DNA from: Mizuhopecten yessoensis
Taxonomy: Eukaryota
Direction of reading: 5' to 3'
Length of the DNA: 64,000 nucleotides
Assembly (NCBI RefSeq): GCF_002113885.1
Contig: NW_018479853.1
Coordinates: 1-64,000 of the forward strand
Every line of letters starts with the position of its first letter. The first letter of the stretch is position 1. Shown piece by piece: positions 1-64,000 of this stretch. The position numbers and the translations under genes were made by a program. The notes beneath the pieces are model-generated. The model was not told the DNA's origin. It saw only the letters and a program-made list of their open reading frames with translations, and did not search any database.

Positions 1-164
1 TTCAGTTATTTTATTTGTACAAACAAGACACATCTTTTTTTAAAAATTAACAATTAGATATAGATGTTGCATGTTATATTATTAGCTTTTTGGTATTGTA
101 CAATGACAGTTGAAATTCATTTGAAAATATTCATAATTTGTTGTTAATTCCACCCTAAAATACG

Positions 165-725
165 TTAATACTATCTGTCCTAACAACACACACATTTGTT
201 AATTCTACCTGTCCTAACAAGACACAAATATGATAATTCTACCTGTCCTCACAACACACAAATATCATAATTTTACCTGTCCTAACAGGACACATATTTG
301 TTCATTCTACCTGTCCTAACAAGACACAAATAGGATAATTCTACCTGTCCTTACAACACACAAATATCATATTTTTACCTGTCCTAACAAGACACATATT
401 TGTTGATTCTACCTGTCCTAACAAGACACAAATATCATAATTCTACCTGTCCTAACAACACAAATATGTTAATTCTACCTGTCCTAACAAGACACATATT
501 TGTTGATTCTACCTGTCCTAACAAGACACAAATATCATAATTCTACCTGTCCTAACAACACACATGTTTGTTAATTCTACCTGTCCTAACAAGACACAAA
601 TATGTTAATTCTACCTGTTCTAACAACTTAAATATTTGTTAATTCTACCTGTCCTAACAACACACAAATATCATAATTCTACCTGTCCTAACAACACACA
701 AATATGTTAATTCTACCTGTCCTAA
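165..725. repeat. Minisatellite, about 35-38 bp unit (aattctacctgtcctaacaagacacaaatatg...), about 15 copies
   Basis: Direct tandem repetition, most degenerate at the left end. The minus strand carries a donor-like GACAG|GTAGAA in each unit. Confidence 0.9.
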
Positions 726-1675
726 ACATTCCGTTTTTCTTATGATGAATTCTGCAATTGTCTGCAAACTAAGGCAGGTGTGAAGATGTGATGGCTTCTA
801 CAGTTTAATTATATCTCGTGGTGTTGCTCCACGTATTTCTGGTACAGCACTGAGTGATAGTTAAACAATTGTATCTTTTGCAAATGATTTGGTATCATTT
901 CATTCTCATAGTTTGGAAAAATTCATGTGTTTATAATATGTGTGTATATGCTGTCAACCATCTTTAGGTTATATGGCCCGTATGGGCAGAGGGGAAATAG
1001 AGGAAAAAATATAAAATGTTGTACAAATTAAAGGATATAAACCAAATTTGTTCTAGAGCATCTTTTAATTTGGACAAAGGGGACTCAAGTTTGCATAAAG
1101 ATAGGGTGTTGATGGTTTTTTTTTTATATACTTTTGACAAACAATTGGCAATATGAATTTCAACAAATCTTTCATAAGTGCCCTATAGTAATCACAGTGT
1201 CTGTCTGTATGTCTGCCTGTCCGTCAGCAATTTTGTTTCCGGAGATTATCTCGGGACTCCAAAAGGCCGAACTTAAACTTCACGTAGTGATACAGTGTGA
1301 TACATATAGATGTGCAAAGAACCAGGAGTTTCACAATTTAATCAGGTCAAAGTCAAGGTCGCTGTTTCTAAAAAATGAACAGTTGGACTATACTGTCAAA
1401 AACACATTATATGACCCTCAAAAGGCCAGATTTTGGAGAACGTTTTGTATGACATAATGAAGCAAAGTTGGTCATAATCAAACAAGAAGTCTACTTACCA
1501 AAGGTCAAGGTCATCGGGTCAAAGGTTAATTATAACATGTTTGTCTTAACTTGTGAACATTTTGTTATAACATTATGAAGCAAATTTGGTAATAATTAAT
1601 TCGGGGTCTGCGTATGCAATTAGTAATCATGATGTCTATCTATCCTCTGTCCGTCTGTCCTTCCGTTTGTCTGTT

Positions 1676-2150
1676 ATCACAGAATTACATTCCAAGATGT
1701 CTGTCACATAATTACCTTCCAAGATGTCTATCATATAATTACCTGCCAAGATGTCAGTCACAGAATTACCTGCTAAGATGTCAGTCACAGAATTACCTGC
1801 CAAGATGTCAGTCACAAAATTACCTGCCAGCAAGGATGTCAGTTACAGAATTACCTGCCAGCCAAGATGTCAGTCACATAATTACCTACCAAGATGTCAG
1901 TACTGAATTACCTGCCTGCCAAGATGTTAGTCACATAACTACCTGCCAGCCAAGATGTCTGTCACAGAATTACCTGCCAAGATGTCAGTCACAGAATTAC
2001 CTGCCAAGATGTCAGTCACAGAATTACAGGCCAAGATTTCAGTCACAGAATTACCTGCCAGCCAAGATGTCAGTCACAGAAATACCTGCCAAGATATCAC
2101 TCACAGAATTACCTGCCAAGATGTCAGTCACAGAATTACCTGCCAAGATG
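1676..2150 (-). repeat. 27/31-bp minisatellite built from the exon end plus splice donor of gene A (catcttggcag|gtaattctgtgac), about 17 copies
   Basis: The rightmost unit is the real junction at 2140/2139; copies decay leftward. Confidence 0.9.
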
Positions 2151-2868
2151 AAAAATTGAAGTTCAATGGGTTGGAAGCTGTTCCAAACGCGGTGTTGAAT
2201 GTGACGGTGTCGGTGTCATTGAAAACGTAGGATTCTTCTCTGACCAAGGAACACTGACTACAAAGAAATAAAGAGTGTGATATTAACTTAGGTACAATAT
2301 TTCTATTAATAAAATACAACGTCATGCAATATAGCTGTTACAAAAAAAATAGTTTTCTATTTTTAACCTGATATCGTGAAAATCTTACTTTTCCGTTTAG
2401 ATACATTTTATTGTATAGAATATATTTTGATATACAGTTCATGTTATAAAGAAAATTAATAAGATATCCGATATTAAGATATTACATATCTGTCATGAGA
2501 TATCGTTCATATTACACATGTATATGGAATATCTAATAAAGTGTATGTCTCATTATCATATTATATATGATATAGAAAATAGCTGATGTAATAAAGGAGA
2601 TATAATCAGCATTAACATTGCTCCTTGCAATTTGGGTAAATTTGACATGCAACGGTGTCGTTGACATCAAATGGAAATGTTCCTGAAATGTTTGTGTCTA
2701 CCTGGATGCCGGCTGCTGGTTCAGACAGATGAGAAATTGTGGGTCGCACTGGTTTCTACGACAGTTTGTCATAAGGAAGTGATCACAGCACTGTCCAGAG
2801 GCAAGCTGCTGAGTGGGGTTGTCATAAGCCAGAAGTCTCAATACCCCCGTCCCTCCTGGACAGACAGC
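2140..2868 (-). CDS. Gene A: Delta/Serrate-like protein, two exons of the N-terminal MNNL(C2) domain (partial model)
   Basis: Exon 2868-2702 reads AVCPGGTGVLRLLAYDNPTQQLASGQCCDHFLMTNCRRNQCDPQFLICLNQQPAS (phase 2). Exon 2257-2140 reads QCSLVREESYVFNDTDTVTFNTAFGTASNPLNFNFSSWQ (phase 0). Both have AG/GT ends, the same phases as gene B exons 2-3, and the Delta-type CC...C.....ICL and NP..F.F..W motifs. First and downstream exons are not firmly located. Confidence 0.8.
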
Positions 2869-4179
2869 CTGCGGATATCAGATACTTATAATTAAATACA
2901 TTTTATATACATTGAAAGGACGTTTGAAATAAAATATCATTTGTCGATATTAACGGTGTTACAAACTGTTGGTGGAAACAGTTGATATGCGCCCCTTTAA
3001 GTCAGGATGTACCGAGTCATGTGAGGCGTTATAGCGATACATTCAAACTATATACAAGATTAATATTTAAGCTTAAGTTGCAGGTTTTTTAGTTAGTAAA
3101 CCTTTAAAGACAGTAAAAATCGGATAACATGTAAATATCAATAGCTTTCTTGGAAACCATACTCACTGGAATCGCACACAAGAGTAAAAATCCAGTACGT
3201 GCAATAGAAGTCATGATCAACTTTCTTGTTCACCACGGGATTGTAATTTTACATGTAAAACAGTCCATTGCTGACGACAAAAATATTAAAACCTTGTGTT
3301 TTGAAGTGAACGTTTAGTACACTGATCAGACTTAGTACCCGAGGTCTGTTCTGCTCTTAACAGACACGATTCTATGAGTGTCTATTGGTGTATTAAATAG
3401 TGGAGATGACAGTTTATTCTACACTGACTGACAACTGATATTACAACCAACAAACAAAATATGTCGGTCAGTATATGAAGGAGACTTTTGTGATGAAGAC
3501 TTAATCAAATTCTGCAGGCTGTCCTTTCATTTCACAAGCCGTTAAGATAGGACACGGACTGGCGGAGGGAGACTTATCTTCCACATGTTGGTAAGCCGAT
3601 GTCTTTGAACTATTAATCTGACCTTACCTCCTTTAGGACAATCACAAATATTAAATAGGGTCAGTGTTTACGAGCTGTCCACCACAATGATTAGCCAGTA
3701 TTCAGGAGGATATAACACCGTGATGGGTATATTGAGCCGTAGTATATTTATATACCGTATAGCGGGTTCCTCCGCTTCCCGTTCTATGTTTCAAGGCGAA
3801 ATAAAACATTTACTGATTACTCTTTTGTTTGTGCTCTATGTTTGAAATTATGTATTGGAAATAAACCCCACATTTTACATAAAACTGGTATCAAATATCT
3901 TATTGGTTTGGTAAAAATCTTCAAGTTCAGGACGACTTTTGCCACGTGGACTGAATGCTGTGGGAAAACATAGAACATTTTTACGGCGTGGGATAGGCTG
4001 TTCTACAACGAACGAATCTTCTCGCAGTTTGTGAGTTATAAATTGGACCTACATGACAGAATCTCTTGTTGTCGCTGATATCCTTTTCTTTATAGGTAAT
4101 TTAATATAAAACTTCCTCAAAACAGAGAAGCCATACATAGTATAATGAAATTGATTGTATCTCTAGGACATTCAGAAAC

Positions 4180-5485
4180 TACAGGCCCTCTCTGGGCCTC
4201 TTTCGCACACCTGGATATCTAAGCAATCATGGCAAAATATTCTCCACCCCAAGGCCAATCCTTGTAGCATATCTGGATTTGATTTTTTATGCCCAGCAAT
4301 TTAATGTATGGTTATGGGGTGGGGATCTCAATTGTTTCCAAGCTGTGACTCAGAAACTAGGTCCCTAGGGTTGTGGCCAGACCCTGCGGTCAATTCTAAT
4401 AGCATGACTGCATTTGTCTCTTTATGCCCAACAATTGTATATATAGTTTTGGGGTGGGGATCTTAACCGTTTCAAAGATATGACCAATGGGTTAAGTCTC
4501 CAAGGGTGGGGCCAGACCCTAGAGCCATCCTGAAAGCAAATGTGCATTCCTCTCTTTATACTCAGCAATTGTATATATGGTTATATGGTGGGGATCTCAA
4601 CCATTTCCAAGTAATAATAAAAAAAAATGCCCCACCCCTTAGCCCGGAGGGTCAGCCCCACCATTTGTACTATTTTGAATCCCTGCCTCCCATGAATGCT
4701 TCCGACCAAATATGATCAATATCCATGGTATAGTTCTACGGAAGAAGTCGTTTATAGCAATATAGCCAAATTCCCCCCTTTTGGCCCAGCCCTCAGCCCC
4801 CTGGGGGGTCAGCCCCACCATTTGTACAATTTTGAATCCCCACCACCTAGGGATGCTTCCAGTCAAATATTGTTGATTTCCAGAGAAGAAGTCGCTTAAA
4901 GTAATAGAACTAAATAACCCTTTTTGGCCCCGTCCCTCAGCCGCCACGGGGGTCAGCCACACCATTTGTACAATTTTGAATCCCTGCCTCCCATGAATGC
5001 TTCTGATTAAATATGATTGATATCCAGTGCATAGTTCTACAGAAGAAGTCGTTTGTAGAAATATAGCGAAAATGCCCCCTTTTGGCCCCGCCCCTCAGCC
5101 CCCTGGGGGTCAGCCCAACCATTTGTACAATTTTGAATCCACACCACCTAGGAATGCTTCCAGTCAAATATGGTTGATATTCATCTCTTAATTCCAGAGG
5201 AGATGTCGCTTAAAGCAACATAGCCAAATTGCCCCCTTTTAGCCCCACCCCTCAGCCCCCTGCGGTTCAGCCCCACCATTTGTAGAATTTTGAATCACCA
5301 CCACCTAGGGATGCTTCCAGTCAAATTTAGTAAAATTCCAATCAGTGGTTAAGAAGAAGAAGTCGTTTAAAGAAATTGTAGACGGACGGACAGACGGACG
5401 ACGGACGACGGACGGACGGACGGACGACGGACGCCACGGTATGGCATAAGCTCACCTTGGTCCTTCGGTACCGGTGAGCTAAAAA
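4180..5485 (+). mobile_element. Non-autonomous Helentron/HINE (pearl-like) element with about 160-bp internal tandem repeats
   Basis: Internal repeats (ccccttttggcccc...tcagccccaccatttgtacaattttgaatccc), a (ggac/gacg)n microsatellite at 5380-5435, and a terminal hairpin agctcacc...ggtgagct followed by aaaaa. Confidence 0.75.
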
Positions 5486-6668
5486 CTGAATTATGTCATA
5501 AATGTGGACAAATGTATAACGATATATATACCCACATAGTTTTGCAATGTGATTGTACAGAAGACTTACGAGATCAGTTATGGTGTCAGGTCATTAATAC
5601 ATGTGAACTTATGTTTAGCGTATATTTACACCCTCATTCAGACTATGAATTATTTCACCTACTGATTGGTGGTAATATAACGTATGAACTGAATACATTA
5701 GAGTAAACAGAATTTCGTTTGGCATCAGTCAATCATATTTCAAAAATGCTTAATGCATACTTCGAATGATTATTCAATACTTTTGTGTATATCATTCTTA
5801 ACATTATTAATTATGTATTCTTTTGTAAACTGTACTCAAATTGATTAACCTATTTCTATTGTGTTAACTAATTATATGTATGTTGTGCACTAATTGTGCC
5901 TTATCATCTATTTGATGTTGCATTCATTATCTTATTTATCATTGTAACTACGTTATTCTGTTTGTAAAATCTTCTTAAAGGAGGAAATAAACAGAATTAT
6001 AATAATATCTTTCAGAGAAATAATGGGTTCACGTATGTGAAGAATCAGTTCCCTCTGTCGAACAATTTAAACATGGTTGAATAAATTTAAAAGGTTTTAT
6101 CATTCGATTACAGAAACACATTGCACATGTGCTTACCAAAATAGCATTGAACTATTATCATATTCAGAAAGCATATTGAAATAGCATAGGACACCCATGC
6201 GAAGCGCACTCGTTATATACTCCTCCGCCACCACAAACTCATGCTATCCGAATACTCAGATCAACACATATGTGTGGTTTTGCCTATTTATTGGCATAGG
6301 GGAAATATCAAAATTGTATAGGACTTTCTGATGTATGAAGCATATATATTTAAATAGCATATAACTTGTTATCGGCATAGGGAAGATATCAAACAAGCAT
6401 AGAACTAGTTACTGATAGAGGATGCATATCAAAATAACAAATTAATATTTACCGGCCCTGACACTCAAATGTATTCATTAGTGCGGGGATTTAAAAAGGG
6501 TGCCCTGACAAAATATAACATTAAAATGACGTCACGATAACGACGGTAATAACGTCATAACCACTTATCTTTCCCGAAATTTGATTTCAGTACATTTCAA
6601 TATTCTTCAAAACTATCAATATGATTTTGTTATGGTCAACTTCGAGTTGGAAAGAAGTGATCGATCAG

Positions 6669-6918
6669 GCCCTGTATTCATGAAACCGATCTCATGCTCA
6701 AGCATGGATTCTGTGCTCAAGTCAGCTTTCTTGTCACTGGCTTAAATCATGTCAAACGACCAAAAAGTCACATGTAAACATTCTTTCGGCTTTAAGCCTC
6801 TTCAATATTTTTTTACAAATCATTGGCAAAAATAAATAATTTATGACGGAACTGAGAAATTAGACTTGAGCACAGAATTCATGCTTGAGCAACGAGAACG
6901 GTTTCATAAATACGGGTC
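6669..6918. mobile_element. PIF/Harbinger-like MITE, copy 1
   Basis: About 50-bp terminal inverted repeats (gccctgtattcatgaaaccg...cggtttcataaatacgggtc) flanked by CAG on both sides; a second copy lies at 52658-52920. Confidence 0.8.
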
Positions 6919-7564
6919 CAGCTGGTCTTGAAACAAAATCGCAAATTTGACATTTTACGGAGAATCTGATTTTTCATTGGAATTCCTGAAATTAATACTC
7001 TTTTTAGCGAGAAGTCACTGTATCATCTCACCGCGACACGTCCATGGTATTGTTTGAAGAGTATGATGAAACTTTCAACCAAAATTGCATAAGATTTTGG
7101 ATCGTTTTCATAGAACTGAGAACCGTTATATGATGCAACACGCAGCCCTATCATGGTTAACATACGGCTACAGTACATACTACTACAATGCATAACTCCA
7201 GGAAACTACAGTACCCAACGCGTGTAGATAAAGATGTCCATTTCAGGACTTGTTTATCAGTACAGCTCCTGCAAATGAAGCTAGTTATGTTTACGTTTTA
7301 TTATTATGGAAATTAAAAAACGATGAATGTAGTTTTCGTTTTAATTTTTCAAATGAAGTTCAATCATAAGATACCAGTATTTGATACAGTTATACCAGCC
7401 GCTGACTCTAATTAAACTCATGGACCAGACGGCGCGTTGTTTCACTGGTACTTAAAATACTGGAGATTGTAACTTAAGACTTGGGTAAGTCTACCACAGT
7501 GCCTGCAGTGAAGTTTACGAAATTTCTAGACTTTGGATCAAGTTACACAAAGTGTGGGAATCAA

Positions 7565-7766
7565 GCTCCACGTCGGCAGTTTCCTGATTGGTCATAATAG
7601 CGGCAGGATTGTTTTTGATTGGCTTATGTCCAAGTAGAGTATTCTAGAAGAACCCCATCCCGAGGCAACAATACAGCTTCCCGACCCCCTCAGTCAACAC
7701 AGTCTGTCCGGAACGACGGGACTGCTATTATCATCCCAGAAGTGTTAAACTTACTGCAGGTAAGGT
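7565..7766 (+). promoter_or_regulatory. Candidate promoter and non-coding first exon of the calumenin-like gene
   Basis: CCACGTC (XBP1/UPRE-like core) at 7568, inverted CCAAT boxes (GATTGG) at 7586 and 7617, and a strong donor CAG|GTAAGG at 7760/7761. The next acceptor (11147) lies 9 nt before the ATG. Confidence 0.5.
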
Positions 7767-9139
7767 GATTAAATCTATCTGATATGTTTGTTACATGTGT
7801 AGCACAATACCACGGGTGTTAATTATATTAGTACGTGTAGACACATGTTTACACATGATTTGTTATTGTCCACGTCTACATGACAACCAGAAGGCTGCAT
7901 CAGCCTCCATAACAGGTCTTTCTTTGCACCAATACTGATTTCGTAGATTTGTACAGAACATGCATGCCTAGGCAAAAAAAAAACAAAAAAAACCTAAACC
8001 TTATTCCAACTACATTTACTTGTGAAAGTCATAGTATTTACGTATAAAACATGCAATTTACTATAGCAAAGTGATCAATCATACCTTTTAGCAATTTTGT
8101 TGTCAATATTGAGTTATAAATGTTAAAATATGCAGTTTTATATGGTTTTTTTTTGAGGAAACCAGATTCGACCAGTATTGGTATGATGGTTTAAGTAGTA
8201 TACCCTTTACTCGTACCACTGGCCCCCTGTAAGGAGGCTGCTGACACGTCACCAGGGCGATCTCACTGAGCCTTACAATTATACTGGCTTCCACTCCCCT
8301 ACTTCTACTATAGCCTTTCACCACGTAGCTCAAATTACTAGTAGTCGAAACTCAGGTTCTGGTCATCCTGGAGAAAACACTATTGAGTATTGGTAGGTCA
8401 TCCGAGTGGTCATGATAATAGGAATCTCATTTAGGTCTTAATAGATTCAACATGTAGAGGGAGCCAGTCTACTTACAGATTTTGTAAATTATACATGTAT
8501 ATTATGATTTTATTTGCACAAATACACATTATGAATTCTTGTGACACATGTGTTTTAAATTATTAAAGTCCGCACGCTTTGGCTTGAAAACAACGAAGAA
8601 TGGGAAGTGAGTATGACTACGTCATCACTGTTTTTACCACATAACTTAACTACATGTACTCATTAGTACGTATACCATATAACTACTCATTAGTACGTAT
8701 ACTGAACTGAACCTACCGTAACGTCATCAGTAGGTTCTAATCCGGAAATAGGAGGTTGGTTCGATTTTGTCAAGGGCCTTTGTCATAAGAGCGGAAATAT
8801 CCTAAAACTCTTATTTTGATGATAGTTTTTGATTGTAGGTATTTGGCGATGTTCTCTTTTATATTTCGACGACAAAATGTCAAATCGACAAAATAAAAAA
8901 ATAAAAATCAGCGCCATCCAGTTTGTAATTTTCAATAGAGTTATGAGAAAAACTTTTCACCCATTTACGTAATTTATATTTTAAATTTAACGGTGTATTT
9001 GATGATAAAATAGGTCATGAAAAATGTTACCAAAAAATTAAGATAACATGTACAATTAATTATTTGTCACGGTGACAAACTTCTATTCTAAAACTGGTCT
9101 TTAAGATATTTTGACACGATTGTTATTTGTTGTCCCTGT

Positions 9140-9425
9140 GTTGTTAAGGTAATTCATTTGTACAAACCTGCTAGCCCATCATCCAAGCATGCCTCTTGCA
9201 AATGGTACATTGTATGACGCTAGGACTCTTATGATTATTGATCTTGAGAGTAAGTCAAGGTCATTCTTCTGACCAAACTTGCCCTTCATTCCAGCATGCT
9301 TCTGGTCAATTATCATGGCCCATGACCTCTTAGTTGTGAAGAAGGTGTTTTAAGGGAAAAGTTGACGTCACCGGACGCTGCCCACTGCCATAAGCTCACG
9401 TGGTGTTAGGGCAGGTGAGCTTAAA
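9140..9425 (+). mobile_element. Degenerate HINE/Helentron 3' fragment
   Basis: Ends in ataagctcac...ggtgagctt, like the element at 4180-5485. Confidence 0.5.
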
Positions 9426-9494
9426 CTACTACAAATAATCAATAAAAGATAATATCTGGCAGTTATCAAGTTTTAAATACGTTTTGTATATGTC

Positions 9495-10262
9495 AAGCAA
9501 GTGCTATGTATAGTATATAACCCCTAAGAAGTGCTATGTATAGTATATACCCCCTAAGAAGTGCTATGTATAGTATATACCCCCTAAGAAGTGCTATGTA
9601 TAGTATATACCCCCTAAGAAGTGCTATGTATAGTATATAACCCATAAGAAGTGCTATGTATAGTATATAACCCATAAGAAGTGCTATGTATAGTATATAA
9701 CCCATAAGAAGTGCTATGTATAGTATATAACCCCTAAGAATTGCTATATATAGTATATAACCCCTAAGAAGCGCTATATATAGTATATAACCCCTAAGAA
9801 GCGCTATATATAGTATATAACCCCTAAGAAGTGCTTTATATAGTATATAACCCCTAAGAAGTGCTTTATATAGTATATAACCCCTAAGAAGTGCTTTATA
9901 TAGTATATAACCCCTAAGAAGTGCTGTGTATAGTATATAACCCCTAAGAAGTGCTGTGTATAGTATATAACCCCTAAGAAGTGCTTTATATAGTATATAA
10001 CCCCTAAGAAGTGCTGTGTATAGTATATAACCCCTAAGAAGTGCTGTGTATAGTATATAACCCCTAAGAAGTGCTTTATATAGTATATAACCCCTAAGAA
10101 GTGCTTTATATAGTATATAACCCCTAAGAAGTGCTGTGTATAGTATATAACCCCTAAGAAGTGCTATGTATAGTATATACCCCCTAAGAAGTGCTATGTA
10201 TAGTATATAACCCCTAAGAAGTGCTATATATAGTATATAACCCCTAAGAAGTGCTATATATA
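9495..10262. repeat. 30-bp minisatellite (aagaagtgctatgtatagtatataacccct), about 25 copies
   Basis: Direct tandem repetition. Confidence 0.95.
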
Positions 10263-11156
10263 CATGTATGACAAGTCACTACTAGTCCTTGGTCAAATGC
10301 GTGGAAGTTTATTCAACTTCTTCTGAAACTTGGAGTGTCATGCTGGGATGAATCACTATAGCATGACGTTGGCCATTTTCAAAATGAGTATCAACCTTAT
10401 AAGCTTTGGAATTGTCAAGAGAGCTAGGATCGTGATATTTGGCCAGTATATCTGTAGGATGCGTAAAATATGTTGAAATCTTTAAACAATTGTAATTAAA
10501 GGTTGTGAAAGCATTGAAGTGGTCATATAAAATGAGTTAGCGTTACATGTGTCGACTTAGGTAGCTGAATTACTGCTGTGGCGCCTCAACAATTCAGCTA
10601 CCTAGGTCAACTTAACATCTTACAATTCATATATTTAAATTAGTTAATATTTCTTAAACAGTGGACATTTAACTCTATTTTATTTTAAGAAATTTTCAAC
10701 CTAATGTGAAATTATTACACCTTAAAAATATGGTTTAGTTCAGATATCTCCATTTCAATAATGCATATATGATACAGTATCATTAATTAACTTCAGATTA
10801 TCTCAATATCATTTTAAGATATCTCTCTGACCAAATTATGAAATATTCTATTACGAATTATCCAAAATTCATAAGCTGGGTACAATGACGGATGGTGGTA
10901 GCTGGTAGATCCCCAGGGGCTCTGGACCATTGACACATACATTAGTGTGGTCAGTGTCTATACAGCTATATTATCGAGTCCCTGTGGGTGAATGTGTGTA
11001 CGTGTATATGTATACAAACAGACTGGTGTCGGTTTGCAGTGAGTAGTACGTACTGTGCTGCTAGGGAGGGGGGTATACAAAAGGGTCATAGTTCGTACCT
11101 CACATACGTGTAACTGTTGGTACAGAGGGTCTCAGTTTTTATTTCAGACGATCGAC

Positions 11157-14100
11157 ATGCGTTTCTTGAGATTGACGGTGGTGTTGGCCGTGTTGGTCAC
11201 GTTTGCACGTGGACTGGTAAGTAGTTTGACATTATCCTACCACTGTAGACTGGTCCCATCCTACCCCTGTAGACTGGTCCCATCCTACCCCTGTAGACAG
11301 GCCCCAGTCAAGATTATTAACTTATTCGGAGAAGTGCTCAACAATGAGGTATTCATTTAAACAGCCATTCTTCAGTAAAACCACACGTTACTGGAGCCAT
11401 CGTTATGGTTTTCGTCGTATCGAACAAGGTTTTGTAGTATTTTCTTATACAAATGTGTGAAGTACGTGGTTTTTGATGACAGGAGAGTTGCTTACAACTG
11501 TTAGCGTACGTGTACCACCCGCTTGGCCTCGTTTGCAGTGCTCTTCACATTTCGCTGTGTGAAATCAGTCAACGGATACATTTTGCTTCTCCTCTAAAAA
11601 ACGTCAGTATTGAGTCCCTATGATTCAACCACAGGGGCTAGCAATGCTTGTTTTTCTTATCCCATATAAATCGTTGCTAGCCCCTGTGATTCAACCGTAT
11701 CTACTGCGCACCCTAGGATGGAAACATAAAAGTATCTTTACTAAAATACATTTCACAAAATACGTTTCATTCCTTCGCTCACTTCGCTCACGTTGTATGT
11801 GTACATACTTAATCCCGACAATAGACGCTTTATACATGTTTATATGTTAATAGAACCACAGGCACTTTAGCTGGAACGAGGGGGATCGGAGAGGAGAAAA
11901 CATTTGTATTTACATACGTAATATAGACAAGATTTACCACGACGCCCGGATCGAAATAAAAGTTTTTTTCACACAATTCTCCTTCTTTCAAATATATTGT
12001 ATTATATATGTAAAAAGATGTGTTTTACGAACCTGTATCAAGAATGGCCCGAAGTCCATATCTAACAACGTTACAGTAGTAATGCAGCTGTTTTAGACAT
12101 CCATCCATCTGGAATAGACAGTCGGTTACCGAAAAGGCATCATTATCGCTTTACGGACAATACTATACAGCAATCAAAAACTCACTGAAATAATTAAGTT
12201 ATTTGTAACTCGAAATATGATTGGTTTGAAATAATTAGATTATTTGTAACTCGAAATATGATTGGTTTGAAATAATTAGATTATTTGTAACTCGAAATGT
12301 GATTGCTTTGAAATAATTAGATTATTTGTAACTCGAAATGTGATTGGTTTGAAATGATTAGATTATTTGTAACTCGAAATGTGATTGCTTTGAAATAATT
12401 CTTTTACCTCTGCTTATCTTTCAATCAGAATGTGCATAACAGATCGCCTGGGCTACAAGTACTTCTGTAGGCAAATCTGTGATAGAACTTTGATCATCTG
12501 TAATAAGCCTATACATTTGTGAATGTGTGCATGTCTTCGATCGCTCATCTACTCATACATTATTATTACAATATCCTATTATAAAACCGTATGTAATACC
12601 ACATCAAATAGTGATAAAAACACACATACATGTAAAGACAAAACCGAATCGTATACCAATCATATAATAGCATTATCAATCACATAATAACAAAATCATA
12701 TTTAATGACAATATCAACTCTACATGTAATGGCAAAAATTAGTCAAGCAATGAAAAAGTCATAGTTCAAAATGTCACACATTAAAAAGTGACATCATAAC
12801 CTCATCTATGATATAATGGAAAATGAAATAAGAATACAAAACCTGTTGTATTATTGTCACGTGCCTCGTCAGATACTGGAGCTGGTACTGACATTTTAGA
12901 ACAGTGCTGCCTAGACAAAGTAGTGAGCAGATATTGTAACATTTCAGTCGCTTTCCGACCTGCCCCACGAGGTTGATGGTAAACATAATGATCACTATGA
13001 CCACGAGGTGTTCCTAGGGAAGGATAATGCCGAGGAGTTCGAACAGCTGACGGAACAGGAGAGCAAGCGCCGCCTAGGGTAAGTAGTCTCCGCTCAAAAC
13101 GCTGCTGAGCATATATGTAAACTAATTTGCTTTATACAATGTCCTTTATATACAGTCTCCTATATATGCAGAGAGAACATATTGTAACGTTGTTGCTGTA
13201 CAGGCTTATCGTGGACAAGATAGATAAGGATGGAGACGGGAGGGTCACGGAGGGGGAACTCAAGGACTGGATTTGGTACGTCCGCATCAGCTTTGTGGCC
13301 AACGACACAAACAGAGTCTGGATCGTTCTCGAACACGAGGATAACAAGCTGTCATGGCCAGCTTACCTCCGCAAAACATTCGGATACGCTGATGGTAAGT
13401 GATTATTATTCAAACGGGCACGTGTAAAACGTTCTCTTTAACGTACACGTACATGTACATGTACCTACGTGTGTGTCAACCTGTCTTTAACAGAATATAT
13501 ATCAACATGTCTACATTGGACACGCGTATCACTCTTCTTACTTATGTTAAAGGACACTTGTATTTACCTGTCTATAACGGGCATATATTAACCTGCATAA
13601 AACGGATATGTTACAACCTGTCTATTACGGACACGTCTGCTAACATATCTATAACGGATACTTGTAACAACCTTCGTACACATTAAGAACACATCAATCT
13701 GTCTATAACGGACATGTATATTTACCTGTATAGAACGAACATATGTATTTACTTGTTTTTACACAAGAATAAATCATTCTGCCAAAATTGACATGTTTAT
13801 TAGCCTGTCTATAACGGACAAGTATTAGCTTATTGAAAGCGAATATGTAAGTAATTGTCTATAACGGACACTCTTTATAAGATGTACGTCACAACCTGTC
13901 TATAACGAACACTTTAGGCAACCTGTCTATAACGGATACATGTATAAACCTTCTTACATATTAAGGACACATGATCAGCCTATCTGGTATGTCTGTTACA
14001 GAGAACGTTGATAGTCCCCACTCACCCTTGTACAAACACAGGGAGAGGGTGAAGGAGGAACGACGTCGCTGGGAGGCCGCCGATATCAACAAGGATAATC

Positions 14101-17100
14101 AACTGACGAAAACAGAATTCATGTATTTCCTCCATCCGGAGGAGGGCAATCACACTAAGGATATCCTTGTACATGTAAGGTTCACTTTGTAGTCAGAAGA
14201 TCAGGGGCATAGGTGAGGGGTCAACAAAATCCCCTTTGGAGCGAAAATATATCAGGAAGATCGGTTGTCTGTGGATTTTCGTTGAGCACACATACCACAC
14301 GTGTCTTTCCTGTAGCAGTCATTTTATACCTGCTTATAACGGTATGGAATTCCTGTTTAACCCGGTAGTTGAAAACAAAGTTTAAATATATACGTGTTTA
14401 TATCTACATCGACATTGACGTGATCGGTCCAAAGTCAAGGTCACTGTTACTAAAAATAGAATTTGCCTTCAAGTCTCATGTCATCACTCTTACAGCCGTA
14501 TCGAGTCCGAGTATGAAATGGACTCTTACAGCCGTAAAGAGTCCGAGTAGGAAATGGACTCTTACAGCCGTATAGAGTCTGAGTAGGAAATGGACTCTTT
14601 CAGCCGTATAGAGTCGGAGTAGGAAATGGAATCTTACAGACGTATAGAGTCGGAGTAGAAAGTTGACTCTTACAGCCGTATCGAGTCCGAATATGAAATG
14701 GACTCTTACAACCGTAAAGAGTCCGAGTAGGAAATGGACTCTTACAGACGTATAGAGTCTGAGTAGAAAGTTGACTCTTACAGCCGTATAGAGTCCGAGT
14801 AGGAAATGGACTCTTACAGCCGTATAGAGTCTGAGTAGGATATGGATTCTTACAGCCGTATAGAGTCTGAGTAGGATATGGACTCTTACAGACGTAAAGA
14901 GTCTGAGTAGGAAGTTGACTCTTACAGACGTATAGAGTCTGAGTAGGAAATGGACTCTTACAGCCGTATAGAGTCTGAGTAGGATATGGACTCTTACAGC
15001 CGTAAAGAGTCAGAGTAGGAAATGGACTCTTACAGCCGTATAGAGTCCGAGTAGGAAATAGACTCTTACAGCCGTATAGAGTCTGAGTAGGATATGGATT
15101 CTTACAGCCGTATAGAGTCTGGGTAGGATATGGACTCTTACAGACGTATAGAGTCTGAGTAGGAATTTGACTCTTACAGACGTATAGAGTCTGAGTAGGA
15201 TATGGACTCTTACAGCCATATAGAGTCGGAGTAGGAAATTGACTCTTACAGCCGTATAGAGTCCGAGTAGGAAATAGACTCTTACAGCCGTATAGAGTCT
15301 GAGTAGGAAATGGACTCTTACAGTCGTATAGAGTCCGAGTAGGAAATGGAAATCGTAGTCTTGTTTGCCTTTGACATAACTTAAACATGTTTGTATAAAG
15401 GCATTATCTGTCTAAGATCAAATATAAAATAAAGTTCCAACGTCACGCTTCTTGTAATCATTCTAGCGGTCATATTCCTTTTTTCAGTTTTAATAAAACG
15501 TCATAAATATGGTTATTTTGATATCTGTTAGAGAAGTTCGAAATGGGCTTGGTCACATGTCAAGATCACTATTACTAAAATGTTTCATTATTGATGGTGT
15601 GTGTGTAGTGTAAGTCCTGCCCACTTTCTCTGGTTTATAATGTATGTTTTATCCTTCTTTGTTTATTTTATCCATCTAAATAGATATCGATTATTTAGAG
15701 TGTTTAATTTATATCATGCATTGAAATATAAGAAGATATTTTTAATATTATTTCTCGTTGCAGGAATATCTAGACAAGCTCGATACGAACAAGGACGGTA
15801 AAATCGATGTGGAAGAGTTCATAGGTAAGTATTAGTAATGATAACAAGAGTTCATAGGTAAGTAATGATAACAAGAGTTCATAGGAAAGTAATGATAACA
15901 AGAGTTCATAGATAAGTAATGATAACAAGAATTCATAGGTAAGTAATGATAACAAGAGTTCATAGGTAAGTAATGATAACAATAGTTCATAGGTAAGTAA
16001 TGTTAACAAGAGTTCATAGGTAAGTAATGATAACAAGAGTTCATAGGTAAGTAATGTTAACAAGAGTTCATAGGTCAGTAATGTTAACAAGAGTTCATAG
16101 GTAAGTAATGTTAACAAGAGTTCATAGGTAAGTAATGATAACAGAACCGAATTGTGTAGATGATGTAGACGAATCAAAAGTTAAGATAATGATATAGGCG
16201 AGGTAAAAGGTAGGTAGGTTGATGATACAGTCAAAGTCACAGGAAAGATAATGATATAGGCGAGGTAAAAGGTAGGTAGGTTGACGATACAGTCAAAGTC
16301 ACAGGAAAGATAATGGTATAGGCCAGGTAAAAGGTAGGTAGGTTGATGATACAGTCGAAGTCACAGGAAAGATAATGATATAGCCCAGGTAAAAGGTAGG
16401 TAGGTTGGCGATACAGACGAAGTCACAGGAAAGATAATGATATAGGCCAGGTAAAAGGTAGATAGGTTAATGATACAGTCAAAGTCACAGGAAAGATAAT
16501 GATATAGGCGAGGTAAAAGGTAGGTAGGTTGACGATACTGTCAAAGTCACAGGAAAGATAATGGTATAGGCCAGGTAAAAGGTAGGTAGGTTGATGATAC
16601 AGTCGAAGTCACAGGAAAGATAATGATATAGCCCAGGTAAAAGGTAGGTAGGTTGGCGATACAGACGAAGTCACAGGAAAGATAATGATATAGGCCAGGT
16701 AAAAGGTAGATAGGTTAATGATACAGTCAAAGTCACAGGAAAGATAATGATATAGGCGAGGTAAAAGGTAGGTAGGTTGACGATACTGTCAAAGTCACAG
16801 GAAAGATAATGGTATAGGCCAGGTAAAAGGTAGGTAGGTTGATGATACAGTCGAAGTCACAGGAAAGATAATGATATAGCCCAGGTAAAAGGTAGGTAGG
16901 TTGGCGATACAGACGAAGTCACAGGAAAGATAATGATATAGGCCAGGTAAAAGGTAGATAGGTTAATGATACAGTCAAAGTCACAGGAAAGATAATGATA
17001 TAGGCGAGGTAAAAGGTAGGTAGGTTGACGATACTGTCAAAGTCACAGGAAAGATAATGGTATAGGCCAGGTAAAAGGTAGGTAGGTTGATGATACAGTC

Positions 17101-20100
17101 GAAGTCACAGGAAAGATAATGATATAGCCCAGGTAAAAGGTAGGTAGGTTGGCGATACAGACGAAGTCACAGGAAAGATAATGATATAGGCCAGGTAAAA
17201 GGTAGATAGGTTAATGATACAGTCAAAGTCACAGGAAAGATAATGATATAGGCGAGGTAAAAGGTAGGTAGGTTGACGATACTGTCAAAGTCACAGGAAA
17301 GATAATGGTATAGGCCAGGTAAAAGGTAGGTAGGTTGATGATACAGTCGAAGTCACAGGAAAGATAATGATATAGCCCAGGTAAAAGGTAGGTAGGTTGG
17401 CGATACAGACGAAGTCACAGGAAAGATAATGATATAGGCCAGGTAAAAGGTAGATAGGTTAATGATACAGTCAAAGTCACAGGAAAGATAATGATATAGG
17501 CGAGGTAAAAGGTAGGTAGGTTGACGATACTGTCAAAGTCACAGGAAAGATAATGGTATAGGCCAGGTAAAAGGTAGGTAGGTTGATGATACAGTCGAAG
17601 TCACAGGAAAGATAATGATATAGCCCAGGTAAAAGGTAGGTAGGTTGGCGATACAGACGAAGTCACAGGAAAGATAATGATATAGGCCAGGTAAAAGGTA
17701 GATAGGTTAATGATACAGTCAAAGTCACAGGAAAGATAATGATATAGGCGAGGTAAAAGGTAGGTAGGTTGACGATACTGTCAAAGTCACAGGAAAGATA
17801 ATGGTATAGGCCAGGTAAAAGGTAGGTAGGTTGATGATACAGTCGAAGTCACAGGAAAGATAATGATATAGCCCAGGTAAAAGGTAGGTAGGTTGGCGAT
17901 ACAGACGAAGTCACAGGAAAGATAATGATATAGGCCAGGTAAAAGGTAGATAGGTTAATGATACAGTCAAAGTCACAGGAAAGATAATGATATAGGCGAG
18001 GTAAAAGGTAGGTAGGTTGACGATACTGTCAAAGTCACAGGAAAGATAATGGTATAGGCCAGGTAAAAGGTAGGTAGGTTGATGATACAGTCGAAGTCAC
18101 AGGAAAGATAATGATATAGCCCAGGTAAAAGGTAGGTAGGTTGGCGATACAGACGAAGTCACAGGAAAGATAATGATATAGGCCAGGTAAAAGGTAGATA
18201 GGTTAATGATACAGTCAAAGTCACAGGAAAGATAATGATATAGGCGAGGTAAAAGGTAGGTAGGTTGACGATACTGTCAAAGTCACAGGAAAGATAATGG
18301 TATAGGCCAGGTAAAAGGTAGGTAGGTTGATGATACAGTCGAAGTCACAGGAAAGATAATGATATAGCCCAGGTAAAAGGTAGGTAGGTTGGCGATACAG
18401 ACGAAGTCACAGGAAAGATAATGATATAGGCCAGGTAAAAGGTAGATAGGTTAATGATACAGTCAAAGTCACAGGAAAGATAATGATATAGGCGAGGTAA
18501 AAGGTAGGTAGGTTGACGATACTGTCAAAGTCACAGGAAAGATAATGGTATAGGCCAGGTAAAAGGTAGGTAGGTTGATGATACAGTCGAAGTCACAGGA
18601 AAGATAATGATATAGCCCAGGTAAAAGGTAGGTAGGTTGGCGATACAGACGAAGTCACAGGAAAGATAATGATATAGGCCAGGTAAAAGGTAGATAGGTT
18701 AATGATACAGTCAAAGTCACAGGAAAGATAATGATATAGGCGAGGTAAAAGGTAGGTAGGTTGACGATACTGTCAAAGTCACAGGAAAGATAATGGTATA
18801 GGCCAGGTAAAAGGTAGGTAGGTTGATGATACAGTCGAAGTCACAGGAAAGATAATGATATAGCCCAGGTAAAAGGTAGGTAGGTTGGCGATACAGACGA
18901 AGTCACAGGAAAGATAATGATATAGGCCAGGTAAAAGGTAGATAGGTTAATGATACAGTCAAAGTCACAGGAAAGATAATGATATAGGCGAGGTAAAAGG
19001 TAGGTAGGTTGACGATACTGTCAAAGTCACAGGAAAGATAATGGTATAGGCCAGGTAAAAGGTAGGTAGGTTGATGATACAGTCGAAGTCACAGGAAAGA
19101 TAATGATATAGCCCAGGTAAAAGGTAGGTAGGTTGGCGATACAGACGAAGTCACAGGAAAGATAATGATATAGGCCAGGTAAAAGGTAGATAGGTTAATG
19201 ATACAGTCAAAGTCACAGGAAAGATAATGATATAGGCGAGGTAAAAGGTAGGTAGGTTGACGATACTGTCAAAGTCACAGGAAAGATAATGGTATAGGCC
19301 AGGTAAAAGGTAGGTAGGTTGATGATACAGTCGAAGTCACAGGAAAGATAATGATATAGCCCAGGTAAAAGGTAGGTAGGTTGGCGATACAGACGAAGTC
19401 ACAGGAAAGATAATGATATAGGCCAGGTAAAAGGTAGATAGGTTAATGATACAGTCAAAGTCACAGGAAAGATAATGATATAGGCGAGGTAAAAGGTAGG
19501 TAGGTTGACGATACTGTCAAAGTCACAGGAAAGANTGATTGATGATACAGACGAAGTCACAGGAAAGATAATGATATAGGCCAGGAAAAAGGTAGGTAGG
19601 TTGACGATACAGTCAAAGTCACAGGAAAGATAATGGTATAGGCGAGGTAAAAGGTAGGTAGGTTGACGATACAGACGATGTCACAGGAAAGTCGATGGTA
19701 TAGACGAATACCACAGGAAAAAATAAGGATATAAGCGAGGGAAAAGGAAAGTCGATGTGATATTGACGATTTCATAAGTAATTTGATTAAACTGGTAATG
19801 ATATAGACGAATACCTTGGTGAGTAAATGATATTATAATCGAATTAACAGCTAAGTTGATGAAGTGGTTGATGGTGTATGCGATTTTGCAGGTAATTTAA
19901 TGATGATGTAGACTTTTGACATTTCCGATATTTTGTAGGAAATCTTATGACTTAGTTTCATGACATTTGACACGGCGCTTGAAATAATATTTTGTTGCTA
20001 GCAACTCTGTTAATAATTCCTGATATGTTAAACGTCAAATGTGTTAAACTTCAAATAAAATCTAACGCACCATGGTGCCGAGACAGATCTATAGTTTTAG

Positions 20101-20906
20101 CTTGCTAGGATGACACGATAACAGGTTTATAAAAAAATATGACCTCGACCAACTTTCAAGGTCACAGGAGTCCAAATAATTAAAACTATCCTAAGAAGTG
20201 ATCAACTGTGACCTGTACCGTGTAAGTTTGTCATTATAAGGATATATGATAAAACCATGTGAGCTTTCTATGTCGATATACATATTGCTGTTTCTGTTAG
20301 AGACGAAAAATAAATCGAATTGTGGGCAAGAAAACAAATTCGACTTTTACGATTACGAATGTCTCACTTTATCGATACTTTACATCCCCTGCTTACACTT
20401 CCAGCGGACGTGCATCCTTCTGATAAACGGACACAAGATCCCACATGGATAAGTCTACGTAGGAAGGAGTTTACTAATTACCGGGACAAAGACAGCGACG
20501 GAGTGCTGGATTTCGAGGAGATGAGAGAGTGGATCAACCCCTCCAATTATAACCCCGCCCTGGTCGAGGCTAGGCATCTTATTCACCACTCAGACTTAAA
20601 CAAGGTGAGTTCGACTTCTCATCACAACCGCTGTCCTGGGCATCATTTTACACCAAGTCACAGGCATTCCTTTGAAAACGTTATCATTTTCAATAATAAA
20701 ACGTATATTAACAAAACACAGTAGCTTCTGTTTGGGTAAGATGTAATTCTCCGGTTCCAATACAACACCGTGAACACACATACTGTCTCTTGTTGTTGTA
20801 GGATGAGGTTCTCACCAAGGAGGAGGTACTCACCAACTTCAACATGTTCGTAGGAAGTCAGGCGCTGGATTACGGGGAGGTTCTTAAGAATCATGACGAA
20901 TTCTGA
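11157..20906 (+). CDS. CALU: Calumenin-like CREC-family EF-hand secretory-pathway Ca2+-binding protein, 306 aa, 7 coding exons
   Basis: Exons 11157-11216 (signal peptide MRFLRLTVVLAVLVTFARGL), 12948-13078 (YDHEVFLG...ESKRRLG), 13204-13394 (DKDGDGRVTEGEL), 14002-14174 (DINKDNQLTKTEF, FLHPEE), 15764-15824 (DTNKDGKIDVEEF), 20405-20604 (DKDSDGVLDFEE) and 20802-20906 (FVGSQALDYGEVLKNHDEF-stop). All GT-AG with consistent phases, 921 nt in total. C-terminal HDEF is the calumenin signature; orthology versus paralogy is not resolved. Confidence 0.9.
12187..12400. repeat. 41-bp minisatellite (aaataattagattatttgtaactcgaaatatgattggtttg), about 5 copies
   Basis: Direct tandem repetition in a calumenin intron. 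Confidence 0.85.
14485..15350. repeat. 36-bp minisatellite (gactcttacagccgtatagagtctgagtaggaaatg), about 24 copies
   Basis: Direct tandem repetition. The flanks carry HINE-like aaggtcactgttactaaaa motifs. It explains the 262-aa repeat ORF. Confidence 0.9.
15813..16142 (+). repeat. 27-bp array of the calumenin exon-5 end plus donor (aagagttcatag|gtaagtaatgataac), 11 extra copies
   Basis: The unit matches the real junction at 15824/15825; 8 of the 11 copies keep AG|GTAAGT. Confidence 0.92.
16183..19720. repeat. 62-bp satellite organised as a 4-mer (248-bp) higher-order repeat, about 13 HOR copies, with an N at 19535
   Basis: Four variants (ggcgag/actgtc, ggtata/gtcgaa, agccca/gacgaa, agatagg/ttaatg) recur in fixed order. 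Confidence 0.92.
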
Positions 20907-21184
20907 TAAGACCATTTCGTAAAGTAGGACTCGGTGCTTATCATAATACTTTAAACATACACTGTACGCTAGACTACATCTTAATTTGTACAAAATTACA
21001 CATGTACAGTGTCATATCATACTTTACACTACACCCTTACTTGTTACAAATGTACCAGCTTAAGTAATCTGTTACCAATTTAGCCCTTTCTCCATGTACA
21101 ATATCTGGAAAACCAAAGCTACATGTATAATTTCGGTACTGTTCTTTAGGGCAGTTACGAGTGGTAATGCCCTTGAGGAAAACT

Positions 21185-21242
21185 AATAAAAACAATAAAA
21201 AACCGTTCAATTGTTTTATTTGACTATAATGTACGATTTATT
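21185..21242. terminator. Facing polyadenylation signals of the calumenin-like gene (+) and probably gene B (-)
   Basis: AATAAA at 21185 and 21194 on plus; TTTATT at 21215 and 21237 (AATAAA on minus). Confidence 0.55.
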
Positions 21243-22159
21243 AATAACACTGAAATCGACATGGATAAAACTTATAAAAGACTCCCCGTACTAATGATCA
21301 GAAACAAATATCAATGTGCACATACATATGCATTTATAATGTACTTAAACCAATCGAAAATATATAGTGAGTAGTCGTCAGCGATGTGCCCTCCAGCGCT
21401 GGGATGTGTCCATGGGTTATACATGTATCTCACTTGTGACACTGTTTGCTCAAGAAGTGGCAGTAATGAAATGTGGATTTTAAACAACTCAAAATATCTT
21501 TTAATCCCTATGCAGCTTCCTCACCTCAAAAATGTTTATAATATCGGGACGTTTCATTTTAATACATTACCTTACCTTCCAACAAACTCAAAATACGTCT
21601 TCGTTTCCTAAATATGATACTTTTCCCAAAGATAATCGATTGTTTTTACAATTATATGGTTGTGACATTTTTTGAGCAAATTGTTGTTTTTGGGAAAAGC
21701 CTGGATGATACATTATGCAGATGAAATTGCGAATTGATCGACAACAACCTGTTGATTTTTCAGTCGGCTGTTGGTAAAACCGTTTTGACAAACTGTGTCC
21801 TCTTTTTTCCGACTTGGTTTTTATAATTGGAGACTGAAATTTTTATAGCACTTACCGCATGAGGTTTGAAAAAACATTGATTAGTCCTCCGATTTACCTT
21901 CAGGTATATTGTCGATATGTCATATTTAAAAAACAAATGCATGTACCACATCGATCGTATATACTGTACTCTCCTGATCGTGAATTAAAGAACACTACAG
22001 ACACTTCTACATCAGCCATACGTCGATTTTCAATTACAACATTAATACAAGGGAAAACGTAGAAATAAGCTATATGATCCACTTCTATGTTCCAATTCGT
22101 GTATGGACAGTTAGTTCAAGACTGGCCCATCTTTGTGTCGAAGCTATGAACTGTATGTA

Positions 22160-22470
22160 GTTTAATTGACTGGTTGGTCTGTCTGTATCTGTGTCGAGGC
22201 GATGTGTGTTGTTAAATTGACTGGTTGGTCAGTTTGTATCTGTGTAGAGGCGATGTGTGTAGTGTAATCGACTGGTTGGTCGGTCTGTATCTGTGTAGAG
22301 GCGATGTGTGTAGTTTAATCGACTGGTTGGTTGGTCGGTTTCTGTGTAGAGGCGATGTTTACTGGTTGGTCTGTCTGTATCTATGTCGAGGCGATGTTAA
22401 CTGGTTGGTCTGTCTGTATCTGTGTAGAGGCGATGCTAACTGGTTGGTCTGTCTGTCTGTGTGTAGAGGC
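22160..22470. repeat. 39-48-bp repeats spanning the end of the gene B CDS and the start of its 3' UTR
   Basis: actggttggtctgtctgtatctgtgtagaggcgatg repeated about 7 times. Confidence 0.8.
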
Positions 22471-25400
22471 GGGCGGGGAAGATATGTCCACGTCTTTGGC
22501 CGAGATCTTGTTCCGTATTTCACTCGTTGAAGAGCACTCGTTGTCAATCTTTTCACCCGTCACTTTATTTCTTTTCTTATTCCATCTTTCAGAAAGTGGA
22601 AAAAAAGGAAATAGATTTGTTTCATTTATGCATTTAATGTTTGATTTTGTACGAAAATATGTACATAAATTAGTTTAAACAAAACGCGAATAACAGATAA
22701 ATATTTTTGATAAGTTTGATATATCGTTGCAATGTTATTGTAAAATTCAGTGTAGTTATACTGTTTAAACCTCATTTTTTCTAAACTACAATTTACAGGT
22801 ACTGATTATAATTATCGTTCTGTGCCTAATCCAATTGTGTCTTAAACGCATTAAAATTGATTTGAAATGAAATTCGATAACTCGTACATGTTTTCATATG
22901 AAGTTATCCAATCTGGGCTATTTCTACTTTGAAATATCTGTCCGAACGTTTGTTTGGTCTATGATTAGTTTGTGACATGAAATGTTACCTGTATAAGAAG
23001 AACGCGGCCACACCGAGGATAGCGATGAGGAAGAGAGCTCCTAGTACCCCACCAATAACTGGCCCGGAGTTATCGGAGTTATCGGAGTTATCGGAGCTCG
23101 CCTCCCCGGCTTCACTGGCCTCCCGACCTGTGGCAGAACCTGGAACCTTTCGACAAATATAGATAGTGTGGTGGTGTAATAGGATCATATTTATCACTTA
23201 TGTCAAAACTATTTCTTTCTTTGTCATCAAACCTGTTAAGAGCTAATAGTAGCCATCAAGAGTTATCTCTTTGGCTAAATAAGACGGAAATAACTCGTCT
23301 GTTTTCAAACACTTACAGACATAAATTTACAATGATTTATTTGAGTAAGAAGAAGGTGTTACCTTTGTTTCCATTCGACACAATTCTCTCTGTACACGTG
23401 GAAGGAGCTTGCTGGTAATCGTAGACACGTTGTAGGTTATTTCCATGTCAAAAACCATGCTAAAATAACAAAATCCATTTAGGTACGGTAGATAAATCCG
23501 TATATATAGTCAATATGTAAAAAAATGAAATGTCTCGTTCGGCACATGTTCATCTTGGCCAGATACTTCACGTGACCATTCGAAGATCAGTGATATGCAT
23601 GCTAATTCTGAAGTGAATATGTATAAACAATATATTCTTATACGCTTGTGTAATAATATAATTGTTATTTTACACATTTTAATAACCGTCATCGTCATTG
23701 AGTAACTTTTGCAAACATTCAGGCGGACAACAAAGATATTGATGAGAGTATTACCTCACTAGGATATATCGATTTATAGCGACACATTATCCTTCCCTCC
23801 CCCCATTAATCATGTATACATTCCTACTTACACACTATCGTCGAGTGATACCGGACGAAGACTGGTAGGATGGACCGTTTGTTCTAGTATTCGTTTTACA
23901 TCTGCAGCAGTCAACTCCTTCCTGTTGATGCCAGAGAGCTGTACCCGGGTAATGTTTGTTCCTGCCAAATATATAATTCCCTTATAATACGTTCTTATGA
24001 ACTGGTCAAAATTTCTCAATACCAAGTAAGCTAGATTACATGTTGCTAAACTATATACCTATTCTTAACATCTAAAAAGCTACATAAAATTCAGTAAGTT
24101 TTCAAAGCAAACTTAGCATTTAAATGTAGCCACATAAATTGTGGAACACTATAGAACATTGTAGTTATTGCAATCACCAAGTAATCTACAAAGTGTGCAT
24201 CAAATGTTATCGAACAATATTTATTACCTCAATTGAATATGCCCATTTACGTAATAATAATAAGTGCGAAACATTATGGTGACAAACAATCTTCGTATTA
24301 CCGCTGTACGCTTTAACATATTACCATTTATAAGGCTGGAAGCCATCTTAAAGTGACATGATGCACCTGTAGTATTTTGGCTTGGTGTTGTGGGCGTTGC
24401 TATGTTGGACGTTGTGGCTTCAGGCGACGTACTATTTACCAGCCAAGAAGATGTACTTTTAGTGTCGGATGTTGCTGTTTTTGAAGAAACATTTTGTGAA
24501 ACTGTTTGTGGTGTTGAGGAAAACAGCGTATTATTAATATTATGTCCTTGTGTTGAAGACGTAGTTTGTTCCTGTGTTGTTAACGTCAGTGCTTTCTTTG
24601 TTGTCGATGTCGATCGTTTTTGTGTTGTTGACATGGATTGTCTTTGGGATGTTGACGTGTCTAGTTTCTGTGCTGATGACGTAACTGCTCCTTGTATTGT
24701 AGACGGAGTTGATGACGTCACGGCTGTTTGTGTTGACGTTTTGGAAGTGACAATGGTTGTCTTCGTTGATGGAGGCAGCGCAAACGTCTCGCAGGTCTGT
24801 CCTAAAGTACCAGAAATATATATGTGTATATTTTTCTTAGAATATAAGGTAAATGCGTGGAGGAGCAAGCAAATCAGACGTTTCAGACTCTAAAAACAGA
24901 TGCAATCAAACAGGCCGCATGTATCGGAAGAGTCCTCCACTAACATGAAATACATACACAAGTTGAGGCCGGATAACAAACGCTTGTATACTTACAGTGC
25001 GATGTTGCTAAATACTGTAATTTGCGCTGAATCATAATTGGCTTGCATAATAATGTTATATATTGATAGATTTAACACTAAATATTAGTTTCACTGAACA
25101 ATATACTAAAAATTTTAGAAGTTGTCATTATCCAATCTTTTCAACTTTGTGGTAGTTATAATACTACAAGTTTTTCGAATTCATTGGAATTTTTTCAGAG
25201 ATTTTGATGGCAAACAAATATCAAACAACCGAAATGTTCAACATTTTAGAGAATACGGTATTTGATCAATAGTTTGTGAGATTAAACCAAAGTTCATGTT
25301 CTTATGACCAAAATAGACACGGAAAACAACGTACATGTTGTACTATCTCATCAAAGTACTTTTAACAAATACCATTTATTTTTTTATAAAGCATTATATA

Positions 25401-28400
25401 TGGCGAGTCGCTGTACTGCGAATGAGCAAATCGGATAAAGCTTGCCAAAAGGTGCTCTTTTAGCTCAATATAATTATTTTGATGCGATACTACAAATTGT
25501 TCGCAATAAATCGTTAATAATTTTCTTTAATTGAAAACGTTCATATTGAATGGTACATACCATTCAGTATAATAACATACCTGTCCATCCGTTCAGACAG
25601 GTACATAGGTATTTGTTGGTTGGGATATCTGTACAAGTACCACCATTGTGACAAGGTTTTGTTACACAGGAGTGGTCTGGTATACTACACCGGAATCCCA
25701 CCCATCCTGTCGGTACAAACAGGCTATTTATCCAGTTATAATAGACAGGTGTATTTATTAATGGAGTAGAAAGTTTGACGGAGACACACAATGTTGTCCT
25801 AAATAATGTTATATGTCGAATCATAAAAATAAAGTTTGATGAAGATAATAATTCGATAATAAATGCTTTTAATTAAATGACACCCACACTAATGTCATCC
25901 ATTTTACCAATAAGGTAGCCAGCAACAACTCTGTCTACACACACATATCTTTTGTCTCTTTAAGTTAAATACTTTATAAACATATGCATATATTTTGTTC
26001 CAGAAAGGTAACTTTATATAATACGAATATTCATAGGTACATCGTTTATCTCTACAAGATAAAAACTATGTAATGTCGGGTACGCGTATAATGTCTCTAC
26101 ATTATCAACGCTATATGATACCTGCTAAGCATATATATTTGTTTTTACAAGATTTAACCAACATTTAGCCGGTAAACATATATTAAGTGTCTACAATGTT
26201 AATAAAAGATAATATCGAAAGTATTATAATTTGTATAACCAGATAAACACCATATATACCTGGTAAGCATAGTTTTTGGCCGCTACTACTACAGTTGTAC
26301 TTGGGTAGCAATGGTCGACACGATACGGAACAGTCGCCATAGTAATGCTGCTCACACACAATTCTGTACTGTATAACCAATCTAAAAACAAACAGCACGT
26401 GTTTCCCATACCTCAATAATATTAAACACAATACAATCCTATTTCCGTTGAAAAGATGCATTTTTTTTTTTTTACAATTTCGATATTTTGATGTACGTGA
26501 ATGATCGGCCAAATTATCTTCCTATTCTAACATAAAATCTACCCCGATCCTTTCTACTGTATGTCGACTATGATTCTTAATTATGACCAAACAAACGTCT
26601 ACAAAAGTCTACAAACGAAAACCTACCCTAAATGTTTCGACGAAAGGTCTACCTCGAACACTGTAAATGGAGGTCAGCCGTCAATCCTGACAGCCGAAGA
26701 TCTATCGCGACCTCAACATCCTAAGGTCTACGTCAATCCAAGCATCCAAAATCTACCTCAACCCTACCATTCTAAGGTCTACCCTGATCCTTTAAGCTGA
26801 TGGCCTATTCAAAATATTGAAAAGAAAGTATTAAACAGATAATTACCATTTAATGTCTGCTCCAATCCTTACGAATGAAGGTCTATCCTAACCCTTACAG
26901 CCGTAGGTCTATTTAAAGCCATGCTATATTGTACTTACTCAGCTGCCCCTCCTTTGATAGGCTTGGTGGTATTGTGCAGCAGTATGCCGTTTTGGTCAAC
27001 AGGTCCTGTTATTTGGTGATCTACTGATCCGATTAGGTCATCACTACCCAAAAAAGTCGTCCCATCTCTGTCAAGTACGTCTACTTTCACGTGTATTCCG
27101 GACTAGTTACAGGAAAAGGAAAGGTGCACGAAACACCGAGAGAATGTGAAAAATAGGACGCATTATGATAAATACAACAAATGATGAAGGTAACACGATG
27201 GTGTTTAACACAACGAGAAATAAAGAAGAGTGACATGTCCCGGAGTGAAGTGTACACTGTCATTGATGAATAATATAGCAATGTGGCTATAGGTGTAGCA
27301 TTCCCAAAATGATGAGTTTATTCCAAATGTTTAGCAATTGTTGTTTTATATACACAGTACCTACCCCCATTGATGTTTTATATACACAGTACCTACCCCC
27401 ATTGATGTTTTATATACACAGTACCTACCCCCTTTGTTGTTTTATATACACAGTACCTACCGCCCTTGTTGTTTTATATACACAGTACCTCCCCCCCATT
27501 ATTGTTTTATATAAAAAAAAAGTACCCTGTCCCTCCCCCCCCCCCTCCTCAATTGTTGTGTTTCATATAAAAAGTACCTACCCCCCAATTGTTGAATGTC
27601 TTTACGATGGGATTAGGCATGGTTCTGATGACATTGCCGAACCTGATGGTGTCCGTATTGTCGTACACCTCTGTCTTCACACTACCGTACTCACACCTTA
27701 ATAACATAAGCAGCAGTCGTAATCAAGGCTGCATACGTGTAAAGGACGTAACTTTTGTTGTTACACTTGGGCATCATCAATAGATGCAATATATATATAT
27801 GTGTACACAGTAAGGTGCAATACAAGTATGTAGTGAATGTAACGAAGACTGTAACAGGCAGACACAATCAACATATTTCATTCACGAAGCTGATGTTTAT
27901 CACCTAATAAGTCATAAAAGCAACTAACAATTTATGTATTTATAAAATAAAATCGTATAGAGTTCCTATTAAATGGGGTGTTATTCGCTGTTATTGCGAA
28001 AATCTACAACAAAACATACCATAAGAATCGTCCCGAGTACAGTTTGCCAATGCAGATAAACTTGTAGTTATGATATGAGACAATGGGTTAGCCACAGGTT
28101 TAATTACTCGAGTTACACAATAACTATGTCGATGGAGATGAGTAACACTCACCCAGAACTGGACAGAAGTCCCACACATATTTTGAAGAACGGATCACAC
28201 TCGTTGGCACCACATCCGCTGGTACTCAGACTCTCACAGCACTGGCCTGTGGCGTCTTTGTGTGAGGGGTTGGAGTAAGAGAGAAACCGGATGTACACCG
28301 TACCACCAGCCATTACCTGTCAGGAGTATCGGGTATTCTTACTGATAATGTGTGAGGATGAATCAAACAAAAGATAGGTTAAGGAGTCATGTCTGAATGT

Positions 28401-28579
28401 ACAAATATGTATTCTCTTGGTTATTATGCAACAATTTCAAAATGATAAAAATGGCTGAGAAGGAATTTCAATGTAAAAAAGTGTGAAAATAAATAAGTAA
28501 TTGAGTCCCGACATTGTTATATTACCTCCATGATTCCGTACACAAGCGACAAGATAACAAAATGACCGACGGACATCAT
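22381..28579 (-). CDS. Gene B: Delta-like type I membrane protein (signal peptide, MNNL/C2, DSL, one EGF, Ser/Thr mucin-like stalk, small juxtamembrane region, TM helix, cytoplasmic tail), 589 aa, 11 exons
   Basis: Exons 28579-28526 (MMSVGHFVILSLVYGIME), 28316-28153, 27696-27582, 27102-26939, 26381-26260 (CEQHYYGDCSVSCRP...YNCSSSGQKLCLPG), 25706-25581 (CVTKPCHNGGTC...CTCLNGWTG), 24801-24367 (S/T-rich), 23961-23832, 23459-23363, 23146-22989 (VIGGVLGALFLIAILGVAAFFLY) and 22585-22381. All GT-AG with phases chaining correctly, 1770 nt in total. Confidence 0.88.
27338..27590 (-). repeat. About 32-bp array of the gene B exon-3 end plus donor (caatggggg|gtaggtactgtgtatataaaa), about 6 copies
   Basis: Matches the real junction at 27582/27581. 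Confidence 0.8.
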
Positions 28580-28782
28580 GGTGATGATGGAAGCCAGGAC
28601 ACTTGCAGTAGTAACATGGAGTTCCTTGGTCTGTGTGGCGGTATATCAGCACCATCACGTGTCTCACTAATAACAATGTGTGAAGTGGCCCACTTTTATG
28701 ACTTATTACTTCAGATTTCAATATGTTTCTTTTACTCCTCACTACTTTTTATTTCCTTGCGCTTTGCTTGGCAATATCTCAT

Positions 28783-29150
28783 TTTTGGCTTTAATGTTGA
28801 ACGTTCGCCTAAGTGATGAAATGATACGGGTTCTGTCCCAAGGCATACCAAAGACCTTATAAATTGTAGCTGTTATTACCTGCTTAACATTTAATGTTTA
28901 GAGTAATGCCAACTCCTGGTTCATCTGTTGTCAGTATAATGTGACCGGGTAGATCTTGTGCTGGGTGCCTTCAACAGACATAACAGAGCAAAACAGGAGT
29001 CGACCTTTGGACCTCCTTTCTGTTTCGTTATGCTACCATGTGTGTTGTGTATGTGTGCTTACAGGAGGCATGGCATGTTTGTGTTATTGCCTCCTTGTGA
29101 TATCGCGGAACTGATGCCGAATTTTTAATGCTATCTCACTGAAATACCAA
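28783..29150. mobile_element. Rearranged tRNA-head SINE remnant (5' half on plus, 3' part inverted)
   Basis: 28783-28955 matches the reverse complement of 44690-44875; 29035-29150 matches 44540-44660 directly. Confidence 0.6.
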
Positions 29151-30390
29151 ACGAAAAAAAATATACCGTAACGAGTTTTCTACGTCTCGTATAAAATGGA
29201 AAGGAAGTTAATATGCTTGTAAAACATGTAGTTGTCAAATACACCGATTTCCCCGAAATGTCTTTCGCGAAGTTTAAAAATGTACCGGTATGGCTCTATA
29301 TATATATTGTCCCCATTGTGACGTCATCATATAATCTTTGACGGCTGTGATATTATTTGGTTTTATTACGTCAAATGTTAATTTCTTCGTGTAAAGCTTC
29401 GTGTGTTCTATTAAGTACAATACCGTTTTCCACGACCCTGCCCCTTGACCACGGGTGGCGATCATTGACTCCGGGCACTAATCCTCGTGACTCCATTTCC
29501 TGCAGGCGCTATTCCTCTATGGTTCTGTTTGATTTTAGCTGAAGTGACGTCATATTGCGCTGTCATAACATAATATGTTCGACGTCAAACATGTCTTCAT
29601 GCTCTGCAGTAATAACGAAATAGTCGATTTGGAACAAGAAACGCAAAGGACGGCACAACAAAACAAGTAAGTGTCAAGATCACGAATGCCATGGACTTTG
29701 CGGTTCGAGAAACAGAGAGCGATTCCGATATTGAGATTATGACAATAACTGATCTCGACGATATTGTAAGAGACTTGAATACCTATATTGGAAATTATAT
29801 GGGGAACACTAAAAGTTCGTTGTGTGCGATTGGCAGAGATCCACTGTTATCTCCATGAGGCTCCGGGCGATAAAGACTTAGATATTTTTAATAACCAGCG
29901 TTTAATAAAGACACATCTTACTTTAAACTTCAACAGTTTGGTAACACTAGCCGGGGAAGGGGGAACGTTGTCGTAATACACAAACAGCCCACTCAACAAG
30001 GTTTGTTCAACCTTTTAAAGCTAAAATTTAACAGAGCTCTATCTATCTATTTCTACGAAATTTTATATTATTTTGATATTGATCTTCAATTATATAATAT
30101 TCTATTGTTTTCTACAAATTTAAATAGCGTAAAACGGGCGATAAAATAATAATGAATTATGAAGTCACAATAAGATCGATAATGATCACGTCATGAATAT
30201 GTGTATGTCTTGCCTATATGCGGTCGTTTGTTTAAGACTATGAATAAATAAAAACAATCAACAATGTATATCACGTCATTTGTTTTAACTTTTACAATTA
30301 TTGTTTTGTCAACATACAAAAAGTAGTTGTAGAGGCACACCACGTTCGATCGTCCAGGGGTCAAGGCGCTATCATGCTGACGTCCAGGGG

Positions 30391-33300
30391 TTAAGGCGCT
30401 ATCATGATGACGTCGGGTGTCCAGGCGCCGTGTACTGGTGTCTCACAGTTATGTCCTGAAGTACAATACTGAGTACTAGGAACTTTATCACTACTGTAGT
30501 AAACAATGTATACAGCAGATCTCGACTCACAGTTATGTCCTGAAGTACAATACTTAGTTCTAGGAACTTTATCACTACTGTAGTAAATAATTTATCCAGC
30601 AGACCTCGACTCACAGTTATGTCCTGAAGTACAATAATGAGTACTAGGAACTTTATCACTACTATAGTATAAAATGTATACAGCAGACCTCGACTCACAG
30701 TTATATCCTGAAGTACAATACTGAGTACTAGGAACTTTAGCACTACTATAGTATACAATGTATCCAGCAGACCTCGCCTCACAGTTATGTCCTGAAGTAC
30801 AATACTGAGTTCTAGGAACTTTATCACTACTATAGTATACAATGTATCCAGCAGCCCTCGACTCACAGTTATGTCCTGAAGTACAAGACTGAGTACTAGG
30901 AACTTTATCACTACTGTAGTAAACAATGTATACAGCAGATCTCGACTAACAGTAATGTCCTGAAGTACAATACTGAGTACTAGGAACCTTATCACTACTA
31001 TAGTATACAATGTATCCAGCAGCCCTCGACTCACAGTTATGTCCTGAAGTACAATAATGAGTACTAGGAACTTTATCACTACTATAGTATAAAATGTATA
31101 CAGCAGACCTCGACTCACAGTTATATCCTGAACTACAATACTGAGTACTAGGAACTTTATCGCTGCTATAGTATACAATGTATCCAGCAGACCTCGCCTC
31201 ACAGTTATGTCCTGAAGTACAATACTGAGTACTCGGAACTTTATCACTACTATAGTATACAATGTATCCAGCAGCCCTCGACTCACAGTTATGTCCTGAA
31301 GTACAATCCTTAGTTCTAGGAACTTTATCACTACTGTAGTAAACAATGTATCCAGCAGATCTCGACTCACAGTTATGTCCTGAAGTACAATAATGAGTAC
31401 TAGGAACTTTATCACTACTATAGTATACAATGTATCCAGCAGACCTCGCCTCACAGTTATGTCCTGAAGTACAATACTGAGTTCTAGGAACTTTATCACT
31501 ACTATAGTATACAATGTGTCCAGCAGACCTCGACTCACAGTTATGTCCTTAAGTACAATACTGAGTACTAGGAACTTTATCACAACTGTAGTAAACAATG
31601 TATCCAGCAGACCTCGACTCACAGTTATGTCCTAAAGTACAATACTGAGTACTAGGAACTTTATCACTACTGTAGTAAACAATGTATACAGCAGATCTCG
31701 ACTAACAGTAATGTCCTGAAGTACAATACTGAGTACTAGGAACTTTAGCACTACTATAGTATACAATGTATCCAGCAGACCTCGACTCACAGTTATATCC
31801 TGAACTACAATACTGAGTACTAGGAACTTTATCGCTGCTATAGTATACAATGTATCCAGCAGACCTCGCCTCACAGTTATGTCCTGAAGTACAATACTGA
31901 GTTCTAGGAACTTTATCACTACTATAGTATACAATGTGTCCAGCAGACCTCGACTCACAGTTATGTCCTAAAGTACAATACTGAGTACTAGGAACTTTAT
32001 CACTCCTGTAGTAAACAATGTATCCAGCAGATCTCGACTCACAGTTATGTCCTGAAGTACAATCCTTAGTTCTAGGAACTTTATCACTACTGTAGTAAAC
32101 AATGTATCCAGCAGATCTCGACTCACAGTTATGTCCTGAAGTATAATACTGAGTACTAGGAACTTTTGTCACTACTGTAGTAAACAACGAATTCAATAGA
32201 CCTCGACGCACAGCCATGTCCTGAAGTGGCGGTTGTGTGGGATGTTGGAGAAGGTTTACCTGTCCACTCTGGTGTACACATACAGAAGTGGCGATTGTGT
32301 GAGATGTTGGAAAAAGTTTACCTGTCCACTCTGCTGTACACATACAGAAGTGGTGGTTGTGTGAGATGTTGGAAAAGGTTTACCTGTCCACTCTGCTGTA
32401 CACATACAGAAGTGGTGGTTGTGTGAGATGTTGGAGAAGGTTTACCTGTCCACTCTGCTGTACACATACAGAGGTGGTGGTTGTGTGGGATGTTGGAGAA
32501 GGTTTACCTGTCCACTCTGCTGTACACATACAGAAGTGGTGGTTGTGTGGGATGTTGGAGAAGGTTTACCTGTCCACTCTGCTGTACACATACAGAAGTG
32601 GTGGTTGTGTGGGATGTTGGAGAAGGTTTACCTGTCCACTCTGCTGTACACATACAGAAGTGGTGGTTGTGTGGGATGTTGGAGAAGGTTTACCTGTCCA
32701 CTCTGCTGTACACATACAGAAGTGGTGGTTGTGTGGGATGTTGGAGAAGGTTTACCTGTCCACTCTGCTGTACACATACAGAAGTGGTGGTTGTGTGGGA
32801 TGTTGGAGAAGGTTTACCTGTCCACTCTGCTGTACACATACAGAAGTGGTGGTTGTGTGGGATGTTGGAGAAGGTTTACCTGTCCACTCTGCTGTACACA
32901 TACAGAAGTGGTGGTTGTGTGGGATGTTGGAGAAGGTTTACCTGTCCACTCTGCTGTACACATACAGAAGTGGTGGTTGTGTGGGATGTTGGAGGAGGTT
33001 TACCTGTCCACTCTGCTGTACACATACAGAAGTGGTGGTTGTGTGAGATGTTGGAGAAGGTTTACCTGTCCACTCTGCTGTACACATACAGAAGTGGTGG
33101 TTGTGTGGGATGTTGGAGAAGGTTTACCTGTCCACTCTGCTGTACACATACAGAAGTGGTGGTTGTGTGGGATGTTGGAGAAGGTTTACCTGTCCACTCT
33201 GCTGTACACATACAGAAGTGGTGGTTGTGTGGGATGTTGGAGAAGGTTTACCTGTCCACTCTGCTGTACACATACAGAAGTGGTGGTTGTGTGGGATGTT

Positions 33301-36300
33301 GGAGAAGGTTTACCTGTCCACTCTGCTGTACACATACAGAAGTGGTGGTTGTGTGGGATGTTGGAGAAGGTTTACCTGTCCACTCTGCTGTACACATACA
33401 GAAGTGGTGGTTGTGTGGGATGTTGGAGAAGGTTTACCTGTCCACTCTGCTGTACACATACAGAAGTGGTGGTTGTGTGAGATGTTGGAGAAGGTTTACC
33501 TGTCCACTCTGCTGTACACATACAGAAGTGGTGGTTGTGTGGGATGTTGGAGAATGTTTACCTGTCCATTCTGCTGTACACATACAGAGGTGGTGGTTTT
33601 GTGAGATGTTTGAGAAGGTTTACCTGTCCACTCTGCTGTACACATACAGACGTGGTGTTTGTGTGAGATGTTGGAGGAGGTTTACCTGTCCACTCTGCTG
33701 TACACATAAATAAGTGGTTGTTGTGTGGGATGTTAGAGAAGGTTTACCTGTTCACTCTGCTGTACACATACAGAAGTGGTGGTTGTGTGAGATGTTGGAG
33801 GAGGTTTACCTGTCCACTCTGCTGTACACATACAGACGTGGTGGGTGGTGGTTGTGTGAGAGTTTGGAGAAGGTTGACCCGTCCACTCTGCTGTACACAT
33901 ACAGAGGTGGTGGTGATATGGGATGTTGGTGAAGATTTACCTGTCCACTCTGCTGTACACATACAGACGTGGTGGTTGTGTGAGATGTTGGAGGGGGTTT
34001 ACCTGTCCACTCTGCTGTACACATACAGGGGTGGTGGTGATATGGGATGTTGGTGAAGATTTACCTGTCCACTCTGCTGTGCACATACAGAACTGGTGGT
34101 TGTGTGGGATGTTGGAGAAGATTTACCTGTCCACTCTGCTGTACACATACAGACGTGGTGGGGGGTGGTTGTGTGAGAGTTTGGAGAAGGTTGACCCGTC
34201 CACTCTGCTGTACATGGTTGTGTGGGATGTTGGAGGAGGTTTACCTGTCCACTCTGCTGTACACATACAGAAGTGCAGGTTGTGTGGGATGTTGGAGAAG
34301 GTTTACCTGTCCATTCTGCTGTACTCATACAGAAGTGGTGGTTGTGTGAGATGTTGGAGGAGGGTTACCTGTCCACTCTGTTGTACACATACAGAAGTGG
34401 TGGTTGTGTGGGATGTTGGGGAAGGTTTACCTGTCCACTCTGCTGTACACATACAGAAGTGGTGGTTGTGTGGGATGTTGGTACACGTTCCACCATGGCG
34501 ACAGGGATTGGTCCCACAGGTATCATCTCTGACGTCACAACGGCCACCTTTCCAACCTAAATTTCGACACCAGAGTATCATAAGACAAGAACGATGATTA
34601 GATGTACTGCAAAATGACGTCTTTTAGGCATTAAATAACCCCTGTCGTGGAAACAGATGAACATTTTCAAAAATGTATTTGAGACTACAACATAAAATAC
34701 TAACGATCTTTCTCTGAATATCATGCTCTGGTAGATGTCGGACAAACTGCTTACGGACAAACTTACAACATAACGTTTTCAGAGATCATGACTATGGGCA
34801 GGTATTCATAGAATATTACACTGTATTTTCAGGGTTTGTCCTAAAAACCGTTTTGTCATTGCTAGCACGTGAGGCCAATCGAGAGGCCACCGCAGATCAC
34901 TTTTTGTGTGGATATCTTTTTACGAGTTAGGACGTCACCTATCGCGAGCAGTTCTCATCGCGAGCAAGTGGATAAAATCGAGAGGTGGACTCGAGATTTT
35001 ATCTACGTGCGAGCGATGAGAAAATTGTTCGAATGACAAACACTGAAAATACTGTATGATAAACTATTTATCATCTATAGACTACTATCTTAAGTATTTC
35101 TACATTTAAAAAACTCAACTAAACACTATGTTTTCCAAATGACTTCTAAGCTCAATGGTCAACGATCGTCTGTGACAAACGTAAACAAATAGAAGTTTTG
35201 CGCGGAGGAATACAATGAACCTTAGACTACTACTTAAAACTACGTAGAAAAAATATTTTTTAATCAATCCTATCGTCATTGGTTTTTCCATATGCACATT
35301 TACACCTGAAATGGTGTTGTTATTCTCACAATATTTTTTTGTAACTTTGTATTGATATGTTCATGACGGACTATTTTCTTACGCGGATCACTTTTGTGTG
35401 GAAACTAATTCCGGTTTCGGACGTCATCTGGCGCAAGCGGACGCTCTTTTTTGAGAAAATACATTCCCAAGTGCTGGGGAATGGGAAAATCCCTTCTCAA
35501 CTTCTTCTCATACTGGCAACCAATGCTAATTAATTTATCATGCTACCGGTAGGTGGTATAAAGTAGTATATAGATAATAAATCCATTCCCAAGTACTCCG
35601 CTATTTGTTCTTAAGCCGTTCTCAACTTCTTCTTGAGTATTCTCAGACTGACAACCAGTGATAATGAATTTATTATGCTTCAGGTAGCTGTTTAAGTCGT
35701 ATATAGATGTTACAAAGTTATTTATCATGATAACATTAAGATATACGTTATTTCTTTGAGGATCATTCTAATTATATTACTCAGTATTCCTCGTTGCTTC
35801 GTTGTTACTACCCTGGTTCTCGCCTCGACAAGGTAACATGACTGGGATTTTGACGACGACTTTCGATGGACAGAGGACGCTTACCCTTCTAGAACACCTC
35901 ATTTTATTCGCCTGATACCTTTTCCATAGTCTCCATTTAAGTATTTTCTTTGTTCATATTTTACCCTAGCTTTATCGATTTTGTGTTCAAAATATTGTTT
36001 TGATGACTTTCAAATAATTTTGACAAAGACTGTTGCATAAATGATTCGTAAACCCAACTCCTTTTCCTCTATTGTTTAATCACTTTCTCTTAATTCTTTA
36101 ATTAGAAGTAATAAACTTTACAGCTTTTTGTGTACTTTATAATAAGTATTGTTTAACTCGAGTTGTTCTTTACTGAAATCCGACGTAAGTATCACATAGC
36201 AGCGAAATAGACTATAACAAGGGTACTTGTTCATAAGATGTTTGTATTGCACAAGTGTATTATGCATATTAATAAATGTCACGATAAGTTTAACGCACAC

Positions 36301-39300
36301 TAGTATGCAGTAGACCAGTGTATGTTAAGATGAAGCGCCTCCTCCTTTGTATAGGAAAGTGGACAAGTTCAATACCCAGCCGCACAGTGCACTTTACATT
36401 TTTTGTTTTCTGGGTCGACGGTACGTGGATAACTTACCAGTAATATATATCCTCTGCCCTGCCCTATCACAGCCATACATTAGGTATTTAGGTCGACAGC
36501 ACGTGTATATCTTACCTGTCAGACATGTCCTCTGCCCTCCTCTGTCACAGCCATACATTGGGTATTTGGGTCGGCAGTACGTTGAACAGTCGCCGTAGTA
36601 ATACTCGTCACAAGCGAGTATGTACGCTATGCTGATGCTGTTGATAATAAGTTATATTTATCAATCAAGTATAATGTTTAGAGTTACTTTCACTTACGTT
36701 AATTTAAAATAATCATCTAATCAATCAATAAAATGTGTTCTAGAAGACATCTTCTGTTCCACCGATGAAACCCACCATGCATTGTTTGGTTTGAATCCAA
36801 GTAATGTCACCTGCTTAACGCGGGAACCAGAATAGTAACACCGAAGCCACAAGGCGCACAAATCATAATTTTCCAAATCGTCGATGACATACAGAAATAA
36901 CAACAAGAACTTGATGGCCGCCATAAACGTGCATACTGTCCGACTATCAGCATTCAATACATGTATTTACCTCGGTAAACGTGGTATTCCGGGCAATTAT
37001 CGAATCAGCGGCAACACGTTAACATCATCGGGGGGGAGAAAGAGTGATGTCAATATCAGGATAGGGAAAATTCGTGAAGTCGTCACGCTTATCATGTTGT
37101 AAACCGCCCCATTCAAAGAAAAGCGAAGAAAACTAAATGCATGAAACCCTGTTTACATATAGAGTATACTTGGCAGTTGAAAACACCTATACACCAATAC
37201 TAGCATACGTCAGTGATGGAAATCAGTATATTACATGTAGTATCAAAACACTGTTTTATACACTATCACAGTGTACCAGGACAGTAGTAAACCGAATCAT
37301 ATAATATATAAGATTATACAGCGCGCTGAAAAACATATAAATATCGACAAACAATATCATGTATAGATTTTAGGTTGACATCTATACGGTCATGGGAAAC
37401 AGTATATAAACATCTATACGGTCATGGGAAACAGTATTTAACATCTATACGGTCATGGGAAACAGTATTTAAACATCTACATGGTCATGGGAAACAGTAT
37501 TTAACATCTACACGGTCATGGGAAACAGTATATAAACATCTATACGGTCATGGGAAACAGTATTTAACATCTATACGGTCATGGGAAACAGTATTTAAAC
37601 ATCTACATGGTCATGGGAAACAGTATTTAACATCTACACGGTCATGGGAAACAGTATATAAACATCTATACGGTCATGGGAAACAGTATTTAACATCTAT
37701 ACGGTCATGGGAAACAGTATTTAAACATCTACATGGTCATGGGAAACAGTAGTTAACATCTATACGGTCATGGGAAACAGTATATAAACATCTATACGGT
37801 CATGGGAAACAGTATAGACAGCTACACGGTCATGGGAAACAGTATGTTAACATCTATACGGTCATGGGAAACAGTATGTTAACATTTATACGGTCATGGG
37901 AAACAGTTTAGACAGCTACACGGTCATGGGAAACAGTATGTTAACATCTACATGGTCATGGGAAACAGTATATAAACATCTACCCGGTCTTGGGAAACAG
38001 TATAGACAGCTACACGGTCATGGGAAACAGTATGTTAACATCTATACGGTCATGGGAAACAGTATATAAACATCTATACGGTCATGGGAAACAGTATATT
38101 AACATCTATACGGTCATGGGAAACAGTATATAAACATCTATACGGTCATGGGAAACAGTATAGACAGCTACACGGTCATGGGAAACATTATAGACAGCTA
38201 GACGGTCATGGGAAACAGTATAGACAGCTACACGGTCATGGGAAACAGTATGTTAACATCTACATGGTCATGGGAAACAGTATATAAACATCTACACGGT
38301 CATGGGAAACAGTATTTAACATCTACACGGTCATGGGAAACAGTATTTAACATCTATACGGTCATGGGAAACAGTATATAAACATCTATACGGTCATGGG
38401 AAACAGTATATAAACATCTGCACGGTCATGGGAAACAGTATTTAAAATCTACACGGTCATGGAAAACAGTATATAGACATCTACACGTTCACGGGAAACA
38501 GTATATACATCTACATCGTCATGAGAAACAGTATGTTAACATCTACACGGTCATGGGAAACAGTATATAAACATCTACACGGCCATGGGAAACAGTATTT
38601 AACATCTATACGGTCATGGGAAACAGTATAAAAACATCTACACGGTCATGGGAAACAGTACATAAACATCTACATGGTCATGGGAAACAGTATGTAAACA
38701 TCCACACGGTCACGGGAAACAGTATATAAACATCTAGACGGTCATGGGAAACAATATATAAACATCTGCACGGTCATGGGAAACAGTATGTTAACATCTA
38801 CACGGTCATGGGAAACAGTATTTAACATCTATACGGTCATGGGAAACAGTATAAAAACATCTACATGGTCATTGGAAACAGTATATAAACATCTACATGG
38901 TCATGGGAAACAGTATGTAAACATCTACACGGTCACGGGAAACAGTATATAGACATCTACACGTTCACGGGAAACAGTATATAAACATCTTCACGGGCAT
39001 GGGAAACAGTATATAAACATCTACACGGTCACGGGAAACAGTATATAAACATCTACATGGTCACGGGAAACAGTATATAAACATCTTCTCGGTCATGGGA
39101 AACAGTATATAAACATCTACACGTTCACGTGAAACAGTATATAAACATCTACATGGTCACGGGAAACAGTATATAAACATCTTCACGGGCATGGGAAACA
39201 GTATATAAACATCTACACGGTCATGGGAAACAGTATGTAAACATCTACACGGTCACGGGAAACAGTATATAGACATCTACACGTTCACGGGAAACAGTAT

Positions 39301-42300
39301 ATAAACATCTACATGGTCACGGGAAACAGTATATAAACATCTTCACGGTCATGGGAAACAGAATATACATCTACATCGTCATAAGAAACAGTATGTTAAC
39401 ATTTATACGGGCATGGGAAACAGTTTAGACAGCTACACGGTCATGGGAACCAGTAAATAAACATCTACCCGTTCACGTGAAACAGTATATAAACAGCTAT
39501 ACGGTCATGGGAAACAGGATATAAAAATCTACACGTTCACGTGGAACAGGATATAAACATCTACACCGTCATGGGAAACAGTATGTAAACATCTATACGA
39601 TCATGGGAAACAGTATATAAACATCTACACGGTCATGGGAAACAGTAAATAAACATCTACACGTTCACGTGAAACAGTATATAGACATCTACACGGTCAT
39701 GGGAAACAGTATATAAACATCTACATGGTCATGGGAAACAGTATATAAACATCTACACGGTCATGGGAAACAGTATATAGACATCTACATCGTCATGGGA
39801 AACAGTATATAAACATCTACACGTTCAATACTGTTTCCCATGACGATATAGATGTTTTTATACAGTTTCCCGTGAACGTGTAGATGTTTATATACTGTTT
39901 CCCATGACGATGTAGATGTTTATATACTTTTTCTCATGACCGTGTAGATGTTTATATACTGTTTCTCATGACCGTGTAGATGTTTATATACTGTTTTCAA
40001 TGACCGTGTAGATGTTTATATACTGTTTCTCATGACCGTGTAGACGTTTATATACTGTTTCCCATGACCGTGTAGATGTTTATATACTGTTTCCCATGAC
40101 CATGTAGATGTTTATATACTGTTTCCCATGACGATGTAGAAGTCTATATACTGTTTCTCATGACGATGTAGATGTCTATACTGTTTCCCATGACCGTGTA
40201 GATGTTTATATACTGTTTCCCATGCCCATGTAGATGTTTATATACTGTTTCCCATGACGATATAGAAGTTTATATACTGTTTCCCATGACCATGTAGATG
40301 TTTATATACTGTTTCTCATGACCGTGTAGACGTTTATATACTGTTTCCCATGACCGTGTAGATGTTTATTTACTGTTTCCCATGACGATATAGAAGTTTA
40401 TATACTGTTTCTCATGAACGTGTAGATGTTTATATACTGTTTCTCATGACCATGTAGATGTTTATATACTGTTTCCCATGACGATGTAGATGTTTATTTA
40501 CTGTTTCCAATGACCATGTTGATGTCTATATACTGTTTCCCATGACGATATAGAAGTTTATATACTGTTTCTCATGAACGTGTAGATGTCTATATACTGT
40601 TTCCAATGACCGTGTAGATGTTTATTTACTGTTTCCAATGACCATGTTAATGTTTATATACTGTTTCCCATGACCGTGTAGATGTCTATATACTGCTTCC
40701 AATGACCGTGTAGATGTTTATTTACTGTTTCCAATGACCATGTTAATGTTTATATACTGTTTCCCATGACCATGTAGATGTCTATATACTGTTTCCCATG
40801 ACCGTGTAGATGTTTTTACGACATAATCCCGATTAAACAAGACCTACGCAATAATTTGATTTTAATCATCTCACCATTTACACTATTTATCACAGAGGCA
40901 TTGGACAACAATGTCATTGTTTCATACGTATTTTTCTAACCGTTATATTACCTACAAAACTCAAAAAAATTAATTTTATAAAATATATTCTGTAGATTGC
41001 CTGCTTTTTTTAGATTGATATATATTCATGCCATTCATTATTTATGATATCATTAGCCATGCCGCCACTTAGGGATCAACTGAGCACGATAACTACTCCA
41101 CATGGACGATATGATACAGTGACGGTAAAGTAAACCAATTTCCATGCATACGTTTGATGATTAAATCTTGAAAATTTCTATAATTGTGTAGGGCTTTTGC
41201 TTATAATTGAAGATGTAAATTTTGAATGATATCACATTGCCCGCATATTTTATGGTCTTTAACTAACTTTTTCGTCACACTGCCAGCTTCATTTGATATC
41301 CCAAAGAGGGCATCATTCAGTGCTAAAAGAAAACCCGATACCGCGCAAGACCTTACGGTACAATAATGCCTTACTTAGTTCTTTCTCTACTCGCTGTTTC
41401 GGTGCGTACACTACTTTTGGAGTCAGGAGGTCCCATCGAAAAGGTGAGATCGGATAATTCCTCATTGTCGCCAGAAGTGTCCCTGTCATAGTCCAACTCT
41501 CCTACACTCACCACCAACCCGTTCTAAGAAAGATGAACGAAACACAACATAAAAAATAGCAATAAATACAGTTAACCGAAATGAGTCACACTTCATCCTA
41601 CCATACAGTTGTATGTCACACTGCATCCTACCATACAGTTGTTTATCGCACTGCATCCTACCATATAGTTGTTTGTCACACTGCATCCTACCACACATTT
41701 GTTTGTCACACTGAATCCTACAATATAGTTGTTTATCACACTGCATCCTACCACACATTTGTTTATCACACTGCATCCTACCATATAGTTGTTTATAACA
41801 CTGCATCCTACCATACCGTTGCTTATCACACTGCATCCTACCACACAGTTGTTTATCACCCTGCATCCTACCATATAGTTGTTTGTAACACTGCATCCTA
41901 CCACACAGTTGTTTATCACACTGCATCCTACCATATAGTTGTTTGTCACACTAGTTGTTTATCACACTGCATCCTACCATATAGTTGTTTATCACACTGC
42001 ATCCTACCATACCGTTGCTCATCACACTGCATCCTACCACACAGTTGTTTATCACACTGCATCCTACCATATAGTTGTTTATCACACTGCATCCTACCAT
42101 ACCGTTGTTCATCACACTGCATCCTACCACACAGTTGTTTATCACACTGCGTCCTACCATACAGTTGTTTATCACACTGCACCCTACCATACAGTTGTTC
42201 ATCACACTGCATCCTACCACACAGTTGTTTCGTCCATCAAGGATTCATCGTTGATGATAGGGGTCAAACGTTTTCGAAATCCAAATTGGTTTAAACTACT

Positions 42301-45300
42301 TTTGCAACAGAACGAATGTTGCTTAAAAAACCTTTAATCTAGCGCAGCGGAAACACAAAGCTATATCTTAATGTAAATTAAATAATTGACGTGTAGTCTA
42401 ACTATTAAGATACACTCAAAATATTTCGTTGCTTTAATAAAAATGAATTTTAAAACCTACTTGCATGACATTTTCCTCTTTAAAAACCGTGATTAAAGAA
42501 AGTAGTTAAGAAACTGTTGCCAGTAAAATTTAAACATCATTTTAACAGTCATGGTGTTGGGCCTGATCATATTAATCAGATCCCGGAAATGTTTATAAAA
42601 TAATTTATAGACTATTGAGATTCAAGATTGACATGAAAGTTCTTGAGACTATAATTATTGCAAGTCATCATGTCTTAAACAGATAAAATGGTGCATTTTA
42701 TTGTGACATTGCCTCGGATCTTTTTTCCTATGAAACATACCAAGAAGAAGTTCAACTTTAAAAACATATTCACCGTCGCGGATTTGAAACGGAAGAAAAT
42801 GAAGTCGGATTGTTGATCCAATTTTACAGTTGTTCTGCCACACAAACATCTGGAAAAAAAATAACAACTTATCAACTAACTTTTAACAGCAAGTTCATAC
42901 GAATCCACTATATATCCACAACTAACGAACCTTTATAACACGCTAACATGTATAACCAGTTATCTTGTATAACCAGCTAACTTATATAACCAAGTTACCT
43001 CTTCAACCAGCTACCTGTATTAGCAGCAAGCCTTTATAACCAGTTAACTTGTATTAAAGGCTAATCTGTATAACCAGCTAACATGTATAACCAGTTATCT
43101 TGTATAACCAGCTCACTTGTATAACCAGTTATCTTGTATAACCAGCTAACATGTATAACCAGTAATCTTTTATAACCAGCTAACATGTATAACCAGTAAT
43201 CTTGTATAACCAGTTATCTTGTATAACCAGTTATCTTGTATAACCAGCTCACTTGTATAACCAGTTATCTTGTATAACCAGCTATCTTGTATAACCAGCT
43301 AACATGTATAACAAGTTATCTTGTATAACCAGCTAACATGTATAACCAGTAATCTTGTATAACCAGCTAACATGTGTAACCAGTTATCTTGTATAACCAG
43401 TTATCTTGTATAACCAGCTACATGTATAACCAATTTACCTCTTCAACCAGCTATCTGTATTAGCAGCAAGCCTTTATAACCAGTTAACTTGTATTAATGG
43501 CTAACTTGTATAACGAGCTAAGTTGTATAACTAGCTAATTTTTATAATCAGCTAGCCTGTATAACCTGATACCCTATATAAGCAGCTTACATGCATAACC
43601 AGTTCCCTTTATAACCATCGATATGTCTCTACGACGTCTCATATGTATATTTGGTCAACCGTATATTTTGCTAAGACAGTCGATGAACGGTTTTTGCAAC
43701 AAGGTCATATAACTAAGGTTATCGAGTTTGCAACCTTGATTATAGTATAGGCGTGTTGTCGAACGAGGCCCATTCCTGTGTTTATCTATAAAACCAGCCG
43801 AATATATCTATGGAGAAGCCTTATCATTGAGACAGATTTTATCTTAGTGAACATACTAACTGTGAATCCACTTTCTGCACTGTTGGTCCGACACAAACGT
43901 CGACAGTAGCACCTGTTGTGTCCTGGACTGTGGTGCTAGAATAATCAAGGAGGCGAACCAGCCCCGTTCCCCCTCCACTAACATCTATAACCTGTCAATA
44001 CAAATACAATTTTAAATAAAGTATTTCTAAAACTGCACATTTCTAAAATAATAAAAACGGAGAATGTCTCGCAGTATCAGCTTTAATACAAAATTAATAA
44101 TATATATTTATGACAGTGTTTGACAAATTAACGAAATACTTTTTTATTGGTTTTAATTCGTATTTGTTGTTGAATTAATATTATAAACATACTAAATCAT
44201 CTAAGCAAAGCTTACGCACAAAAAGAGATGTACCAAATAATTAACGCTGAACTTGCATACAAATTGAGAGGTGCAAAATAATACAAAATGAGATTACATA
44301 CAAATTGAGAGGTGCAAAATAATACATAATAACATAACATACAAATAGAGAGGTGCAAAATAATACATAATAACATTACATACAAATAGAGAGGTGCAGC
44401 ATAATAAACACTTACATTCCGTAGAAATAGAGAAGTCCTAAGTAATTAATACTAAGTTAACGCACAAACAGTTGGGTAGTTTGGTTTTGGTTCTATTTTG
44501 ATTAACGTCGTTGTTTAACCATTTAAGGATGTGCCTCCATGTGTGTTGTGTAAGCGTGCATGTGTGTATGTGTGCCGGTACAGGGTATGTTAGTGTACTT
44601 GCCTCCTTGTGTAAACGCCGATCTGATGCCGACTTTATAGTGATATCTCACTGAAATACTATGCCGCATGCACTAAACACAGCATTCCGCCCGGTCATAT
44701 TATACTGACAACGGATGAATCAGTTGCTGCCATTCCCCTAAATGCTGAGCGTTAAGTAGGAAAATAACAACTACCATTTTTAAGGAGTTTGGTATGTCCC
44801 AGCCTGGGGACAGAACCCTTGCATGTCTTCCTCAATTTGGCGAACGTTCAACATTAAAGCCAACGGTGAGGTGTTGCCAAACAAGGCGCTAGGAAATAAA
44901 AGGTATTAAGAAATAGGGAGAAATAGAATAATCCCAAATATTGCAATATGTGCAGCAGATTTATTTTGGTCTCTTTCGTGTCCCCTTGTAAAAGACAAAA
45001 AAGTAAGTCCTAAATTCTGAAGGGGGTTCCCACATGGGTCACCTCTTACGGTTACGATACATGCGGTGGGTAACAGTAGGCTATTCTTTTCTCAATCCCC
45101 GACCTGCAGGTGTGTAGAGTTTGGTACCAAACAGTCATTATTAAATGTGCTTACACACAGAAACAATTAATAATAACCAAACGTATAGTAAAATGATTCC
45201 AAAAAATCTATAATGAGCTTACATACAGATGAGATGCACCAATAAACCATTACAAGGCAAACATACAATAGATAGTCACCAATTAACCCTAACAAGGCAA

Positions 45301-47430
45301 ACATACAATAGAGACTCACCATCAACCATTACAAGGCAAACATACAATAGATAGTCACCAATTAACCATTACAAGGCAAACATACAATAGAGAGTCACCA
45401 ATTAACTATTACAAGGCAAACATACAATAGATAGTCACCAATTAACTATTACAAGGTAAACATACAATAGATGGTCACCAATTAACCATTACAACGTAAA
45501 CATACAATAGATAGTCACCAATTAACTATTACAAGGCAAACATACAATAGATAGTCACCAATTAATCATTACAAGGCAAACATACAAATATAGAGTCACC
45601 AATTAACCATTACAAGGCAAACATACAATAGATAGTCACCAATTAACCATTACAAGGCAAACATACAAATATAGAGAGTCACCAATTAACCATAACAAGG
45701 CAAACATACAATAGATAGTCACCAATTAACCATTACAAGGCAAACATACAAATATAGAGTCACCAATTAACTATTACAAGGTAAACATACAATAGAGAGT
45801 CACCAATTAACCATTACAAGGCAAACATACAAATATAGATAGTCACCAATCTACCATTACAATGCAAACATACAAATAGAGAGTCACCATCAATCATTAC
45901 AAGGCAAACATACAATAGATAGTCACCAATTAACTATTACAAGGTAACCTTACAATAGAGAGTCACCAATTAACCCTAGCAAGGCAAACATACAATAGAT
46001 AGTCACCAATTAACCCTTACAAGGCAAACATACAATAGAGACTCACCATCAACCATTACGAGGCATACATACAGATGAGATGCACCAATAAACCATTACA
46101 AGGCAAACATACAATAGATAGTCGCCAATTAACCATTACAAGGCAAACATACAATAGAGAGTCACCAATTAACCCTAGCAAGGCAAACATACAATAGATA
46201 GTCACCAATTAACCATTACAAGGCAAACATACAATAGATAGTCACCAATCAACTATTACAAGGTAAACATACAATAGATAGTCACCAATTAACCATTACA
46301 ATGCAAACATCCAATAGAGAGTCACCAATTAACCCTAGCAAGGCAAACATACAATAGATAGTCACCAATGTACCATTACAAGGCAAACATACAATAGAGA
46401 CTCACCATCAACCATTACGAGGCAAACATACAAATATAGAGTCATCAATTAATGTTACACCAAACATACAAATAAGTCACCATTTTTCTAGACATTTTCT
46501 TCAAGTTGGTAAGTATGGATTATGAAAAGTTCCTTTTCACACAACCAATAAGATTTTCTGTGACGTTTCGATGACTAATACGATATGTACTCTGTCATCT
46601 TCATCAGACAAATTACCGGTGAAGACAAATTGATGTCGATTCGACTACGCTGGTAGTGTATGTACAATAGTTGTTATATATGTTCCAAAATGACTCGATT
46701 AAGCTAAACTCTCATAGGCTCTCGCACATCTATCACCAAGTATTAAACAAAGGGCAGCTAAATCGAGTCATTTCGGAACATATATAACAACTATTGTACA
46801 TACGCTACCAGCGTAGTCGAATCGACATCAATTTGTCTTCACTGGTAATTTGTCTGATGAAGGTGACAAGGTACATATCGTACTAGTCATCCAAACGTCA
46901 CATAGAAAATTGTATTGGTTGTAAAAAAGAACTTTTCATAATAAATAAGTCACCAATTGATCATTACAAGACAAACATACAAAGAGAGGTTTCGATTTAT
47001 CGACAAACAAGTAGAAATAATTATTAATCACAGAAAAATTACTCAGGTTTTCACTTACCTTGCTGATTCCGTATATTAAGTGAAAGATAAAGCACCAACC
47101 CATCTCAACAGCTCTTACGTTAGATAAGACGAACACAGGAACACATTTATAGTTAGCGTATGTCAACGATTCCAAGGGCAGTGCTCAGAGCTACAAATGT
47201 AAAACTGTTTCTGATAAAGGAACGATCTGCCATGTGTGACGTCGAATTGGGTTATACAAAGTGGGGTTCCCCAGCTTGTTCTATGAAGGTAAGAGATAAG
47301 AAATAATACATGTATATCTGTAGTCATCGCTTACCACTTGTGGAGTCACAATGCATAGTACTATACATACCACAAAGTAAACAACACTTTGATCCAGTAA
47401 GCATACTAAATAATAGCCACCTCCAACCAT
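30391..47430 (-). CDS. Gene C: Delta-like protein (signal peptide, reduced MNNL/C2, DSL, one EGF, short tail), about 265 aa, no TM found, probably secreted
   Basis: Exons 47430-47335 (MVGGGYYLVCLLDQSVVYFVVCIVLCIVTPQV), 43991-43861, 42849-42741 (alternative donor at 42774), 41523-41375, 36637-36516 (CDEYYYGDCSTYCRPKYPMYGCDRGGQRTCLTG), 34556-34431 (CGTNPCRHGGTC...CMCTAEWTG) and 30455-30391 (GHNCETPVHGAWTPDVIMIAP-stop). Phases equal those of gene B; the DSL (122 nt) and EGF (126 nt) exons are the same length as in gene B. Confidence 0.8.
30444..32225 (-). repeat. 84-bp array of the gene C last-exon acceptor plus exon start (…agtattgtacttcag|gacataactgtgag), about 22 acceptor sites
   Basis: AG sites recur every 84 nt from 30456 to 32221; the leftmost continues into unique terminal exon sequence. 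Confidence 0.93.
32226..34480 (-). repeat. 62-bp array of the gene C EGF-exon 3' end plus donor (aacatcccacacaaccaccacttctgtatgtgtacagcagagtggacag|gtaaaccttctcc), about 36 copies
   Basis: The rightmost unit is the real exon end at 34431/34430. It explains all ORFs listed between 32226 and 34600. Confidence 0.93.
34815..35057. mobile_element. Small palindromic MITE-like element
   Basis: Imperfect terminal inverted repeats (tacactgtattttcagggtttgtc / gacaaacactgaaaatactgta) and an internal hairpin. Confidence 0.55.
36410..36515 (-). repeat. Diverged 78-bp duplication of the DSL-exon 3' half plus donor
   Basis: 36438-36515 resembles 36516-36593; a second donor CTG|GTAAGT lies at 36438/36437. 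Confidence 0.85.
37376..40815. repeat. 30-32-bp minisatellite (aacatctatacggtcatgggaaacagtatata) with an orientation switch at about 39827
   Basis: Forward units run 37376-39827 and reverse-complement units (atactgtttcccatgaccgtgtagatgttt) run 39828-40815. Confidence 0.95.
41585..42230. repeat. 30-bp minisatellite (cacactgcatcctaccatatagttgtttat), about 21 copies
   Basis: Direct tandem repetition. Confidence 0.92.
42932..43617. repeat. 17-bp minisatellite (tataaccagttatcttg)
   Basis: Direct tandem repetition with decayed ends. Confidence 0.9.
44255..44430. repeat. About 41-bp repeat (tacaaattgagaggtgcaaaataatac...), 4-5 copies
   Basis: Tandem copies sharing the acatacaaatagagag motif with the array at 45220. 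Confidence 0.75.
44480..44878 (-). mobile_element. tRNA-head SINE, near full length
   Basis: Minus-strand head with A-box-like tggctttaatgttg and B-box-like gggttctgtccc, a (caaa)-type tail, and a second copy at 28783-29150. Confidence 0.65.
45220..46482. repeat. 40-bp minisatellite (accaattaaccattacaaggcaaacatacaatagatagtc), about 30 copies
   Basis: Direct tandem repetition; one more unit resumes after the insertion, at 46943. Confidence 0.92.
46483..46942. mobile_element. Inverted-repeat insertion (about 185-bp arms, about 50-bp spacer), probably Penelope-like-element derived
   Basis: 46520-46705 is the reverse complement of 46757-46941. It is flanked by the 13-bp direct repeat aaataagtcacca (46470-46482 and 46943-46955), and each arm holds a hammerhead motif. 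Confidence 0.7.
46554..46613 (-). ncRNA. Type I minimal hammerhead ribozyme (Penelope-like, very short palindromic helix III)
   Basis: Minus strand reads uuugu CUGAUGA a gaugac[18 nt]gucauc GAAAC GUC acaga, giving the core boxes, a 6-bp helix II, a helix I (uuugu/acaga) and a GUC cleavage triplet. Confidence 0.7.
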
Positions 47431-50400
47431 ACGTACTATATCAGGAATGCTAAGAGGTCTACCTTTAATAGAACATACATGTATGTCTCTGATAAAACAT
47501 ACATGTATGTCTCTGATAAAACATACATGTATGTCTCTGATAAAACATACATGTTTCTCTTTAATAGTGCATAAATGTATGTCTTTAATAAAACATGCAG
47601 ATGCAGATTAACTTTAAAAGAATGTACGGTGATATCTTAAGTAGAACATACAGAGTGGCGTTCTACAGCAAGAAATTTCGGGAGTGTTTTGTTCTTTTGC
47701 CAACAAAATACAACGCTCGCCAAAAACGTTCGCGAAGACATTTAAACGTTAACTCACTAGAACACCAGACATGCAAGAGGGTGGGGTAATATTGGTTTTG
47801 AGTATTTAATCACCCTTGTCTTAAAACGATCATATTTGGACAAAGAAAACGAACAAAATATACGGAAAATATGAAAAAGGAAGGTCTTTTTCTGAAGAAA
47901 TATTTCTACGGTTGTTCTTTTGTCCTTCTTAATATTTTCGGAATTTTTGTTTTTACATATTTGTGTCCGTTATACAGATCCTTCGCATACAAAACACTCG
48001 CAGACTGTTTCGCTAACAAACGCAGTTAAGGAAGTACATATATGAATATACAGGTACATCTTCAATAAAACACATGTATTCTTATTGTAATATGCCAGTA
48101 TACTTTATATTACAACTTCATGTATATCTTAAGGATGTACTCTTCTGAGGTTTCAGTCACGTTCAAATCTCGTTTTGATCTAGTATAGTGGAATCTTATT
48201 AAAAAAACCCACTTAGGATCAATTCAAAGAGCAAGCATGATTCTGACCTTTTTTCGTGTTTTTTTTTTAAAGGCCAATTCGGCGGCCATTTTGAATATCT
48301 CAAAAATGTGTATTTCTTGAATTGTACCCAATGCTAACATTCCATCTTTTTTATCATTGTATGTACTTTGTTAACAAGAGCAAGTTCATTTTTAATGTGC
48401 AAGTTTTAAATGTATAATATGATCAAAAATAGTTCACAATGATCAACAAAGTGGAAAGTTGTACAATATTGGTACTTTACTACTGAGTTATGTCAACTGA
48501 AGTGCTTTTAGTGTTTTATCCCACAAAAGGTGAAAATTTAAACAAAACTTAAAATAGCAAAACAACTAGCACACTTTCTAAAATATCAGTTTGAAGTGCG
48601 CTCCGGGCGCGGGTCGCATATTTCCCGCATATTATAGAGGGACGGAGTTCTGACGTTAATCGACGACAGACCGATATGAAAAAAGTCGATAAAACGTCAG
48701 AATAATTCGGACTAGTATTGGAGGTGAAGGTCATAGTAAAAACACAGGGACCTTGTTTTAGGATGAGACACACCATCTTCTCATGATGTACATAGTTGAA
48801 ATGTTTATTGCCCATATATGAAACAGCTGCTAAGATATGGTCTGGGATCCATTATTTCAGTAATCATTTCAAATTTATGATGCATTTTTCATAAATGGTA
48901 CCTGTAATCTAGTACATGTATATGGTCTAACACTGACTAGTTATTGCTTATCTTGGCCAGACAGCAAAGGGCCATACTCTACATAAAGGGAATGCATGAG
49001 ACATAAAGTCGCACAACGTTTGAGTCGTGGCTTGCAAAAAAGACAACAAACAATTCTAAATCAGAGGCCCTTAATTTCGTGCTATGTTCCTTGAAATATG
49101 TAGCTTACGATTTGTCCTGTCATGATGTATGTATGCCTATACAGGTTTGCTGCCCCAGACTTGTTAAGGTTATAGTCTGAACAAAGGGTCATAACACTGC
49201 AAGTAAAGGGATGAGGGCCTAAAATGCAGTATGTGACACTCCGCCATACCGATTTTTTCGAAATTTCTACTATCGTCAGTCAACATAATGTGCCAAATAA
49301 TATCCAAAGTATGTTGGTGTACAAAAACCGGAAATATGTCTATCACTTCCATAAAGATGCGAAACAACTAAAAATGTACATAACATTCCAAACTTTTTTT
49401 GTGTGTGAGACTGCATAACTTTTCTATTTTGCAACATCTAGCTTTATAGTTGCGCTCATCATGAGCAGCAGACCTTATTGATGAAAATGTGATCAGTTGC
49501 GATAATAAATTGGTTCGACGTATTGTTAAATGATCAAACATGACTATAGGTCATAAGGTTGTTGGATTTTATTTGAAATAGACGTTGCTACAATTTGACA
49601 TTTATATGACAAATTTACCGGTTCTCAAATTTTCTGAAATTTTTACTATCATATCTCAACATAATGCACCAAATAATATTAAAAGATTTTTGGTGTACAA
49701 GAATCGGAAATATAACCCAGTAATGGTTAAATTGCTCATTGGGCAAAATGCTTTTGTTCCTGTAACAGGTCCTTTGTAAGTTTCCCAGCTGTACGATATT
49801 AGTTGAGGTGTCAGGATATCTGACCTAGGGACTGAGTCTCCGTGGGTACATTATTTGTGTTTTCATCTCTTTTTTTTATTCAGCAATTATGAATTTTGCT
49901 AAAGGTTAGGGATCTCAACAAATTCCAAGTTATAACCTCTTGGGCCCACACTTTCAGCTCCCTGGATGTTAGTCCTTCCATTTTTACAATTTTGGATCCC
50001 CTACCTCCATCGATACGAATGCTTCAAGTCGAGTTTAGTTTACTTTCAATCAGTGGTTCATAAGATGAAATTGTGTGAAGAAAAGTTGACAGATGTCATT
50101 ATACATATGACCGTGCGAGCTAAAATTGGGACAAAATTGAGGATAGCTGCAACTCTTCTATTTGTGTAATATTTAATTTCAATTCAGGATGTTGCTTGTT
50201 GATGGCTTTATATGGCCTGTGTAAAGAATTGTCTTTTCCCACACATGCAGGCAGTTCTTCAGTGTCTTAAAGTATTCTCTATAATAATTCTCTATTTAGA
50301 AATATTCTGCGACAAACTCTGAGTCTTTATTTCTTGTGGCCAAAAAATACTTTTTATTTTAATCTATCATTTCTGAGAAAAAAACAATACCTTCTGTAAC

Positions 50401-52347
50401 TTTAATGAATTGTTATAAAGATGAAAAACAAACAAAAATAATGAACAGCTGTTTGCTCTTACAACTGTTTTCTAAGAGCAATTGGTTGTACTCGTCTACA
50501 TAGGCTAGAGAGCATAATAAGTACTAGCATCTACAAATGTAACTTATTAGCATATATATATTCAATAGTCGAGATTGTTAGTTTAAACTTTGTTTTATTC
50601 ACATAACATATGTAAACCATAATACAAATATGATTAAACATAGATGAATTGGAGACAGAAACAAGTGTTAATACACTTATATAAATCTGTTACCTTTCAT
50701 CGTAACCAACATTAACAACTATAGCTTAGGGATAGTGACGTGAATAAATTACAGGGGAAGTTAGAAGAGAGTTGGGGAAATGCAGTGTAAAATATTCATA
50801 AAATCAGTGTATTGTGGTCAAGAAAAATCCTTCTGTTGCGTCATCGTTAATACACTTTATGATTGATATTCATGCATTTAAGTAAGATCTAAATATAAAA
50901 TATACCCTATGATAATCATAATCATGTGGATGTTTGTCCCTACAGTCGTTGTGATAGACTGTTCACATTCCATACACTATTGCTGATCAATTGTTCGTCA
51001 CATCCCGAGCCTTAATACGTCATTCTCCTGTTCATTCTTGTCCTCCTGGTATATCCGTTTCCACTAGACTGTTTGCATCGGGAAAGACCATCCACATGAC
51101 TTACTTTACATATGATATATGTTATCATATGAATACAAAGGTCATTGATAAAGAATCGTATTCAAAGACGTCATAAGATAATAAATCAGAAGTCAATTGA
51201 TCTATTATTATGTTAGCAACTCCGCTATTTCTTTTTACATAATTATGATCGCACACAAACTTCCATGTATGCATCCCCACACATATCATAAACACATATA
51301 TCTATCATACACACATATGGGGCAAAGAAGTAAGTCCAACAGTGTGGACAAGTTTAGGTTGTCAAATTTATCATACATACATACATACACACATACGTAC
51401 GTAAGTACATACCTACCCACCTACATACATACATAAATAATATTTACTTGCTCACATGCTTGTGCATGGCTGCATGCATAGTTATGCACCCACGTACGTT
51501 AATGTATGCACTCCTACACACACACGCTCACACATAGATACATGCGTACATACATACATGCATACATGCATACGAACATGGTTTGAGCTACTCAGAATCC
51601 AATTGATTGTTATAAAATATTAAAATATTGTGTGAAATGTTCCAATGCATTTGTATACACTGTACTATTAATTTTGAGCAAAATAATATTTTAAAATACA
51701 ATAACATAAGCAAAAAATAATCATTGAATTGGTTGAAAGTTGACTTAATAAAGTATTTTTAGTTAAAAAGAAATAAGCTGTGGATATTTCATTTTACTGC
51801 TGTAACACAAGTTAAAATACCATAAACTCATTAAGTTATTCCAATTGAGACAATCAAAGGTAAAAAAATATTTGCAAAAGATACAAATCTTTAAATAAAG
51901 ATTAACTCAAAGCTGAATCAGTAAGAATTATACGGAATGTACTTTATCTTTCATCGAAATCTTAACCTTGTATAGATAAATCTGTGAATATGCTTTTCAT
52001 GAATGCATAATTCATCAGTATTAACTGTGCTTGAAATAATATACAAGCATATTTGAACCTTTGGTTTACACATACAACAACTGGGGGAAAAGGTTTCAAA
52101 AAGGCTGATCTAGCAAGTTTATACCAAAATCTCCTAATCTTTTGGTTTAATGACAAATTTGTGTCTTGTCACGACAAGCAGACTGAAGTTATTTAAGGTG
52201 GGAATATACTTATTAACTGAAATTATATCTTTACCAGTGTACAGATATTTTAAATTAATCTACCACAAATTTAATCTTGTATGCATAACCAGAAAGCTAT
52301 ATTCTATATACTACACATGTACCTTAACCATACTTGTGTAGAATAGT

Positions 52348-52975
52348 TGAACTGGACTGGGTCATGTGCCTTCCACCGGATAGCTCAGTTGGTGCCATTA
52401 GTGCAGCAGCCATCTAGAGGTCAGAGCGTTTAGTACTGCAGCCATCTAGAGGTCAGAGCGTTCTGGGTTGGAATCCCAGTCTGGCAGTGCATCTCGCTCT
52501 CCTGTTATAATTACATTTTGTGCCAAAAACAAATAGACCCAAAGAAGGTGGAAGAGGTCAAGTCCCGTGAGTTTAGGACTTCATTGAAGAAGGGAGGAAA
52601 GTAGAAGAACTGGACTGGGTTGTTCGCCGGTGACCAGGTAGCTGTTAGAGAGTCCAGGGCCCGTATTCATGAAACCGTTCTCATGCTCAAGCATGGATTC
52701 TGTGCTCAAACCAGCTGTCTTGTAACCCATCTAAATCGTGTCAACCATCAAAAAATCAAATTAAAATATTGACAACAGTATTCGGCTTCTAGTTTCTTCA
52801 ATTTTTGTCCAAAACTTTAGCAAAACAAGATTTTTTAAATAATTTATGACTGGAACAAGAAATTAACCTTGAGCACAAAATCCATGCTTGAGCATGAGAA
52901 CGGTTTCATGAATACGGGCCCAGGGTTCGAATACCAGTCTGGCCATGCATTTTTAATTTTCCTCTCCTGTTATAG
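52348..52975 (+). mobile_element. Two tandem degenerate tRNA-derived units, the second interrupted by a MITE
   Basis: Both begin gaactggactgggt and end ccagtctggc...ctctcctgttata. A-box tagctcagttgg at 52381; B-box-like ggttggaatccc and ggttcgaatacc. Confidence 0.55.
52658..52920. mobile_element. PIF/Harbinger-like MITE, copy 2
   Basis: Near-perfect 50-bp terminal inverted repeats (ggcccgtattcatgaaaccgttctcatgctcaagcatgga...) with a CAG target-site duplication. Confidence 0.85.
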
Positions 52976-53841
52976 TGTCACACTAAGATAAATTTAGCAT
53001 TATTTAGGGAGAGCTTGTATTTATAACCCTATACTACATAGGAATGGTCTTTGTGGTATTTTTATTGTATGTTGATTACAGCACTTAAACTTATATAAAT
53101 GTCCAGAAAATGGGAATTGGGGAGGGGGTGTAAAAATGATGAAATTATGAGACAGTCAATAACTATTTACTGCAAAATAAAGCCAAACACACATAACATG
53201 CAAATCACAGACTGTGTACGTTGGGTACTATTGTCGTCATTTTAGACATATGTAACGAGGCCTTGTGCCCCTGGCCCTGTGCTAAATTTTAAGGTGGTGA
53301 CAAAAACAAATTGCTTTGACCCAACACATACATCGATTAGTTGGGTATTTATTGATCCAAATCCGCCTTAGTTATCACCAACGGCTGCCACATTTCACCA
53401 GTAGAGTCCTCGGTGTTTAATCGTTCAAAATTTCCCACTAAGAGCGCCGCCATTGCGTATGTTATGCAATAACAAGGTGTGACTAATCAACAAACTGTAC
53501 TGATCCGGACCGAAAATGGAACATCTCTTTCTCATGTAGAAGAATTCCGGACCGCCTCTATTTGTTGATTAGTCACTTTTCAAAATGGCCGCCGTAAATT
53601 TGATGAGCAGACGTCAGGTCGTCTGAGTTTATGTACCGAGCGGGAAAATATATGGAATATGCATGTTCATGATAAAGACTGTTTAATGATATTAAGGATC
53701 ATTTTATTGTTCAAAATTTATTGGCATTTGATGAATGATGATAAGTGTACATATAATTGTAATTGATGAAGATAATTGATGACAGTAATGATGATGATGA
53801 TGAAGATTATATATATTGTGTGTGTGTGAGGGTATGTATTT

Positions 53842-54031
53842 GTATTCCGTCTTTGCGTATTGCAGAGTTATCTTCTTTTGGTAGCAGGTATTGATTGTTA
53901 CGTCACTTGTTTGTGAGAATAACGTCATCAATTTTTGAGAAAACGACGTAATTTTCTCACACAGACCAATGACGTAACAATCAATGCCTGCTCCCAAGAG
54001 AAGATAACTCTGCAATACGCAGAGACGGAAT
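53842..54031. mobile_element. Palindromic MITE with TA ends
   Basis: About 60-bp arms (tattccgtctttgcgtattgcagagttatctt / aagataactctgcaatacgcagagacggaata), inside a (gat)n-rich duplicated region. Confidence 0.7.
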
Positions 54032-55204
54032 AGCAATAGTTGTGAGGATGTTGTCATGCCACCGCTAAATGACAAACTATGATGATGAATGTCTTTAGAT
54101 TAGATTGTCATTTGATGATGGAGATCATGATGAAAAGTGACATGTAGATGTTGATAATAATGATGCGAATAATGACATGAAGATGATGATTATAATGATG
54201 TGATGATGAGTGGCATTTGATGAATGATGATAAGTGTACATATAATTGTAAATGACGATGATAATTGATAACAGTAATGATGATGATGATGATGATGAAG
54301 ATTATATATATTGCTTAATTGTCAATTATGATGAATGGCATTTTTATGATGATGCTGATTATGATCTTTTGATTGTAGGATTTTATGTATGTTAAAAAAA
54401 GTTGGAAAATAGACAATTACAAAAAAATGAAAAATAAAATAAAAAATAAAGGCTGTTTACAGATGGACGCCGCGAAGGATTTGATGAGGAGACGTCCGGA
54501 AAAAATGTGGAATTTCTCAAAAAGTGAAAAAATCACATAGGACTCATGTGGATTTTTTCACTATGTAGTTTTTCTGCATCGGAAACAGTTGGAATATTGA
54601 AAATATCAAATTAGCTATATTTTTTATTAATATTATATATATATCATGTTTAATTATCATTAATATAAACAGCATTTTTTTTTTTTTTTTGCTCTCGAAA
54701 AGGTATGTATTGATTTATACTGGTTAGGCGTGATACGATTGATCGTGTTGCTGGATAGCAATTGACCAGTAAGTTCTTTTTACATGTTCACTCATAATAA
54801 ATTGAAGACTTCGTTTTAGAAATGAAAACACGGGACTTCTCACTTGGGATGCAGTTTTCAGTAGATTTGATAGGACAATGTTAATAAGTTGGTTCATTTC
54901 GGATACATTTTTATACTTTTTGTCGATTTAAAATTCATAGATTTAGAGTAGTCGCAAGCTTGACTGGTCGGCAGTCATTAAGGTGAACCGGTTCAGTGGA
55001 TTAAAAATGGATCTTTCAACTTTTAACACGAGCTATCTAACAATACCCTATATGGATGATAAATAACAAATCCGCCCTGTTGACACTAAAAGCCAACTTC
55101 TTGTAGTGCAGTGCAATGGTTTGACGATTTGTGATCTAGTCGTAATTGAATTACAAACGAATCGAACCGTGAACAATTCACCGATCATCCCTGAAGGGAC
55201 GTAC

Positions 55205-55385
55205 TCAGATAAAACAAGGGTCATACTTAGTGAGTAAGTCAAAGCCGCACAGTATCACGTCGATAGTGGATGTACTCAGGATAGTTAAGTGTAGATAAAA
55301 CAAGGGTCATACTTAATGAGTAAGTCGAAGCCGCACAGTATCACGTCGATAGTGGATGTACTCAGGATAGTTAAGTGTAGATAAA
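55205..55385. repeat. About 87-bp tandem duplication
   Basis: agataaaacaagggtcatactt...ggatagttaagtgtagataaa occurs twice. Confidence 0.8.
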
Positions 55386-55657
55386 TTAGCGTGAAAAATA
55401 AAATAAAAAATAATATCAGAGTTACTGACAAGGAGGAGGAAGGCACTATCATTGTTACAGCCAACACAAATTAGAACGACAACAACAGTAACAGCGGTAC
55501 AAGACACGAGAAACTCAAACTCTATTAGACGATATGTGAACTGGCATTCATCTTGAATCTCAGGTATGTAAAGTACTGGATCGTTCGTTGTTCGAGTAAA
55601 ATGACGCTGAGTGGGAAGCTGTGATTATAAAGATCCGGATCATCTTAAGTGATACCA

Positions 55658-58600
55658 ATGATGGTGACAGACAGGTGCCAGCTGCAGGCAGCGCTGTTAG
55701 TGATTTCGCTATTGCTGTGGAAGGTACCAGGTATGTTTAAGTGTTAGTTAGTACTTCCTTGAAAAACTGAAAATAGAAATAAGTCTAGTCGTCATACTGC
55801 AATAATGATAACGACTACCATATAATAGATTAAGAATATATATATTAAATAACATTATCTCTTTATACCAAATGGATAAAATGGATACCAATTTAACAGT
55901 ATCAAGACATCCAAATGTACCTAGCAATACACAAATAATAAAAAGTAAATGCAGAAAGAAAGAAAAAAGTAAACATTCTTTCTACAGAAATGATCATTTC
56001 GTCTTCATTGGACCCGTCAGTACTACTATGAAGGCCAAACGAATCCTTGGCTAAAATACAGCGTAAGGGGAAAAGTTAACCTAAATTCCTTCCTAATTTC
56101 ACAAATGAATGACCTTTTGCTACAGCAAATGACTTATTATTAAACTAAAAAGTAAAACACATAGTCACTGATTTTTGTAAAAAATACCAAAAAATCGAAA
56201 TTTTGTCAAATGAATCACTTTTACATTTTTTGAGTGTGTGGCATTGTTCAAAACTATTATAACAATAAAAAAATGAAAAAGACATTGCTTATCAACCCTA
56301 CAAATATTTTATTTATCATAAAATATCTTAAAAACGTTACACAAAGTGTTTTTTATTGAAATAGTATGGATAAAAGTAGTTATAAACAAGCTAAAAGCAA
56401 ACAGGACATACAGTTTAATACAAAAAGAGTGATAAATTGAACCAAATATACACAAAGCCTTAATTATACATTTATTTTACATTGATCCTGATGAGAGTTG
56501 TCTACCTTGAAAAAAAAACGGAACTTTTTGTAGAGGGATAACATTTATACAGTGACAGTTATTTTCTTTACTTTACCAAAAACGACGGAAACAAATTAAT
56601 TTATGATATTAAAACTGTCAATTTACTGTTCTTTTATAGACCAAAATTACTCTCAATCACTTTACTTTGGATATCATTCATAGCCCGCTTACGCCTGGAA
56701 TATTTACATGTCAGGTACATATGTAACCATTGGTTATCACATGGTAGCATTTTATAGGGATCTTGATATTTTATTAAATACTATTTTCACAGAGTTATTG
56801 TTAAAGCATTTGTGAAATGATTTACCTGACAGAGCGTAAATTGCTCGACAACAAAAATCGTAGCTACCCCGAGCTTGGGAACTAGTGTTAGCACGTGAAA
56901 TGTACAGGTGTGTAAACAAAACACATCAGCCTGCATTCGATGCGCCTCATAAACGACCTTCCCGAAGTCGTCTGATCATATGTCAATGTCTTCCCGTGAG
57001 TTTATTTATGTCTTTGTATCGTACAGTTTATTTCCAAGTCAAGTCTCGATATCGGATGTTGACATATCATCGTCACCCACGTGTACTATTGTTTACCAGA
57101 TGTTACTATAATTTACACTACGGTAATGGAATGCCCGATTCGCAATACGGAAATGACGACACGAAAATACGACAAGAAAAACATGTGTATTACGAAGGGT
57201 GGGAAGTCCTTAAGCTCTGAAGAGTTCTGAAATTTGTTGTGTGTATGTATTGAAGTCTGGAGAATAAGTTTCTATCAGAATGTATGCAAAAAAATGTCGA
57301 CAATAGAAAACAAGATTGCGAATGAAGATTTATTCACAGTTGTAATTAGTCCATTCTATCACGTTAATCATGCCAAACCGAAAGAAATAATGTACTTTGA
57401 TATGGTAAGTAGGTCTGTTATATAAATTATTAACATCCGTGGGTTTTCCATACATATCACTAGAAACTGTAAATCTAAGGAATGCCCATAGCCTTGAAGT
57501 TAGATAAAAAGCTAATTTAGTTTATTTTGATATTCCTGTAACAAATATATCTTGGTTTTCTATCCAAGTTTATGAAATATCGTGGTATTGAAACAGGTTT
57601 AGAACACGGTTGTTCACGCTTCCAAAGATACTGAAGAAAATCCAACAGATTTCTAATTTAATTGAAAATTATAAGTAATACCTAACAATCTAAACTTCCC
57701 TTGGTGATTCCAAATCAAATATTTCTCTTGACGTATTTCCTCTCCACAACACCGTTTTCCCAATCCATACTGCCAGTGTTTTATCCTAAGACCAGAGACA
57801 TTGCCAAAATCATTTAAAGTTTCAAAAACTGAGTTTAAAGAATTTGGATCATCTGACAAAGTAAATGAGGTGTCATCCGCAAACTGATTTTATGAGATAT
57901 TCAGAGTTATTTATTTTAATACCCTCAAACAAGGGTTAATTTTATTGCTGAACTTAAAATTTCTACACATAAAATGAAAACATATGGACTAATTGGGTCA
58001 CCATATCTAACACCACGATGTACTTGTAAATAAGTTACCGTTGTATGCTACACAGTTTGTATTGTTACAAGTGAATTTCTAGCTATTTGATTGGTTGGGA
58101 GCAAATTAAACAACAATCTCTGTCACTCTCCGAAAATACATTGGTTTTAAGGGGCGCGGGTGATATTGCCATGAGACAGTGAAAAATAGCACATGCGCGA
58201 AAAATATGCGTTCACCGCTTCGTTTCCCCATCGTGATATTGAGTTTGTAATGTTACCTTCGTACTTTTAAACATGATATTGAGTTTGTAATGTTACCCTC
58301 GTACTATTGAACATTATATTGAATTTTTAATATTGCCCTCGTACTGTTAAACATGATATTGAGTTTGTAATGTTATCCTCGTGCTATTTAACATGATATT
58401 TAATTTGTAATGTTGCCCTATTACTGATAAACATGATATTGAGTTTGTAATGTTACCCTCGTACTGTTAAACATGATATTTTATTTGTAATGTTACCCTC
58501 GTACTATTCAACATGTTATTGAGTTTGTAATGTAACCCTCGTACTGTTAAACATAATATTTAATTTGTAATGTTACCCTCGTACTATTCAACATGTTATT

Positions 58601-60457
58601 GAGTTTGTAATGTTACCTTCGTACTATTTAACATGATATTGAGTTTGTAGTGTTACCCTCGTACTGTTAAACAAGATATTGAGTTTGTAATGTTACCCTC
58701 GTACTGTCAAACATGATATTGAGTTTGTAATGTTACCCTCGTACTGTTAAACATGATATTGAGTTTGTAGTGTTACCCTCGTACTGTTAAACATGATATT
58801 GAGTTTGTAATGTTACCCTCGTACTGTTAAACATGATACTGAGTTTGTAATGTTACCGTGGTACTGTTAAACATGCTACATAGTTTGTATTGTTACACCT
58901 CAAGTGAATTTCTAGCTATTTGATTGGGTGGGAGAAAATTAAACAAAAATCTCTGTCACACTCCGAAAATACATTGGTTTTAAGGGGCGCGGGTGATATT
59001 GCCATGAGACAGTGAAAAATATGACATGCGTGAAAAATGTGCGTTCACCGCTTCGTTTCCCCACCGTGATGGTCACAAGAACATTTGACGGCAACAGCCA
59101 ATTTTATCAAGTGCCGGTGCGATAGCGATTGTAAACAGCAGGCTATCAACAAACAAGATGTCATTATCGATGTTTGCTGCCGTTTCTGAGCTACAAAGAC
59201 TTTTGGCGAAACAAAATAGATATGACATTCATTAGCAGGTGACAGTGAATATTGTCAACTCTCAAAAACCCATTGTCACCCGAGGCGAACAATATTCAGT
59301 GTCACCTGCTAATGAATGTCATATTTATATAATGTTACCGTCGTACTGTTAAACCTGATATTGAGTTTGTAATGTTGCCCTCGTACTGTTAAACATGATA
59401 TTGAGTTTGTAATGTTACCCTCGTACTATTTAACATTATATTTAATTTGTAATGTTACCTTCGTACTGTTAAACATGATATTGAGTTTGTAGTGTTACCC
59501 TCGTACTGTTAAACAAGATATTGAGTTTGTAATGTTACCCTCGTACTGTTAAACATGATATTGAGTTTGTAATGTTACCTTCGTACTATTTAACATTATA
59601 TTGAGTTTGTAATGTTACCTTCATACTGTTAAACATGATATTGAGTTTGTAATGTTACCGTCGTACTGTTAAACATGCTACATAGTTTGTAATTTTACCC
59701 TTGTACTGTTTAATATGCTAAGTTTGTTATGTTATTGGTAAGCGTTGTCCAGTTTATTCATTAAGGAAAGTACGCAATGTTTTGTAGTCACACGACAGCA
59801 GATCCTATCGAGGTACTTCGCTGAGGGACTAAGTGTGGATGTAGCCACCGTTATAGACCCGTTAAGGGTGACATGGACCAACGTCTCAACCAACAGCATG
59901 TGTTCCGCCTACTGTGTACAGCGTAAATGTGCATGTGTCGCCTTTTCCTTTGTAAATGGGTTATGTCATATGTTTGCAAACGTCTTCTCTGGTCCCTCTG
60001 GAACCGACAAAGGATTCAACAAGATTACAGGTGAGTACATAACAAATCATGCTTGGTCCTTTTCGGAGGTTTAAATGCTCTCTACAGACCTCTCTGTATT
60101 CCTCTTACGATATAGCCCTTCTAGACGGACGTTTGCCTTTTTAAGTTCTCCGGGGGCAACAGACATGCCTTAAGTCTTCTAGGGACGATATATGCCCTCC
60201 GTATCCCCGTGCGACGGTAATTGTTAACTGATAACTCCATCACATTGTGGAGTTAATAATTAATCTGCCGTAGACATGTTTACATGTAGTGCTACTTCAG
60301 TAAGATTGGTAAAAACATCAATAGTTAATATATCAGTTTCTACCCGAGTTGGACTCATTGAAACTATCAATTGTTTTCTCGCACCTCAGACATAGATATC
60401 CAACGGCATACCCCATGCTTGATTTTTCCATCTCGTCCAATCTGTCTGGTACCTTGA
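55658..60457 (+). CDS. Small secreted PAN/apple-like cysteine-rich protein, about 127 aa, 3 exons (third exon tentative)
   Basis: Exon 55658-55730 (MMVTDRCQLQAALLVISLLLWKVP, donor CAG|GTATGT, phase 1); exon 59788-60030 (CSAYCVQRKCACVAFSFVNGLCHMF, a PAN-type C-x3-C...C-x2-F-x-F...C pattern, donor CAG|GTGAGT); candidate exon 60390-60457 ending in a stop. TATAAA at 55626. Confidence 0.62.
57540..58030 (-). mobile_element. Degenerate L1/Tx1-clade LINE reverse transcriptase fragment
   Basis: Minus-strand peptides RGVRYGDPISPYVFILCVE and QFADDTSF...FGNVSGLRI, interrupted by frameshifts. Confidence 0.75.
58233..59730. repeat. 40-bp minisatellite (gatattgagtttgtaatgttaccctcgtactgttaaacat) in two blocks, 58233-58880 and 59330-59730
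   Basis: Direct repetition. The blocks are separated by a copy of 58045-58236 (at 58873-59070) and a palindrome at 59219-59324. Confidence 0.9.
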
Positions 60458-60734
60458 CGTGGCATTTTGCGGAATGTTTACACGGCGGTATTTTCAACCG
60501 CGCGTTAACGGTTTGAAATTGACATCTGCATTAGGAATATTCAGTTTTGTCTTTAAATGTATTGTTTTGATGTTGTATGATATCTAATGTTGTAGATAAA
60601 ATATAATATACACTGTGAAATACGTTGTCTTTTTTGCAAGGAAGCGTTCAAATGTAGCTTAAGTAGTGTAGAGGCTATTTATTTGAGGCCCCTGACGGGA
60701 GTTTTTTTCGAAGTAAAATGTGCTAGAAAAATAT

Positions 60735-60860
60735 CAATTACATGTAACTGAGCAAGATCGGGTTATCTCAGTCTCGGGCTGAGATGCTAAGATTCTGTAT
60801 CATCCCGACCGAGGTGTATGTTACATAATCTTATCTCGCTCAGGTACAGGTAATATATTG
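60735..60860. mobile_element. Short palindromic element
   Basis: Imperfect arms caatttacatgtaactgagcaagat / atctcgctcaggtacaggtaatatattg. Confidence 0.5.
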
Positions 60861-61029
60861 TATTTGTCTGTTTTTCGTGTCCGAGAAATTGACCAGATTG
60901 ACATTGCATCTGCGTATGAAAACACGTTTTTATATTTTGATGAATTGATCAAATATGATTTAATATGACATTTGTAATATGTTATTGTATTCTACTATTT
61001 CATCATGTTTCTGTTTTTAAATATAAGCT

Positions 61030-62060
61030 TAAGCCCCGGTTACATTTGCCGGTATAAACCCCCAGTGAGCTACGGTGGTGCAAACCGGGGGCAACCCCGG
61101 GTAACCGTAGCGAGTCCGTATTGAAGCCAAGTCCGTGTTGATCCTGATTGCCGAGCCACGATATGTTGAAAACCGGCTGTTCCGTAGGACCACCGTAGAT
61201 CCGAGGGTTTTACCGTAGTGTTCGGGAGTCCTACCAACTCACGGCAGCACTAGAGAGATTCATACTACGGTATCATTACAAACACCACCGACCATACATA
61301 TCGTACGCTGACCATGGTCTGACATGGTATGTGCCGTTTCCACTACGATTTCCTTATGGTGACAATACGACGATTCACGGTTGCTCGAGCATTTCCCATG
61401 TGTGACACGGTTTCACCACGACTATAGCACGTAGGTGCTATGTTTGAGTGTACGGCAGTGACGACAGGAATAAGGTTTGTCACAGTTCCGGATCAGGGTG
61501 CTATAAATTGGGGACAAAATCTGCTCGAAGTCACATGCTACTTCAGTCTTGGGAAAGAGTCACATTATACATATATGTAGACGGTGTCTTCATCAATCAC
61601 AGAAACAAACTTCAGCTGATGAACTGGCTTTAGAATGGAATATGCAGCAAGTTGCAAACTACGTGATGACGGTCCAAGTTACTCAGCAACGAGGAACACT
61701 AAGGGTCTTAAAGTAGTCTGAGACTTCCTTCGTTTGGTCAGTTGTAGAAAACAAATTGTGAGTAAGAAAAATTGTCCCAATATATCTAGCCACCGGGGCA
61801 TCACGTAACAAACCTTGGCGTTACCGCATTGACACCGTGACGGAACCGATGATGACGTAGCGCCAACTTGGCGGACCGTAATGTAACCTTGAAACCCCGG
61901 ACAAACCGTAGTCATACCTTAACAATCCATGATGATACCGTAGTGGAACCTGTATGTATTATGACTGATAGTTGTACCGGAGTAGTGCCGGCATCTACCG
62001 TAGTGTAGTCGAAGTGACACCTTGATATACCATAGTAATACTCTAACAACGCCGTAGATA
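61030..62060. mobile_element. GC-richer non-coding segment, possible truncated Harbinger-like non-autonomous element
   Basis: Starts taagccccggttacatt and has dispersed ccgtag/ctacgg motifs; no matching right TIR was seen. Confidence 0.3.
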
Positions 62061-62427
62061 ACTAGTATCAGGCCAAAGGGACTATTTCCAGCTATGTTAA
62101 TCTACATAGGAGCCGAGGAGTTATTACATGTACTTTTAATCACTCTACTTATTAATTTAGATGATTAATTAACCTAATTACAGCATGGGGGTCGAAACAT
62201 AGAATATAAGCCTGAAATGTTTTTTCTGAATAAAAATCTCATATTTTTGCATCATTATGCTTAGGTCGATGAAATACAATGTTCTGTATTGCACATGTGC
62301 AATACGGAATGTTGTATTTACCTACTAGCCGGAACTACTTTTTATGGGAACCAGGTATTTGCAAAAATTATCAAATTCATAAAATCTTTGTATCGATCTC
62401 TACCAAATACGTAAGGTATGTGATAAA

Positions 62428-62592
62428 AGCAAGACCACACACTTGTGTTTTTCTAACGAACCAGAAAGCACTCATTTATTGCGCGGACGGATATATTCAC
62501 TAGTGCGCTCCGAGCACTCGTGAATATATTCGTCCGCGCAATAAACTCGTGCTTTCTGATTCGTTAGAAAATCACAAGTGTGTGGTCTTGCA
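62428..62592. mobile_element. Near-perfect hairpin MITE, about 165 bp
   Basis: gcaagaccacacacttgtg...gtgcgctccgagcac...cacaagtgtgtggtcttgc folds back over its whole length. Confidence 0.75.
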
Positions 62593-62814
62593 TATGTATA
62601 CCAACAATTGTCATAGTAAGAACAAGTGGTGTTTTTTCAAATAATTTTATTATGTATGCAAAAATTGAGTCGAAAAAAAATTATGGGAAGTATTTATTTC
62701 GCACAACAAAATATCCTGTGTAGCCAAAAAGGTAAGGGGCTAATACATCTCCCTGGCGTCCACCAGAAAGCAATGCACCTGATTACAGGTAATCGGTAAA
62801 GACATTCGTTGCGA

Positions 62815-64000
62815 AGTCAAAGTGAAAGTCAAAAGTTTTATTTAGAGTCGGTACATGGTATAACAATACACCATTAGCTCTAAGGAGCTATTAAAACCGA
62901 CTAACATACATGACATACACATTGCATAATAAAACAGTTACAAAGTCAATACTTTACTCATACATCACATTTCATTTTCAGCTAGGTTAGCACTATCATT
63001 TGTTAAAAGCACATGTACACAAGTAGCTGTTTAAAATAGCAGATATCAGTCTAAAAACATTGGGTGTAAAAGCATATTTAAAAACCTTGTGTACTTGTAT
63101 GAGAGTAATAAGTGATGCTATGCTATTGTGTGGTATATTATGTAGGTTGTTTGCATGTGACACATTTACATTGTGGTCCGTACCAGCTGTTTATAAGTGT
63201 TTTGAATTGCGAAAGTGTTGTTGCTGTTCGAAAGTGGTCTGGCAGAGAATTCCATATTTTTGGTGCTTCAGATCGAAAAGAGTGTTTGCCAAATTTGGTT
63301 GTTCTTACTTGTGGTATGTCTGCTGTGTTGTGGTATCTAAAGGAGTATGGCTTTTGTGTGGTACTGATGAGGTCATGCAGGTATGTGGGTGTTTGTTTGT
63401 TTGTAATTTTGTATACTTCGATTGCAAAATTTCTGAGGCGTCTAATTTTGAGGGATGGTAATTTTGAGCGGGCCAATAAAACTTCGTATGTACATGTGTG
63501 GTCGTCGTATATGAATCTGAGTGCCCTTTCCTGTATTTTTTCCATTTTTTTGGTGTTTGTTTCGCCACAGAAATGCCATGTGAGGGGACAGAAGTTAAAG
63601 TTTGAGAGGATGAATGAGTGATATATAGTGAGTTTGCCTAGTCTGTTTAAGTGTCTGCCTATTCGTTTTAGTACGTTTAATTGTGTAGATGCTTTTTACA
63701 AGTGTTTGAGATGTGTGTATGAAAGTTTAGTTGGAAATCTATGGTGACACCTAGCAATTTCACTTCTGGTTCGCAGTTAATCAAATTGTTCTGTCCTAAA
63801 CTAAATGTGATATTTTCTTGTGTTTTTTTGCCTATAGCCATTGCCTGGAATTTGGCTGGATTTGCCTGCATGTGGTTGTCTGCGAACGCGTGTATTAGTG
63901 CGTCGCTGTTTGTCTGTAGTGAAGATTTGACTATGTCTAGTGAGGAGTGTGCTTTGGTGAGTGTGTTGTCGTCGGCATAGTTGTACAGGTTTCTTTGTTC
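62815..64000 (-). mobile_element. 3' part of a CR1/L2-group LINE (RT C-terminal half and 3' UTR), frameshifted
   Basis: YNYADDNTL at about 63960-63985, MQANPAKFQ...VKLLGVTIDFQLNF, a frameshift near 63690, KMEKIQERALRFIY...IWNSLP, then AATAAA and an (actttg)n tail at about 62815-62842. Confidence 0.88.

What the first reader, a model, noticed from the sequence alone, without database searches (positions are those of the whole stretch)
30444..34480. A 4-kb intron built entirely from its own splice sites: about 36 tandem donors followed by about 22 tandem acceptors
Seen: the last intron of gene C (34430-30456) has essentially no unique sequence. Its 5' part is a 62-bp unit (49 nt of EGF-exon end plus GTAAAC donor). 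Its 3' part is an 84-bp unit (intron end plus AG plus the first 14 nt of the last exon). The two arrays fuse directly at about 32225, and every acceptor copy I read keeps AG (ttcag, tttag or ttaag). Inference: any donor-acceptor pair recreates the mature junction WTG|HNCE, so the locus could allow combinatorial splicing or stepwise nested removal of the intron. Otherwise it needs a mechanism that silences dozens of near-identical decoy sites.
Basis: partly seen in the sequence, partly recalled or inferred. Interest (0 to 1): 0.92.

Follow-up and report, generated by a model that had tools for sequence, protein, structure and literature searches.

The report
Scallop intron filled with splice-site minisatellites
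The last intron of a Yesso scallop Delta-like gene really is made only of 36 tandem copies of its own splice donor and 21 copies of its own acceptor, but this is a known kind of repeat ('mirage' minisatellites) that comes and goes at different splice sites in related scallops, and the little RNA evidence available shows only the outermost sites in use.

Summary
Observation confirmed: the 3,975-nt last intron of Mizuhopecten yessoensis LOC110441374 (delta-like) is entirely tandem repeat: 36 donor copies (62-bp unit) fused to 21 acceptor copies (84-bp unit). The functional reading is not supported. GT and AG retention is what chance gives (P 0.27 and 0.49). The in-frame 84-bp unit evolves neutrally and carries stops. 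Only donor 1 with the last acceptor gives the conserved protein. A spliced junction reads AG|GA, so it cannot regenerate a donor. Both RefSeq isoforms, one RNA-like contig and two raw reads use the last acceptor; the donor side was not tested with reads. In three other scallops this intron is 181-1,331 nt, with no acceptor array and one unrelated donor array. Other splice sites of the same gene carry their own arrays, up to about 158 acceptor copies in Pecten. Four more donor arrays lie in this window. These are 'mirage' minisatellites, described in amphioxus and human F7. The missing unique centre looks like a later deletion at a 5-nt microhomology. Earlier notes of this scan report similar arrays elsewhere in this genome, including a two-sided one (not checked by me). 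Minor use of inner acceptors is not excluded.

The parts
47059..47103 (-). Gene C (LOC110441374, delta-like) exon 1, start codon
43861..43991 (-). Gene C exon 2
42774..42849 (-). Gene C exon 3
41375..41523 (-). Gene C exon 4; search query that identified the gene
36516..36637 (-). Gene C exon 5 (DSL domain); its donor is also duplicated (78-bp unit x2.2, 36413-36582)
   Evidence: Pfam PF01414 E 2.7e-4
34431..34556 (-). Gene C exon 6 (EGF domain); its last 49 nt are the exonic part of the donor unit; skipped in RefSeq isoform X2
   Evidence: Pfam PF00008 above cut-off
32223..34481 (-). Donor mirage array: 62-bp unit (49 nt exon end + 13 nt intron start), 36 donors; authentic donor at 34430; inner copies near-identical (13 exact), edge copies divergent
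32221..32227 (-). Fusion point: the last donor unit breaks off inside its exon copy and joins an acceptor-unit end through a shared 5-nt ACTTC; likely deletion scar; makes a hybrid AG without the 70-nt intron end
   Evidence: sequence shown; deletion inferred
30442..32227 (-). Acceptor mirage array: 84-bp unit (70 nt intron end + 14 nt of exon 7), 21 acceptors; authentic acceptor before 30455; unit is 28 codons in frame, with stops in the units starting at 31715, 31631, 30959 and 30623; each inner copy has a donor-like GTGAGT, GTGAGG or GTTAGT 9 nt after its AG
30391..30455 (-). Gene C exon 7, coding part (end of the EGF domain, 20-aa tail, stop)
30143..30390 (-). 3' UTR as far as an RNA-like contig covers it
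   Evidence: run X1 record 1

Best explanation
Two independent 'mirage' minisatellites, tolerated rather than functional. A short tandem duplication across the exon 6 donor and another across the exon 7 acceptor each put their extra copies inside the intron, so the coding sequence stayed intact (follows from the geometry). Each then expanded by ordinary minisatellite turnover (inferred from homogeneous centres, divergent edges and block repeats). A deletion at a 5-nt microhomology later removed the unique middle and fused the arrays (inferred). The spliceosome picks the outermost pair by position and exon context, not by site strength, since the authentic sites equal the array consensus (shown). 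The first donor after unique exon 6 wins, as in human F7 (inferred by analogy; RefSeq X1 agrees). The last acceptor wins (shown for the few molecules seen), probably because only it is followed by unique exon sequence and the 3' end (inferred). Inner acceptors may also be damped by the donor-like site 9 nt downstream (speculative). Low-level mis-splicing and the annotated exon 6 skipping may be a tolerated cost.
For: No selection on GT or AG (P 0.27, 0.49) or on the 84-bp frame (syn/nonsyn/stop 7/18/3 observed, 5.8/20.2/2.0 expected). Orthologous intron: 181 nt in Argopecten and 1,331 nt in Pecten, both without repeats; 863 nt in Ylistrum with a different 31-bp donor array. The exon 6-7 peptide is conserved in all four species. 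The Pecten gene has its own arrays at other sites (58 bp x158 at acceptor 4, 48 bp x65 at donor 5, three copies at acceptor 3). Four more donor arrays lie in the window. RefSeq X1 and X2 both end at the last acceptor. One contig (depth 26) and two raw reads stop fitting at 30458, the last acceptor plus the shared CAG; the contig has 2 further unlike letters, the reads 20 or more. Precedents: PMC3087553, PMC3902484, PMC1557585.
Against: RNA support is thin: one contig and two reads with near-identical starts; the unlike letters were not printed. A 114-nt contig at depth 8.9 lies unspliced inside the acceptor array. Its 31-mers occur about twice in the array, so it could be pre-mRNA or DNA, but also a minor isoform using an inner acceptor. 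Donor choice was not tested with reads. First-AG scanning and co-transcriptional order would naively favour the first acceptor, so the rule that picks the last is inferred, not shown.
Confidence: 0.8

Rival explanations
1. The acceptor array is a real alternative 3' end: donor 1 joins inner acceptors at appreciable levels. This gives proteins with a complete EGF domain and tails of 28-aa Cys-containing repeats, which escape NMD because the stops lie in the last exon.
For: The unit is 28 codons and open in the exon 7 frame; products of 3-199 aa are possible. Inner acceptors equal the authentic one. A contig inside the array has depth 8.9 against 26 for the exon.
Against: Variation is neutral, with stops in four units. 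No contig or read broke at the inner acceptor 30539. RefSeq has no such isoform. Orthologues end 5-10 aa after the EGF domain and have no array.
Confidence: 0.1
2. Nested stepwise removal: inner donor-acceptor pairs splice first, and outer pairs re-splice until donor 1 meets the last acceptor.
For: An inner-inner splice leaves the outer sites intact, so the route is possible on paper. Multi-step intron removal is reported for human dystrophin (PMC4829307, abstract only).
Against: Any early use of donor 1 with an inner acceptor is irreversible (junction AG|GA). In F7 the most upstream of identical donors is used exclusively (PMC1557585). Donor copies are poor acceptors (5 pyrimidines at -20 to -5, against 8-14 for 11 real acceptors in the window). 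The arrays do not pair with each other more than shuffles do (-55.8 against -45.7 +/- 7.6 kcal/mol). A 4-kb intron needs no stepwise removal, and orthologues lack the layout.
Confidence: 0.06
3. Assembly artefact: copy number or the direct fusion is mis-assembled.
For: Only one assembly was seen. Thirteen donor units are identical. From memory, this assembly is short-read based (paper not held).
Against: Both arrays have divergent edge units on either side of the fusion, so the junction is unique over well above 31 nt. Acceptor units differ by about 7 of 84 nt. An RNA-like run from another sample holds array sequence. A chromosome-scale Pecten assembly shows the same kind of array. Exact copy number may still be off.
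Confidence: 0.04

Closest known systems
'Mirage' minisatellites of amphioxus Adh3, globins BflGb6/BflGb9, TnC and PGBD5 (PMC3087553, PMC3902484)
   Same: Tandem copies of an exon-intron boundary; both donor and acceptor types; units of 10-160 bp; most copies keep AG/GT; homogenised centre and divergent edges; normal splicing reported.
   Different: Here both ends of one intron are amplified and fused with no unique sequence left, and copy numbers are higher (36 and 21, against 3-6 for BflGb6). The host is a mollusc.
Human F7 intron 7 37-bp VNTR (PMC1557585)
   Same: Identical donor copies in tandem; only the most upstream is used, although the others work when it is mutated.
   Different: 5-9 copies and donor side only; tested experimentally there, not here.
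Human 6-16/IFI6 minisatellite (Turri 1995; title seen in the reference list of PMC3618361, paper not held)
   Same: A minisatellite that supplies multiple splice donors.
   Different: By its title it provides multiple donor sites in the transcript; here no use of inner donors was seen, and none was tested.
Polyubiquitin UBC dual-specific splice sites (PMC10809524)
   Same: Tandem repeat with a splice motif in every unit.
   Different: UBC units are coding and in frame, with AG|GT sites acting as donor or acceptor and a proven RT-PCR ladder. Here the donor unit is out of frame, the acceptor junction is AG|GA, and no ladder is shown.
Recursive splicing at AG|GT ratchet points (own knowledge; summarised in PMC13196383)
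   Same: Donor copies read CAG|GT.
   Different: They lack a pyrimidine tract, and the real acceptor copies do not regenerate a donor.

Membership tests
Mirage minisatellite | Tandem repeat whose unit spans an authentic exon-intron boundary | tested here: met
Mirage minisatellite | Minisatellite-size unit (10-160 bp in PMC3087553) | tested here: met
   62 and 84 bp
Mirage minisatellite | Many copies keep GT or AG | tested here: met
   36 of 36 and 21 of 21; no more than chance
Mirage minisatellite | Concerted evolution with divergent boundary copies | tested here: met
   13 identical central donor units, edge units with 2-7 changes; degenerate first acceptor unit; identical acceptor pairs at lags 4, 5, 8 and 9
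Mirage minisatellite | Regular splicing at the authentic sites is kept | tested here: inconclusive
Mirage minisatellite | Length variation between alleles or cells | not testable with these tools
   Only one assembly found; the reads tool turns away long repeats
Recursive (ratchet) splicing | Acceptor whose use regenerates a donor (AG|GT) behind a pyrimidine tract | tested here: not met
   Acceptor copies give AG|GA; donor copies have 5 of 16 pyrimidines
Nested splicing / intrasplicing | Intermediates or lariats from inner donor-acceptor pairs | not testable with these tools
   Needs lariat or nascent long reads
UBC-type variable-unit splicing | In-frame coding units under selection, removed in a ladder | tested here: not met
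   62-nt unit frameshifts; 84-nt unit neutral with stops
Delta/Serrate-like DSL protein (host gene) | DSL domain followed by an EGF domain | tested here: met
   PF01414 (21.6 bits on the exon alone, below the 24.2 cut-off; listed for the full protein) and PF00008. No transmembrane tail, so probably secreted (inferred).

The most novel reading that the evidence does not exclude
The fused arrays act as a real splicing device in this gene: nested inner-first removal, or regulated use of inner acceptors that gives a secreted Delta-like protein a ladder of 28-aa repeat tails whose range depends on the allele's copy number.
Probability: 0.08. Interest if true: 0.7.

Novelty: new member of a known kind. 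Interest (0 to 1): 0.22.

Why it matters
As a device it probably does not matter. It has some value as a natural test case. An intron with no unique sequence removes intronic context as an explanation, so a minigene would test directly how a spliceosome picks the last of 21 equal acceptors; the donor-side question was answered for F7. The orthologue comparison also suggests that scallop minisatellites arise at splice sites more often than chance gives (4 of 11 arrays against 0.97 expected, P about 0.02, small sample). How mirages originate is stated as unclear in PMC3087553, and scallop genomes would allow a genome-wide test.

Tried and rejected
Selection on GT/AG: rejected, P 0.27 and 0.49. 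Coding role of the 84-bp unit: rejected, neutral spectrum with stops. Donor copies as AG|GT ratchet points: rejected, no pyrimidine tract. Pairing between the two arrays to loop out the intron: z about -1.3, rejected. 9-nt micro-exons from inner acceptors: inclusion creates a stop two codons after the junction, so not productive. Independent assembly: L001 is the same record. Rfam: nothing at gathering level in the window. The scallop genome paper and Turri 1995 are not held. Two of four RNA runs had no reads on the stretch, so they are no test. The arrays were not sent to read laying because the tool turns away long repeats; only 29900-30622 was laid. My first exon coordinates were off by 1-2 nt for some exons, and the donor read-through was in the wrong frame; one search corrects the read-through and the exons.
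Full report
Observation. The minus-strand sequence and TRF show a 62-bp array at 32223-34481 and an 84-bp array at 30442-32227. A script lists 36 donor copies (34430 to 32259) and 21 acceptor copies at exact 84-nt spacing (32135 to 30455), plus one hybrid AG where the arrays meet. The donor unit is 49 nt of exon 6 plus 13 nt of intron. The acceptor unit is 70 nt of intron plus 14 nt of exon 7. The intron (34430-30456, 3,975 nt) is 100% tandem repeat; the gene span is 63% and the window 33%.

Host gene. Exon 4, searched alone by reference, hit XP_021340167.1 at 100%. The gene is Mizuhopecten yessoensis LOC110441374, delta-like. Isoform X1 has 237 aa. Isoform X2 has 195 aa and skips exon 6. Both end through the last acceptor. 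A spliced alignment gives seven exons with GT-AG introns. Exon 5 is DSL and exon 6 is EGF. The database locus L001 is the same assembly as the window (0 mismatches), so it is not independent. My own model was searched exon by exon and the joined search was left out; the one full-length search used the database protein P0006. Frames across junctions were checked only in local scripts. The N at 19536 was not looked up.

What each splice choice would make. Donor 1 with the last acceptor gives the native end, which is conserved in four scallops. Donor 2 shifts the frame, donor 3 ends in a stop at once, and later donors lie after a stop near 34305. The 84-nt unit is 28 codons and in frame, but four units carry stops. 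Only acceptors 30455 and 30539 reach the native tail; the others give truncated tails of 3-199 aa. So the junction is recreated only locally, not the mature mRNA.

No sign of selection. In the acceptor unit 59 of 84 columns are invariant, so AG invariance has P 0.49. In the scored donor stretch 17 of 32 columns are invariant, so GT invariance has P 0.27. Distinct changes in the 84-nt frame are 7 synonymous, 18 non-synonymous and 3 stop, against 5.8, 20.2 and 2.0 expected. The authentic sites match the array consensus, so strength cannot be what selects them. Thirteen central donor units are identical, edge units diverge, and acceptor units recur in blocks. This is ordinary minisatellite turnover.

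The fusion. If the intron had simply been duplicated at both ends, the last 13-nt spacer would run into the old intron centre and then into the first 70-nt intron end. Instead the last donor unit continues about 24 nt into its exon copy, then joins through a shared ACTTC to AG and a degenerate copy of the exon 7 start. The simplest reading is a deletion at a 5-nt microhomology that removed the centre. This is inference. Divergent units on both sides make a mis-join by an assembler unlikely, though copy number may be off.

Comparative evidence. Orthologues were found in Pecten maximus, Ylistrum balloti and Argopecten irradians, with the same seven-exon structure. The last intron is 1,331, 863 and 181 nt. 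None has an acceptor array. Ylistrum has a different donor array (31 bp x10). Pecten instead has about 158 copies of a 58-bp unit at acceptor 4, 65 copies of a 48-bp unit at donor 5, and three copies at acceptor 3. Paralogue gene B in the window has the same intron (about 780 nt) with no repeat. The window holds four more donor arrays: 158-725, 1677-2150, 15813-16143 and 36413-36582. Arrays therefore appear and vanish at different splice sites of one conserved gene. In the orthologues, 4 of 11 arrays span a splice site against 0.97 expected (P 0.017; TRF alone scored 3, P 0.075, the fourth was read by eye). This hints at a mutational bias, on a small sample.

RNA. Runs guessed to be RNA from six studies hold part of the last exon and UTR. 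I laid four runs on 29900-30622; the arrays were not sent because the tool turns away long repeats. In X1, a 318-nt contig at depth 26 covers 30143-30458 and has two further letters that fit no acceptor copy. In X23, two raw reads stop fitting at 30458 and run on unlike the intron. 30458 is the last acceptor plus the CAG shared with the end of exons 5 and 6, so these are best read as spliced at the last acceptor; the letters were not printed, so the upstream exon is not identified. Nothing broke at the inner acceptor 30539. A second contig (114 nt, depth 8.9) lies unspliced inside the array; it matches no assembly copy exactly, and its 31-mers occur about twice in the array. It may be pre-mRNA, DNA or a minor isoform. 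X21 and X24 had no reads. The evidence is thin, and donor choice was not tested.

Mechanism. Most likely (0.8) the inner copies are tolerated decoys. For donors, human F7 shows that the most upstream of identical tandem donors is used exclusively (PMC1557585). For acceptors, I infer that the last wins because only it is followed by unique exon sequence and the 3' end. Each inner AG also has a donor-like site 9 nt downstream, which may hinder its use; this is speculative, since the real exon has GTGAGA at that place. Recursive splicing fails because the product is AG|GA and donor copies lack a pyrimidine tract. Nested removal needs donor 1 to wait until last, and the arrays do not pair, so I give it 0.06. 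Real use of inner acceptors gets 0.10, and assembly error 0.04.

Known kind. Tandem repeats spanning exon-intron boundaries were named mirages in amphioxus. Both boundaries can be copied, copies keep AG/GT, and splicing is reported normal (PMC3087553; PMC3902484). Four defining features are met here, one is inconclusive and one is untestable. UBC is the functional counter-example (PMC10809524), but its units are in-frame coding modules. Earlier notes of this scan list many such arrays in this genome, including an MPPE1 intron with both ends amplified. They gave me the term and the organism as leads, which I checked; their own loci I did not check.

Verdict. A real and tidy example of a known kind. 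Its only special trait is the loss of all unique intron sequence. Interest 0.22.

Noticed in passing
window 34431-34556 (-): RefSeq isoform X2 (XP_021340167.1) skips exon 6, the exon that seeds the donor array. The three orthologues list one protein each. It may be a cost of the array or just annotation depth.
   Followed up: partly
window 37378-40815: In gene C intron 4, a 32-bp array (about 77 copies) abuts the same unit inverted (about 31 copies) at 39827/39828, which could form a hairpin stem of about 1 kb in the pre-mRNA.
   Followed up: no
window 158-725 and 1677-2150 (-): Two donor arrays in a third DSL-type gene: 34-bp unit x17 (16 keep GT) and 27-bp unit, 18 matches (17 keep GT).
   Followed up: yes
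window 15813-19703 (+): Calumenin/reticulocalbin-like gene (name from the EF-hand look of its exons, not searched): 27-bp donor array x12 (10 keep GT), then a 62/248-bp array of 99% identity that ends at an N (19536, left untouched), so its length is doubtful.
   Followed up: partly
window 36413-36582 (-): 78-bp in-frame duplication of the DSL exon end with a second donor. The same donor carries a 48-bp x65 array in Pecten.
   Followed up: partly
L002:19042-28233: Pecten maximus orthologue: a 9.2-kb acceptor array of about 158 copies before exon 4, much larger than the one reported here.
   Followed up: partly
window about 22100-28300 (-): Paralogue gene B (DSL-EGF) continues into a long Thr-rich stalk, whereas gene C and its orthologues stop soon after the EGF domain and are probably secreted.
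   Followed up: partly
window 30351-30428: A 30-bp repeat (x2.6) spans the gene C stop codon, so exon 7's end was also tandemly copied.
   Followed up: no
   Followed up: partly
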